Assembly (NCBI GenBank): GCA_965215605.1
Contig: OZ244070.1
Span: forward strand, 2,272,001-2,336,000
Reading direction: 5' to 3'
From: an uncultured Candidatus Binatia bacterium
GTDB lineage: Bacteria; Desulfobacterota; Binatia; UBA9968; JAJDTQ01
DNA length: 64,000 nt
The notes below the pieces were generated by a model, which had not been told where the DNA came from, searched no databases, and worked only from the letters and a program-made list of their open reading frames with translations. The translations under genes were made by a program, and so were the position numbers. Below, piece after piece: positions 1 to 64,000 of this stretch. Within the stretch, counting starts at the first letter, position 1. Each line of letters opens with the position of its first letter.

Positions 1-1
1 G

Positions 2-349
2 CTCGATGAGATCACCGTGATAGTTGGCGTTGAATCGCGCCGCTTTCTCTTCATCTAACCTATAGTTAAGGATCCATACGGATGCTTCTGACCACAGAAT
101 TGCCGATACACCAGTCCCCCAATGCTCGAACGGGATCTTGCCGATCGACCATACTGCAAGCCGTGGACAAAGAGCGGTGACTCCGAGTGCGAGTAGGTAA
201 CCCGCCGTCAGGAACAACAGACCAACAATCGCGGATTGGAAGACCAGATGGTAACCCGATAGCCTCACAATGAAGAACCGGGTCACGCGGCACCTGTTTA
301 GGAACCCGTAGCCAAGCAGAGCTGGGAGGATTATAAGGTTAAGGGTCAC
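2..349 (-). CDS. Hypothetical membrane protein (partial, runs off the window start; not in the ORF track)
   Basis: Manual translation from GTG at 349 gives MTLNLIILPALLGYGFLNRCRVTRFFIVRLSGYHLVFQSAIVGLLFLTAGYLLALG..., open to base 2 with several hydrophobic segments. It starts 12 nt after the stop of the 362..544 ORF. Confidence 0.65.
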   Translation of the reverse strand, partial: MTLNLIILPALLGYGFLNRCRVTRFFIVRLSGYHLVFQSAIVGLLFLTAGYLLALGVTALCPRLAVWSIGKIPFEHWGTGVSAILWSEASVWILNYRLDEEKAARFNANYHGDLIE

Positions 350-361
350 CGGAGCGTTTTC

Positions 362-544
362 TTACTCTTCGGACGACGACTCCTCGTGCGGCTTCTTTTG
401 CCAGTGCTCTATTGCCTTGGCAGCCTCTCGAATCGCTTCACGTCCAGCTTCGCTACGGAGAAGCTCACCGCCCTTGACGTAGAGTTCACCACGCCGTGTG
501 ACGTGAAATTTCGGGCCGTCTTTGATATTCAAGTCCTTCGCCAT
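362..544 (-). CDS. Small hypothetical protein (60 aa)
   Basis: ATG preceded by AAGGAG; protein-like composition; co-oriented with the membrane protein gene downstream. Confidence 0.6.
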   Translation of the reverse strand: MAKDLNIKDGPKFHVTRRGELYVKGGELLRSEAGREAIREAAKAIEHWQKKPHEESSSEE

Positions 545-677
545 ACGCCGCTCCTTCCTTGGATATGGGCCGGACGAGCCAGATGCTGCGTCTGACCAGC
601 CATCATTCTGGAGCGTTTACCAAAACCGGCTGTCCTTCTCAACGGAAACGCTGAGTATCAGACCCTGGGAGTGGGGA

Positions 678-753
678 TGGTGGAGCCGATGGGGATCGAA
701 CCCACGACCTCTAGATTGCGAACCTAGCGCTCTCCCAGCTGAGCTACGGCCCC
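678..753 (-). tRNA. tRNA-Ala (CGC)
   Basis: Reverse complement GGGGCCGTAGCTCAGCTGGGAGAGCG-CTAGG TTCGCAA TCTAG-...GTTCGATCCCCATCGGCTCCACCA; 76 nt with encoded CCA. Confidence 0.97.
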
Positions 754-891
754 ACATTCGTGCAGTCCCAATAAGCTAGCATTCCCCAGCGCCCATGTAA
801 ATGAACGGTGCGGGGCGCTCTCGTTCCCGGGCGGATGCCTCATCTGTACTCTTGACACGCCACCGGGGAGTTTCGTACGCCTGCCATCACC

Positions 892-2061
892 ATGAGGACT
901 GCGTACTTTGACCTGATCGCCGGCATCAGCGGAGACATGACGGTAGCCGCGCTGCTGGATGTGGGGGTGCCGCGCAAGCGTTTACAGGAGGAGTTGGAGA
1001 AGCTTCGGGGCGTGGACTTCCGGATCCGGGTGGGCCGGAAGACCGTCAACGGCATCCGGGCGGCCCGGTTCCAGGTCATCGCCGGCGCGGCCCCGCCCCG
1101 GCGGAGTTGGTCCGGCATCCGCCGGCTGATCGAGCGGAGCGGGCTGTCGGCGGAGGTGAAGGCCCGCGCCCTGGCCGTCTTCTCGAAGCTGGCCGAGGCC
1201 GAGGGGAAGATACACGGGGTTTCGCCGGATGAGGTTCATTTCCACGAGGTGGGGGCGGTGGACTCCATCGTCGATATTGTCGCCGCTGCCGTCGCCACCT
1301 GTCACCTGGACATCGACGAGTTCGCCTGTTCCGCGGTGCCGCTGGGCCGGGGGCTGACCGGTTCGATGCACGGGGTGCTGCCGGTGCCGGCGCCGGCCAC
1401 CCTGGAGTTGCTGAGGGGGTTCCCGGTGGAGGACGCGGGCCTGGAGGCGGAGAACGTCACGCCCACCGGCGCCGCAATCCTTTCGGCCCTCGTCACGCAG
1501 CGCGGCGAGGCTCCGGCCATGCGCATCGAGCGCACGGGCTACGGCGCCGGCACGCTGGAGTTCCCGGACCGGCCCAACGTCTTGCGCATCGTGCTCGGGG
1601 AGAGCGAGCTGGCCCTGGGCCGTGACCGCATGATGGTGATGGAGACGCAGATCGACGACATGAACCCCGAACTCTACGACTACGTGCTGGAGCGGCTGTT
1701 CGCCGCCGGAGCCCGGGACGTGACGCTCTCGGCCGTCCAGATGAAGAAGAACCGGCCGGGCACGCTGCTGCGCATCCTGGCCGAGCCGGCGCTGCGGGAC
1801 GGTCTGGCGGAGATCGTGCTGCGGGAGACCTCTACACTGGGCGTGCGGTGCTACGCGGTGGACCGCCTCGTGTTGCGGCGCGAGGTGCGGAAGCTCAAGA
1901 CGCGGTTCGGCACCCTCACGGTGAAGGTTGCGGAAGAGCCCGGAGGGGGGAAGAGGGCGACGCCGGAGTATGACGAGGCGCGGAAGGTCGCGGCGTCCAG
2001 GAAGGTGCCGTTGAAGGCAGTGTACGACGAGGTGACGCGCTGTTTCGTCGGCGGGCAGTGA
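892..2061 (+). CDS. larC: Nickel pincer cofactor nickel-insertion protein LarC
   Basis: GISGDM, HFHEVGAVDSIVDI, PVPAPAT, TPTGAA, ETQIDD and MKKNRPG motifs. Confidence 0.92.
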   Translation: MRTAYFDLIAGISGDMTVAALLDVGVPRKRLQEELEKLRGVDFRIRVGRKTVNGIRAARFQVIAGAAPPRRSWSGIRRLIERSGLSAEVKARALAVFSKLAEAEGKIHGVSPDEVHFHEVGAVDSIVDIVAAAVATCHLDIDEFACSAVPLGRGLTGSMHGVLPVPAPATLELLRGFPVEDAGLEAENVTPTGAAILSALVTQRGEAPAMRIERTGYGAGTLEFPDRPNVLRIVLGESELALGRDRMMVMETQIDDMNPELYDYVLERLFAAGARDVTLSAVQMKKNRPGTLLRILAEPALRDGLAEIVLRETSTLGVRCYAVDRLVLRREVRKLKTRFGTLTVKVAEEPGGGKRATPEYDEARKVAASRKVPLKAVYDEVTRCFVGGQ

Positions 2062-2111
2062 TAGTCCATCGCGGCGGTAGCGCCCCATCATCGCCCCTGG
2101 ATTCCCGCCCC

Positions 2112-4198
<2,087 letters not shown>

Positions 4199-4247
4199 GG
4201 AATTTTCCAGGTATTGCGGTCGGAGTGGGGGCGGCCGCGGGCCGCCC

Positions 4248-5423
4248 TTACAATACCGCCGTGCCGCCCATACGACTTCTTGCTCGCCCGAAGGCTTCCA
4301 GCGTCTGTTCCATCTGATCCGTGGTGTGGGTCGCCATGGTGGTGACCCGCAGCCTCGACGTGCCCGGGGGCACCGTGGGCGGACGGATGCCCTGCACGTA
4401 GAAGCCCGATTCCAGCAGCCGCGCCGCGAGTTCCATGCACGGCTGCTCCTCTCCCACCATGACGGGAATGATCTGGGTGCTGCCGCCCACCGTGTAGCCG
4501 AGCTTGCCGAGGCCGCCGCGGAGTCGCTCCGCGTTGCGTTGCAGCGCGCATTGCCGTGCCGGTTCCTTCTCCACCAGATCCACCGCCGCGCCGGCCATGG
4601 CCAGCACCACCGGCGGCAGCGAGGTGGTGAAGATGAAGCTGCGGGCGCGGTTGATGAGCAGTTCCTTGAAGCCGGTGCCGCCGGCGACATAGGCGCCGAA
4701 CGCTCCCAAGGCCTTTCCCAGGGTGCCCATCTGCACCAGGACCCTGTCCCCCAGCCCCATCTCGGCCACCACGCCAGCGCCGTTGGGCCCTCGCACCCCG
4801 GTGGCGTGGGCCTCGTCCACCATCACCATGGCGCCGTGGCGCTCGGCCAACTCCACCATCTCCCGCAGGGGCGCGATGTCGCCGTCCATGCTGAAGATGG
4901 ACTCCGTGACGACGAGTTTCCGTACTCCGGCAGGCGCATCCTTCAGCAGGCTCTCCAGGTGATCCATGTCGCAGTGGCGGTACACCGACACCTCCGCCCG
5001 GGAGAGCCGGCAGCCATCGATGATGCTGGCATGGTTCAGCTCGTCGCTCAGCACCACGTCGCCCTTCTCCACCAGCGTGGCGATGATGCCCACGTTGGCT
5101 TGGTAGCCGCTGTTGAACACCAGCGCCGCCTCGGTCCCCTTGAAAAGCGCGATCCGCCGTTCCAGCTCCTCGTGCGCGGTCATGTTTCCCGAGATCAGCC
5201 GCGAGGCTCCCGAGCCGCCGCCGTACCGTTCCAGCGCCTCCCGGGCGGCGGCCTTCAGGGCGGGATGGTTGGCCAGCCCAAGGTAGTTGTTGGAGGAGAG
5301 GTTCAGCACCTCCCGGCCGTCGAGCCGGACGGTGGCATCCTGCTCGCCGTCCACGACCTTCAACTGCCGGTAAAGGTTCCGGCTCCGGATCTCCGCCAGC
5401 CGTTGTTCGATGAAATCGATCAT
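4248..5423 (-). CDS. bioF: 8-amino-7-oxononanoate synthase
   Basis: SSNNYLGLA, NHASIIDG, VDEAHA, GTLGKALG and IRPPTVP motifs; clustered with bioA and bioD. Confidence 0.93.
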   Translation of the reverse strand: MIDFIEQRLAEIRSRNLYRQLKVVDGEQDATVRLDGREVLNLSSNNYLGLANHPALKAAAREALERYGGGSGASRLISGNMTAHEELERRIALFKGTEAALVFNSGYQANVGIIATLVEKGDVVLSDELNHASIIDGCRLSRAEVSVYRHCDMDHLESLLKDAPAGVRKLVVTESIFSMDGDIAPLREMVELAERHGAMVMVDEAHATGVRGPNGAGVVAEMGLGDRVLVQMGTLGKALGAFGAYVAGGTGFKELLINRARSFIFTTSLPPVVLAMAGAAVDLVEKEPARQCALQRNAERLRGGLGKLGYTVGGSTQIIPVMVGEEQPCMELAARLLESGFYVQGIRPPTVPPGTSRLRVTTMATHTTDQMEQTLEAFGRARSRMGGTAVL

Positions 5424-5531
5424 GGCTTTGGTTGGGTAGATAACAGAAATACCGTTTCCTAACCAGAAAACCCGTTCTGGATCCTGCGCCTGTACCGAAG
5501 TCCCTACGTCCGCCGTCCAGATGGGTCCGCG

Positions 5532-5559
5532 TTGACTTTGGCGATTCCGTACCTAGATT
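5532..5559 (+). promoter_or_regulatory. Putative sigma70-type promoter of clpB
   Basis: TTGACT-16 nt-TAGATT, 45 nt upstream of the ATG, which has a GGAGGAG Shine-Dalgarno. Confidence 0.4.
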
Positions 5560-5604
5560 TTGTAAGGCTTCCGGCGTTGCAAGGCGGGGAGCCGGAGGAG
5601 TGTC

Positions 5605-8229
<2,625 letters not shown>

Positions 8230-8258
8230 CGCCTGGAGCCTGTTCGAGGCGACGGAAA

Positions 8259-8342
8259 CCGAGCACGCTCGCGTTCGATACCCACAAGGCGGTGAAGGCG
8301 CTCAGGGAGGCAGGTTTCGGCGACGCCCAGGCGGAGGCCTAC
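8259..8342 (+). pseudogene. N-terminal remnant of a DUF1640/CCDC90-like protein
   Basis: Translates as STLAFDTHKAVKALREAGFGDAQAEA. CCG sits where the ATG is expected and there is no coiled-coil body afterwards. Confidence 0.55.
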
Positions 8343-8385
8343 GGCGTCATTTGCAATGGCCGCGAGCCCTCGCTAGAATTTCCGG

Positions 8386-9465
8386 ATGCAGTCCCTCCTG
8401 AGAAAAAACATCGAAGATCTGGAAGGTTACACGCCCGGAGAGCAGCCCAAGCGGGCCGACCTCATCAAGCTCAACACCAACGAGAACCCCTATCCGCCGT
8501 CTCCACGGGTGTCGGCCGCCGTCCGCAAGGAACTCACCTCTGCCCTGCGTCTCTATCCCGATCCCGTGGCCCTGGAGCTGCGGAAACGGGCGGCGGTCCT
8601 CTACAACGTCCGCCCGGAGAACGTCATGGCGGGCAACGGCTCGGACGAGCTGCTGGCGATCCTGATGCGCTGCTACGTGGGCGAGGGTGACGGCGTGTCC
8701 TATCCGGTCCCCACCTACAGCCTGTACGAGACGTTGATCGCCATACAGGGCGGGCAGAGTCTGACGGTTCCTTATCCCGACAACTTCACCATACCGGCGC
8801 CGCTCTACTCCCAGTCGAGCAAGGTCACCATCCTGTGCAATCCCAACGCCCCTTCGGGCACCCTGGAGCCGGTGGGCGAGATCGCTCGCTTGGCGCGTTC
8901 GGTGGCCGGCCTGCTGATCGTGGACGAGGCCTACATCGATTTCGCCGACAGCGACGAAACCGCCATCGCGCTGGTCAAGCGCTTTCCCAACCTGGTGGTG
9001 CTGCGCACCTTTTCCAAGGCCTTCTCGCTGGCCGGCATGCGCGTCGGGCTGGCCTTCGGCGGCGAAGACATCGTGCGCAACATGCTCAAGGTCAAGGACT
9101 CCTACAACCTGTGCCGCCTGAGCCTCGCCGCCGCCGCGGCCGCCCTGGAAGACATGGAATGGATGCGCCGGAACGTCGGACGGATCCAGCGGACCCGCCG
9201 GACGCTGATCCGCGGCCTCCGCAGGCTCGGGTTCGAAGTTCACCCTTCCCAAGCCAACTTCGTGATGGCGCGGCTGGGCAGGGACAGCATCCGGTGGCTG
9301 CACGATGGGCTCCGGGACCGGGGCATCCTGGTGCGCTTCTTCGATATCCCCGAGCTTCGGAACATGATCCGGGTGACGGTGGGACGACCGCAGGAGATCC
9401 GGGCGCTCCTCACCGAGACGGAGGCCCTGCTCCAGGGCCGTGGCTTGATCCGGAAGGCGTCGTAG
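8386..9465 (+). CDS. hisC: Histidinol-phosphate aminotransferase
   Basis: KLNTNENPYPPSP, GNGSDE, NPNAPSG, VDEAY and RTFSKAFSLAGMRVG motifs. Confidence 0.95.
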   Translation: MQSLLRKNIEDLEGYTPGEQPKRADLIKLNTNENPYPPSPRVSAAVRKELTSALRLYPDPVALELRKRAAVLYNVRPENVMAGNGSDELLAILMRCYVGEGDGVSYPVPTYSLYETLIAIQGGQSLTVPYPDNFTIPAPLYSQSSKVTILCNPNAPSGTLEPVGEIARLARSVAGLLIVDEAYIDFADSDETAIALVKRFPNLVVLRTFSKAFSLAGMRVGLAFGGEDIVRNMLKVKDSYNLCRLSLAAAAAALEDMEWMRRNVGRIQRTRRTLIRGLRRLGFEVHPSQANFVMARLGRDSIRWLHDGLRDRGILVRFFDIPELRNMIRVTVGRPQEIRALLTETEALLQGRGLIRKAS

Positions 9466-9513
9466 CGCCGGGCATGGGCGCGCCCCACGGCATCGCCGAT
9501 GTGAGGTGGAGCC

Positions 9514-10836
9514 CTACACCGCGGCGTTCAGGCGGCGGTTCTCCTCTACCCGGATCTTGACGATCCTTCGGCCCTCCACATCCACGATGGTGAGCCGGTG
9601 GTCGTCGGTTTCGATCTTTTCGCCGCCCCGGGGAATGCGCTTCAGCTTGGCCAGCACGAATCCCGCCAGGGTGTGGTAGTCCACCGACTCCTCGAACGGC
9701 AGCTCGTAGTCCGACTGGAGGTCCCTGAGCAGGGCGGAGCCCGACACCACCAGCGAGCCGTCCGGCAGCCGCTCCACCGGCCCCCGTTCCTCGGCGTCGT
9801 ACTCGTCGCGGATCTCGCCTACGATCTCCTCGAGGATGTCCTCGAGGGTCGCCAGCCCTTCCACCTCGCCGTACTCGTTCACCACCAGCGCCAGCGCCAT
9901 GCGGCGCCGCTGCAGGTCCTTCAGAAGCTGGCTGATGGGCAACGAGCTGGGCACGAAGAACGGCGGATGCATCATGTTGCGAAGGTCGATGGGCTCGTTG
10001 GCCTGCATCGCCCGCAGGATGTCCTTGTTGTAGATGATGCCCAGCACTTGGTCCATGTCGTTCTCGTACACCGGCAACCGGGAAAAGCCGCTCTCCACGA
10101 AGTTCCGCAGAATGTCGGCCGGTTCCGTCCCGATGTCGACGGCGTGTATCTCGGTTCTGGGGATCATCACCGCCCGCACGGGCGTGTCCACGAAGTCGAA
10201 GACGCTGTGGATCAGCTCTTTCTCGGTCTCGTCGAAGATGCCCTTGGCGGTGCCTTCCCGGATGAGCGACTTGACCTCCTCCTCGGAGATGAAGCTGGCG
10301 GTGCCGGTCTCCTTGCCGCCGAAGACCCGAAGGACCCCGTTGCTGGAGCGGGTCAGGATCTGCACCAGAAAGGACGTGCTCCTGGAGATGGCGTCGATGG
10401 GAAGCGCCACGAAGAACGCGATGCGCTCGGAGTAGCGCAACGCCAGGGTCTTGGGCACGAGTTCGCCGAGCACCAGGCTCAGGTAGGCGATGGGCAACAC
10501 CACGATGAGAAGGGCGGCGTAGTTGCCCCAGGTCTCGGCGTAGGGAATCGGCAGCGATTGCAACTGCGGCTTCAGGAGCTGGATGGCCCCGGCGCCTCCG
10601 ATGGCGGAGGCCAGGGTGCCGACGAAGGTAATGCCGATCTGGACCGTGGCCAGGAACCGGTCGGGCTCGTCCTTGAGCCGCTCCAGGGCCGCCGCCGAGC
10701 GAGCGCCGCGGCCTCGGACCTGATCGACACGCGTCCTGCGGGTCGCGATCACGGCGATCTCCGCTGCGGCGAAGAAGCCGTTGGCCAGGATCAACAGAAA
10801 GATGATCGTGGCACCCAACCATATGCTGTCAAGCAT
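9514..10836 (-). CDS. CNNM (DUF21)-CBS-CorC/HlyC membrane protein (hemolysin family, Mg2+/Co2+ transport-related)
   Basis: NGFFAAAEIA, LATVQIGIT, GELVPK, tandem CBS (FSRLPVY, VVNEYG...TLEDILEEIVGEIRDEYD) and a C-terminal CorC domain. Confidence 0.92.
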   Translation of the reverse strand: MLDSIWLGATIIFLLILANGFFAAAEIAVIATRRTRVDQVRGRGARSAAALERLKDEPDRFLATVQIGITFVGTLASAIGGAGAIQLLKPQLQSLPIPYAETWGNYAALLIVVLPIAYLSLVLGELVPKTLALRYSERIAFFVALPIDAISRSTSFLVQILTRSSNGVLRVFGGKETGTASFISEEEVKSLIREGTAKGIFDETEKELIHSVFDFVDTPVRAVMIPRTEIHAVDIGTEPADILRNFVESGFSRLPVYENDMDQVLGIIYNKDILRAMQANEPIDLRNMMHPPFFVPSSLPISQLLKDLQRRRMALALVVNEYGEVEGLATLEDILEEIVGEIRDEYDAEERGPVERLPDGSLVVSGSALLRDLQSDYELPFEESVDYHTLAGFVLAKLKRIPRGGEKIETDDHRLTIVDVEGRRIVKIRVEENRRLNAAV

Positions 10837-10939
10837 GAATCAATCTCCCGTCCGGTATGCCGAGACGCAAAAAGGCAACGAGGAATCTCGCCCCCGGGCG
10901 AGCCGGGCGCGGAAAATTTCCACGGACGTTCAGTTCAAT

Positions 10940-11062
10940 CTAGGGACACATGAGTCCCGGTGGAGCAATCGGGAATTTGAGGAAGCAGGGGAGGACGACG
11001 GGAGCCTTCAGGGGCAAAATGCGCGACGGAGGCTTGCTGTCATCTTGTGGGTCATCTGACAT
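10940..11062 (-). CDS. Putative proline-rich leader peptide or small protein (40 aa, 10 Pro)
   Basis: AAGGAG 7 nt before the ATG; MSDDPQDDSKPPSRILPLKAPVVLPCFLKFPIAPPGLMCP*. Below the ORF-track size cut-off. Confidence 0.55.
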   Translation of the reverse strand: MSDDPQDDSKPPSRILPLKAPVVLPCFLKFPIAPPGLMCP

Positions 11063-11230
11063 GGACGGACTCCTTGTCTCCGTTGCGCCGGAGACGGGGT
11101 TGACACTTGCCAGAAATCTCCTTCATCTGCGGCGAAAATGCAAGACCCCATCCACGGCTCGAGTCGGTGGAGTCTTCTAGTTGACCTGTCAACCCGTATC
11201 CGTTATGCAAACCATTTTGAGCGTTTGGCA

Positions 11231-12442
11231 ATGACGACGCGCCGAGTCCCACGACTGCTGAAGGAATGTCTCGACGGCGGGGCCTTGGCGCCGGGCGACG
11301 CCCTCCTGCTGTCCGGTGTCGAGGGAGATGAGTTCACGGCGCTGCTTCGAGCGGCCGCGGAGTTGCGCGACCGCCACAAGGGCCGGACCGTCACCTTCTC
11401 CCCCAAGGTTTTCATTCCGCTGACCAATCTCTGCCGCGACTTCTGCGGCTACTGCACGTTCCGCCGGGCTCCTGGCGAGGAGGGCGCCCGGACCCTGTCG
11501 CTGGACGAGGTGCTGGAGACGGTGCGGCGGGCCGGGATGATGGGCTGCACCGAGGTGCTGTTCAGCTTGGGGGACAAGCCCGAGGCCATCTACCCGGAGA
11601 TGCGGGAGTTCCTCGGGCGGGCCGGTTACCGCAGGACGCTGGAATACCTGTACGACGCCTGCGGCGTGGTGCTGGAAGAGACCGGGCTGCTGCCTCACGC
11701 CAACCCCGGACTCATGGCCCGCGGGGACCTGGAGCGGCTCAGACGGGTCAACGTCAGCATGGGGCTGATGCTGGAGAACGTCAGCGAACGCCTCATGGGG
11801 CCCGGCGGCCCTCACGCCGACGCGCCGGACAAGAAGCCGGCGGCGCGGCTCCGGACTCTGGCCGAGGCGGGCCGGTTGCGCATCCCGTTCACCACCGGGA
11901 TCCTCATCGGCATCGGCGAAACCTGGGAGGAGCGCGTCGCGTCGCTGTACGCCATCCGGGAGTTGCATGAGAGCCACGGCCATATACAGGAAGTGATCGT
12001 GCAGAACTTCCGCGTGAAGCCCGAGATTCCCATGCACGATCAGCCGCACGCCGAGTATGACGAGGAGGCCAGGACCATCGCGCTGGCGCGGCTGATCCTG
12101 GGCGGCGACATGAACATCCAGGCGCCGCCCAACCTCACGCCGGAATGCTATGAGTGGTACCTCAACGCGGGCATCAACGATTGGGGCGGAGTGTCGCCCG
12201 TCACCCGGGACTTCATCAACCCCGAGGCCCCCTGGCCCGAGCTGGTGGAGCTGGCGGAGCGGACGGCGGCCGCGGGTTTCGCGTTGAAGCCCCGGCTCCC
12301 CATCTATCCCGAATACATCGCCCGGGCGGAGCGGTTCATCGCGCCCGAGCTGATCCCCTACGTGGAGCGGTTGTGCGGCGAGGACGGTCTCGTCGCGCCT
12401 GGAGGAAATCATGAGCCACATCGAAGCGATGTTCGACTATGA
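11231..12442 (+). CDS. cofG: FO synthase subunit CofG (radical SAM)
   Basis: FIPLTNLCRDFCGYCTF, LPHANPG, SMGLMLE, FTTGILIGIGE, QAPPNL and DWGGVSP motifs. Confidence 0.93.
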   Translation: MTTRRVPRLLKECLDGGALAPGDALLLSGVEGDEFTALLRAAAELRDRHKGRTVTFSPKVFIPLTNLCRDFCGYCTFRRAPGEEGARTLSLDEVLETVRRAGMMGCTEVLFSLGDKPEAIYPEMREFLGRAGYRRTLEYLYDACGVVLEETGLLPHANPGLMARGDLERLRRVNVSMGLMLENVSERLMGPGGPHADAPDKKPAARLRTLAEAGRLRIPFTTGILIGIGETWEERVASLYAIRELHESHGHIQEVIVQNFRVKPEIPMHDQPHAEYDEEARTIALARLILGGDMNIQAPPNLTPECYEWYLNAGINDWGGVSPVTRDFINPEAPWPELVELAERTAAAGFALKPRLPIYPEYIARAERFIAPELIPYVERLCGEDGLVAPGGNHEPHRSDVRL

Positions 12443-13655
12443 CAGCGGGGCGGAACGGCTGAACCAACTGCTGCCCCGCATCGAGGCTCGAGTCGCGCGA
12501 ATCCTGGAAGACGCCCTGGCGGGCCGCGAGGTCACGCGGGAAGAGGGGCTGGCGTTGTCCGAGGTGACCGGCGACGAGCTCGCTGCCCTGGCGGTGACCG
12601 CCGACCTGATGCGGCAGGCCAAGGTGGGCGACCGCGTCACCTACGTGGTGTGCCGGAACATCAACTTCACCAACGTGTGTTACGTCGGCTGCAAGTTCTG
12701 CGCGTTTCACACCGGTCCCAACAAGCCCGGAAGCTGGGACAACTCCCTGGAAGAGGTGGCGGACAAGGCCGAAGAGGCGTGGAACCGGGGCGCCACCGAG
12801 ATCTGCATGCAGGGCGGTCTGCCCAAGGGCATGACGCCGTTCTATTACCGCGACCTGTTGCAGGCCATCCGCTCCCGCGTTCCCGGCATCCACATCCACG
12901 CCTACTCGCCCATGGAGATCACCTACGGCGTCGAGCTCACCGGCATGCCCCTGGACGAGTACCTGCGGATGTTGCGGGACTCCGGCCTCGACAGCGTGCC
13001 GGGCACGGCCGCGGAGATCCTGGACGACGAGGTGCGGATGGTGCTGTCGAAGAACAAGGTCAGCACCGAGCAGTGGAAACGGGTGATCCGGACCGCCCAT
13101 GAGGTGGGCATCTTCACCACCTCCACCATGATGTACGGCCACCGGGAGAACGGCAGCCACTGGGTCAACCACATGCTGCTGCTGCGGGACATCCAGAAGG
13201 AGACCGGCGGCTTCACCGAGTTCGTTCCGCTGGGGTTCGTGCACGAGAACACCGCGCTCTACCAGCAGGGCCTGGCCCGGCCCGGCCCCACCGAGGAGGA
13301 GGACATCCGGGTCCACGCGCTGGCGCGGGTGCTCCTGAACGACGCCATTCCCAACATCCAGGTTTCCTGGGTGAAGATGGGCCGGCGCATGTCGCAGCTC
13401 TGTCTCAAGTCCGGCGCCAACGACTTCGGCGGCACGCTCATGGAGGAGAGCATCTCCCGGCTCGCGGGCTCCACCGAGGGGCAGATGATCTGGCCACACG
13501 AGTTCCGTTCGCTGATCCGCGGCATCAACCGAATTCCGGCCGAGCGCTCCACGGGCTACGAACTCCTGAGGACGTGGGAGGACGAGTCCGGGATGCTCGC
13601 GGGCGACTTCGCGCCGGCGGACAGCGCTCCGGACCAGCCGGCCGCCGGCCTGTAG
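12411..13655 (+). CDS. cofH: FO synthase subunit CofH (radical SAM)
   Basis: NINFTNVCYVGCKFCAF, PGTAAEILDD, TMMYGH, NIQVSWVK and NDFGGTLMEESISR motifs. Confidence 0.92.
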   Translation: MSHIEAMFDYDSGAERLNQLLPRIEARVARILEDALAGREVTREEGLALSEVTGDELAALAVTADLMRQAKVGDRVTYVVCRNINFTNVCYVGCKFCAFHTGPNKPGSWDNSLEEVADKAEEAWNRGATEICMQGGLPKGMTPFYYRDLLQAIRSRVPGIHIHAYSPMEITYGVELTGMPLDEYLRMLRDSGLDSVPGTAAEILDDEVRMVLSKNKVSTEQWKRVIRTAHEVGIFTTSTMMYGHRENGSHWVNHMLLLRDIQKETGGFTEFVPLGFVHENTALYQQGLARPGPTEEEDIRVHALARVLLNDAIPNIQVSWVKMGRRMSQLCLKSGANDFGGTLMEESISRLAGSTEGQMIWPHEFRSLIRGINRIPAERSTGYELLRTWEDESGMLAGDFAPADSAPDQPAAGL

Positions 13656-13659
13656 GAAG

Positions 13660-14583
13660 ATGGTCGTCCTCCTCACGGGAGGAACGGGCGGCGCCAAGCT
13701 TGTCCTGGGCTTTCACGAGGAGACGGCCCCCGAAGACCTGGTGGTGGTGTGCAACACCGGTGACGACTCGCTGGTGCACGGCCTTCACGTATCCCCCGAC
13801 GTCGACACCATCGTCTACACCCTCGCGGGCCTCATCGACCCGGCCAAGGGGTGGGGCATCCGGAACGACACCTTCACGGTGCTGGACCAGCTCCGGCGCC
13901 TCGGCAACGAGACCTGGTTTCAGCTAGGCGACCGGGATATTGCCACCCATCTGACCCGCACCCGTCTGCTGAGCGAGGGGCAACCGTTGTCGGCCGTCAC
14001 CGCCGCGCTGTGCCGTGAGCTGGGGGTGAGGTCCAACGTGCTGCCCATGTCCGACCAGCGAGTGGAGACCCGGCTCTCGACCACGGGCGGCGAGATCTCT
14101 TTCCAGGAGTATTTCGTCAAGGCGCGCTGGCAGCCCGATGTCCTGAGCCTGCGTTACCGGGGTATTGAGGGTTGCAGCCCGGCGCCCGGCCTGCTGGACG
14201 CCATCCACGGCGCTTCCATGGTGGTGGTGTGCCCCAGCAACCCGGCCACCAGCATCGGCCCGATCCTGGCCGTGCCCGGCGTCCGGGAGGCCCTGCGGGC
14301 AACGGCCGCGCCGGTGGTGGCGGTGAGCCCCATGGTGGGCGGGCGGTCCTTCAGCGGGCCGGCCCACAAGCTCATGGCCACGCTGGGCGTGGAGGCGTCG
14401 GCGGCAGGCCTCGCCGTGGCCTACCGGGACTTCGCGGACGTGCTGGTCATCGACACTGAAGACCGTGACCTGCAACCGGCCGTGGAGAAGCTCGGCATCG
14501 ACGTACGAGCCACTCCCATACGCATGGACACCCTCGACGACAAGAAGCGGCTGGCCCGGGAGCTGCTGCGGCTCGCCGCTTGA
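13660..14583 (+). CDS. cofD: 2-phospho-L-lactate transferase CofD/FbiA
   Basis: GGTGGAK, NTGDD, SPDVDT, LGDRDIATH, FQEYFV and PSNPATSIGPIL motifs. Confidence 0.95.
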   Translation: MVVLLTGGTGGAKLVLGFHEETAPEDLVVVCNTGDDSLVHGLHVSPDVDTIVYTLAGLIDPAKGWGIRNDTFTVLDQLRRLGNETWFQLGDRDIATHLTRTRLLSEGQPLSAVTAALCRELGVRSNVLPMSDQRVETRLSTTGGEISFQEYFVKARWQPDVLSLRYRGIEGCSPAPGLLDAIHGASMVVVCPSNPATSIGPILAVPGVREALRATAAPVVAVSPMVGGRSFSGPAHKLMATLGVEASAAGLAVAYRDFADVLVIDTEDRDLQPAVEKLGIDVRATPIRMDTLDDKKRLARELLRLAA

Positions 14584-14656
14584 GACAACGTTCCCACCCC
14601 CGCCTCCGTCACAAACCTTGGGAGAGGCAGGTTTCAAAATTGCCGGTTCGGGTGCT

Positions 14657-15352
14657 ATGGATTTCTCTTCGATCATGAAGATTGGCGCGCTCATACCGGT
14701 CAAGGGGTTTCACGGGGCCAAGCACCGGCTTTCCTCGCGGCTCAGCCTGCCCGAGCGCTCGGAACTGATGAAGGCCATGGTACACGACGTGCTGGCCGAA
14801 GTGACCCGGGCCCGGGGCATTCACGAAACCTGCGTGGTCACCGGCTCCGCCGAGGTGGCGGATTGGGTCTCGGGCATGAGCGTGGATGTCATCCGGGAAG
14901 CCGAAGAGACAGGTGAGACCGATGCGGTTCACTTCGCCCTCGACGTGATGAAAAAGGCGGGCATGGACGCCGCACTGGTGCTGCCAGGGGATATTCCGCT
15001 CTTGCGCGCCGAGGACGTGGAGTCCGTGCTCCGGGCCGTGCCCGCCGATCCCGACAAACCCTTCGCCGTGCTCACGCCTTCCCACGACCGCATGGGCACC
15101 AACGCGCTGCTGCTGGCGCCGCCGGACGTCCTCCGGCTCCGCTTCGGCCACGACAGCTTCCGCTATCACCTGAACGAGGCGGCCGCCCGCGGAGTCCGGG
15201 TCAACGTGATCGAGAATTCGCGGATTGCGCTCGACATCGACGAGCCCGCCGATCTTCAGCAACTCATCCCACGGCTGGAGGGCGGACGCACCCGTGATCG
15301 CCTCGCCGACATGAGGGACAACGGCAGCAGCTTCTTCGCCCAAGCGGGTTGA
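14657..15352 (+). CDS. cofC: Guanylyltransferase CofC/FbiD
   Basis: IPVK..AKHRL, GDIP, GTNAL, FGHDSF..H and LDIDEPADL motifs. Start is 14657 or 14675. Confidence 0.92.
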   Translation: MDFSSIMKIGALIPVKGFHGAKHRLSSRLSLPERSELMKAMVHDVLAEVTRARGIHETCVVTGSAEVADWVSGMSVDVIREAEETGETDAVHFALDVMKKAGMDAALVLPGDIPLLRAEDVESVLRAVPADPDKPFAVLTPSHDRMGTNALLLAPPDVLRLRFGHDSFRYHLNEAAARGVRVNVIENSRIALDIDEPADLQQLIPRLEGGRTRDRLADMRDNGSSFFAQAG

Positions 15353-15358
15353 CCCCTC

Positions 15359-16120
15359 ATGCGGCGCCTTGAGATCATTGCCGTGGAGGGGCTCGGCGAG
15401 ATCGGGCCCGGCGATCCGCTGGGGCGGCTGGCGGTGGAGGCGTGCGAGCGCCAGGGGGCGCCGTTGCGGGACGGCGACGTGCTGGTGTTGGCGCAGAAGA
15501 TCGTGTCCAAGTCCGAGGGCCGCACCGTGGACCTGGGCGGCGTCACCCCGTCGGCGGAAGCCGCGCGGCTCTCGGCCGAGCTCGACGGCAAGGACCCCCG
15601 CCTGCTGGAGCTCATCCTGCGGCAAAGTCGCCGCATCGTGGCCAAGGGACGCAGCACCATCGTCGTCGAGACCCATCACGGCTTCGTGTGCGCCAACGCC
15701 GGCATCGACCTTTCGAACATCGGTACGGGCCGTGCGCTGCTGCTGCCGGAAGACCCGGACGGTTCCGCCCGGCGCATCCGGGACGAGGCGCAGCGCCTCA
15801 CGCGGACGGCGCTGGGCGTGGTCATCACCGACACCTTCGGACGTCCCTGGCGCCTGGGCACCACCGACGTCGCCATCGGCGTGGCCGGTTTCGGTCCCTT
15901 GATCGACTACCGCGGACAGATGGATCCCTACGGCTACGAGCTCAAGGCGTCGGTCACGGCGGTGGCTGACCAGATCGCCGGTGCGGCGGAGCTGGTCATG
16001 GGGAAGACGAGCCACCTGCCCGCCGCCATCGTCCGCGGCTGCGAGTTGCCGCGACACGACGGCACGGCCCAAGAGTTGATCCGACCGGCGGCGGACGACC
16101 TGTTCCGCGACGGCCGGTAA
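15359..16120 (+). CDS. cofE: F420-0:gamma-glutamyl ligase CofE (no nitroreductase fusion)
   Basis: QKIVSKSEGR, CANAGIDLSN, LLPEDPDGSA, DTFGRPWR and DLFR motifs. Confidence 0.95.
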   Translation: MRRLEIIAVEGLGEIGPGDPLGRLAVEACERQGAPLRDGDVLVLAQKIVSKSEGRTVDLGGVTPSAEAARLSAELDGKDPRLLELILRQSRRIVAKGRSTIVVETHHGFVCANAGIDLSNIGTGRALLLPEDPDGSARRIRDEAQRLTRTALGVVITDTFGRPWRLGTTDVAIGVAGFGPLIDYRGQMDPYGYELKASVTAVADQIAGAAELVMGKTSHLPAAIVRGCELPRHDGTAQELIRPAADDLFRDGR

Positions 16121-16123
16121 CCC

Positions 16124-16193
16124 GCCCTTCGACAAGCTCGGCACAATCCTTCGACCTCGCTTCACTACCCCTGTCCCGAGCCTGGCGAAGGGC
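16124..16193. repeat. Intergenic inverted-repeat (REP/MITE-like) element
   Basis: GCCCTTCGACAAGCTCGGCACA ... TGTCCCGAGCCTGGCGAAGGGC; the arms match at 19 of 22 positions. Confidence 0.6.
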
Positions 16194-16223
16194 CTGATTT
16201 GTGGCACCCGACGCGAACATGCT

Positions 16224-16886
16224 ATGAGCCTTCCCATGCAAGACTCCATTTCAATCGCAATCGTGGGAGGGACCGGAAGTCTGGGAATGGGCCTGGCGGG
16301 ACGCTTGGCGCGGCCCGGCGTACGGGTGCTTATCGGCTCGCGGGACGCGCAGCGCGGCGCGGACGCGGCCAAGGATCTGAACGAGAGGCTGGGTACGGAC
16401 TTCGTGGAAGGCATGCTCAACGCCGACGCGGTCCGGGAAGCCGAGCTGGCCGTCATCTCGGTCCCCTATGAAGGCCAGGAGAAGATGGTGAGCGACCTGG
16501 CGGAAGAGCTTCGGGGCAAGATCGTCATCGACGCGGTGGTGCCGTTGCTCAAGGGCAGGCCGTTCGTGCCCGAGGCCGGCTCGGCGCTGCTGGAGGCGCA
16601 GAAGATCCTGGGCGACGGCACCCCGGTCATCGGCGCCCTGCACAACATCTCGGCCCTGGACTTGGGCGCCCCGGACGAACCCCTGGGCGACGTCCTGGTC
16701 TGCGGCGACAGCAGGGAAGCCAAGAATCGCGTCATCGAGTTGCTGGAACGCATCGGCGCCACCGGCCTGGACGCCGGCCCGGCGGCCAACGCCTACGTGG
16801 TGGAAGGGCTGACCGGCGTGCTGATCGCCCTCAACCGCCGCTACAAATCGAAACACGCCAGCGTGAAGATCACGGGAATCCATTAG
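16224..16886 (+). CDS. npdG: NADPH-dependent F420 reductase
   Basis: GGTGSLGMGLA, IGSR, GALHNISA, DVLVCGD and DAGPAANA motifs; located in the F420 operon. Confidence 0.9.
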   Translation: MSLPMQDSISIAIVGGTGSLGMGLAGRLARPGVRVLIGSRDAQRGADAAKDLNERLGTDFVEGMLNADAVREAELAVISVPYEGQEKMVSDLAEELRGKIVIDAVVPLLKGRPFVPEAGSALLEAQKILGDGTPVIGALHNISALDLGAPDEPLGDVLVCGDSREAKNRVIELLERIGATGLDAGPAANAYVVEGLTGVLIALNRRYKSKHASVKITGIH

Positions 16887-16908
16887 AACCGGATTCAGGA
16901 GGGGTGCC

Positions 16909-17976
16909 ATGAGCCTGCCTGTCATCGATGCCGACGGTCACGTGATCGAGGACGAGTCCATCGTCGATTACATCGAGGAACCCTACCGCAGCCAGGCGAG
17001 CAAGCGGATCCTGACGCGGGTCTTCCCCTCTCTGGACCATCATCACCTGGGGCTCAAGTACCTGAGCGAGGGCGCCTTCGGCGGCGGCAAACCCGTAACC
17101 CCGGCGGACTGGCGGTCGTTCGTGGAGGAGGCCGGGTTCGAGTGCAGCGTGCTGTACCCCACCTGGGGTCTCGCCATGGGCAACATCAGCATGCCGGACT
17201 GGGCATGCGCGGTGGCCCACGCCTACAACAGTTGGCTCTACGACCAGTATCTGAAGGACAACCCGCGGCTCAAGGGCATGGCGCTGATCCCCATGCAGGA
17301 TCCGCAGGAGGCGGTGAGGGAGCTGCGCCGGGCGGTGACGGAGTTGGGCATGCTTGGGGCCATGCTGCCCTCGCGCGGCCTGCCCATGGACCTGGGACAC
17401 AAGACCTACTGGCCCGTCTACGAGGAGGCGGAACGGCTGGGCTGCGGGCTGGCCGTCCACGGCGGGTGCCACCATGGCATGGGTCTCGACACCTTCGAGG
17501 CGTTCGTCCCCATCGCCGGGCTGGGCCACCCCTTCAGCCTGATGATCGCATTCTCCGGCATGGTCTACCACGGCGTGTTCGACCGCTTCCCGAACCTGCG
17601 GGTGGCGTTTCTGGAAGGGGGCGCCGGGTGGCTGACCTTCTGGATGGACCGCATGGACCGGTGCCACGAGTATTTCGGCGAGTGGAACTCCCACGGCAAC
17701 TACCACGGGCCCGATCCGGAGCATCTGCCCAGCCAGTACGGGCTCCTGGACAACGTGTTCGTGGGTTGCGAGGGTGGGGAGAACGGTCTCGACTACCAGG
17801 TCCAACGGGCCGGCAACGGGCGGTTCCTCTTCGCCAGCGACTTTCCGCACGAGATCGGCCCCGGCGACATCGGCCACGAGATCGCCGAGGTGGCGGAGAA
17901 CCCGACGCTCAGCGACGAGGCCAAGGCCGCGATCCTGGCGGACAACGCCCGCCGCTTCTACCGGCTGGGACAGTAG
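16909..17976 (+). CDS. Amidohydrolase family protein (Amidohydro_2)
   Basis: IDADGHVIE, AFLEGGAGW, FASDFPH and ILADNARRFY motifs. Confidence 0.88.
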   Translation: MSLPVIDADGHVIEDESIVDYIEEPYRSQASKRILTRVFPSLDHHHLGLKYLSEGAFGGGKPVTPADWRSFVEEAGFECSVLYPTWGLAMGNISMPDWACAVAHAYNSWLYDQYLKDNPRLKGMALIPMQDPQEAVRELRRAVTELGMLGAMLPSRGLPMDLGHKTYWPVYEEAERLGCGLAVHGGCHHGMGLDTFEAFVPIAGLGHPFSLMIAFSGMVYHGVFDRFPNLRVAFLEGGAGWLTFWMDRMDRCHEYFGEWNSHGNYHGPDPEHLPSQYGLLDNVFVGCEGGENGLDYQVQRAGNGRFLFASDFPHEIGPGDIGHEIAEVAENPTLSDEAKAAILADNARRFYRLGQ

Positions 17977-18015
17977 CCGAAACGGCGCGGCGCGCCTTCA
18001 CGGCCTTGATCAAGG

Positions 18016-18648
18016 TCACTTCTTCCCGGCCGTGTCGGCGGCCGCATCGTCCAGGGCGTTGCCGCGCTGATACGCCTCGCGTCCGCTGAGCCTTGACCAG
18101 TACGTCTCGAAGGCCGGACGTTTCTCGATCATGTCGTATTGCATGCCCCAACCGATGTGCGACCCGACGTAGACGTCGGCGGCGGAGAAGGTTCCCCCGG
18201 CGACGTAGCCTCCGCCCTCCACGGCTTTCTCCAGGGTGTCCATCACCGTGGCGAAGTTGCCGTAGCCGACCATCGATTCCTTGTCCCGCGGCACGGCAAG
18301 GCCGAACGTGCGGTTGGTGACGGCCGCCTCCAGCGGACCGGCGGCGAAGAACAGCCAGCGGTAGTAGGCGCCGCGCTGCCCGCTTGGGGGCGCCAGCCCA
18401 GCGCTGGGGAAGGCATCGGCGAGGTAGGCGCAGATGGCCGCGCATTCGGTGATGACCGTGTCGCCGTGGCGGATCGCCGGCACCTTTCCCATGGGGTTGA
18501 TGGCCAGGTACTCCGGCGACTTCATCATCGGGCCGTACTCCACCACTTCGGTGCGGTAGGGGATCCCCAACTCCTCCAGCATCCAGCGCACGACGCGTCC
18601 GCGCGACATCGGGTTGGTGTAGAAAACCAGTTCCGCCGTCACCGTCAT
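18016..18648 (-). CDS. Glutathione S-transferase family protein
   Basis: YTNPMSRGR, INPMGKVPAI, TECAAICAYLAD and FSAADVY motifs. Start trimmed to MTVTAEL. Confidence 0.92.
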   Translation of the reverse strand: MTVTAELVFYTNPMSRGRVVRWMLEELGIPYRTEVVEYGPMMKSPEYLAINPMGKVPAIRHGDTVITECAAICAYLADAFPSAGLAPPSGQRGAYYRWLFFAAGPLEAAVTNRTFGLAVPRDKESMVGYGNFATVMDTLEKAVEGGGYVAGGTFSAADVYVGSHIGWGMQYDMIEKRPAFETYWSRLSGREAYQRGNALDDAAADTAGKK

Positions 18649-18679
18649 TCTCCTTTCAGTCCGAAAGCCATTCGCGGCT

Positions 18680-20248
18680 TCAGGCGTCCCCCGCCGGCAT
18701 GTACTTCCCCTCTTCGTCCAGCGTGATCTGCTTGCGTTCGTTGAGGCGTCCCACCAGCGCCATGACGGTGGCGAACCCTTCGTCCGGGAAGGCGTCGAGC
18801 AGCTCGCTGAAGGTGAGCCTCTTCTCGCCCAGCATTTCCAGGGTTCGTTCCGCCAGCCGCTCGATGGCGTCGTCGCCGGCAGTCGCCGGCCGGGGCGCGG
18901 CCGGCGACTCGCCCAGGTAGTCGTCCAGCGCGGCCTTGCCCTGGTTGTGGTAGACGATGCGGTTGTAGCGGTAGCGCGGCACGTTCTCGGGGATGGTGGC
19001 GTCGATGCCCATCTTGGCCGTGGTGGGGACGCCGTTGGCGCTGGGCGGGATGGACGGATCCAGCGGCTTCGAGCGGGCATTGGACAGGATCACCGTGTCC
19101 CGGTCCGCCTGCACGCGGGTGGCGATGGCCCACTCCACCTCCACCGGGTCGAAGATGTCGATGTCGTCGTCGGTCACCACCACGTACTTGATGTCGGCGA
19201 TGGACAGCAGCGCGGCGATGGCGTTCTTGCCGTCGCCGGGGCTCTTCTTGATGGAGGCCACGATGTGCCAGTGGCAGCAGCCTCCCGGCGTCACGTTGAT
19301 GGCGGTGACCTGAACGCCGGTCTCGGCCATCACGCGCCAAGCCGCCGCTTCGTAGATGGGCGCGCTCATCCACAGGTTCTCCCAGGGCATGTGCAGCGCG
19401 TAGTAGATGGGGTCGCGCCGGTGCAGCACGGACTTGATGTGGACGTTGGGGTTTCGGTGGGTGCCCCCCACCAGGCGCGAAAACTCGCCGAAGGGCCCCT
19501 CGGGATGCACCCAGCCCTCGGGAGGGATCTCGCCCTCCAGGACGATCTCCGAGCCGGCGATGAACGGCACCGGCCCGGCCACTCCGGGCGTCAGCTCCAC
19601 CGGGCGCCCGCCGAGGCCGCCGGCGAAGCCCAGCTCGTTGGTGCCCAGGGACGCCTTGAAGAGCGCCCCCATCAGCTCCCGCGGATGCACGCCGATGGAA
19701 ATGGAGATGGGCAGCGGGCGGTTCTCCGCCAGCGCCCGCCTGGTGAAGTTGTGGAGGTTGTTGGGCGTGACGATGTCGATGCCGGTGACGTTGCGCTCCT
19801 TGAGCATCAGGCGGTAGCAGCCGGCGTTCATGCCGTACTCCGGGTCCTCGGAGATGACCACCGCGGCGGTGATCATGGGCGCGCCGTCCAGGGTGGAGAA
19901 GATCGGCACCGGCAGCTTGAACAGGTCCACGTCGCCGTCCAGTTGCGTGAACTCCTTGACCGGAGCGTCCTCCACCATGACCGGGTCGATGGAGTTGGAC
20001 ATGGCCCACTGGAAGCGCTTGTGGATCTCGGGGTAGGGGGCGTCCAGGGCGAGGCCCAGGCGCTCCCGCTTCTGCAGCAGCCCGCAGGCCACCGGGATGG
20101 AGTAGCCCACGGGATTCTCGAACAGCAGCGCCCGGTCGCTCTGGTCCGTGAGCGCCGCCACGTCCCTCAGATCCACCGGCTTGCGTATGTCCAGCAGCTC
20201 GTCGTTGGCCCGCAAAAGCTCGATGTATTCCCGAAAGGTCCCGTTCAT
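18680..20248 (-). CDS. UbiD-family (prFMN) decarboxylase with a C-terminal extension
   Basis: NAGCYRL, EIVLEGEI, EGPFGEF, DDDIDIFD, EWAIATR, LDPS and KMGIDAT motifs. Confidence 0.92.
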   Translation of the reverse strand: MNGTFREYIELLRANDELLDIRKPVDLRDVAALTDQSDRALLFENPVGYSIPVACGLLQKRERLGLALDAPYPEIHKRFQWAMSNSIDPVMVEDAPVKEFTQLDGDVDLFKLPVPIFSTLDGAPMITAAVVISEDPEYGMNAGCYRLMLKERNVTGIDIVTPNNLHNFTRRALAENRPLPISISIGVHPRELMGALFKASLGTNELGFAGGLGGRPVELTPGVAGPVPFIAGSEIVLEGEIPPEGWVHPEGPFGEFSRLVGGTHRNPNVHIKSVLHRRDPIYYALHMPWENLWMSAPIYEAAAWRVMAETGVQVTAINVTPGGCCHWHIVASIKKSPGDGKNAIAALLSIADIKYVVVTDDDIDIFDPVEVEWAIATRVQADRDTVILSNARSKPLDPSIPPSANGVPTTAKMGIDATIPENVPRYRYNRIVYHNQGKAALDDYLGESPAAPRPATAGDDAIERLAERTLEMLGEKRLTFSELLDAFPDEGFATVMALVGRLNERKQITLDEEGKYMPAGDA

Positions 20249-20374
20249 GGCTTTTCACCTCCAGACCGGCAACATAGCCAAGAGGTCAGGCCGCATCAAC
20301 CGGGCCGCCGCCCCGCCCGTTTGATTGACACCCGCGGGTCAACGAGGAATAGTGGACTCCATGTGGAGGCGGTC

Positions 20375-20623
20375 GTGATCGATCGACAATTACTCGGCAT
20401 CCTGGCCTGCCCCGAGACTCGGGAGGCGGTGTCGTTGGCCGACGAGGTCCTCGTGGCGAGCCTCAACCGGAAGATCGAAGCCGGGGATCTGGTCAACCGC
20501 GCGGGCGAGAAGGTCACTGAGCCCATCGACGGCGGGCTCGTCCGCGAGGACGGCCGGTACCTCTACGCCATCCGCGACGGCATCCCCGTCATGCTCGTGG
20601 AGCAGGGGATACCACTGGAATGA
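20375..20623 (+). CDS. Trm112-family small protein
   Basis: GTG start after GGAGG; MIDRQLLGILACPETR...YAIRDGIPVMLVEQGIPL. Confidence 0.85.
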   Translation: MIDRQLLGILACPETREAVSLADEVLVASLNRKIEAGDLVNRAGEKVTEPIDGGLVREDGRYLYAIRDGIPVMLVEQGIPLE

Positions 20624-20695
20624 ACCGCCGGCGGCGTTCGTCAACACGCCGACCTTGACCTCTTTCCCCCCATGGGCTAGTCAATTCTTCTCCGT

Positions 20696-20782
20696 GCCGG
20701 AGTGGTGGAATTGGTAGACGCGCTGGACTCAAAATCCAGTAGGGGCAACCCTGTGGGGGTTCGAGTCCCCCCTCCGGCACCA
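20696..20782 (+). tRNA. tRNA-Leu (CAA)
   Basis: GCCGGAGTGGTGGAATTGGTAGACGCG-CTGGA CTCAAAA TCCAG-long variable arm-GTTCGAGTCCCCCCTCCGGCACCA; 87 nt. Confidence 0.97.
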
Positions 20783-20994
20783 TGCATCACCTCCGGCACC
20801 TACGGCCGATAATGAACGCCGGATTTCTCAGGCTCACGCAGTTGACAAGTTGATCTCATGTCGGCGTCGAGGATTGCCAGGCCAAGGCCCCGGTTGGAGA
20901 CCGCAAGTGTTCATGGGCTTCGCTCTCACGGCCTTGTGCTTCGACACGGAATATGCGATTTGCTCACTTGAACCACGCTTCCACGGAGGTATTC

Positions 20995-21633
20995 ATGAGC
21001 ATCCAGTTGTACTACGCGCCCGTCACCTGCGCGATGGCGCCCTACATCACCCTGACCGAGGCCGGCGCGGACTTCGAGGTCAAGGCCCTGAACTTCCGGG
21101 CGGGACAGAACCGCACCGCGGAGTACATGAAGCTTAACCCCAAGCACAAGGTGCCGTTGCTGGTGGTGGACGGGAAGACGCTGACCGAGAACGTCGGCAT
21201 CCAGCTCTGGATCGCGCGCCGCTTTCCGGAGGCCCGGCTGCTGCCGCCGGATCCCTGGGACGAGGTCAAGGCGGTGTCGATGATGTCCTGGTGCGCGTCG
21301 GGCATCCATCCGTACCTCAGCCGCATCAATTCGCCGGCCAAGGTGTGTGACGTGGCGGAGACGGAGGAGAGCGTATCCCGCCTGGCGCGCGAATTTCTCG
21401 ACGAGGTATACGGCATCGCCGAGGACCTGCTGGAGGGGCGCGAGTACTTCTTCGACCACTTTACCGCGCCGGATGCACACTTCTTCTGGTGCGTGCGCCG
21501 CAGCACCCAGTTCGACGTCGACCTGGAGCCCTACCCCAACACCCGGGCCCATTTCGAACGCATGCAGACCCGCCCCAGCGTGCAGAAGCTGCTGGCGTTC
21601 GAGAAGGAAACACAGGCGTCGTTCGCGGCGTAG
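20995..21633 (+). CDS. Glutathione S-transferase family protein
   Basis: LYYAP, LNPKHKVPLL, LTENVGI and RPSVQK motifs; GGAGG Shine-Dalgarno before the ATG at 20995. Confidence 0.9.
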   Translation: MSIQLYYAPVTCAMAPYITLTEAGADFEVKALNFRAGQNRTAEYMKLNPKHKVPLLVVDGKTLTENVGIQLWIARRFPEARLLPPDPWDEVKAVSMMSWCASGIHPYLSRINSPAKVCDVAETEESVSRLAREFLDEVYGIAEDLLEGREYFFDHFTAPDAHFFWCVRRSTQFDVDLEPYPNTRAHFERMQTRPSVQKLLAFEKETQASFAA

Positions 21634-21695
21634 GGGGGCGGGGGAGGCACGTCTCGGCGCGATTGGACACGGCCAAGGTTGAAACCCGCCCCTAC
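21630..21695. repeat. Degenerate GTAG-type REP pair between convergent genes
   Basis: GTAGGGGGGCGGG ... GGTTGAAACCCGCCCCTAC. Related pieces at 63069-63093, 14620-14638, 4225-4251 and 32290-32305. Confidence 0.55.
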
Positions 21696-24052
21696 GCCCC
21701 TTTCGCGCGTCCTGCCGGCTTCGGCCGCACCAGCCACGCCCCCAGGGCCGGCAGCAGCACCACCGCGGCGATCATGTTCACCAGGAACATGAACATCAGC
21801 ACGATTCCCATGTCCGCCTGGAACTTGAGCGGGGCGATACACCAGGTGGCCACGCCCGCGGCCAGGGTGAGGCCGGTGAGCACCACGCCGGCGCCGGTGA
21901 TGTTGAGCGTTCGCTCGTAGGCGTCGTCGAAGTCGAGCCCCTGGTCGAGGTGGGTGCGCAGCCTGCCGTAGATGTAGATGGCGTAGTCCACCCCGATCCC
22001 CACCCCCAGGGCCACTACCGGCAGGGTCGAGATCTTGAGCCCGATCTCCAGGATAGCCATGAGCCCGTAGGCCAGCAGCGAGACCGCCGCCAGCGGCAAG
22101 ATGATGCATGCCGTGGCCGGCACCGAGCGGAAGGAGATCAGGCACAGCAGGATGATCCCGGCGAAGACGTAGCCCAGGATCGGGAACTGGGAGGCGTCCA
22201 CCTCCTCGTTGGTGGCTGCCATCACCCCGACGTTGCCGCCGGCGAGCCGGAAGCGGATGCGGTCCAGGGTGTTGCGGCGCTGGAATTCCTTGGTGGCGTC
22301 GACGACGCGCTGGATGGTTTCGGCCTTGTGGTCGGTGGTGTAGATTCGCACCGGCAGCACGCTGCAGTCGTTGTTGATGAGGCCGCTGCTGGTGGGCACC
22401 GGGGAGACGGACTGCACCAGGCTGTAGCGGTTCCGCGGCAGGGTGCGCCACTTGAGATTGCCCTCGTTCCAGCCGGCGTTGATATTGCGGGCCACGCTGG
22501 CGAGGCTCAGTACGGACTGCACGCCGGGCACGTTGCGCACGTGCCAGGTGAACTCGTCCAGGGTAGTGAGCACCTCGTAGTCGATGCAACCGTCCGGCAC
22601 CGTCTCCGCGAACACGGTGAGCATGTCGACGCCGATCTTGAAACGCTCGGTGATGGTGGCGATGTCGCGGTTGTACACCGACTCGGCCCGCAGCTCCGGC
22701 ACCCCCTGATGGCGGTCGCCCACCTCCACCTGCGCCGCGTAGTGCGCCCCCGCCGCCACCAATACCGCCGCCAGGCCCACGGTCACCGCCGCGGGACGCC
22801 GTCGCGCCAACCGCGCCACCCGTGACCACAGCGGTTGCAGCACGCTGTCGCGCGCGGCCGCGCCCCGCCGCTGTGCGTCGCTCATGCGAAAATACGAAAG
22901 CAGCACCGGCAGCAGCGCCAGATTGGTGAGAATGATGGCCACGATGCCCAGGCTGGCGGTGATGGCCGTTTCCCGGATGACCTGCACCTCGATGAACGAG
23001 ATGGTGATGAAGCCCACCGAGTCCGAGGCGAGGGCCACCGCGCCCGGCAGGAGCAGGCGCCGGAAGCTCGCCCGGGCGGCGTCCAGGCCGGCGGCGCCCG
23101 CTACCATCTCGGCGCGCACCGCGCTCACCATCTGCACCCCGTGGCTCACCCCAACCGCGAACACCAGGAACGGCACCAGGATGGACATGGGATCGATGCC
23201 GAAGCCAAGGGCGGTGACCGTGCCGAGCTGCCACACCACCGCCACCAGCGAGCACACCAGCGGCGGGATGGTCAGCCGCACCGACCGCGTGTAGACATAC
23301 ACGAACAGGGCGGTGATGAGGAACGTGATGCCGAAGAACGCGATGACCCGCGCCGCGCCCGCGGCGATGTCCCCCACCAGCTTGGCAAACCCGATGACGT
23401 GCACGTTCACGGCAGCGCTGGTCTGCGCCTTTGCGCGGACTTCTTCGAGCTGCCGCGCCACCTCGATGTAGTCGAGGCGTTGGCCGGTGTTGGGGTCGAA
23501 TTCCTGCAGCCTGCCGCTGACGACGGCGCCGGTGAAATCGTTGGCTACCAGCCGTCCGACGACTCCGGCCTTGATGGCGTTCTCGCGCACCCGTGCGAGG
23601 CCGGCGGCGGTGGGTTTGAAGCCCGCCGGCAACACGTTGCCGGCGATGACGCCGTCCTCCACCACCTCGATGAAGCGTACGTTGGGGGTGAGGATGGAGT
23701 AGACCTGGGTGCGGTCGATGCCCGGCAGGAAGAACATCGCGTCGGTGACCTGTTTCAGCGCGGTGAAGAATTCGGGGGTGAACATGTCGCCTTCGGGCGC
23801 CGTGAGGGCGATCACCACCTGGTCCGCGCTGCCGAACTGGTCCTGGTGCTTGAGGAAGGTCTGCATGTACTCGTGCTTGAGAGGCACGAGCTTGAAGAAG
23901 CCCGCGTCCACCCGCAACTGCGCCGCGTACCACCCCATGACCAGGGTGACGAGGGTGAAGGCGGCGAGCACGAGTTCGCGGCGGCCGAACAGCCACCGTT
24001 CGATGCGGGCCGTGAAAGGGTCGGGCAGCGGGCTTTCGGGTGCGTCCGGCAT
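21692..24052 (-). CDS. RND/MMPL-family transporter
   Basis: 786 aa in two repeats of TM bundle plus periplasmic loop; AVGVSHGVQ and GVGIGVDYAIY motifs. Confidence 0.92.
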   Translation of the reverse strand: MPDAPESPLPDPFTARIERWLFGRRELVLAAFTLVTLVMGWYAAQLRVDAGFFKLVPLKHEYMQTFLKHQDQFGSADQVVIALTAPEGDMFTPEFFTALKQVTDAMFFLPGIDRTQVYSILTPNVRFIEVVEDGVIAGNVLPAGFKPTAAGLARVRENAIKAGVVGRLVANDFTGAVVSGRLQEFDPNTGQRLDYIEVARQLEEVRAKAQTSAAVNVHVIGFAKLVGDIAAGAARVIAFFGITFLITALFVYVYTRSVRLTIPPLVCSLVAVVWQLGTVTALGFGIDPMSILVPFLVFAVGVSHGVQMVSAVRAEMVAGAAGLDAARASFRRLLLPGAVALASDSVGFITISFIEVQVIRETAITASLGIVAIILTNLALLPVLLSYFRMSDAQRRGAAARDSVLQPLWSRVARLARRRPAAVTVGLAAVLVAAGAHYAAQVEVGDRHQGVPELRAESVYNRDIATITERFKIGVDMLTVFAETVPDGCIDYEVLTTLDEFTWHVRNVPGVQSVLSLASVARNINAGWNEGNLKWRTLPRNRYSLVQSVSPVPTSSGLINNDCSVLPVRIYTTDHKAETIQRVVDATKEFQRRNTLDRIRFRLAGGNVGVMAATNEEVDASQFPILGYVFAGIILLCLISFRSVPATACIILPLAAVSLLAYGLMAILEIGLKISTLPVVALGVGIGVDYAIYIYGRLRTHLDQGLDFDDAYERTLNITGAGVVLTGLTLAAGVATWCIAPLKFQADMGIVLMFMFLVNMIAAVVLLPALGAWLVRPKPAGRAKGA

Positions 24053-24058
24053 GGGCGG

Positions 24059-25012
24059 CTAATCGAGGATGGTGTGATACTCCGGCCGGGGAAGGCGCCG
24101 GACGCCGAACTCTCCGGTCAGCAGCACGTCGCCGCCGGCCAGCGGCAGCACCGAGGTGATCCCTTGGCGCGATGGAAGCCGCGTCGCCGATACGCTGCCG
24201 ACGCCGTCCCGGCTGGTGAGCAGGATGCCTTCGAGGCCGGTGATGAGCACCGTTCCGTCCGGCAGACGAACGGCGTTGGTGAGCGTCGCGGTGGTGCCGG
24301 TGGCCACCCGGGTCCAGCTCTCGCCGCCGTCCTCGGAGCGGAACAGATGGCCCCGGAGCCCATGCAGCAGGATCCGGTCCCCGTCGAGCACGAGGGCGCC
24401 GTACCACGAGCCGGCGTAAGGCGAGGGAAGCTCGCGCCACGTGTCGCCGCCGTCGTCGGAACGGTACACGACTCCCGCTTCCGCCGCCATGAACAGCCGT
24501 TCCGGCCCCGCGGGCACGATTTCGTTCAGGTGGAAATCATCCTTGCTGATGGCGCGGGAGGCCCAGGTCTTGCCGCCGTCCCGAGTGGCCAGGAAGTAGC
24601 CGTAGGCCCCAACCGCGAAACCGGTGTCCTTGTCCCGGAACCAGACGTCCAGAAGCGGCCGCTCCTCTTCCGGCGCGCGGTGCATCAGCCGCCAGTCGTT
24701 CCCGCCGTCGTCGGTGCGGAGGATCACCGCATCGTGTCCCACGGCCCAGCCGGTCTTGTGGTCGTGCATGTGCACGGCGGTCAGCAGCGCCCGGGTCGGG
24801 ACCTGTGCCTGTTTCCAGCTTGAACCGCCGTCGTCGGAGAGCAGGATGTATCCGCGCTGGCCCACCACCACCACACGAGGGCCGGCCGCGGCCGCGTCCA
24901 CCAGCAGGGACCTGGCGGCCAGCGGCGCTTCCACCGCAGGCTTGGCGCCGCCGGGGGCCGGCGCGGCGAGACACAGGATCAGGACCGGCAGGAGGGTGTG
25001 GGGCGCGCGGAT
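24059..25012 (-). CDS. YCF48-like beta-propeller (BNR/Asp-box repeats); start uncertain (ATC 25012 or GTG 24934)
   Basis: Repeated S/T-x-D-G-G-x-x-W and GWAVGHDAVIL. A signal-peptide-like stretch lies in frame upstream of 24934. Confidence 0.85.
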   Translation of the reverse strand: MRAPHTLLPVLILCLAAPAPGGAKPAVEAPLAARSLLVDAAAAGPRVVVVGQRGYILLSDDGGSSWKQAQVPTRALLTAVHMHDHKTGWAVGHDAVILRTDDGGNDWRLMHRAPEEERPLLDVWFRDKDTGFAVGAYGYFLATRDGGKTWASRAISKDDFHLNEIVPAGPERLFMAAEAGVVYRSDDGGDTWRELPSPYAGSWYGALVLDGDRILLHGLRGHLFRSEDGGESWTRVATGTTATLTNAVRLPDGTVLITGLEGILLTSRDGVGSVSATRLPSRQGITSVLPLAGGDVLLTGEFGVRRLPRPEYHTILD

Positions 25013-25013
25013 G

Positions 25014-26381
25014 TCACCGCCTCCCCGCGCGTCGCAGGGACGACGGCTTGAAGTCCCGGTCCTTGTACTTGACGTCGTGCGTGCACATCCGGAACTCGTT
25101 GTCGAGGCCGAGGGCGAGGTAGCGTCCGGCCTGCAGATCGTGATGGACCTCCAGGGTCGGCCAGGTCAGCGGCTTTTCGTAGAAGTTGATGACGTGACCC
25201 TCGGACACCCGCCAGAGCTGATCGCGGTTGTCGTAGATGTCCACCAGCAGGATCTGCCAGGAATCCTCGTCGATGTAGAAGGTCCGCCGCTTGTAGATGT
25301 GGCTGGCGCCCTGCTTGAGGGTGGCGTCGACGATCCAGACCCGGTGAAGCTCGTAGCGCAGATGCTCGGGGTTCACGTGCAGCGGCCGGATGAGGTCGTC
25401 GAAGGCGAGCTTGTCGCTGTGCGCCCGGTAGGCGTTGTACGGCACGTACATCTCGCGCTTGCCGGCGAGCTTCCAGTCGTAGCGGTCCACCGCTCCGTTG
25501 AACATGTCGAACTGGTCGGCGGTGCGCAGTCCGTCCGAGGTGGTGCCGGGATTGTCGTAGGCGATGTTGGGCGCGCGCCGCACCCGGCGCTGGCCGGGGT
25601 TGTAGGTCCAGGCCTGCCGCGGCTGGCGCGACGGGTTCATGGCCTCGTGCACCAGCAGGAGACCTCCCGCCAGCCGTGCGGGCGCGGTCACCCGCTGCTT
25701 GAACAGGATCATGGTGTCGCCGAGCTTCTCCACGGTCATGCCCGGCAGGGAGTAGCGGACGTTGACGTCGACGGCGTACTTGACCAAGGTGTAGTCGCCG
25801 CCCCGGGTCACCGCCGCCTGCCCCAGCGTGCAGGACACCGCCTCGCCCCGGTAGCGCAGCAGATGGTTCCAGATCACCTCCAGGCCGTTCCTGGGGATGG
25901 GGAAGGGGATGCCGATGACGGCGCCGTCGACGCCGTTGCCGCCGTCCACGAGCTTGGTCACGGCGGCGATCTTCCGGGTGGCGTCGTAGATGCGCTGCGG
26001 CACCGAGGCGCTGCGCCGGGTCGGGTACACGACCAGCTTGTAGGTCCCGTAGGTCTCCAGCAGGCGCTGGTGCCCGGTGGAGAGCTTGTCCCGGTACTTG
26101 TCGAGGTTGGACTTGTCGATGACGAAGAGCGGCTTGTCGCTTCCGTAGGGGTCGCGGTGGTGCTCGCCGGGCTGGTAGCCCTCCGGCGGCCTGGTGATGC
26201 CCCCGGTCCACTCCGGGATGGCGCCGTCGGCGTTGCCGGCCCGCTCCGCCCCGAGTGGGGTCAGTTCCTTGCCGAGACGCGCGATCTCGTCGGCGGAAAT
26301 CTCGGCGGCCGCAGGGCAGGCAAGGGCCAGCGCCAGGGCCGCGACAGCAGCGATTCGTGAAGTGAGTGCTTTCGTGTTCAT
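25014..26381 (-). CDS. DUF1329 periplasmic protein
   Basis: Signal peptide; LTPLGAERAGNADGAIPEW, IPFPIP, YNPGQRRVRRAP and RYELHRVW motifs. Confidence 0.9.
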   Translation of the reverse strand: MNTKALTSRIAAVAALALALACPAAAEISADEIARLGKELTPLGAERAGNADGAIPEWTGGITRPPEGYQPGEHHRDPYGSDKPLFVIDKSNLDKYRDKLSTGHQRLLETYGTYKLVVYPTRRSASVPQRIYDATRKIAAVTKLVDGGNGVDGAVIGIPFPIPRNGLEVIWNHLLRYRGEAVSCTLGQAAVTRGGDYTLVKYAVDVNVRYSLPGMTVEKLGDTMILFKQRVTAPARLAGGLLLVHEAMNPSRQPRQAWTYNPGQRRVRRAPNIAYDNPGTTSDGLRTADQFDMFNGAVDRYDWKLAGKREMYVPYNAYRAHSDKLAFDDLIRPLHVNPEHLRYELHRVWIVDATLKQGASHIYKRRTFYIDEDSWQILLVDIYDNRDQLWRVSEGHVINFYEKPLTWPTLEVHHDLQAGRYLALGLDNEFRMCTHDVKYKDRDFKPSSLRRAGRR

Positions 26382-26385
26382 GGGT

Positions 26386-28254
26386 TCAGAATGAGTACTT
26401 GAGGGTCGCCGTGATGAAGTCACGGTCCCTGATCTCGCTCCTGTTGCCGCCGTAGGCGGTGTAGCCGATGTTGCCCTCCCAGCGGCTCAGATAGCTTGCC
26501 CGCAGGCCGAGGGTCAGCGCGGTACGTCCTTCCAGGAAGGGACCGATGGGCTGGGGACTGTTTCCCCGGAAGTCGTGCTGGAACTGGACGTAGGGGAAAA
26601 GGTTGGCCGAACCGACGGCGTTGTTGTAGTCGAGCCGCGCCGCCATCCGGTAGCCCATCGAGGTGGAGTCCGACGGCTTCCCCTCGGCGGGGCTCTCCAG
26701 CGGCAGCGCGCTCTTCTCCGGCATGTTGTGGACGTGGAACAACGCTGCTTCGGTCAGGAAGACGAAACCGTCCGCCCCCAGCGTCGGGCCGAACACCCTG
26801 GTCGCCGTGGCCTGGATCTGGCTCACTTGACGCTTGATGTAGCCGCGGATGTCGGCATCGTAGCCGGCGGTGCCGGGAAAACCGCCGTTTTGTATGCACC
26901 CGGCCGAGGTACGTCGCGTAGCGGGCAGTTGATTCCGGACTCCCTCAGGCAGACCATCCACCGCCAGACAATTGGAGAACGGCGCGAGGCCGTCCGTGAT
27001 GAGCTTGGCCTCTTCGATCTGCAAGGGCACGTCGGTGCGGAAGGCGAAGTCACCCTGCAATGCCCAGCCAGACCCGCCGAGCTGCGTGTTGAAACTCACG
27101 CCGTAGAGCTGGATGTCCTCCGGGTATTCGATGAAGTAGTAACCTGAGCCTGCGTACTTGTCGACGCCGTAGGGCACCGCAAGCCCTCCGGTATCGCCTC
27201 CGGAAAGAGAGGGGGTCGTAATGAATTCTTGCGTTTTTGCCCCCAGTGCCGCCAGGCCCGCAAGGGCTCCTGCCTGGTCCCCGGTATGCGCGCGCACCGT
27301 CGGCAGGCGACTGTGGTAGTTGATGAAGTAGAAACCGAATTCCGTGCTGTTCAGGTTCTCGGCGAGGTAGCGCAACGCCACTCCCCCCTGTCCGGCGTCA
27401 CCCGGGTTGCGGTCCCGGCCTCGGGGCACGACCAGGAACTCGGAACCGTCCGGCAGATTGTCACCCAGCCGGGGGGAACCCGGAAGCAGGTTGCGTGCCA
27501 GCAACGCGCGGAGGGTGGGGTCGTTAAGGAATGCCCGGTTGGCGCCGGGTCCCACGTAGTCCGTCGTGGAAAAATAAGTGCCCCCCGGGTCGATCTGGGT
27601 CTTTTCCCAATCGATCTGATAGAAGGCCTCGACCGACAGGTTGTTGGGCAGCTCCACTAACGCCGACACCAGGGGAACGGCTACCAAGGCCTCCCGCAGC
27701 TCCGCTCCGGGCACCCGCAGTTTGCTCACGTCGAACGGGTTGATGGCGTTGATACCGTTCTGGATGAACGTGCTCTCGCCCCAGTTGAGCACGTGCTTGC
27801 CGAGCCGCACGTCCACCGAGGTCTCGCCGAGGTCGAAGCTTCCGGTGACATAGGCATCGAGCAGATCCAGGTCTTTACCCACCAGGTTCTTGGCCGTCGG
27901 GGTCAGCGGTCTGTAGTCCCGCTTGCCCTCCTCGTTCTCGTGGTCGTAGAATCCGCTGGCGCGCAGGAACAGCCCGAGGTTGCGGTAACCGAGCTCGAAA
28001 TCGCTGGTGAACTTGGCGGCGTTGCTGACGATTCCCGTTTCGTAGTTGAGATTTCCGTCGTTGTCGTTGATCTTGGAGGTCAGGTCCTTGTCCTGGTCTT
28101 CGACGCGCACCATCAGGCCGTAGGACAGGGTGGTGTCGAGGCTGGCCTCGACCTCGCCGGAGCTCAGGTCCACCGCCTTGGCCTGCCCGGGCCACAGGAA
28201 GGGGAGCCCGGCGAGCATCGACAAGACAACCAATTGGCAGATACTCTTCAACAT
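26386..28254 (-). CDS. DUF1302 outer-membrane beta-barrel protein
   Basis: Signal peptide; NDGNLNY, WGESTFIQNGIN..NPFD and NYHSRLP motifs; C-terminal DRDF...YSF. Confidence 0.9.
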   Translation of the reverse strand: MLKSICQLVVLSMLAGLPFLWPGQAKAVDLSSGEVEASLDTTLSYGLMVRVEDQDKDLTSKINDNDGNLNYETGIVSNAAKFTSDFELGYRNLGLFLRASGFYDHENEEGKRDYRPLTPTAKNLVGKDLDLLDAYVTGSFDLGETSVDVRLGKHVLNWGESTFIQNGINAINPFDVSKLRVPGAELREALVAVPLVSALVELPNNLSVEAFYQIDWEKTQIDPGGTYFSTTDYVGPGANRAFLNDPTLRALLARNLLPGSPRLGDNLPDGSEFLVVPRGRDRNPGDAGQGGVALRYLAENLNSTEFGFYFINYHSRLPTVRAHTGDQAGALAGLAALGAKTQEFITTPSLSGGDTGGLAVPYGVDKYAGSGYYFIEYPEDIQLYGVSFNTQLGGSGWALQGDFAFRTDVPLQIEEAKLITDGLAPFSNCLAVDGLPEGVRNQLPATRRTSAGCIQNGGFPGTAGYDADIRGYIKRQVSQIQATATRVFGPTLGADGFVFLTEAALFHVHNMPEKSALPLESPAEGKPSDSTSMGYRMAARLDYNNAVGSANLFPYVQFQHDFRGNSPQPIGPFLEGRTALTLGLRASYLSRWEGNIGYTAYGGNRSEIRDRDFITATLKYSF

Positions 28255-28411
28255 AGAGTTGGCCGAATATCATTTTCCGATGTGCGATTCAAGGCAGTAT
28301 TTGCAATCCGCAGGGCTGTTGAATGGACCCGCTGGAACCCGTTGTGTGATGCAGAATCTTGCACACCGTCGCGGCTAATAACTGGAATATAAAAGATATT
28401 TTTGACCAAGC

Positions 28412-29005
28412 ATGCCATATCGACCTCAAGACGGGTTCTTTCGCAAGGCCAAGCGGGAGGGTTACCGCTCGCGGGCGGCATACAAGCTGCTGGAGATCAA
28501 CCAGCGGTTTCGGTTGATCCGGGACGGCCACTCGGTGGTGGACCTGGGGGCGGCGCCGGGCGGGTGGCTCCAGGTGGCGGCCGAGCTTGCCGGCCCCAAG
28601 GGGCGCGTGCTGGGCTTCGACCTGCAGCCGATCCAGCCGGTGGGTGGCGGCAGCGTACGAGCGTACGAGCTGGACGTGCTGGCGCAGGATGCCGCCGAGC
28701 GCATCGGCGGACTCCTCGATGGCCCGGTGGACTGTGTGCTCTCGGACATGGCGCCGCGGCTCTCGGGCATCCGCGACGCGGATCACCAGCGCGCACTGGA
28801 GCTTGCCCGCAAGGCCTGCGCGATCGCCATGGCGGTTCTGAAACCCCGGGGGGCGCTCCTCTTCAAGACGTTTACCGGGGCCGGCGTCGAGGGTCTCGCG
28901 AAGGAGATGTCCGGCCGTTTCCAGTCCGTCCAGCGGGTCCGAGCCGAGGCGACGCGGAAGGGATCGTCCGAGTTCTACGTGGTGGCCAAGGGCTTCAGGC
29001 CCTGA
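28412..29005 (+). CDS. rlmE: 23S rRNA 2'-O-methyltransferase RlmE (FtsJ)
   Basis: YRSRAAYKLLEI, VDLGAAPGGW, LSDMAP and SSEFY motifs. Confidence 0.93.
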   Translation: MPYRPQDGFFRKAKREGYRSRAAYKLLEINQRFRLIRDGHSVVDLGAAPGGWLQVAAELAGPKGRVLGFDLQPIQPVGGGSVRAYELDVLAQDAAERIGGLLDGPVDCVLSDMAPRLSGIRDADHQRALELARKACAIAMAVLKPRGALLFKTFTGAGVEGLAKEMSGRFQSVQRVRAEATRKGSSEFYVVAKGFRP

Positions 29006-29009
29006 CGGC

Positions 29010-30830
<1,821 letters not shown>

Positions 30831-30838
30831 GGAGAGGG

Positions 30839-32230
30839 TCAGGCTTTGCGCTTCCGCGCCCGGTAGCCGTCCACCCAGCCGTCGACGTGCCGTTGCGGGG
30901 CGCGGCTCAGGGCCAGGGCGCCCGCGGGCACGTCCTTGGTGATGGTGGAGCCGGCGCCGATGTAGGCGTCGTCGCCCACCGCCACCGGCGCCACGAGCTG
31001 GGTGTCGCTGCCCACCTGCACCCGGTCCCCGATGATGGTGCGGTGCTTGGCGAAGCCGTCGTAGTTGCAGGTGATGGTGCCCGCGCCGATGTTGGATTCC
31101 CGGCCGAGGTCGGTGTCGCCGATATAGCTCAGATGGCTGGCCTTGGTGCCCTCTCCCACGGACGAATTCTTTACCTCCACGAAGTTCCCTATGTGGACGT
31201 CACGCTGGAGCACGGTGCCCGGACGCAGATGGGCGAAGGGGCCGACGCTGACGCCGTCCTCCAGGTCGCAGCCGTCCATGACCACCGAGAAGCGCAGGTG
31301 GACGTCGTCGGCGAGGCGCGCGTTGGTGAGGTAGGCGCTGCCGTCGATGCGGCAGCGGGCGCCCACGGCGGTGCGTCCCAGAAGGTGGCTGTTGGGGCCG
31401 ATGACGGTGTCCTCGCCGATGGTGACCTCGGCGTCGATGTACGTGCTGTCCGGGTCCTTGAGAGTCACGCCCCGCTCCATCCACTTGCGGTTTACGTCTT
31501 TCTGAAGTGCCTTTTCCATCCAGGCGAGCTCCTCTCTGCCGTTCACGCCACGGAATTCACGCGGGTTGTCGATGGTGACGCTGCCGATGCGGGCCTGCCT
31601 TTCGGCGCCGTACGCGGCGATGTCCGGGAGATAGTATTCCCCCTGGTCGTTGCGGTTGTCGAGGGCCGCCAGGGCCGCCCGAAGAAAGCCCGCCGAGGCC
31701 ACGTAGAGGCCGACGTTGATCTCCCGGACGGCTCTCACCGCGTCGGCGGCGTCCCGTTCCTCCACCACACCGGCAATGTCGCCGTCCGGGCCGCGCAGGA
31801 CCCGGCCGTATCCGGAGGGGTCCGCCAGCGAGGCCACGGCAAGAGTGAGGTCCCGGGCGCCCGAGCGATGCGCCGCCAGCATCCGGGAAAGGGTCCGGCC
31901 GGCCACGAGCGGCACGTCTCCGTTGAGGATCAGCAGGTCGCCGCTGAAATCGCCCAGCGCGTCGGCCCCGCAACGTGCCGCGTGCCCCGTGCCCAATTGC
32001 TCGCGCTGCAGCACCCAGCACGACGGGTCCACACCGGGGTAGGCTTCCCTGATGCGGTCCACGCCGTGGCCCACCACCACCAGCACCCGGTCGGGCTCGA
32101 GTCCGGCGCAGGCGTCGAGGACGTGCGACAACAGCGGTTTGCCGCCCAGAAGATGCAGCACCTTCGGGGTGGCGGACCGCATCCGCTTGCCCTGGCCCGC
32201 GGCCAGGATGATGACTCCGAGCCCCCCCAT
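30839..32230 (-). CDS. glmU: Bifunctional UDP-GlcNAc pyrophosphorylase/acetyltransferase
   Basis: LAAGQGKRM, LGTGHA, hexapeptide repeats and GAGTITCNYDG. Confidence 0.97.
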   Translation of the reverse strand: MGGLGVIILAAGQGKRMRSATPKVLHLLGGKPLLSHVLDACAGLEPDRVLVVVGHGVDRIREAYPGVDPSCWVLQREQLGTGHAARCGADALGDFSGDLLILNGDVPLVAGRTLSRMLAAHRSGARDLTLAVASLADPSGYGRVLRGPDGDIAGVVEERDAADAVRAVREINVGLYVASAGFLRAALAALDNRNDQGEYYLPDIAAYGAERQARIGSVTIDNPREFRGVNGREELAWMEKALQKDVNRKWMERGVTLKDPDSTYIDAEVTIGEDTVIGPNSHLLGRTAVGARCRIDGSAYLTNARLADDVHLRFSVVMDGCDLEDGVSVGPFAHLRPGTVLQRDVHIGNFVEVKNSSVGEGTKASHLSYIGDTDLGRESNIGAGTITCNYDGFAKHRTIIGDRVQVGSDTQLVAPVAVGDDAYIGAGSTITKDVPAGALALSRAPQRHVDGWVDGYRARKRKA

Positions 32231-32314
32231 ACGCAGCGGAAACTATAACTCAAGGGCGGGTCCGTGGCCAGAGAGGCCAGGGTGGCGGCGAAACCGGCGC
32301 CTACAGCGCCCACA

Positions 32315-32343
32315 TTGACAAGCCCGTGATTTTCCAATAACTC
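32315..32343 (+). promoter_or_regulatory. Putative promoter for the small protein-TPR-ferredoxin(-cas) unit
   Basis: Perfect TTGACA, 17-nt spacer, weak -10 (TAACTC) in the divergent intergenic region. Confidence 0.35.
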
Positions 32344-32433
32344 TTACCGTACTTCGAGACCTCCCGCGCCGCCGGAATCCGGCAGCCGCGTGCCGCACGG
32401 GAGTCTCAATACGCTGAAGGTGGTCGAGTTTGT

Positions 32434-32619
32434 ATGGAAGAACATTCGGGCTTGTACTATTTCATGGAGATCGTGACCAAACCCGACAACATTCCCATCG
32501 TGGGCATGCTGATTCTCGTCCTGTTCTTTACCTGGGTCGGCCTGAAGCAAGCGATGAAGAACGACAGGCTGATCGATGAGGGCCGAGAGGACGAAATCTC
32601 TGACCAGATGTGGAAGTAG
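32434..32619 (+). CDS. Small single-pass membrane protein (61 aa)
   Basis: IVTKPDNIPIVGMLILVLFFTWVGLKQA hydrophobic helix; host-like codon usage. Confidence 0.7.
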   Translation: MEEHSGLYYFMEIVTKPDNIPIVGMLILVLFFTWVGLKQAMKNDRLIDEGREDEISDQMWK

Positions 32620-33442
32620 GGGCCGGGGGCCGCGGTTTCTGTCCGTACTGATCGCGGTTGCGATCCTGAGCATTTGCGGAGAAGCGCGTTCCGCCCTGGT
32701 CGACGAAGAGTTGTGGCGGACCGGACGACAGGACTTGGCCGCGGGCCAAGTCCCGGAAGCGTGGGAGAAGTTCGAGAAGTTGCTCGAGCGATACCCGGAA
32801 GAGCCGCAACTGCTGCAGGTCGCCGGCTTGGCGGCCCTCAGGCGGAGCGATCCGGAAACGGCCATCGCCTACGTGAGAAAGGCCGTGGCCCTTGCCCCGG
32901 ATGACGCCGAGGCGCTGACGCTGCTGGGCTGGCTTGAGATGGAGGTGGCCAACGACGTCGACAAGGCCATCGAGTCCTACCGGAGGGCGGCGGCGCTCAA
33001 GCCCGAGGTCCCCGAGGTCCACGACAACCTGGGGGTGGCGCTCAAGCGCAAGGGAGACCTGGAGCCGGCCATCGGGAGCTTCTCGCGCGCGCTGGAGCTG
33101 AAACCGGACTTCGCGCAGGCCGTCGGCAACCGCGGTTGGGCGTTTGTGGAGCAAGGCAAATGGGAGGCGGCCCGGGCCGACTTCGAAAAGGCCCTGGCCC
33201 TCCAGCCCGAGGACGAGGGATCCCTTTACGGCCTTGCCCGGGTGCGCAAGGAGTTGCGCGACTATGAGGGCGCCCAGGCCGCGCTGGCCCGGTTGAGCCG
33301 CGAGTCTCCCAATTTCGTCTACTGGCTCGAATGGGCTACGGTCGGTATCATACGTTACTATTGGGTTTTCCTGTTGCTGGCTTTGGGTTTGTTCTTCCAC
33401 TTCCGGTACAAGGCAAGGAAAAGGGTGAAGGTCGATGGCTGA
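32576..33442 (+). CDS. TPR-repeat protein with N-terminal signal/TM segment and C-terminal TM anchor (start uncertain)
   Basis: Repeated TPR signatures (ALAPDDAEALTLLG, LKPEVPEVHDNLG, LKPDFAQAVGNRG, LQPEDEGSLYGLA). Confidence 0.85.
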   Translation: MRAERTKSLTRCGSRGRGPRFLSVLIAVAILSICGEARSALVDEELWRTGRQDLAAGQVPEAWEKFEKLLERYPEEPQLLQVAGLAALRRSDPETAIAYVRKAVALAPDDAEALTLLGWLEMEVANDVDKAIESYRRAAALKPEVPEVHDNLGVALKRKGDLEPAIGSFSRALELKPDFAQAVGNRGWAFVEQGKWEAARADFEKALALQPEDEGSLYGLARVRKELRDYEGAQAALARLSRESPNFVYWLEWATVGIIRYYWVFLLLALGLFFHFRYKARKRVKVDG

Positions 33443-33977
33443 AGCTGCAAAACGCAAGGGTACGGCTCTCCTGGCCGTGATGAACGAGAACTGCACCAGT
33501 TGCGCCGGGTCGCCCCTGTGCGAGGTCCACTGCCCGGTGGACGACTGCATCAACCTCCTCTACGAGGAGATGCCCGGAGGCGGCCTCAAGCCCTACCGGG
33601 TGTGGGTGGACAACGAGAAGTGCATCGGCTGCCAGATGTGCTACAGCGACGACCTCACCAAGATCCACGAGCACAAGACCACCGGCGTGGTCTACTTCGA
33701 GTACGGCAACCGCCTCTACGACGCCAACAAGAAGATCCTGGAGAAGGAGCAGGAGCCCAAGAAGAGCGAGCTCCAGCTCATCGGCACCGACTCGGAGGAC
33801 CGCCTCGACAAGAAGATCTGCCCCTGGGACGCCATCAGCATGGTGGAATACGAGGACGCCCTCGAGCTTTCCAAGCTCTACTACGACCCCGCGCTCATCT
33901 CCACCGAAGACGGCGTCTACTCCATCGGCGACAAGGGCAAGGAAGAACTCGAGGACCGGCAGATGGAGGGGTTCTAG
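33435..33977 (+). CDS. 2[4Fe-4S] ferredoxin-like protein with a long insertion
   Basis: CTSCAGSPLCEVHCP and CIGCQMC...(59 aa)...CPWDAI. Confidence 0.82.
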   Translation: MAEAAKRKGTALLAVMNENCTSCAGSPLCEVHCPVDDCINLLYEEMPGGGLKPYRVWVDNEKCIGCQMCYSDDLTKIHEHKTTGVVYFEYGNRLYDANKKILEKEQEPKKSELQLIGTDSEDRLDKKICPWDAISMVEYEDALELSKLYYDPALISTEDGVYSIGDKGKEELEDRQMEGF

Positions 33978-33984
33978 AGATACG

Positions 33985-36702
33985 GTGAAGGATCTCTATC
34001 GTTTCTGGGGAAAGGCCCGCCCGGCATCTCTCGACAACGGTCCTGACTGGCATCCGCTCGCTTTTCACTGCCTCGATGTGGCCGCGGTGGGAGAGGCTCT
34101 GCTCACTCAACACCGAGGCCTTGGCGAGAGCCTCTTTCGTCTGCTGGGTCTGTCGCAAGAGCAAGCCGTTCCGCTGATCTGTTACCTCCTCTGTCTGCAT
34201 GACGTCGGCAAATTCGCCAAAAAGTTTCAGGCCAAGGCACCGGAACTCTACCCCGATTGTTTCGGTGACGACCCGCAGGGATTCCCGCATCGTTACGATC
34301 ACGGCGCCGGAGGCTTGCGCATGTTCGACGCCGGTTCCGATGCGTTCGGGCTGCCGAAGGCAACCGGCAACGATGTCTGGCGCCCCCTGATTTCCGCGGT
34401 CACCGGTCATCATGGCTCGCCTCCGCAGCCGGGCAGTGAGGAAAGCCTGATCACGTTGCGAAGCGATTTCGGGCGCGCTGGGATCGAAAACGCCCACCGG
34501 TTCATGCTGCAAGCGGGTGAGCTGTTCGCTGTCCCCGCGGATCTTCCCTCCATAGACCGCCGCCGGTGTCGGCGCGCGTCACACGCGGTCGCCGGTGTGG
34601 CCGTGTTGGCCGACTGGATCGGATCGAATCAGGATTGGTTCCGATATCGTGAGCCGCTTCAAGACCTTGAGGCCTACTGGCACTATGCCCGGGAACGAGC
34701 GGGATGTGCGGTGACCGACTCGGGCGTGCTGCCGAAAGTCATAGGCGACCATCTTCGTTATGAAGACCTGATCGGCGCCGACTCAGCGCCGAGTCCGATG
34801 CAGGAATGGGCTCTGTCGGTGGACATTCCGACCGGCCCCGCACTCTTCATGATCGAGGACGAGACCGGCAGCGGGAAGACCGAAGCCGCGCTGATGCTTG
34901 CCCACCGGCTGATGATGTCTGGCCGGGCCGATGGTTTGTACGTCGCTTTGCCCACGATGGCGACGGCGAATGCCATGTTTGACCGGCTCGCGGTGGCTCA
35001 TCGCCATCTTTTCGCGCCGGGCGTCGAGCCTTCCATCGCGTTGGCCCACGGCGCTCGTGGCCTGCACAATGGCTTTCGGGCCGCCGTCGTCAAGGGCGGC
35101 CGATCGGAGGAACCCTATTCGGAATCCGCGGAGTCGGATCAAGAAACCGAAACGACTGCATCGGCCTCATGCGCCACATGGATTGCGGACGACCGCCGCC
35201 GCACGTTCCTGGCCGACGTCGGCGCTGGAACCATTGATCAGGCGTTGTTATCGGTATTGCCGAACCGGCACCAATCACTGAGGCTGTTAGGATTGATGCG
35301 CCGCGTGCTTATACTCGACGAGGTGCACGCCTATGACGCGTACATGCAGCGTGAAATGGAGCGGTTGCTCGAGTTCCAGGCGGGGCTCGGCGGCTCTGCG
35401 ATTCTTTTGTCGGCCACGTTGCCGAGGTCGATACGGAAACGACTGACCGATGCCTACAGGAGCGGTTTGGGTGAGAATTTGAACGGTGGTACCGCCAGCA
35501 TGGACTACCCGCTCGCCACCGTCTGCGCCGCCGACGTTCATTCAGGCACGAAGGTGAACAGTCGAGTCGAGCGCGCGCGTTCGCTTCCTGTCCGTTTTCT
35601 CCGGTCTTCCGACGACGCAATGAGCGAGATCCATCAGGCGGCCTGCGCCGGCAAGGCCGTTCTCTACATACGCAACACCGTCGACGACGTACTCGACGCC
35701 CATGCGGCCCTGGAGGCGCGGGGACTGGAGCCTCGCCTCTTCCATGCCCGGTTCGCTCTGGTAGACCGACTCAACATCGAAAAGGAGGTCGTCGCGTTGT
35801 TCGGCAAACACGGCAAGTCCGCCGAACGCGCCGGCCAGGTGCTCATCGCAACACAGGTGGTCGAGCAATCGCTGGACCTGGACTTCGATGTACTGGTCAC
35901 CGACCTCGCCCCCATCGACCTGTTGATCCAGCGGGCGGGAAGGCTTTGGCGGCACCATCGTCCAGAGCGCCGCGGACAGCCGGAGTTGCGGGTGGTAGCA
36001 CCGGAACCCGTCGCCAACGCGGACGAGGCATGGTTCGGCCGGGCGTTTCCGCGCGCACAGTACGTCTACCGAGATTACGCCCGCCTGTGGCTGACGGCGC
36101 GGACGTTGGAGGAGGCCTGTATCATCGAGAGCCCTGGCGGCATGCGGACGCTCATCGAAGCCGTCTACGGGGAGGATGCGGATCAATGCCTGCCGGGCGA
36201 ATTGCAGGGCAGCTTTTTCGACGCAGAGGGCAGGGCAGGCGCGGAGCGAGGTGTGGCGACGACCAACGTCCTGGACCTGGGCAAGGGTTATGTGCGGGAC
36301 GGCGGCGCCTGGGACAGAGATGTCCGAACGCCGACCCGACTCGTTGACGACCCACATGTCACCTTGCGGCTCGCTCGTGTCCGCGACGGCCGGATTGAAC
36401 CCTATGCCCACGGTGACGCTCCTCGCGAGCCGTGGGTCGGATGGCGGCTCAGCGAGGTGAACGTTGCGGCCCGGCGTGTTCGCGGCGAGGCCTTGCCGCA
36501 AGAACACGCTGAGGCCGCGCGAGTGGCCAAAGCGGACTGGACAAGGTACGATTCGGATAACATCCTTGTAGTGCTTGAGGAGACCGGTGTCCCCGGTGCT
36601 CCTCTGCGAGGGAAGGCGGTTTCCGGGAGCGAGCCTCAACGAGAAGTTCTCCTGAACTATGACTCCCGGAAGGGAGTGACGTGGGAGAAGAACGAAGAAT
36701 GA
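33985..36702 (+). CDS. cas3: Type I-E Cas3 HD nuclease-helicase
   Basis: WHPLAFHCLDVA, LHDVGK, GHHG, LADWIGS, TGSGKTEA, DEVH, SAT and QRAGRLWRH motifs. Confidence 0.97.
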   Translation: MKDLYRFWGKARPASLDNGPDWHPLAFHCLDVAAVGEALLTQHRGLGESLFRLLGLSQEQAVPLICYLLCLHDVGKFAKKFQAKAPELYPDCFGDDPQGFPHRYDHGAGGLRMFDAGSDAFGLPKATGNDVWRPLISAVTGHHGSPPQPGSEESLITLRSDFGRAGIENAHRFMLQAGELFAVPADLPSIDRRRCRRASHAVAGVAVLADWIGSNQDWFRYREPLQDLEAYWHYARERAGCAVTDSGVLPKVIGDHLRYEDLIGADSAPSPMQEWALSVDIPTGPALFMIEDETGSGKTEAALMLAHRLMMSGRADGLYVALPTMATANAMFDRLAVAHRHLFAPGVEPSIALAHGARGLHNGFRAAVVKGGRSEEPYSESAESDQETETTASASCATWIADDRRRTFLADVGAGTIDQALLSVLPNRHQSLRLLGLMRRVLILDEVHAYDAYMQREMERLLEFQAGLGGSAILLSATLPRSIRKRLTDAYRSGLGENLNGGTASMDYPLATVCAADVHSGTKVNSRVERARSLPVRFLRSSDDAMSEIHQAACAGKAVLYIRNTVDDVLDAHAALEARGLEPRLFHARFALVDRLNIEKEVVALFGKHGKSAERAGQVLIATQVVEQSLDLDFDVLVTDLAPIDLLIQRAGRLWRHHRPERRGQPELRVVAPEPVANADEAWFGRAFPRAQYVYRDYARLWLTARTLEEACIIESPGGMRTLIEAVYGEDADQCLPGELQGSFFDAEGRAGAERGVATTNVLDLGKGYVRDGGAWDRDVRTPTRLVDDPHVTLRLARVRDGRIEPYAHGDAPREPWVGWRLSEVNVAARRVRGEALPQEHAEAARVAKADWTRYDSDNILVVLEETGVPGAPLRGKAVSGSEPQREVLLNYDSRKGVTWEKNEE

Positions 36703-38396
36703 CCGATCCGGTGACGGCCGATGCGCCGCAGGCCGTCTTCAACCTGATCGACGAGCCATGGTTGCCCATGAGGCGCCGAAGCGGCGTTATCGAGTACGTG
36801 CAGCCGTGGCGAGTCACCGAAGGGATTGCGGACGATCCGTTTACAGCCTTTGCCTGGCCGCGACCGGACTTCAATGGAGCGGCGCACGAACTCTTGATCG
36901 GTCTGCTGTCCACCGCCGCCGCGCCCGACGACGACGAAGAATGGAAGAACTGGTGGCGGGAACCGCCGTCGCCGGACGTACTGAGAGAACGCTTCGCGAC
37001 GGTCGGTCACGCTTTTAACCTGGACGGCCCCGGCCCGAGGTTTTTGCAGGATCTCGGTGCGCTCGAAGGTGCTGAAGACAAGGAGATCGCGGCGTTGTTG
37101 GTTGACGCGCCGGGTGCACAGACCCTGCGCAACAACGCGGACTTGTTCGTGAAGCGGGGAGGCGTGCCGGTGCTCTCCCGCGCGGCCGCTGCAATGGCGC
37201 TCTTCACGCTGAACGCCTTCGCTCCCGCAGGTGGTGCTGGCCATCGCACGTCGCTTCGCGGCGGCGGTCCGATGACGACGTTGGTCGTCACAGACCACTC
37301 CGAATACGGCGCCACTCTATGGGGCCGGCTCTGGCCGAACATCGAAAGCCGGGAACAGGTCGAAGCTCGCGCAATAGGTTCGAAGCTTGATGAAGATCCC
37401 GGTACGGTCTTTCCTTGGCTCATCCCCACCCGTACGTCCGACCCGAAGGCTGGCGGCAGACCGACGACTCCTGCGGATGTCCATCCTCTGCATGTCTATT
37501 GGGGCATGCCCAGGCGCATCCGATTGTTGTTCGAGGATGCCGAGGACCGCAGATGCGGACTTACGGACGTCCGGGACTCCGTGGTTGTGCCACGGTATCG
37601 AACCAGGAACTACGGCAACAACTATTCTGACGGATTCCAGCACCCGCTGACACCATACTACCGTCCGAAGCCGACCTCGGCGGAAAAGCTCGCCGTCCAT
37701 CCGAGTCCCGGTGGCATCAGCTACCGCCTGTGGCCGGGGATCGTCGTCCCGAGCAACGACAACCTTCGCGAACCTGCGCAGGTAGTCCGGCAGTGGCACC
37801 AGGAACGGTTCCGCAACGCCCTGCGAGCACGTTTCGTCGCATTCGGTTACGACATGGACAACATGAAGGCGCGCGCCTGGCTCGAAGGCGAGGTGCCGTT
37901 ATGGCACTTCGACGACGACGTGGAAGAGTGGCTTTGTAAGTTCATCCAGAGGGCGACCGCGGGCGCCGACACGGTGACTCGCTTGATGACCGGTGCCGTA
38001 AAATCTGCTCTGTACGATCGTCCAAAGGACGCGGACGGCGACTATGGCTTTCTCGCTGAACGTTTCTACCGTGACACGGAAGCAGAATTTTATGCGGCTC
38101 TCGGCCAGTCCGTGTCGATGATCCAGGCGGACCCGGACAACGACGACCCCACCATGGAGGTGCGCCGGGGCTGGGCGCCGGTGATGGAGAAGGCGGCCTT
38201 GCGCTTGTTCGACGAGTACGCTCCCTCCGACGGCCTGGAGAATCGGGACATGCACCGTTACGTCAGGGCAAGGTTCTACTTGGCTCTTGCGCTTCGCGGG
38301 CGTGGGAAGAATGGCAAGGCCCTGTTCGAACGCGACCTCGGCATTCCATCGCCGGAGAGTTCGCGGCCACGTGCCCGCAAAAAGGAGGCTGCATGA
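36699..38396 (+). CDS. cas8e: Type I-E Cas8e (Cse1/CasA)
   Basis: FNLIDEPWLP, PRFLQD, GHRTSLRGGGP, WGMPRRIRL and HPLTPY motifs; ATGA overlap with cas3. Confidence 0.95.
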   Translation: MTDPVTADAPQAVFNLIDEPWLPMRRRSGVIEYVQPWRVTEGIADDPFTAFAWPRPDFNGAAHELLIGLLSTAAAPDDDEEWKNWWREPPSPDVLRERFATVGHAFNLDGPGPRFLQDLGALEGAEDKEIAALLVDAPGAQTLRNNADLFVKRGGVPVLSRAAAAMALFTLNAFAPAGGAGHRTSLRGGGPMTTLVVTDHSEYGATLWGRLWPNIESREQVEARAIGSKLDEDPGTVFPWLIPTRTSDPKAGGRPTTPADVHPLHVYWGMPRRIRLLFEDAEDRRCGLTDVRDSVVVPRYRTRNYGNNYSDGFQHPLTPYYRPKPTSAEKLAVHPSPGGISYRLWPGIVVPSNDNLREPAQVVRQWHQERFRNALRARFVAFGYDMDNMKARAWLEGEVPLWHFDDDVEEWLCKFIQRATAGADTVTRLMTGAVKSALYDRPKDADGDYGFLAERFYRDTEAEFYAALGQSVSMIQADPDNDDPTMEVRRGWAPVMEKAALRLFDEYAPSDGLENRDMHRYVRARFYLALALRGRGKNGKALFERDLGIPSPESSRPRARKKEAA

Positions 38397-38953
38397 CGAA
38401 CCCGACGGCATCCGCCAGGGCCGTTTCGGTCGCATTCGAGTGGTGGCGCGGGCTGAATCCGACGGATTCTGTGCCGTCCGGTCGCCAGCGGGCGGGCTCG
38501 GCGCGACTGCGGCGAGCCGCTACGCCCCTTGAAGTAATCCAGGAGCCGGAGGCGTTGCGGTTGATCGCGAGGCTGCCGCGTGACCCGGAGCGGGTCGCCA
38601 TTCTCGCGGGGGTGCTGGCCTTCGTGCGGGAGACGGAGACACAGCGCGTGGCCCGGGCCGTGGGCCGCACGGGGCTTGACGACGACAAGTCGGCCCTCCT
38701 GTCGGAAAACCGCTTTAGACGCCTGCTTCAGGTTCCTGTCTGCGACCTCCTGGAGCCGATGCGCCGGCTCGTTCGCATGACGAAGGGGACGCTCAACGTC
38801 CACGACCTTTCCAGTTCGATCCTGTATTGGAACGACGCAGTGAAGAAGCGCTGGATATTCGACTATTACGGGGTCGGTGCCGCAGGCGAGAGCGGTGCCG
38901 CGGGTTCGCCCACTCCTGACCGAATCGAAGAACGGGAACGCGACAATGGCTGA
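38393..38953 (+). CDS. cse2: Type I-E Cas11 (Cse2/CasB)
   Basis: ARLRRA, LSENRFRRLL and W..DYY motifs; positioned between cas8e and cas7. Confidence 0.92.
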   Translation: MTNPTASARAVSVAFEWWRGLNPTDSVPSGRQRAGSARLRRAATPLEVIQEPEALRLIARLPRDPERVAILAGVLAFVRETETQRVARAVGRTGLDDDKSALLSENRFRRLLQVPVCDLLEPMRRLVRMTKGTLNVHDLSSSILYWNDAVKKRWIFDYYGVGAAGESGAAGSPTPDRIEERERDNG

Positions 38954-39998
38954 CTTTCTGCAACTGCATCTCCTTACCGCCTACGGTCCTTCGAACCTGA
39001 ACCGGGACGATACCGGTCGGCCCAAGAGCGTGGTCTTCGGCGGCGTGCCGCGACTGCGTGTTTCTTCGCAGAGCCTGAAGCGAGCCTGGCGTGCCTCCGA
39101 GGTCTTCGCCGAGAAACTCGAGGGTCACCTTGCGGCCCGCACACAAAGACTCGGCAAGGACGTTCTTGATCGGCTGCGGGAAGACGGTGCGGACGAGGAC
39201 AAGGCCTTGGAGATCGCGCGAACAATTGCAGGCATCTTCGGAAAGGTCAAGAGCGAGAAAGACGATGCCCCAACGTTCACGGAGCAGCTCGCTTTCGTGT
39301 CTCCTGGGGAACAGGAAAGGGCGTTCGCGCTTGCCGGCAGGATGCTTGCCGGGGAAGTTTCCGAGAAGCCATCGCCGGATGACTTGCTTCGGAGCGCCGA
39401 TGAGGCGGCCGATATCGCGATGTTCGGGCGAATGCTCGCCGACAATCCGAAGTTCAACCGGGAGGCGGCGGTGCAAGTCGCACACGCCGTCACAACCCAT
39501 CGCGCTATGGCGGAGGATGACTACTACACCGCCGTCGATGATCTGAAGTCGCGCGATGAGCTGGACGACGCGGGGGCCGGATTCGTTGGCGTGCAGGAAT
39601 TCGGCGCTGGAGTGTTCTACCTCTATATCTGTGTGGATCGGGAGCTCCTACTGTCCAATCTGGACAATTTGCAGCCTCTTCATGATTCGAGCTTGGCCGC
39701 CCTTGTCGAAGCCGCCGCCACCGTCGCGCCGGGCGGTAAGCAGGCGAGCTTTGCCAGCCGTGCCCGCGCATTCTATGCGCTCGGCGAGAAGGGTTCGGCG
39801 CAACCTCGCAGCCTCGCTGCCGCATTCCTGAAGCCGGTGACAGGCGACGACCAGGGCGTCGAGTCCATCACAGCCCTTGAGGAGTTCCGGGACCGGCTCG
39901 ATGGAGCCTATGGGCCGTGCGCCGATGATCGCTACACGATGAACGTTGCATCCGGTGAGGGGACGCTTCGGGATCTCCTCGCATTCTCGATCGGGTGA
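38946..39998 (+). CDS. cas7: Type I-E Cas7 (Cse4/CasC)
   Basis: SNLNRDDTGRPK, RVSSQSLKRAWR, DIAMFGRMLAD and DYYTAVDD motifs. Confidence 0.96.
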   Translation: MADFLQLHLLTAYGPSNLNRDDTGRPKSVVFGGVPRLRVSSQSLKRAWRASEVFAEKLEGHLAARTQRLGKDVLDRLREDGADEDKALEIARTIAGIFGKVKSEKDDAPTFTEQLAFVSPGEQERAFALAGRMLAGEVSEKPSPDDLLRSADEAADIAMFGRMLADNPKFNREAAVQVAHAVTTHRAMAEDDYYTAVDDLKSRDELDDAGAGFVGVQEFGAGVFYLYICVDRELLLSNLDNLQPLHDSSLAALVEAAATVAPGGKQASFASRARAFYALGEKGSAQPRSLAAAFLKPVTGDDQGVESITALEEFRDRLDGAYGPCADDRYTMNVASGEGTLRDLLAFSIG

Positions 39999-40002
39999 CG
40001 CC

Positions 40003-40722
40003 ATGCGCTTTCTCGTCTTCACCCTTTACGCCCCTATGGCTTCGTTCGGCGAGATCGCGGTGGGGGAACGGCGCATGAGTTGGGCTCGGCCCGGTCGGTC
40101 CGCGGTCCTTGGTCTCGTGGCCGCGGCCCAGGGAATCGACCGCGTGGACGAGGGTGCCCACCAGCAACTGGATGCCGGTCTTTACTACGCCGTTAGGACC
40201 GATGCGGCGGGCCGGCCGCTCATCGACTATCACACGGCTCAGACTCCGAAGGCTCGCAAGGGGCAGAGTTTTGCGACCCGGCGGGAAGAATTGGAATCGG
40301 ACGATATCAACACGGTTCTTTCCAGCCGGGAGTGGCGGGCGGATGCGTACTTCACGGTCGCGTTGTGGCCGCGACCGGAACGGGCCATCGACCTTGAAGA
40401 GATCGCCGGGGCATTGCGCAATCCGCGTTTCACGCTCTACGTGGGACGCAAGGCAGCGCCGCTCGGTCTGCCCATGGCCCCCGAGATCATCGAAGCCGAC
40501 ACCTTCATGGCAGCCCTTGACGCCCGACGGCCGAATGACGAGGAACGAAGCGTCTTACAGCGAATCGGTATCGACGGGGTGGAGCCCGGCGCCATCGCGT
40601 TCGACCACGACGCGCCCGGAGCGCCGGTGGAAACGCGCGTCGAACGGCGGCGCGATGCGGTTGCGAGCCGCGTCAGGTGGCAGTTCGCCGACAGACTGGA
40701 ACGGGTCGTGATTCCCCGATAG
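40003..40722 (+). CDS. cas5: Type I-E Cas5 (CasD)
   Basis: LYAPMASFG, SAVLGLVAAA, DYHTAQ and LYVGRK motifs. Confidence 0.95.
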   Translation: MRFLVFTLYAPMASFGEIAVGERRMSWARPGRSAVLGLVAAAQGIDRVDEGAHQQLDAGLYYAVRTDAAGRPLIDYHTAQTPKARKGQSFATRREELESDDINTVLSSREWRADAYFTVALWPRPERAIDLEEIAGALRNPRFTLYVGRKAAPLGLPMAPEIIEADTFMAALDARRPNDEERSVLQRIGIDGVEPGAIAFDHDAPGAPVETRVERRRDAVASRVRWQFADRLERVVIPR

Positions 40723-40739
40723 TGCGAGGGTTGACGCGG

Positions 40740-41426
40740 ATGCTTTACCTTTCTCGCGCCCGCCTCAGACGCGATGCTTCGGTAAGCGCTCTCGCGCCAC
40801 TGCTGCTGGGAAAGACCGGAAGAAGCGACGCGTCGCAGCAACCGGGACATCATCTCGTCTGGTCACTCTTCGCCGACGGCTTCCAACGACAGCGCGATTT
40901 TCTCTGGCGTGAAATGGCACACGGCGTGTTCTACATCCTGTCGGCCCGTTGGCCGGAAGACCGACACGGACTGTTCGAGATCGCGGAACCTAAACGCTTC
41001 ACCCCTTCGCTTGCGGCCGGAGATAGCCTGGGTTTTGCATTGCGCGCCAATCCGGTCATCCGCCGCCGCCACGCGGACCGGCGGCGTTCCGTGAAGCACG
41101 ATGTCGTCATGGATGCACTGCGCAACTCGGAGGGCAACCGCGCCGGACGACGTCTGAGGGCCGTGCGCGAACAGGGCCTCGCATGGCTGGAACGGCAGGC
41201 AGGGAAGTCGGGGTTCGAGATACTGTCGGATGGCGTGCGAATCGATGGATACGAGCAACATCGCGTCACCCGCAAGGGGGCCGCGCGCGCACTGGAATTC
41301 TCAACCGTCGACTTCGAGGGACTGCTGACCGTACGCGACCCTGCGGCGCTTCTGACCGCCATCGGCCACGGCTTTGGCGCATCCAAGGCATACGGCTGCG
41401 GGCTCATGCTCATCCGCCGGGCATGA
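40740..41426 (+). CDS. cas6e: Type I-E Cas6e (Cse3/CasE)
   Basis: MLYLSR, HHLVWSLF, LRANP and the C-terminal Gly-rich loop GFGASKAYGCGLM. Confidence 0.95.
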   Translation: MLYLSRARLRRDASVSALAPLLLGKTGRSDASQQPGHHLVWSLFADGFQRQRDFLWREMAHGVFYILSARWPEDRHGLFEIAEPKRFTPSLAAGDSLGFALRANPVIRRRHADRRRSVKHDVVMDALRNSEGNRAGRRLRAVREQGLAWLERQAGKSGFEILSDGVRIDGYEQHRVTRKGAARALEFSTVDFEGLLTVRDPAALLTAIGHGFGASKAYGCGLMLIRRA

Positions 41427-41518
41427 GAGCAGGCGAGTAATGACCGCGACTCGCGCCGACGCGCATGGCCGGATCGGGAAGGGCCCCGGCGGACCTCAAT
41501 GGGCGGGAGAAACACCCC

Positions 41519-42714
41519 ATGGAATGGCAGGATGTCCGACGCCGGATCGATGAGGGCGAAGACCGGCACACGGAACTCAAGCGGGGGCTGGGCGATCTGT
41601 CCGCGGTCGGGAAGGCGATGTGTGCCTTCGCCAACACCGAGGGCGGCCTTGTCATTCTGGGAGTCGAAGACTCAAGGGGGATAACCGGGGTCGAGGAGGC
41701 GGCCGAGAAGGTGCAGGAACGCCTGAGTTCGTTTCTGCAAACGGGTTGCAGCGCACCTGTTCACGCTCGTACCGGCCGCTTCGAGGATTCAGCGGGCTGG
41801 GTGCACTGGATTGAAGTTCCTCGGCAACGCGGGTTCGAGCCCCTGCGTTACGACGGCCGGGTGTGGGTTCGTCGCGGGCGCTCCAGCGTTGAGCCGTCGG
41901 CGATGGAACTACAGGAACTCTACAATGCGTTCGGGTACATTCTCACCGAAGAACGCGCCGTCCTCGATGCAACGCCGACGCACATCGATCTGGAAGCCTT
42001 CCGCTCCTATCTGCAACGCCTGGGGTTCGACACGACGGACGATCCGCAACCGGACAGTGTAGACGACCTGCGCAACCGGGACGTGGTTGTCGAGATCGGC
42101 GGCGACTTGCGCGCAAGCCTCTACGGAGTCCTGGCCTTCGGGAAGGACCCGCAGCGCTACACGCGGACGCGCGACTTTCGCATCGAATGTGTCGCGTATG
42201 CGGGCGACGACCGCGCGTCCGAGGTATTGCAGTTAGCCGATGCGGCGGGGCGTCTCGACGAACAGGTCGAAAGGGCGACGGGATGGTTTCTCGGGCTCGG
42301 CCGCTACGAGTCGTATGAAAACCTTAGACGCGATGACCGTTACCTGTTGCCGCGGCGGGCCATTCGGGAAGCGTTGGCGAATGCGGTGACACACCGGGAC
42401 TATGCGATCACGGGTTCAAGAATCCTGTTCGAGGTGTTCGCCCGTCGCGTGGACGTGACCAGTCCGGGGACGCTGCCCAACCACATGACGGTGGAACGAG
42501 TCCGCGCGGGCGCCAACCCGCGATCAAGAAACGAATCCCTGGCGCACTTCATGGCCGGTATGGGATTCATGGAACGGCGTGGGCGCGGTTGGCTGATCAT
42601 GCGCAAGGAAATGCAGGCTTTCAACGGCACGGAGCCGGAACTGCTCCACGATGAACCCAATCAGTTCGTGCGCGTGACGTTTCTTCTCGACCCCCAAGGT
42701 AGCGGGAGGACGCT

Positions 42715-42718
<4 letters not shown>
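41519..42718 (+). CDS. Schlafen/AlbA_2 domain plus HATPase_c-like (RecG C-terminal type) protein inside the cas operon
   Basis: EGEDRHTELK, CAFANTEGG.VILGVED, REALANAVTHRDY, SPG.LP, SRN and ERRGRG motifs; stop overlaps the cas1 start (GTGATG). Confidence 0.88.
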
Positions 42719-43924
<1,206 letters not shown>

Positions 43925-43951
43925 GCCCAATGTTCCAATTCCCAGCGGCTT

Positions 43952-44590
43952 GTGACCTTGACCTCAATCACTAGGCATTTGGCAAAATGCTCCCTTCACC
44001 CTGAGCGGGTGATTTTTTTGGACATCGAGACCACCGGGCTGAATCCTTACCGTGACGAATTCACTGTGATCGGATGGGCGTACGGCGGTCACGTGAACAC
44101 CATGGTCAAAGGCATGGGTTCAGACCGGCTCTGTGAAGACCTCCGACGCGCGAGGTGGTTGGTTACGTTCAATGGGGTCCGCTTCGACACGAAGTTTTTG
44201 GCGCGAGCTTTCCCTCGGATAGCCCTACCGAGTGTCCATTTCGACCTCCTGAAACTCTGCCGACGAGTTGGACTGAGGGGCGGTCAGAAGGCGATTGAAC
44301 ATGTTCTTGGAATCGGCCAGAGAGACGAAGCGACAAGACTCACTGGTGCGGAAGCGGTGGAACTTTGGCGTCGATACGTCCAAGGAGACGGTGAGGCATT
44401 GCAGAGACTCATCCTGTACAACAGAGCCGATGTCGCAGCTATGGGACCGATCCTTGATGAAATCGTGCAACGAATGGGCCTTCCGCTGGATTCATCCGTG
44501 AAGAAAGTGCGTTTTAGGGATTGGTCAGCGCCGCCCGGTTGGCAAGTGTTGCCAGACACCGGGCCCTGTTCGGCGCAGTTACGGTTTTAG
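43952..44590 (+). CDS. DEDD 3'-5' exonuclease, RNase_H_2/YprB-like (start uncertain; in frame with cas2)
   Basis: ExoI FLDIETTG, ExoII TFNGVRFD, ExoIII YNRADV; GLRGGQKAIE and GAEAVELW family motifs. Confidence 0.85.
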   Translation: MTLTSITRHLAKCSLHPERVIFLDIETTGLNPYRDEFTVIGWAYGGHVNTMVKGMGSDRLCEDLRRARWLVTFNGVRFDTKFLARAFPRIALPSVHFDLLKLCRRVGLRGGQKAIEHVLGIGQRDEATRLTGAEAVELWRRYVQGDGEALQRLILYNRADVAAMGPILDEIVQRMGLPLDSSVKKVRFRDWSAPPGWQVLPDTGPCSAQLRF

Positions 44591-44711
44591 GGCGACAGGG
44601 TGATAAAGAGGGTTTGTTGGCCGATACGTTTTCGGTTTCTTCGGGCAATTGGCAATCCGTGTGTGAATCGTTGCCGAGAAACAGTAGGAATTCCACGTAC
44701 TTCCTCGAAGA
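44591..44711 (+). promoter_or_regulatory. CRISPR leader
   Basis: AT-richer non-coding 121 nt directly before repeat 1; contains an imperfect inverted repeat (TTTCTTCGGGCAA...TTGCCGAGAAA). Confidence 0.75.
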
Positions 44712-45488
44712 GCGTTCCCCGCCCGCGCGGGGATGAACCGGTGCTTTGTGTTCTCGATAGCTGCCGGGAATGGCGTTCCCCGCCCGCGCGGGGATGAACC
44801 GCGTGAGTGCGCCTCTGTGAGTACTCGGTCTGGGCGTTCCCCGCCCGCGCGGGGATGAACCGCAGCCCCCACCACGTATCGAGGCATCCAGCACGCGTTC
44901 CCCGCCCGCGCGGGGATGAACCGATCTTTAACTGTGCGGTAGCACCAACCACGAAGCGTTCCCCGCCCGCGCGGGGATGAACCGTGTCAAGGGACTACGC
45001 ACGACCGCTAGATATCGCGTTCCCCGCCCGCGCGGGGATGAACCGATTAGCCACGACGAACTGAAGAGCCTTCGCACGCGTTCCCCGCCCGCGCGGGGAT
45101 GAACCGGTCGGGCTCAAGGTCCAGGCCACCATGAGTCCGCGTTCCCCGCCCGCGCGGGGATGAACCGCCGTATACTACAGTCGCAGGTAATGACACCGGG
45201 CGTTCCCCGCCCGCGCGGGGATGAACCGCGACGTGGGAGGCTGTTCGAGAGATAGCGGGCGCGTTCCCCGCCCGCGCGGGGATGAACCGCGCACGTCGAA
45301 GCTCTGGGTTTGGATTGCCCAGCGTTCCCCGCCCGCGCGGGGATGAACCGCTCGCTCGGCCCTTTAGCCGCGTAGTCTGCGAGCGTTCCCCGCCCGCGCG
45401 GGGATGAACCGGAGCGTCAGATCGACCTGCTCGACGCCCGGATGCGTTCCCCGCCCGCGCGGGGATGAACCGGAGACGACAATGAAGC
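44712..45488 (+). CRISPR. Type I-E CRISPR array, leader-proximal part (repeats 1-13, spacers 1-12 and the 5' half of spacer 13)
   Basis: 29-nt repeat GCGTTCCCCGCCCGCGCGGGGATGAACCG, 32-nt spacers, 61-nt period from 44712 to 45444. Confidence 0.99.
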
Positions 45489-45670
45489 TGTCAATGGCAA
45501 CCGAAAACTGCACACATTTGGCAATCGAAAACTGCACACTTTCGAGAAGAGCGTCCGTGCAGAAGTGACGCTCTGCGGTTGGTTCGGTTCATGGGTCATG
45601 GTCTGGACGGAGGGAGCGGAGCGAGCGGAGTCCAGGCCATGACGGGTTGCAGATCGGCAGGACATGGCGC

Positions 45671-46468
45671 TCACAGGACGCCTCCCTGGCGAGGCTGCTC
45701 GTCGGCTGACCGCATGAGGTTGCGGTGTTCGCGCATCCTGTAGCTGTTGCCGCGGATGTTGACGATGTGGCAGTGGTGGAGGAGCCGGTCGATGAGGGCA
45801 GCAGCCATGACCTCGTCGCCGAGGACGCTGCCCCAGTCCTCGAAGCCCTTGTTGGAGGTGAGCACGGTGGAGGCGCGTTCGTGCCTGGCGTTGATGAGCT
45901 GGAAGAAGAGCACGGCGCCGTCCTGGGTAACCGGCAGGTAGCCGATCTCGTCCACCAAGAGCAAGGCGGGATAGGTGAGGACCCGCAGCCGGCGGGAGAG
46001 CTCGCCTGCGGCCTTGGCCTCCAGCAGCGACTCGATCAGTCCGGCCAGGGTTCCGTAGTAGACGCGGCGGCCGGATTCGGCGGCGGCGACGGCTAGGCTG
46101 ATAGCCAGATGAGTCTTGCCGACCCCGGGCGGCCCGAGAAAAATGACGTTTTCGCGGCGATCCAGGAAGCCGAGTTCGTGGAGGCTCTCGATCTGCTCGC
46201 GCTTGATGCTGGGCTGGAAGGCGAAGTCGAACTGGGCCAGGGTCTTCACGGCCGGCAGCCGCGACGAGCGCATGGCGGTCTGGAGGCGGCGGTTGTTGCG
46301 CAACCCGATCTGGGCGTCCAACAACTGCTCGATAGCCTCGCTGGCGGTGGCCGCCCCGCTGTCGGCCTGGGCCAGGACGTCGTCGACGGCCTCGAGCGCG
46401 CCCGGCATCTTCAGATCCGCCAGCATCGCCCGCAGCCGGTCGCGCCGGTTGCCTGCCTCGGCCCTCAT
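45671..46468 (-). CDS. istB: IS21 helper ATPase IstB
   Basis: FDFAFQP, GPPGVGKTHLA, LLVDEIGY, TSN, DRLLHH and GNSYR motifs; ATGA overlap with istA. Confidence 0.96.
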   Translation of the reverse strand: MRAEAGNRRDRLRAMLADLKMPGALEAVDDVLAQADSGAATASEAIEQLLDAQIGLRNNRRLQTAMRSSRLPAVKTLAQFDFAFQPSIKREQIESLHELGFLDRRENVIFLGPPGVGKTHLAISLAVAAAESGRRVYYGTLAGLIESLLEAKAAGELSRRLRVLTYPALLLVDEIGYLPVTQDGAVLFFQLINARHERASTVLTSNKGFEDWGSVLGDEVMAAALIDRLLHHCHIVNIRGNSYRMREHRNLMRSADEQPRQGGVL

Positions 46469-47487
46469 GACACCGCCTCCGCGTAGACCCTGAGCGAGCG
46501 CCGCTCGACGTCTACGGTGACGGGCAGGGGGCGCCGGGCTTGCTGTGGAAGCCTGTGCATACCAAGGCGCCGATACGGGCAACTCGCCAACGGCAGCAGC
46601 GCCTGCTGCTCGTCGCGCTCGAAGCGGTCCACCGGGCGCTCCCTGGTGGTGCCGTGCCAGCGCCGGTTCGCGGTTCCCTCAAGCCACAAGCGCGCCTGCT
46701 CGTTCAGGTCCTCGTCGTTCAGGAACTCCCGGCCGTAGAAGAAGTTGTTGCGGATGTAGCGGATCGGCCGCTCCACCTTGCCCTTGGTTTGGGCTCGGTA
46801 CGGCCGGCATGCCCGAGGCCGGAACCCCCAGTGCGCGGCGAACCGCAAGAAGTCCGCGTTCAACACCAACTCGCCCCCGCCCGCGCGGCCGTCCGACAGC
46901 ACCACCGTCCGCATCTGGTCGAACAAGAGCTCCTGCGGCACCCCGCCGAAGCACTCGAAGGCGCTCTCCAGCCCTTCGATCAGCACTGCCATCGTCTGCC
47001 GCCGGTAAAACCGCAGCCACAACAGCCGGGAGTGGCTCAGAACCATCACCAAAGCATGCCGCCGCCCCCAGGGAAGCGTGAACGTCGCAAAGTCCACCTG
47101 CCCCTGCCGTCCCGCCGGCGTCTCGAACCGCACCACCGCCTCCGCCGGCTCCCTTGGCCGCACCGCCCGAACGTACTCCCTCACACGGACGTACCCGCCC
47201 GTGTAGCCTGCCCCTCGTACCTCGTCGTACAGCCGCTTCGCCGACAACCGCGGATACTCCTCCAGTCGCGCCTCGATGATCCCCTTGTACGGATCCAGCT
47301 TGTGACACACCGGCGGCCTCGCCCTGTATCGCGTCCCGCCTCCCGACAGATCCCGGTCCAACTGTCCTGTCTCGATCCACTCGTGGATCGTCCGGCGACT
47401 CACCCCGAACCGCCGCGACAGCTCCGTCTTCGTTACACCCCGTTCCAGATAGTGCCTAAGCAGCATCCTCGTCTCCCATCCGTGCAT
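46465..47487 (-). CDS. istA: IS21 transposase IstA
   Basis: N-terminal HTH, KLDPYK, RFETPAGRQGQVDF, LFDQM and AQTKGKVER motifs. Confidence 0.96.
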   Translation of the reverse strand: MHGWETRMLLRHYLERGVTKTELSRRFGVSRRTIHEWIETGQLDRDLSGGGTRYRARPPVCHKLDPYKGIIEARLEEYPRLSAKRLYDEVRGAGYTGGYVRVREYVRAVRPREPAEAVVRFETPAGRQGQVDFATFTLPWGRRHALVMVLSHSRLLWLRFYRRQTMAVLIEGLESAFECFGGVPQELLFDQMRTVVLSDGRAGGGELVLNADFLRFAAHWGFRPRACRPYRAQTKGKVERPIRYIRNNFFYGREFLNDEDLNEQARLWLEGTANRRWHGTTRERPVDRFERDEQQALLPLASCPYRRLGMHRLPQQARRPLPVTVDVERRSLRVYAEAVS

Positions 47488-47607
47488 CTGTGCTCCGCTC
47501 CGTTCCTGTTGGTCTTGCCAACAGCCTGGACCCGAGCACTCACGCCAGCAATCAATGTGTGCAGTTTTCGATTGCCATAAATGGGAAATTTACAGTTGCC
47601 ACCAACA

Positions 47608-48938
47608 GAAGCGCAAGGACACCATCGAGCGTTCCCCGCCCGCGCGGGGATGAACCGGCGTCCTCCCCCGCTATCGTGACGGGCACTCCGCGTTCCCCGC
47701 CCGCGCGGGGATGAACCGGCGGTGTGTCCCACCGGCAAACTGCCAATGGGGCGTTCCCCGCCCACGCGGGGATGAACCGACTAGTAATTAGGGAATTTCA
47801 ACCCACTAACCGCGTTCCCCGCCCGCGCGGGGATGAACCGGAGATTTCGGCGTTCTCGATCCTCGCGTCCAGGCGTTCCCCGCCCGCGCGGGGATGAACC
47901 GGCCCTAAGTCGGCGGGGGAATCGAGCGTCTGAGCGTTCCCCGCCCGCGCGGGGATGAACCGTTTCTGCGACGGTCTGCTAGTTCGAACGCTCTGCGTTC
48001 CCCGCCCGCGCGGGGATGAACCGATACCCGGCCAGCGGATAGCGCGGCATCCGGCGCGTTCCCCGCCCGCGCGGGGATGAACCGCGAAGGATTTCCCCGT
48101 CGCCAGATCAAAAAAAGCGTTCCCCGCCCGCGCGGGGATGAACCGTCCAGCCGTAGCACGCTCGTTGATACGCGCACGCGTTCCCCGCCCGCGCGGGGAT
48201 GAACCGACTCGGATGGGTCGCAGACATTTCGATATGAGGCGTTCCCCGCCCGCGCGGGGATGAACCGCTGCTGGTCCACACAGGCAGCGGCCTGGCGATG
48301 CGTTCCCCGCCCGCGCGGGGATGAACCGCCTACCATCGCATGTGATGTAACTATTCCGCGGCGTTCCCCGCCCGCGCGGGGATGAACCGGCTTTGTGGAT
48401 CGTTTGTCCGGCTGAGTCTGCGCGTTCCCCGCCCGCGCGGGGATGAACCGCCTTGTGTCCTATCCATCGCTGGCTCCTCCTGGCGTTCCCCGCCCGCGCG
48501 GGGATGAACCGCAGCATCAGGCCGAGCAGGATCACCACCAGAAGCGTTCCCCGCCCGCGCGGGGATGAACCGGCCGGGTTCTTGCTGCAGCTGGTGTTCG
48601 GCACGCGTTCCCCGCCCGCGCGGGGATGAACCGTGTAAAGGGGCTACGCACGACAGCTAGATATCGCGTTCCCCGCCCGCGCGGGGATGAACCGGGTTCG
48701 ACGCAGCGGGAGTCCCCACCGTTCAAGCGTTCCCCGCCCGCGCGGGGATGAACCGATACGCACGTACGGGTTTGATAATTAGCCCACGCGTTTCCCGCCC
48801 GCGCGGGGATGAACCGGTGTCGGAATTCTGCTCAAACTGGTGCGCAAAGCGTTCCCCGCCCGCGCGGGGATGAACCGGCCAAGGAGTGGGACCCCCAGCC
48901 GCCCCGGTAGCGTTCCCCGCCCGCGCGGGGATGAACCG
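47608..48938 (+). CRISPR. Type I-E CRISPR array, trailer part (3' half of spacer 13, repeats 14-35, spacers 14-34)
   Basis: Same repeat with 61-nt period from 47629 to 48910; single-base variants in repeats 16 (47751) and 33 (48788); degenerate repeat-like tail to about 48993. Confidence 0.99.
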
Positions 48939-49169
48939 GCGGCGTCGGTCAGGAAGGCGACTTCGTCCCCATGCCAAGCATAGGGGTGATCCCACTCAGA
49001 CCGAGTGCAAAGAGTACAGGCCCGGCGAAGCTGTTTGCTGTGCCCTCGCGTATGAGGAGGTCACTTGCCCGCGGGTGATGGAATTGACGGAGAGAAAGAA
49101 GGTGTTGACTTGCTGCCAGCGAGAAACCGGGGCTTCTGAGGCGCCGACAAACAGTATCGAGTCGTCGGT

Positions 49170-49261
49170 GTCGTTCGCCGGTCGGGTTTGAGTTCTCCTC
49201 GGCGAATGGCTCCAGCCTGCCTGATGCTCTCAACCAGCCGTTTGAAGTCGCTTTCCTTCAC
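49170..49261 (-). pseudogene. N-terminal remnant of a NadS/HigA-like HTH antitoxin
   Basis: MKESDFKRLVESIRQAGAIRRGELKP resembles that family's N-terminus; no HTH follows. Confidence 0.5.
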
Positions 49262-49291
49262 CCGAGTGTCCCCTTCATCAACGATGTCCGC

Positions 49292-50182
49292 TCAGATCAC
49301 CTTGTTCAGCGGGTACTCGACGATCCCGACGGCGCCGGCTCGCGTCAGTTCGGGGATGAGTTCGCGCACCACGTCCTCGGCGATGATGCTTTCCACCGAG
49401 AACCACTTCTTTCCTTTCAGGGCGGGGGTGTCGTAGAGGGTTGCGACGGTCGGGGCGGTCACGCTCGGGATCAGGCCGATGATCTTCTCGAGGTCGGCTT
49501 CCATCACGTTCATCTTGATGCCTACCTTGTGCTCGGCGGCCAGGGCGCCCTGGAGCAGCATGCTGATCTGCTCGATCTTGGCGTGCTTCCATGGGTCCTG
49601 CCAAGCGGTCTTGTTGGCGATGAGCTGGGGCGCGGACTCCAGCAGGTCGGTGACGATGCGGAGGCCGTGGGCGCGGATGGTGCCGCCGGTCTCGGTCACT
49701 TCGACGATGGCGTCGGCCAGGCCTTCGGCGGCCTTGGCCTCGGTGGCGCCCCAGGAGAACTCCACGTCCACCGGCGTGTCGTGCGCCTCGAACAGCCGCC
49801 GGGTGAAGTTGACCATCTCGGTGGCGACCTTCTTGCCCTTGAGGTCTTCGATCTTCTGCACCGGCGAGTCGTGAGGCACGGCGAGCACCCAGCGCGTCGG
49901 CCGGAAGCTCGTCTTGGCATAGATCAACTCGGTGATGTACTCGACGTCCGAGTCGTTCTCCTGGATCCAGTCCCTGCCGGTGATGCCGGCGTCCAGGGTG
50001 CCGTCCTCCACGTAGCGCGACATCTCCTGCGCGCGCACCACGCTGCAGTTCAGGGACTTGTCGTCGATGGAAGGGAAGTAGCTCCGGTCCATGCCGGTGA
50101 TCTTCCATCCCGACTTGCGGAACAACTCGATGGTGGACTTCTCCAGGCTTCCCTTGGGGAGCCCCAGCTTGAGTTGGCTCAC
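49292..50182 (-). CDS. hisG: ATP phosphoribosyltransferase (long form)
   Basis: GLPKGSL, RAQEM, DAGITGRDW, SWGATEAK and ETGGT motifs; GTGA overlap with hisI. Confidence 0.95.
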   Translation of the reverse strand: MSQLKLGLPKGSLEKSTIELFRKSGWKITGMDRSYFPSIDDKSLNCSVVRAQEMSRYVEDGTLDAGITGRDWIQENDSDVEYITELIYAKTSFRPTRWVLAVPHDSPVQKIEDLKGKKVATEMVNFTRRLFEAHDTPVDVEFSWGATEAKAAEGLADAIVEVTETGGTIRAHGLRIVTDLLESAPQLIANKTAWQDPWKHAKIEQISMLLQGALAAEHKVGIKMNVMEADLEKIIGLIPSVTAPTVATLYDTPALKGKKWFSVESIIAEDVVRELIPELTRAGAVGIVEYPLNKVI

Positions 50183-50556
50183 TTTTTGTAGACCTCCTCG
50201 GGGTCGAAGACCTTCTCCGCGCACACCTCCCAGTCGGCGCCGGCATCGTGGCGGAAGAAGCAGGTGCGGTAACCCATGTGGCAGGCGCCGCCGCCCTGCT
50301 GGTCGATCTTGAGGATCAGCGTGTCGTTGTCGCAGTCCACCAGGATGTCGTGCACCACCTGGAAGTGGCCGGATTCCTCACCCTTGAGCCAAAGCTTGTC
50401 CCGGGAACGGCTGTAGTAGTGGGCCTTGCCGGTTTCGCGTGTGAGGTTGAAGGCCTGTTCGTTCATGTAGGCCAGCATGAGCACGTCCAAGGTCTCGTGG
50501 TCCTGCACCACCACCGGGACGATCCCTCCACCCTTGGCAAAATCGATGGTCTCCAT
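50179..50556 (-). CDS. hisI: Phosphoribosyl-AMP cyclohydrolase
   Basis: YSRSR..LWLKGEESG, DCDNDT and ACHMGYRTCF motifs. Confidence 0.95.
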   Translation of the reverse strand: METIDFAKGGGIVPVVVQDHETLDVLMLAYMNEQAFNLTRETGKAHYYSRSRDKLWLKGEESGHFQVVHDILVDCDNDTLILKIDQQGGGACHMGYRTCFFRHDAGADWEVCAEKVFDPEEVYKK

Positions 50557-50749
50557 TCGGGTCTCTACCCCTTTCATGAAATCTGTCTTCGGGAATGCGC
50601 TACGATCCCGCGGCAGCGGGAGCGCGACAGGCTGGATCAGGCCACTGTCACCGGCTCACACTATGCAAAACACGAAATAAAACATACAAAGGTTGGGCGC
50701 GCAAACGGACCTGGAGAGGCGCGATTTTCAAGGGATTTGGGGCAGTCAC

Positions 50750-51070
50750 ATGAGCGAATTCATGGTTGTCTACATCACCGCGTCGGGTGACAATGCCAAG
50801 GATCTGGCGAGCGCGCTGGTGCGGGAGAAGCTCGCCGCCTGCGTCAACCGCGTGCCCGGGGTCGAGTCCACCTACAACTGGGAAGGGCGGGTGGAGCGCG
50901 ACACCGAGGACCTCCTCATCGTCAAGACCCGGACCGACCTCTTCGACCGCCTCAAGCAGAGGACCCAGGCCCTCCACGATTACGATGTCCCCGAAATCGT
51001 CGGCGTCCCCATCGACCAGGGCAGCGAGAGCTACCTGGAGTGGATGACGGCCTCCTTGTCCAAGGATTGA
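50750..51070 (+). CDS. cutA: Divalent-cation tolerance protein CutA
   Basis: LAACVN, STYNWEG, KT, HDYDVPEI and YLEW motifs. Confidence 0.93.
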   Translation: MSEFMVVYITASGDNAKDLASALVREKLAACVNRVPGVESTYNWEGRVERDTEDLLIVKTRTDLFDRLKQRTQALHDYDVPEIVGVPIDQGSESYLEWMTASLSKD

Positions 51071-51177
51071 CCCCCGCCGCGGACAAGCGCGGGAAACCGC
51101 AAAAACTTGCGCTCGTGGCCGCCATTGTCTAAGTGTCCTGTATCCGAAGCAAATCATCGAATCAGGGAGTACAAACC

Positions 51178-52557
51178 ATGAGAGACCTCCAGGAATTCAT
51201 CGCCGAAGAGGAGAGCAGGCGTCCAGGGGACGTGATCCGGGTGAAGGAGCCCATCGACCCCAACAAGTGCGAGACCATCGCCTTTCTCAAGCACCTCGAC
51301 GACCGAGGGCTGGAGAAGATGGTGCTGTTCGAGAACGTCACGACGCTGGAAGGGAAGCCGTCGCCGTTCCCGCTGTTCTACAACCCCTGGGTCAGCCGGC
51401 AATTCTGTGCCGACGGCATCGGTATGGGCGACCTCACCTCCAAGATGGAACTGAGCCTCGAGGTCTCGCGGCTGGAGAAGGAGAAGGGCGACACGGAGGT
51501 CATCGCGCCCGACAGCGCCCTTTGTCAGCAGGTGGTGTTGAAGGGGCCCGAGGTGGATCTGGCGAGGTTCCCCATCCCCATGCACCACGACCTGGACATC
51601 GGACCCTACTGGACCATGGCCTGCGTCATGAAGGGCGAATCGGCGCCGTTCTATGACATTACGTTCACCAAGAACCTGTATTACGACGGCAAGACCATGA
51701 GTTTCTCGGCCCACAAGCATCATCACCTGGAGGCCATCGTCACCGAGAACGAGGCCAAGGAGCAGCGGGCGCCGGTCATCATCGTGCTGGGACACCACCC
51801 GGCGTTCTACTTCTCGTCCTGCTGCATGACGCCTTACGGCAACGACGACTACCAGAGCGCGGCGGCGTTCATGCACGAGCCGCTGCGGCTGATCCCGTCG
51901 GTCACCTGGGGCGAGGACTTCCTCGTGCCCGCGGACGCCGAGATCATCATCGAGGGCGAGGTGCCGCCCAACGTGCGCCGCTCCCAGAACCCCTTCGGCG
52001 AGGTGCTGGGCTACTACCAGGTGACCATGGATGTGCCCATCGTGGAGGTCACCGCCATCACCCACCGCAAGAACGCCATCCTGCAGGATATCTGGGCGGG
52101 CCAGAAGGACCACTGGAACCTGGGCGGCATCACCAAGGAAGGCAGCGTCTACAACTCCATCAAGCGCAACATCCAGGGCCTCAAGGCCATCCACCTGCCG
52201 CCTTCGGGCTGCGGCCGCGTGATCTGCTACATCTCCATCGACAAGAAGTTCCCCAACGAGCCCAAGAAGGCGGCCATGCAGGCCTTTGCCGATATGCCCA
52301 ACCTCAAGCTGTGCGTGGTGGTGGACGACGACGTGGACGTTTTCAACGAGCGCGAGGTGCTGTGGGCCGTGGGTACCCGCACCCACTGGGACCGGGACCT
52401 GGACGTCATCCGCGAGGTCCAGAACTTCCGCGGCTGGCTCGGCGACAGCGTCGCCGTGGTGGACGCCACCAAGCCCCTGGAAGGCGAGTTTCCCATCCGC
52501 AACGAGGTCCCCCTGGAGGCCATGAAGCGGGTGGACGTGAGCAAGTACGTTGGCTGA
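51178..52557 (+). CDS. UbiD-family (de)carboxylase, divergent
   Basis: VPADAEIIIEG, NPFGEVLGYY, VVDDDVDVF, VLWAVGTR and VDATKP motifs. Confidence 0.88.
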   Translation: MRDLQEFIAEEESRRPGDVIRVKEPIDPNKCETIAFLKHLDDRGLEKMVLFENVTTLEGKPSPFPLFYNPWVSRQFCADGIGMGDLTSKMELSLEVSRLEKEKGDTEVIAPDSALCQQVVLKGPEVDLARFPIPMHHDLDIGPYWTMACVMKGESAPFYDITFTKNLYYDGKTMSFSAHKHHHLEAIVTENEAKEQRAPVIIVLGHHPAFYFSSCCMTPYGNDDYQSAAAFMHEPLRLIPSVTWGEDFLVPADAEIIIEGEVPPNVRRSQNPFGEVLGYYQVTMDVPIVEVTAITHRKNAILQDIWAGQKDHWNLGGITKEGSVYNSIKRNIQGLKAIHLPPSGCGRVICYISIDKKFPNEPKKAAMQAFADMPNLKLCVVVDDDVDVFNEREVLWAVGTRTHWDRDLDVIREVQNFRGWLGDSVAVVDATKPLEGEFPIRNEVPLEAMKRVDVSKYVG

Positions 52558-52668
52558 CAGCTGTGTCACATTCGACGTGCGGATAAAGAGAACCGATGAC
52601 TCCCAACAGCCGGTGCTAGAAGATCGTCCGAAGCTTGTAGGCACGAGTTCAAGGCGAGGACTGGACCG

Positions 52669-53439
52669 ATGACTCAGCGTCGACGCTACAGGAACCCACC
52701 CATCAAAGAGGCGCTTTGCGAGTTTCGCTTCGCGCCGGGTCCGGATTGGGACCTCACGATCCCTGGAAAGCTCCAGGCTGCGCTCGGTGAGGAGTATTCC
52801 GGCAAACCCAGAGAACAGAAAGCAATGCAGGTAGGATTGCATGTCGAGGAAGGTAAGCCTGCCAACCTGCAGTATGGCGAGGGCTTGGCAAAGGTCCAGC
52901 TCTTAACGAGAGATGGAACAAGGCTGGTCGGCGTCGGCCCGGACGTCCTCAGTATTCATATGCTCCGCCCCTATCAGGACCCCTCCAGCTCCGAGGGAGG
53001 TGGATGGGAGGAGTTTGCGCCCCGCATTGCATCTGCGTTGGAGGCCTACCGAAAGGTGGTCGAACCCAACGGCATCAATCGGGTTGGCGTTCGTTACATT
53101 AACCAGATCGCGATTCCTGGGACTAACATTAGAGTTGAGGAGTATCTCAAATGCGCTCATCTGGAGATGAGGGGCTTGCCCGAACATTATGCAAATTTCT
53201 TGAGCCAAGTCGAATACTTGTATGACGATGGAGCACGTCTTAGATTGTCTTATGGTTTGCTTGGAGCCTTGCCGAGTGTCGTGGAATGCCTTCTTGATCT
53301 AGACGTCATTTGGCAAGACAATACGCCGATTGAATCGGAGGCATCGTTGGAAATCGCTAGCGACATGCACGAGCGGGCGGGATCGGCGTTTGAAGCCGTT
53401 GTAACGGATAAAGCCAGGGGGATCTTTGATGCTGGTTGA
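52669..53439 (+). CDS. TIGR04255-family protein
   Basis: Y.NPPIKEALCEFRF, PY...WEEF, RVGVRYINQI and LDLD motifs; C-terminal FEAVVTDKAR..F; lower GC than the host. Confidence 0.8.
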   Translation: MTQRRRYRNPPIKEALCEFRFAPGPDWDLTIPGKLQAALGEEYSGKPREQKAMQVGLHVEEGKPANLQYGEGLAKVQLLTRDGTRLVGVGPDVLSIHMLRPYQDPSSSEGGGWEEFAPRIASALEAYRKVVEPNGINRVGVRYINQIAIPGTNIRVEEYLKCAHLEMRGLPEHYANFLSQVEYLYDDGARLRLSYGLLGALPSVVECLLDLDVIWQDNTPIESEASLEIASDMHERAGSAFEAVVTDKARGIFDAG

Positions 53440-54127
53440 TTCTCGGGAACCCGCGTTGTCAGCAACGCATCCGTTTCTTCCCGCGTTATTTCCGAACACG
53501 GATCGGTCAGGCAGGACTGAAGGACCCGTGCCCATGGTAGGCAGCGGCAGAGAGTCCATGGCTGTCTCGCTCGATCAAGCACGTCTGGGAAGGGCCCTTG
53601 TCGAGCTTGGGTTGCAACTTGTCGTTGAGCCAACTGATACGGCGTTGCTTCATACGAATCTCAGAGCGAGCTTGTTCCCAGCCGTCGTCGATAGAGCTTG
53701 CTTCGAAGACGAGAACCGAGAATATGAACGGCTTGAGAACAGACTGAGGATAGCGTTCGAGGCCGAGCCTCTCGAAGACGGCATCGATCATTCGGCGGAG
53801 CAGATTATCGATGATGCGTTGCAGGCGGTACATGGGCGGAGTATCTTGGTTTGGCTCGGCGCCTTGTCGGTGGATGTCGAGCGCCCGAGCCTGGCGGCGT
53901 CGACTCTACGTTGCTTGGGTCGCCGGCGGCTGGGGACAACCCCGTGGCGCGTCGAGATCGTGCGGTCCGCGCTGACTGCGGACGACGTGGAGATGAGAGA
54001 TGCTGCGGTACAGGCAGCGGAGTCGTGGGGGGATCTGGGAATGCGAGAGGTGCTCTCGAGCCATACGGAGGCGGTACCTTGGCTTCGCGCCTATATCGAG
54101 GACGTGGTCGAGGACCTTGGAGAGTAG
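53429..54127 (+). CDS. Hypothetical protein with a helical/HEAT-like C-terminal domain
   Basis: Overlaps the upstream stop; EPLEDGIDH.AE and ALTADDVEMRDAAVQAAESWG segments. Confidence 0.65.
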   Translation: MLVDSREPALSATHPFLPALFPNTDRSGRTEGPVPMVGSGRESMAVSLDQARLGRALVELGLQLVVEPTDTALLHTNLRASLFPAVVDRACFEDENREYERLENRLRIAFEAEPLEDGIDHSAEQIIDDALQAVHGRSILVWLGALSVDVERPSLAASTLRCLGRRRLGTTPWRVEIVRSALTADDVEMRDAAVQAAESWGDLGMREVLSSHTEAVPWLRAYIEDVVEDLGE

Positions 54128-54136
54128 ACATCGGTA

Positions 54137-54646
54137 ATGTTCCTGGCCCGAAAAATCGCTCGCGCCAAATGGGATGCGAAACGGAATATCGAGCGAGGGT
54201 TGGAAGAAGGAGAAATATCGGCTGACGCGGTGACCGGGGACCTGCGAACGCAAGAGGACACGCTATCCTTCTGGCGATGCTACACGGGAGCGAACGACGA
54301 CATAGAAGATGCTGCGTTGGCGATCGCTGCGGCCGGCGAACGTCTCGACAAACTCGATATCGTGTGGCTTGCCGATAACGAGTTGCAAGCGGACGGCCAT
54401 ACTCTGAAGGATACTAGGGGGCGAACGCCAGTCGCAGATCTCTCGGAGAAGCATGTCGACATCTGTAAGCTCGACTATGTCCGGCTAGGCAAGGTAGCTC
54501 AACGCGTGGCGGCGGCAATTGGGGAACAGCAGTTCCGCCGGCTTACGAAGGCGCGCGTAAGGGGGCTTCTGGTCGCGGCGGTACAACAGGGGCGTATCGT
54601 TCCGGACGATCTTGCCGACGATCTTCGAGCCGAGATCGGGCGATGA
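54137..54646 (+). CDS. Hypothetical protein, possibly ADP-ribosyltransferase/RES-like fold
   Basis: GGAGAG Shine-Dalgarno; ARKI..AKW, ADAVTGDLRT...LSFW, G.TP and H.DI segments. Confidence 0.65.
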   Translation: MFLARKIARAKWDAKRNIERGLEEGEISADAVTGDLRTQEDTLSFWRCYTGANDDIEDAALAIAAAGERLDKLDIVWLADNELQADGHTLKDTRGRTPVADLSEKHVDICKLDYVRLGKVAQRVAAAIGEQQFRRLTKARVRGLLVAAVQQGRIVPDDLADDLRAEIGR

Positions 54647-54694
54647 AGCTCCGGCCGGGAATACAGGGCTAGCGCGGGCGTATGGGAGAAGGCC

Positions 54695-55039
54695 ATGGCC
54701 AAGCTGAAATTCTATTACAAGAACACGTGAACGACGTGCCGCAAAGCAAGAAGTTTCTTGCAATCACAAGGCGCGGAGCTGGATGAGAGGGAGTACGGCA
54801 AGCAGCCGTTGACCGAGAAAGAGCTCGATTCCATCATCGGCGCCGGTCCGGTGAAGGATTTTCTCAACACGCGGACCTCGCTCTACCGCGAGCGGAAGAT
54901 GAAGGATAATCCTCCTACCCGGGAGGAAGCGATTCAGTTGATGCTCACCGACCAGAACCTCTTGCGGCGCCCGGTCACGGTCAAGGGCAACCACAAGGTC
55001 GCCGGTTTCGACGCGTCCGCGCTCAAGGCCCTGCTCTGA
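54695..55039 (+). CDS. ArsC/Spx/YffB-family protein, predicted selenoprotein (UxxC)
   Basis: GGAGAAGG Shine-Dalgarno, then MAKLKFYYKNT-TGA-TTCRKARSFL...LLRRP...GF in one frame; SECIS-like hairpin downstream of the TGA. Confidence 0.85.
54746..54761 (+). promoter_or_regulatory. Putative bacterial SECIS hairpin
   Basis: GCAAGA-AGTT-TCTTGC; the stem starts 15 nt after the in-frame TGA (54728-54730) and the apical loop contains GU. Confidence 0.65.
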
Positions 55040-55043
55040 CCAC

Positions 55044-55382
55044 ATGTCCGAGATCAGCTTCGACGATTTCCTGAAGGTTGACGTCCGTGTCGGCACCATC
55101 ACCCGGGTCGAACCCTTCCCCGAGGTGCGCAAACCGGCGTACAAGCTATTCGTGGATTTCGGCCCCGAGATCGGCGAGCGCAAGAGTTCCGCCCAGGTCA
55201 CCCATCACTACGCGGCGAAAGAACTGGTGGGCCAGCAGGTCGCCGCCGTGGTCAATTTCCCGCCCAAGCAGATCGGCCCGTTCCGCTCCGAGATCCTCGT
55301 GTTGGGCTTCCCCGACGCCGACGGCGAGGTGGTGATGATCGGGCCCAACCGCCCGGTGCCCGACGGCGGCAGGCTGTTCTAA
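55044..55382 (+). CDS. csaA: tRNA-binding protein / export chaperone CsaA
   Basis: FLKVDVRVGTI, RKPAYKL, KSSAQ, VVNFPPKQIG and SEILVLG motifs. Confidence 0.92.
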   Translation: MSEISFDDFLKVDVRVGTITRVEPFPEVRKPAYKLFVDFGPEIGERKSSAQVTHHYAAKELVGQQVAAVVNFPPKQIGPFRSEILVLGFPDADGEVVMIGPNRPVPDGGRLF

Positions 55383-55420
55383 AAAAAACCGCCCGCCCCG
55401 GATACGGGGCAGGCGGCTTT
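55381..55420. terminator. Intrinsic terminator between convergent csaA and thiC
   Basis: A8-CCGCCCGCCCCG-GATA-CGGGGCAGGCGG-CTTT; U8 tail on the minus strand. Confidence 0.8.
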
Positions 55421-55460
55421 CGTGCAGAAAATGACATGACGCCTCAGGCGCTCCGCTTCC

Positions 55461-57464
<2,004 letters not shown>

Positions 57465-57511
57465 TCAAGGTGGCGGCGGTACGCTCTTCCCCGCCGGGGC
57501 CCGGGACGGGG

Positions 57512-58066
57512 CTATTCCGAATCGTACTGGATGAGCGAGAACAGCTCTTGGTCGATCTTGTCGCGGGGGTTGAGGAAGGCGAGCTCGATGATGCAGGCGT
57601 GCTCGAAGATCGTGGCGCCGAGCTGTTCGACCAAGGCGGCGGCGGCTGTCGCCGTTCCCCCGGTGGCGACGAGGTCGTCCACCAGCAGTACCCGGGCGCC
57701 GGGGGCGAGGGCGTCGCTGTGCACTTCCAGGGTGTCGGAGCCGTACTCGAGCTCGTAGGTTGCCTGCAAGGTGTCGTAGGGGAGTTTTCCAGGCTTCCGG
57801 ATCACGCACAGGCCCTTGCCCAAGCGATAGGCAAGCGCCGCGCCGATGATGAACCCGCGGGATTCGACGCCCGCCACCGTGTCCACGGGAGCGTTCTCGT
57901 ATCGCTCGGCGAACAGGTCGATGGTCCTGCGGAACAGCGGTCCGTCACCGATCAGCGGCGTAATGTCCTTGAACACGATCCCGGGCTTGGGGAAGTCGTG
58001 AATGTCGCGAATGATGCCTCGAATCTCGGCGATGGTGTCGGTATGGGTGTCCCGGGCGCTGGTCAT
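57512..58066 (-). CDS. apt: Adenine phosphoribosyltransferase
   Basis: DFPKPGIVFKDIT, ESRGF, RKPGKLP, LEYG and VDDLVATGGT motifs. Confidence 0.96.
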   Translation of the reverse strand: MTSARDTHTDTIAEIRGIIRDIHDFPKPGIVFKDITPLIGDGPLFRRTIDLFAERYENAPVDTVAGVESRGFIIGAALAYRLGKGLCVIRKPGKLPYDTLQATYELEYGSDTLEVHSDALAPGARVLLVDDLVATGGTATAAAALVEQLGATIFEHACIIELAFLNPRDKIDQELFSLIQYDSE

Positions 58067-58086
58067 GGACGCTTCAGCTAACACAG

Positions 58087-59004
58087 TCAGGGCAAATAGG
58101 AAAGCGGGTCCCGGGCCACGTTGTTCCTGCGGATCTCGAAGTGAAGGTGCGGGGTGGTGACCCGTCCGGTGGCGCCCACCTCGGCGATGACCTGCCGCCG
58201 CGTCACCTTCTGCCCCTGCCGCACGAGGTTCTTGCGGTTGTGGGCGTAGACCGACGCATAGCCGCCCCGGTGGCGCACAATGATGAGGTTGCCGTAGCCG
58301 CGCAGCTCGTCGCTGTAGATCACCTGCCCCGGCAGCGTCGCGCGGACCGGGGTGCCGGAGGGCGCGGCGATGTCGATGCCGTCGTTGAGGCTGTCGTGCC
58401 GCGGGTCGAATCGTGCGGTGATCTTGCCCCGGACCGGCCAGGTGAACGGTTGCTGCCGCGAGCCCGGCCGCCGCGGCGCGGCGTGAGCCGTGCGGCGGGG
58501 AGACTTGGGGCTGGCGGCCCTGGCGGGAGAGTTCTTCACGGGAGCGGTCCTGGCAGGGGGACGCGTTCGGGGTGTGACCGCGGCGCGGGGCGCCTTTGCA
58601 GGTGCGGGCTTCACCGACGAGGGTTTTGGTGCGTCGCCGCGCGCGGCCCTTGCGGCGGGCGGGCTTTTCAAAGGCTCCTTGATGGGCGTGATGATCTCCA
58701 CGGGCAGCCGCCGGGTTGCGCCGGGAACGAACAGCCGGTGCCCGACCCGGAGGTCGCGCGCATCCGCGATGCGGTTGGCGCGAGCCAGCTTGACGTGGTG
58801 GATGCCGTACGCCTTGCCGATGCGGTAGAGGTTCTCGCCCTTCTTGACGACGTGGTGGATGCCGGTTTGCTGGGGAGCCTTCCGGGCAGGTTTCCTGGGA
58901 GCACGGCTGGTGCCGTCACGGTTGTCGACGTAAGTGCAACCGGCCAGGACAAGGAAGACGAGGATTTGGACCAGCCCGAGCGCGCGAGTGGCTATCCCGG
59001 CCAA
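58087..59004 (-). CDS. nlpD: LysM + M23 peptidase-domain lipoprotein (NlpD-like)
   Basis: TTG start after GGAGGT; lipobox LAGC; LysM (HVVKKGENLYRIG); Pro/Ala linker; M23 (NDGIDI, YAHN, HLHFEIR). Confidence 0.85.
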   Translation of the reverse strand: MAGIATRALGLVQILVFLVLAGCTYVDNRDGTSRAPRKPARKAPQQTGIHHVVKKGENLYRIGKAYGIHHVKLARANRIADARDLRVGHRLFVPGATRRLPVEIITPIKEPLKSPPAARAARGDAPKPSSVKPAPAKAPRAAVTPRTRPPARTAPVKNSPARAASPKSPRRTAHAAPRRPGSRQQPFTWPVRGKITARFDPRHDSLNDGIDIAAPSGTPVRATLPGQVIYSDELRGYGNLIIVRHRGGYASVYAHNRKNLVRQGQKVTRRQVIAEVGATGRVTTPHLHFEIRRNNVARDPLSYLP

Positions 59005-59663
59005 CCGTACCTCCCCAGAAGCTTCACGAACCGACACCCGCCGAGGTCCGTCTCTTCGAGGCCGGTGGGAGTCCGGACCGTGAGTTTGAGGGTCTGGGAC
59101 TGGTGGTCGCCGATGGGGACGATGAGCCTGCCGCCGGCCGCGAGTTGTTGGGCCAGCGGCGCCGGCACCTTCGGCGCTCCCGCGGCCACGACGATGGCAT
59201 CGTAGGGCGCGTGTTCCGACCATCCCAGGGTCCCGTCCCCCATGTGGATCGCCACGTTGTAGTAGCGCAACTCGTCCAGGCGAGTCCGCGCCTGCACCGC
59301 CAGTTCGCGGAGCTTCTCCACCGAGAAGACGTTCGTGCATAGTTCCGCGAGCAGTGCGGTCTGGTAGGCGGACCCCGTGCCGACCTCCAGCACGCGCTCA
59401 CCGCCCGTGAGCTTGAGGGCCTGCAACATGTAACCGACGATGTAGGGCTGGGAGATCGTCTGTTTCCCGCCGATGGGAAGCGGGTCGTCGTCGTAGGCGC
59501 GGTTCACCAGCGCCGGTTCCACGAAGATATGGCGCGGTACCTTGCGCATGGCCCGGATCACTCTCGGGTCGTGGACGCCGCGGTCGAGCAACTGGGTGCG
59601 GACCATCCGCTCCCTGGCGCCCTCGAACCCTGTGACGTTGTGGTTGTTGGAACTCCCGGCCAT
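58992..59663 (-). CDS. pcm: Protein-L-isoaspartate O-methyltransferase
   Basis: VPRHIFV, QTISQPY, VLEVGTGS and APYDAI motifs. Confidence 0.95.
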   Translation of the reverse strand: MAGSSNNHNVTGFEGARERMVRTQLLDRGVHDPRVIRAMRKVPRHIFVEPALVNRAYDDDPLPIGGKQTISQPYIVGYMLQALKLTGGERVLEVGTGSAYQTALLAELCTNVFSVEKLRELAVQARTRLDELRYYNVAIHMGDGTLGWSEHAPYDAIVVAAGAPKVPAPLAQQLAAGGRLIVPIGDHQSQTLKLTVRTPTGLEETDLGGCRFVKLLGRYGWPG

Positions 59664-59716
59664 TCGATCCGAGGTGACGGCCGCCGGTGACAGGCTGCCA
59701 AGGGTGTTGGTAAGAA

Positions 59717-59793
59717 TGGTCGGGGCGACTGGATTTGAACCAGCGACCACACGCACCCCAAGCGTGTGCGCTACCAGGCTGCGCTACGCCCCG
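59717..59793 (-). tRNA. tRNA-Pro (GGG)
   Basis: Reverse complement CGGGGCGTAGCGCAGCCTGGTAGCGCA-CACGC TTGGGGT GCGTG-...GTTCAAATCCAGTCGCCCCGACCA; 77 nt. Confidence 0.97.
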
Positions 59794-59890
59794 ACACTCA
59801 CTGCAAACTCTTAACACCCAACCGGCAGCGGGTCAATTCTAGCGTCGTGTCAGGTGTGGTTGGGGCGGCGCGGCAGAGTAGGCGCGGCTG

Positions 59891-60232
59891 TCAGGAGATC
59901 AGGTCCCGGAGCGAGATCAGGTCGTTCTTTATCCTGAGGAGGACTTCCTTTTGCTCTCCGGCGGGCTTTGTCGCTTCAGCGGCCGCATCCTGCTGCTTGA
60001 GCTTATTGCGGGCGCCTTCGATGGTGTACCCCTCGGTGTACAGCAGCCGTTTGATCTCCAGGAGCAATTCGATGTCCTCGCGCCGGTAGAGGCGGTGGCG
60101 GGACGGGGCCTTGTTGGGTGTAAGGATGTCGAATTCGGTTTCCCAGTAGCGCAGCACGTAGGGTTGCACGTCCAGAAGGGCGCTGACTTCGCCGATCTTG
60201 AAGTACAGCTTGTCGGGGATGACCACTACCAT
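59891..60232 (-). CDS. MerR-family HTH regulator (ihfA-linked)
   Basis: [23 protein letters not shown] and [12 protein letters not shown] motifs. Confidence 0.92.
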
Positions 60233-60246
60233 GCCTCCGCATGGTA

Positions 60247-60564
60247 TCACGAAATGGCGAGTTTGTCGGAGTCCTCGATCTCGGCGGGGTCGGTGTTCAT
60301 GTGCTTCTTCAGGGTCTGGCTGGGCTTGAAGGTCAGCACCTTGCGGCCCGCGATGGTGATCTCTTCGCCGGTCTGGGGGTTCCGGCCCTTGCGGGGCTGC
60401 TTGCCGTGGATGACGAAGTTCCCGAATCCCGAGATCTTGACCTTGTCGCCCGTCTCCAGTCGAGACTTGATGATCTCGAAGGTAGCCTCGACGACATCGG
60501 TGGCCTCCTTCTTGGAGAAGCCCACCCTCTCGTAGATCCGATTGATGATATCGGCCTTGGTCAT
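60247..60564 (-). CDS. ihfA: Integration host factor subunit alpha
   Basis: [15 protein letters not shown] and [10 protein letters not shown] motifs; directly after pheT. Confidence 0.92.
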
Positions 60565-60602
60565 GGTTGCCCTCCTCCGGGGCGCCTGCCGGCCAAGCTC
60601 CG

Positions 60603-63017
60603 CTATCGGAGCGTGGCGTCGAACGCCGCACAAAGCCGGCGGGTCAGGTCCTCATGCACGGAGTTGACCTCGTGATCGGTGAGGGTCCTCTCCGGCGATC
60701 TGTAAAAGACCTTGTACGCCAGACTCTTCTTTCCTTCCGTGATGGGAGCGCCGGTGTATTCGTCGAAGATATCCACTCGCTCGATGAGAGCCTGATCCAG
60801 CCTCCTGACCCAATCCATCACTGTGTGACTCGGGAAGTCTGCCGTCACGACGATGGCGAGGTCTCGCTCCACCGAGGGAAAACGGGGAATGGGACGCACC
60901 CTGAAATCTGGCCGAGCATAGTGAACGATGGCATCGAAGTCAAGCTCGAACAGGAAGCACGGGGGCAGGTCCAATTCCTCACGAACTCGCGGACTTATCT
61001 CGCCAACGTGGCCGACCTTCCCGTTCCCGGCGGAGACCGTGGCGAAGCCGCCGGGGTGCAGGACCGAGGGGGGAGTCTCGGCCGTCCACCGGGAATCGGG
61101 CCAGCCGGCGCCCTCCAGGAGATCCTCCACGATCCCTTTCATGTCGGCGAAGGTGAAGTCACGGCTTTCCACCTTGAGGCCGCGCCGTGGCCGGCGGCCG
61201 CGGATCAGGCCGGCGACGTTCATCCGTTCGGTGAACCCGCCGCCGTCCGCGAGCGAGAAGACCTTGTTGAGCTCGAAGATCATCGAGCTCTGGTTTCTCC
61301 GCTCGGCGTGGTCGTGCAGGTTTTCGATCAGCCCGGGGAGCAGGCTGAGGCGCATCTCGTCGGTTTCCTGGCGCAACGGGTTGGCGATCCTGACGGCCTT
61401 GCCCTCGCCGGCCCAGAGCCCGGAAAAGGTCCGGTTCATCTCCGGGGAGCAGAAGGGGGGGGTCACCACCTCGCTCAACCCCGCGGTGACGAGCAGTGAA
61501 CGGGTCTTCCGCATCCAGCGCAACAGCGTGTCGCCCTGTCCGGCGCCCATCCGCACCGCCGGCAGCGTGGCCGGTATCTTGTCGTAACCATGGATCCGCG
61601 CCAGCTCCTCGACGATGTCCGCCTCCCGGGTGAGGTCGAACCGAAACGAGGGCGGGCATACGACGAGGTCCTGTTCGGATGAACGCTTCAACTCGATGCC
61701 CAGGGACCGGATGATGCCGCGGATACGGTCCGGCGCCAACTCCACTCCGAGGGCGCGCTTGACGCTGGCGTACCGCAGGGTAATGTCGGGCGGCTTGCGC
61801 GCGCCGGGGTAGATGTCGGCGAAACCCTCCGCCACCCGGGCCTCGCCCATCTCCTCCCACAGGGCCACGGCCCGATCCATGGCGTAGCGCGTCCCTTCCG
61901 GATCCACGCCCCGTTCGAACCGGTGGGAGGCCTCGGTGTGCATCCCCATGCGTTTGGCCGTGCGCCGGATGGTCAGGGGGTCGAAGTGGGCGCTCTCCAG
62001 CAGCACGGATTCGGTCTCGTCGGTCACCTCGGAGCCCGCCCCGCCCATGACGCCGGCGAGGGCCGCGGGGGTGTCGCCGTCGCAGATCAGCAGGTCGTCG
62101 GGATGGAGCGCCCGTTCCGATCCGTCCAGGGTGGTCAGCGCGCGCGACTCGCCGGCGGTGCGGACCACAATACGCCGGCTGGCGATACTCTGCGCGTCGA
62201 AGGCGTGGAGGGGCTGGCCGGTCTCCAGCATCACGTAGTTGGTGACGTCCACGATGTGGTTGATGGAGCGGATGCCGCAGGCCTCGAGCCGGAAGCGGAG
62301 CCACGGCGGCGCCGGCGCCGGCCGGAGTCCGTGGATGAGGCGGGCCGAGTAGCGCGGGCACAGGTCCGGGTCCATGATCTGCACCGCTACCGGGATCGTC
62401 GGCGGGTGCTCGCGGAGATGGGCGGGGATGACGGGCGTCCGGAGCCTTCCTCCGGTCAGCGCGGCGATTTCCCGCGCCAGCCCCAGGACGCTGAGGCAGT
62501 CGCCGCGGTTGGGCGTGACGCTCACCTCCAGCATCCAGTCGTTCAGGGTCAGGTAGTCGTTCAGGGATGCGCCGGCGGGAGCGCCGGCGGGCAGCTCCAT
62601 GATGCCGCGGTGATCGTCGGAGAGCCCCAACTCCCTCTCGGAGCAGAGCATGCCTTCCGAGGGGATTCCCCGGATGGGGCGGCGCTCGATGGCCTGTCCC
62701 GACGGCAGCACGGAGCCCACTCGCAGGAACGCCGTCTTCATGCCCGCCCGGACGTTGGGGGCGCCGCACACGATGCGCAACGGCTCGCCCTGGTCATGGA
62801 TCTCGCACACCGACAGCCGGTCGGCGTCCGGATGGGGCTGGACGTCCCGCACCTCCACGACCACCGCGCCGGCGTCGTCCGCCAGCGGCTGGACCGCTTC
62901 CACCTCGAGGCCGGCGTGGGTCAGGCGATCGGCCAGCTCCTCGGGGCCGAACGATCCTCCGCCGGCCGCGTCCGGCCGCTCCACCAGCTCCATCAGCCAA
63001 TTGAAAGTCAACTTCAT
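60603..63017 (-). CDS. pheT: Phenylalanine-tRNA ligase beta subunit
   Basis: [37 protein letters not shown] and a C-terminal anticodon-binding domain. Confidence 0.97.
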
Positions 63018-63110
63018 GATCGATTCGTAAACCGGGTGCGGGCAGTCCGCGCCGCGTTACCACCCGTTGTGGGGGCGGGTTTCAAACCGCGCTGAGTTCG
63101 ATTCAGGCTC

Positions 63111-64000
63111 CTACGGCGGAAACTGACTCAGGAAGCGGATGTCGTTCTGGAAGAACAGCCGGATGTCGTCCATGCCGTATTTCAGCATGGCGATGCGCTC
63201 CACGCCCATGCCGAACGCAAAACCGGAGAAGGCCTCGGCATCGTAGCCGACGAAGCCGAACACGTTGGGGTCGATCATTCCCGACCCGAGGATCTCGAGC
63301 CACCCGGACCCGCGGCACACCCGGCAATTGCCCGTGTCACGGGCGCCGCGGCAAAGGATGCAGCCGATGTCCACCTCGGCGCTGGGTTCGGTGAACGGGA
63401 AGAAGCTCGGGCGGAAGCGCACGCGCACGTCGTCCTGAAAGATCTGTTCGAGGAAATGGGTCAGCACCCCTTTCAGGTCCCCGAACGTGATGTCGTGGTC
63501 CACCATGAAGCCCTCCACCTGGTGGAACACGGGCGAGTGGGTGGCGTCGTCGTCGTGGCGGTAGACGGCGCCGGGCGCGATGATCTGCAAGGGCGGCCGG
63601 CGCTGCTCCATGACCCGGATTTGCACCGGCGAGGTGTGGGTGCGGAGCACGTGGCTATCCGACACGAAGAAGGTGTCCTGCATGTCGCGGGCCGGATGAT
63701 CCTTGGGAATGTTGAGCGCCTCGAAGTTGTGGTAGTCGTCCTCCACATCCGGCCCCCGGGCGATCTCGAATCCCATGCCGGTGAAGACGTCGATGATCTC
63801 GTCGGTGACCCGGGTGAGGGGATGGACGCGGCCCCGCTCCACGCGGTTTCCGGGCAGGGTGACGTCGAGGCGGGGAACCCCGTCCGGCAGGTCTTCCGGT
63901 CCGGCCCGGAGCTCCTTGAGGCGTGCTTCGAGAAGCTCCTCGAGCGCCGCCCGCCGCCGGTTCAACTCCTGTCCGGCCCGCGGCCGCTCCTCGGCCGGCA
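63111..64000 (-). CDS. pheS: Phenylalanine-tRNA ligase alpha subunit (5' end outside the window)
   Basis: HPARDMQDTF, LRTHTSPVQ, FRPSFFPFTEPS and GFAFGMGVER motifs. Confidence 0.97.
   Translation of the reverse strand, partial: PAEERPRAGQELNRRRAALEELLEARLKELRAGPEDLPDGVPRLDVTLPGNRVERGRVHPLTRVTDEIIDVFTGMGFEIARGPDVEDDYHNFEALNIPKDHPARDMQDTFFVSDSHVLRTHTSPVQIRVMEQRRPPLQIIAPGAVYRHDDDATHSPVFHQVEGFMVDHDITFGDLKGVLTHFLEQIFQDDVRVRFRPSFFPFTEPSAEVDIGCILCRGARDTGNCRVCRGSGWLEILGSGMIDPNVFGFVGYDAEAFSGFAFGMGVERIAMLKYGMDDIRLFFQNDIRFLSQFPP

Follow-up and report, generated by a model that had tools for sequence, protein, structure and literature searches.

Does a gene that lies inside a cas operon belong to the CRISPR machinery? 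The question is raised by an open reading frame of 399 aa (41519..42718, + strand) in a 64,000-nt stretch of DNA from an uncultured Candidatus Binatia bacterium (hereafter the window), where it stands between cas6e and cas1e of a type I-E operon. A preliminary description had reported a gene of about 400 aa interrupting this junction, and our analysis bore this out. Based on the reading frame, its domains, conservation, an AF2 model and alignment, we annotated it as a stand-alone Schlafen-GHKL ("Schlatpase", TrlG-like) gene. No other prokaryotic Schlafen architecture is as common: one census assigns 34% of pSlfns to it, and another assigns 58.6% of SLFN-domain proteins. Papers of 2025-26 had already placed genes of the Schlafen-ATPase type close to type I CRISPR, BREX and RM systems, and their available text leaves the activation mechanism open. 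Our literature search found no characterised solo Schlafen-GHKL protein, no paper linking Schlafens with Ppl and phage, and none describing the cas6e-Schlafen-cas1 order, which the supplementary tables of PMC13462974, PMC12839542 and 10.1101/2025.07.24.666596 may include.

Genomic context

All genes of the operon lie on the + strand. The gene for the HD nuclease-helicase Cas3 (33985..36702; Pfam Cas3_HD, 4.3e-40, and Cas3-like_C_2, 5e-33) is followed by the Cascade block (36681..41426; Pfam CRISPR_Cse1, CRISPR_Cse2, Cas_CT1975, Cas_Cas5d and CRISPR_assoc), which comprises cse1/cas8e (36681-38396), cse2/cas11 (38393-38953), cas7 (38877-39998), cas5 (39946-40722) and cas6e (40677-41426, also identified by TIGR01907 casE). 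Beyond the Schlafen gene come cas1e (42718..43647; TIGR03638, 362 bits, 1.6e-108), a cas2 of the I-E type (43601..43924; Pfam Cas_Cas2CT1978, 8.8e-34) and an RNase_H_2/DEDDh-like 3'-5' exonuclease gene (43952..44590; Pfam RNase_H_2, 2.1e-29; PADLOC DEDDh Cas-associated, 1.7e-6). The CRISPR array is in two parts, also on the + strand: 13 repeats of 29 nt with a period of 61 (44712..45472) and a further 22 repeats (47629..48938). It is split, within a spacer, by an IS21-family element on the - strand (45488..47608), which was recognised from its flanks and from Pfam matches to rve+HTH and IstB_IS21 (2.2e-79). The element has 55-nt terminal inverted repeats and encodes istA (46465-47487) and istB (45671-46582).

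A spacer of 92 nt (41427..41518, +), with GGGAG at 41505-41509, separates cas6e from the Schlafen gene. An alternative in-frame ATG lies upstream of 41519, at 41465. We favour the start at 41519 because, for the majority of the closer ones among 80 related loci, DNA homology sets in at 41504-41520, because some 60 of the 72 intact homologues, judged by eye, have an ME/MD/VE-W start at this point, and because a related metagenome contig carries +1, -1 and -3 indels within 41464-41505, which mark this part of the spacer as non-coding. At the other end of the gene, the TGA stop (42716-42718) overlaps both GTG 42715 and the cas1 ATG at 42718, as had been described, with one base common to TGA and ATG. 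Of the two codons, the ATG more probably starts cas1, since the sequence MIAPPRP is conserved in a related locus (L090) and a Shine-Dalgarno (SD) sequence, GGGAGGA, lies ahead of it at 42704-42710. This overlap was found in the window only, and the other four I-E loci with the gene are apparently gapped by tens of nucleotides or more at this junction, so the translational coupling suggested earlier does not hold as a conserved trait.

Our scan of 33500-44800 for promoters and terminators returned two promoter-like sites, where 1.8 were expected, and 12 terminator-like sites, where 9.1 were expected. None of either kind fell on the + strand of the cas6e-Schlafen spacer, and the GC content of the gene is that of the cas genes. 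Taken with the 92-nt spacer and its SD sequence, the 1-nt overlap and signals that do not exceed chance, this suggests that the Schlafen gene is co-transcribed and co-expressed with the cas genes.

Domain architecture and predicted fold

The domains and motifs reported for the protein in the preliminary description were recovered, the domains above the family cut-offs. The SLFN_AlbA_2 nuclease domain (PF04326) covers residues 14-125 (41558..41893, +; Pfam 1.4e-17; 64.7 bits against a gathering cut-off of 25.3) and contains the Ex4ExK-R motif at residues 14-22 (E14-x4-E19-x-K21-R22; 41558-41584, +) and AFANTEGG at residues 36-43 (41624-41647, +). A predicted GHKL/Bergerat ATP-binding module follows (42365..42682, +; Pfam 1.1e-17), with the N-box REALANAVTHRDY at residues 283-295, a match to HATPase_c_4 (PF13749) at residues 299-388 (64.2 bits against a gathering cut-off of 26) and ERRGRG at residues 352-357. 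In an alignment of 55 sequences E14 was invariant and E19 and K21 were at least 90% conserved; E284, N288, S315-P316-G317, E352 and G357 of the ATP-binding module were also invariant. E284 and N288 make up the putative E-x3-N metal/gamma-phosphate pair of the module. The C-terminal winged helix is indeed missing, with no Pfam match to an HTH family at E values up to 0.01, and the protein terminates 11 residues past the GHKL match. This compact form is typical of the subfamily, as the 72 intact homologues measure 390-416 aa, with a single exception of 448 aa, and end about 10 residues past the GHKL domain.

No NCBIfam family matched the protein, and in PADLOC it matched the pAgo and Aga models only, by way of the common Schlatpase module; the pAgo model aligned to residues 29-375 (1.2e-18). 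The AF2 model (pLDDT 86.5) had as its best Foldseek match 3LMM (E 5.4e-19), and its predicted fold also matched SLFN11, SLFN13, SLFN14, SLFN12 and SLFN5 (E 5e-5 to 2e-3, probability 1.00). Profile matches to these mammalian chains ranged from 1e-7 to 8e-4. The GHKL module was matched weakly by histidine kinases and PDKs (E 1e-2 to 1e-1, probability 0.5-0.97). Prediction of a homodimer (two copies, alignment A1, ATP and Mg) gave scores of 0.00 and 0.01, where the mark was 0.42, values that speak neither for nor against oligomerisation.

Distribution among related loci

We surveyed the 80 closest loci and sought their neighbouring genes with probes derived from these loci. The cas6e-Schlafen-cas1 order within an intact I-E operon was present at four of them (L002, L009, L013 and L018), from at least two phyla, and in a further metagenome contig. 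Another ten loci contained relics of I-E or divergent I-E genes; at five loci (L005, L008, L011, L016 and L017) decayed I-E genes surrounded an intact Schlafen gene. A TrlF/Ppl-like ATPase gene was located directly upstream, at a distance of 8-41 nt, at 29 of the 80 loci (tblastn-corrected count), and was assigned to the TrlF family by NF045780 (355 bits, cut-off 350). The window's own genome encodes elsewhere a paralogous pair of TrlF-type ATPase and Schlatpase. Five loci (L024, L041, L053, L057 and L060) fell within BREX systems, where the gene, as part of the cassette or alone and 56-74% identical to that of the window, was positioned between pglX and pglZ (L057, L060) or after brxL. Outside the four intact I-E loci, most copies follow a TrlF/Ppl-like ATPase, lie in BREX or sit amid unrelated genes. 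The majority of homologues do not adjoin cas1, and some intact copies occur at loci without defence genes detectable by the survey probes.

Closer to the window, two of the three I-E operons available from the same genus have a plain cas6e-cas1 junction and the third has an 85-aa relic of the Schlafen gene. The relic-bearing operon is the closest to ours (97% Cas1 identity), and the two without an insert are at 80-84%. The gene is thus neither a core nor a signature gene of type I-E, given this direct junction in its own genus and the few intact I-E loci in the survey, and these same counts argue against the dedicated CRISPR link proposed at the outset. Eight of the 80 loci (L001, L030, L045, L059, L068, L074, L078 and L079) have stops, truncations or internal deletions in the gene, and contigs of two runs from one study (X5/X6, depths 2.2 and 4.3) carry a frameshifting deletion of 139 nt. 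Gene loss, in the form of relics and deletions, was evident at G026, L045, L059 and L068 and in the low-depth X5/X6 contig. The Schlafen gene is therefore often lost, and could be on its way out in the window too.

It had also been proposed that the Schlafen gene and the exonuclease after cas2, bracketing the adaptation module, define a new variant of type I-E. We rejected this proposal because neither gene tracks the other: the exonuclease was absent from all four other cas6e-Schlafen-cas1 loci and present beside the Schlafen relic, so it varies independently of the Schlafen gene.

Scatter over unrelated loci with no enrichment near cas genes had been named beforehand as a sign of a passenger insertion. 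The scatter was largely what we found, yet the loci are enriched in defence genes, and I-E relics show that, in the window's clade, an I-E location is the ancestral state. Nothing closely related came from the phage and plasmid collections, where the 54 records from plasmids and the single one from a phage were all below 60% identity, with 27-29% among those listed, and no vehicle that would account for the spread across phyla was found there.

Selection and evolutionary history

Intact copies had dN/dS values of 0.08-0.13 whether compared with I-E or non-I-E copies, and the window gene had values of 0.10-0.12 against its nearest relatives, at dS of 0.7-1.0. Ratios of about 0.1 indicate that the intact copies are under purifying selection. 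In the trees, which left out the eight loci with damaged genes, the window gene falls in a 14-row solo clade, supported at 97/98, with an open frame in all 14; the sister clade of seven rows (support 100/95) has the ATPase gene in all seven. Quick and careful trees agreed on these key clades. At L016 and L017, which belong to the sister clade, the order is cas6e relic, ATPase, Schlafen gene, cas1 relic. We infer from these data that the ancestor may have been a two-gene cassette of a TrlF/Ppl-like PHP-ABC ATPase and a Schlatpase, which would have inserted at the cas6e-cas1 junction of an I-E operon and lost its ATPase later. The trees were rooted by midpoint only, and the order of cassette first and solo gene later is not proven by them.

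Comparison with known systems

The Photorhabdus laumondii temperature-restriction locus has the order trlR-trlF-trlG (PMC7554251). TrlG, encoded next to trlF, causes growth arrest at 36 C that is relieved by loss-of-function mutations, and its domains (AlbA_2 at 14-128, HATPase_c_4 at 298-365) are placed much as in the window protein (14-125 and 299-388). Further points of likeness are a size of about 385-400 aa, the lack of an HTH, mis-annotation as "recG" and the TrlF-family ATPase found upstream of 29 of the 80 close homologues. A TrlG-like protein from a Pseudomonas plasmid, encoded beside an annotated TrlF, aligned with the window protein over the whole length of both (29% identity, E 4e-37). 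In contrast to these loci, the window copy has no trlF and apparently no trlR beside it, and cas6e lies upstream, within a cas operon. The Pseudomonas homologue, which was the sequence compared here rather than Photorhabdus TrlG itself, has Q at the position of E19, so growth arrest by TrlG-type proteins need not be nucleolytic. The phenotype described for TrlG is restriction of growth at high temperature; the available text of PMC7554251 shows no phage defence for it.

In the SLFN-pAgo protein RzAgo, an E-x3-N pair of the Schlatpase module coordinates ATP, leading to tetramerisation and tRNA cleavage (bioRxiv 10.64898/2026.05.29.728809). According to the same preprint, the majority of Schlatpase proteins are small and either lack further domains or add just an HTH, and defence systems exchange the module among themselves. 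The window protein has the same SLFN and GHKL (PF13749) domains in identical order, and the spacing of E284 and N288 equals that of RzAgo E314 and N318, the comparison covering the spacing of the two residues. The window protein differs in having no Argonaute sensor, so control by guide and target cannot apply to it, and no sensor domain can be recognised in the solo form.

The published class that the gene most plainly joins is that of the Schlafen-ATPase homologues described as "tightly associated with" type I CRISPR (Cluster 1), BREX (Cluster 2) and RM (Cluster 7), for which the text available gives neither mechanism nor gene order (PMC13462974); the same three kinds of association occurred among our 80 loci. 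In published work, catalysis by CbCash and by SLFN11 is assigned to Ex4(E/D)xK. Cash, the type III CRISPR-associated Schlafen, resembles the window protein in its E-x4-(D/E)-x-K-R active site and its CRISPR association, but it is activated by cA4 through a Csx15 sensor, whereas the window protein has a GHKL module (PMC13462974). We found no Csx15/CARF-like sensor in the latter, HATPase_c_4 being its sole second domain. Type I-E systems make no cyclic oligoadenylate.

Schlafen-histidine-kinase-wHTH proteins embedded in BREX have been termed "backup suicidal effectors" (PMC12839542). Homologues of the window gene likewise occur in the five BREX loci of our survey, but their subfamily has no wHTH and the host system in the window is I-E. 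A wHTH is also what separates the window protein from the COG2865-type Schlafen-HisK-wHTH proteins, which are putative regulators and for which we found no literature on CRISPR. The best match over both domains, by structure (5.4e-19, from the predicted model) and by sequence (3e-11), was DIP2311 of Corynebacterium diphtheriae (PDB 3LMM), which comes from structural genomics, has no known function and differs in its 583 aa, extra C-terminal parts and 19-21% identity. The gene for the PrrC anticodon nuclease, a latent enzyme that cuts tRNA and has an NTPase module, is part of the EcoprrI type I RM operon; PrrC shares with the window protein its embedding in another defence operon, but the folds are unrelated.

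Possible roles of the Schlafen gene

The preliminary description had suggested either an accessory effector or a regulator. The part that stands is a nuclease effector of the abortive-infection kind, which agrees with the conservation of Ex4ExK and with the literature on prokaryotic Schlafens; a role as regulator was rejected because the protein has no DNA-binding domain. We consider it probable, if far from assured, that this stand-alone, TrlG-like Schlatpase acts as an autonomous, horizontally mobile effector of defence or growth arrest, its gene lodged at the seam between interference and adaptation genes and co-transcribed with cas. The gene would then be a movable defence gene of a recently described family rather than a new part of the CRISPR machinery. 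By analogy with characterised relatives, the GHKL pocket (E284/N288) would bind ATP, which would drive oligomerisation and pair the Schlafen domains into an active RNase, whose metal-dependent Ex4ExK site (E14/E19/K21) would cut tRNA and stop translation, and the infection would be aborted or growth arrested.

A different role would follow if the protein were held inactive by the I-E machinery, or sensed its products, and acted as a suicidal tRNase of the PrrC kind when Cascade or Cas3 is blocked by an anti-CRISPR or interference fails. The gene lies inside the I-E operon and is probably co-expressed with it, the order is kept in the window, four genomes of at least two phyla and one further metagenome contig, and homologues are encoded within a second kind of defence operon, BREX (L041, L053, L057 and L060), in two cases between pglX and pglZ. 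The BREX survey's term "backup suicidal effectors" (PMC12839542) and the speculation in the Cash paper that type I-linked homologues sense DNA-cleavage structures (PMC13462974) point the same way, and PrrC in EcoprrI offers a precedent. We nevertheless judge such a guard function unlikely, since intact copies with dN/dS of about 0.1 persist amid cas fragments and at loci without defence genes detected by our probes, the nearest I-E operon has dropped the gene, and its ancestral partner was apparently a TrlF-type ATPase and not a Cas protein.

The relic in the same genus, the 139-nt deletion in the two low-depth contig sets, the damaged genes at eight of 80 loci and the absence of the TrlF-type partner from the window would all be expected of a mobile-cassette remnant that looks intact but is functionless in its present genome, tolerated and drifting towards loss. 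The full-length frame with every conserved motif intact, the low dN/dS against the nearest relatives and the open frame across the entire solo clade make this decidedly improbable. Weaker still is the case for a dedicated CRISPR accessory that regulates cas expression or helps adaptation, for example by processing prespacers or RNA with Cas1-Cas2. The gene abuts cas1 with a 1-nt overlap, family members bearing a wHTH are annotated as regulators, and a preprint has proposed AlbA2-wHTH proteins as class 1 accessories; but the subfamily ends shortly after the GHKL domain with no HTH, the overlap is not kept at the other four I-E loci, the gene is absent from two related I-E operons and lost from a third, and most homologues do not adjoin cas1. 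We regard this role as very improbable.

Implications

The window locus and its relatives form a compact natural series, of use for the question of how such proteins are activated, in which the gene is found in five states: with a TrlF-type ATPase, solo in an intact I-E operon, solo in BREX, solo after decay of I-E, and itself decayed in an intact I-E operon. This series speaks for selection on the gene itself, and it supplies matched constructs for distinguishing an embedded effector that is independent of its host system from a guard of that system. A broader and quite unlikely scheme is that the pair of TrlF-type ATPase and TrlG-type Schlatpase may be a widespread, unnamed two-gene anti-phage system, whose effector was repeatedly captured without its ATPase by I-E (cas6e/cas1) and BREX (pglX/pglZ) operons; the host system would have replaced TrlF as the sensor, and the protein, like PrrC, would cut tRNA once Cascade/Cas3 or BREX had been inhibited or swamped. 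For the annotation of CRISPR loci, the lesson is that location inside a cas operon need not mean a Cas component, and for this family our results suggest that the seams of defence operons serve as landing sites for such effectors.

Gene and operon setting

The ORF at 41519-42718 on the plus strand of the window sequence encodes a protein of 399 aa and sits within a complete type I-E set with the order cas3, cse1, cse2, cas7, cas5, cas6e, slfn, cas1e, and cas2, where slfn is the Schlafen gene and cas1e was identified by TIGR03638 (362 bits). Downstream of cas2 are an RNase_H_2/DEDDh-like exonuclease gene and then a CRISPR array. A 92-nt spacer separates cas6e from slfn, which is preceded by a Shine-Dalgarno (SD) sequence and has a GC content like that of the cas genes; in a signal scan, promoter and terminator signals within the slfn-cas operon did not exceed chance. 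An alternative upstream ATG exists at 41465. We preferred the start at 41519 for three reasons: in most of the closer related loci, similarity at the DNA level sets in at 41504-41520; about 60 of the 72 intact homologues, as judged by eye, open with ME/MD/VE-W at this point; and a related contig carries frame-breaking indels at 41464-41505. The slfn stop (TGA, 42716-42718) shares its last base with the ATG at 42718, a 1-nt overlap with cas1. This ATG is the likelier cas1 start, since the equivalent ATG begins MIAPPRP in the closest relative and GGGAGGA lies 7 nt upstream. The ORF, Pfam domains, neighbors, and stop-start overlap thus bear out the preliminary description of a Schlafen-type gene between cas6e and cas1.

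The array is divided into 13 and 22 repeats by an IS21-family element (45488-47608, minus strand; istA 46465-47487, istB 45671-46582; 55-nt terminal inverted repeats) inserted within a spacer, leaving half-spacers of 15 and 20 nt on its flanks. Two spacers on opposite sides of the element (44985-45016 and 48634-48665) differ at 3 of 32 positions, and the 90-nt units around them are 97% alike, reflecting either one target sampled twice or spacer duplication.

Domains, motifs, and fold

Pfam placed SLFN_AlbA_2 at residues 14-125 (64.7 bits, cut-off 25.3) and HATPase_c_4 at residues 299-388 (64.2 bits, cut-off 26) and found no helix-turn-helix in the 399-aa protein. The name Schlatpase was coined for such SLFN plus GHKL proteins, most of which are small and have no further domain or just an HTH (bioRxiv 10.64898/2026.05.29.728809). 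The Schlafen active site is described as Ex4(E/D)xK, with E17/D22/K24 plus R25 in CbCash, in PMC13462974, and as Ex4ExK in published work on SLFN11; the window protein has E14-x4-E19-x-K21-R22. In an alignment with 54 of the 72 intact homologues (55 sequences in all), E14 never varies, E19 and K21 are conserved in at least 90%, and the ATP-binding module has E284, N288, H292, R293, Y295, S315-P316-G317, E352, and G357 as invariant residues. An AF2 model (pLDDT 86.5, pTM 0.68) best matched PDB 3LMM, an uncharacterized two-domain protein (E 5e-19), with further matches to mammalian SLFN11/13/14/12/5 (E 5e-5 to 2e-3) and weak ones to histidine kinases and PDKs (E about 1e-2); profile searches of PDB sequences concurred. 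The family is large (9,512 matches at E<=1e-3 and 146 at E<=1e-30 in the representatives library), and atlas neighbors are 380-420-aa clusters with the same two Pfam families, frequently misnamed "RecG". These features show that the predicted protein is a stand-alone Schlatpase whose nuclease and ATP-site motifs are both intact.

Relatives and their neighborhoods

A scan of one genome per species yielded 125 loci encoding a relative, of which the best 80 (L001-L080) were kept; these have 51-87% identity over the best segment and come from at least nine phyla as labeled. The presence of Cas was evaluated by tblastn with the window's own Cas proteins, and other neighbors were surveyed with probes from the loci plus a few Pfam and PADLOC scans, giving partial coverage of defense genes. 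The cas6e-slfn-cas1 order, whose recurrence the preliminary description had left to be searched for, was found within a complete I-E set at four of the best 80 loci (L002, L009, L013, L018), but most homologues lie elsewhere. Ten more of the 80 have I-E relics or divergent I-E genes: cas3, cse1, and cas6e fragments abutting the homologue (L008, L011), the last 18 codons of cas6e (L005, weak, E 0.017), a cas1 N-terminal fragment just 3' (L016), cas5 and cas6e fragments 5' (L017), a cas3 fragment (L012, L014, and L025, the last weak at E 0.029), and a downstream cas3 29-31% identical to that of the window (L001, L021). At L001 (8001-12733), whose homologue is the closest of all (86% identity) and contains a single in-frame stop, a 1,152-aa Cas3 with an N-terminal extension of roughly 290 aa lies 86 nt downstream; next come cas7 and cas5, and this divergent I-E-like system has 28-35% identity to that of the window.

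At 29 of the best 80 loci, an ATPase of ~920-980 aa is encoded immediately upstream in the same orientation, 8-41 nt away. It reaches the threshold of the NCBIfam TrlF family (355 bits, threshold 350) and is related to the anti-phage protein Ppl, though under that family's cut-off; its N-terminal third gave a PHP-like lead. Type 1 BREX contains the homologue at five of the 80, in the pglX/pglZ interval with the ATPase (L041, L053) or solo (L057, L060), or 3' of brxL (L024). Other neighbors are type III methyltransferases (L027, L028, L032) and a type I S subunit (L019), and some homologues lie among ordinary metabolic genes. In two Vicinamibacterales loci (coordinates of the neighbors in L004: 6919-7995 and 9673-15279), an ADP-ribosylglycohydrolase gene ends 5 nt before a solo homologue. 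Genes for an Hsp70-like protein and a TPR protein, encoded on the opposite strand, adjoin its other side, and this may be another defense-type neighborhood.

Five distant paralogues, with 26-32% identity, are encoded in the genome of the window itself. One, a 479-aa Schlafen-HATPase_c_4 protein about 27-32% identical to the window protein, lies directly 3' of a TrlF/Ppl-like ATPase ORF (G000:C1:1509046-1513168; L088 1399-3945, L082 1219-2658) whose scores are 393 bits against TrlF (cut-off 350) and 410 bits against Ppl (cut-off 1000). The pair constitutes a separate instance of the two-gene cassette. On Pseudomonas plasmids, an annotated TrlF gene overlaps the gene for a 385-aa "RNA-binding domain-containing protein" that aligns end to end with the window protein (29% identity, E 4e-37) but has Q in place of E19. 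According to PMC7554251, the temperature-restriction locus of Photorhabdus laumondii is trlR-trlF-trlG, and TrlG, earlier mis-annotated as recG, has AlbA_2 at 14-128 and HATPase_c_4 at 298-365, a layout like that of the window protein (14-125 and 299-388). Growth at 36 C became possible when trlG carried point, stop, or IS mutations or when the operon was deleted, and TrlG is therefore a growth-arresting protein; no mutations were found in trlF (PMC7554251).

The class of Schlafen-ATPase genes near defense systems is already covered by recent literature. In a published census, pSlfn-HisKinase outnumbered every other pSlfn architecture and 69.6% of pSlfns lay near defense genes, and a preprint noted AlbA2-wHTH proteins close to type I loci. 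Two further papers describe Schlafen-ATPase homologues as "tightly associated" with BREX, RM, and type I CRISPR (PMC13462974) and assign a backup effector role to Schlafen-HK-wHTH proteins in at least 1,017 BREX taxa (PMC12839542). Our searches of article text found nothing on genes in the cas6e-slfn-cas1 order, on the connection with TrlF, or on the series of reciprocal decay.

Evolutionary history

In a midpoint-rooted tree of 73 rows, from which eight broken copies were excluded, the I-E and I-E-relic loci all fall in one 25-row clade (support 100/97). Within it, a 14-row clade (97/98) that includes the window lacks the ATPase partner in every row, and the sister 7-row clade (100/95) has it in all seven; L016 and L017, in the latter, together read cas6e relic, ATPase, slfn homologue, cas1 relic. 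The ATPase pairing occurs in most deeper branches, and BREX likewise has cassette and solo states in separate parts of the tree. The simplest history would be that a TrlF-type ATPase and Schlatpase cassette entered an I-E operon at the cas6e/cas1 seam, that the embedded cassette then lost its ATPase, and that either cas genes or the Schlatpase later decayed, differing by lineage; with a midpoint root, this direction of change is inferred rather than demonstrated.

Copies with 70-87% identity (best segment) are labeled Acidobacteriota, Gammaproteobacteria, Tectimicrobiota, Spirochaetota, Gemmatimonadota, Latescibacterota, Rhodothermota, and others, and DNA similarity among copies is bounded by the ORF ends. 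This pattern points to horizontal transfer in gene-sized units. Plasmid and phage collections gave only distant relatives (<60% identity) and no carrier of the gene.

Loss of slfn and its likely role

Among 60 relatives of the window's genome, three, all of the same genus, had a Cas6e match. In two of these (G006 and G005; Cas1 84% and 80% identical), cas6e adjoins cas1 directly, without slfn. In the third, G026 (Cas6e 84%, Cas1 97% identical), which has the nearest I-E operon, slfn is an in-frame 85-aa relic (L090 2340-2597) in which two in-frame deletions fuse residues 1-21, 130-136, and 338-393. Eight of the best 80 loci have interrupted or truncated copies; three (L045, L059, L068; about 8001-8850) have internal deletions of roughly residues 20-140, the nuclease core, and retain the GHKL half. 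Taken with the relic in G026, these suggest that the part deleted is the nuclease. In public sequencing samples, a 7.4-kb contig (X9) spans cas6e-slfn-cas1 in full at about 92% identity, and two runs from one other study (X5, X6) contain a contig with a 139-nt frameshifting deletion in slfn, only a hint given the low depths (2.2 and 4.3).

Exonucleases joined to or adjoining I-E Cas2 are a known theme. The exonuclease gene of the window (43952-44590) also follows cas2 in G026 (82% identity), was not found in G005 or G006, and is absent from all four other cas6e-slfn-cas1 loci; a 58% identical paralogue lies elsewhere in the window's genome (G000:C1:1960432-1961028, L095). Since G026 has the exonuclease with a slfn relic and the four loci have slfn without the exonuclease, the two genes vary independently, which does not agree with the earlier proposal that they bracket the adaptation module as one I-E variant.

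The distribution of slfn indicates that it probably works autonomously, because it persists after loss of cas genes and the I-E operon persists after loss of slfn. Its place in the operon could also be read as that of a PrrC-like guard of the I-E system, which we consider unlikely in view of the same pattern. We consider it quite improbable that slfn is a functionless passenger, broken copies notwithstanding: dN/dS was 0.08-0.25 against 12 homologues (0.08-0.13 excluding the distant BREX copy L057; a thirteenth pair, with L018, was saturated at synonymous sites), showing purifying selection on the coding sequence, and was similar for I-E and non-I-E copies. A role as regulator or adaptation helper is the most doubtful. 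What remains of slfn in G026 comprises the start, the cas1 SD, and the C-terminal 56 residues, and this region may be kept for cas1 expression or be an open frame by chance.

For an autonomous Schlatpase, RzAgo, a SLFN-pAgo protein, offers a model: residues E314 and N318, an E-x3-N pair, hold the gamma-phosphate and Mg, ATP bound by the PF13749 domain leads to tetramerization, and the tetramer restores an active Schlafen nuclease that cleaves tRNA (bioRxiv 10.64898/2026.05.29.728809). By analogy with RzAgo, Cash, pSlfn5, and TrlG, we infer that ATP-gated oligomerization of the Schlatpase would switch on a metal-dependent tRNase, whose activity would arrest translation and growth.
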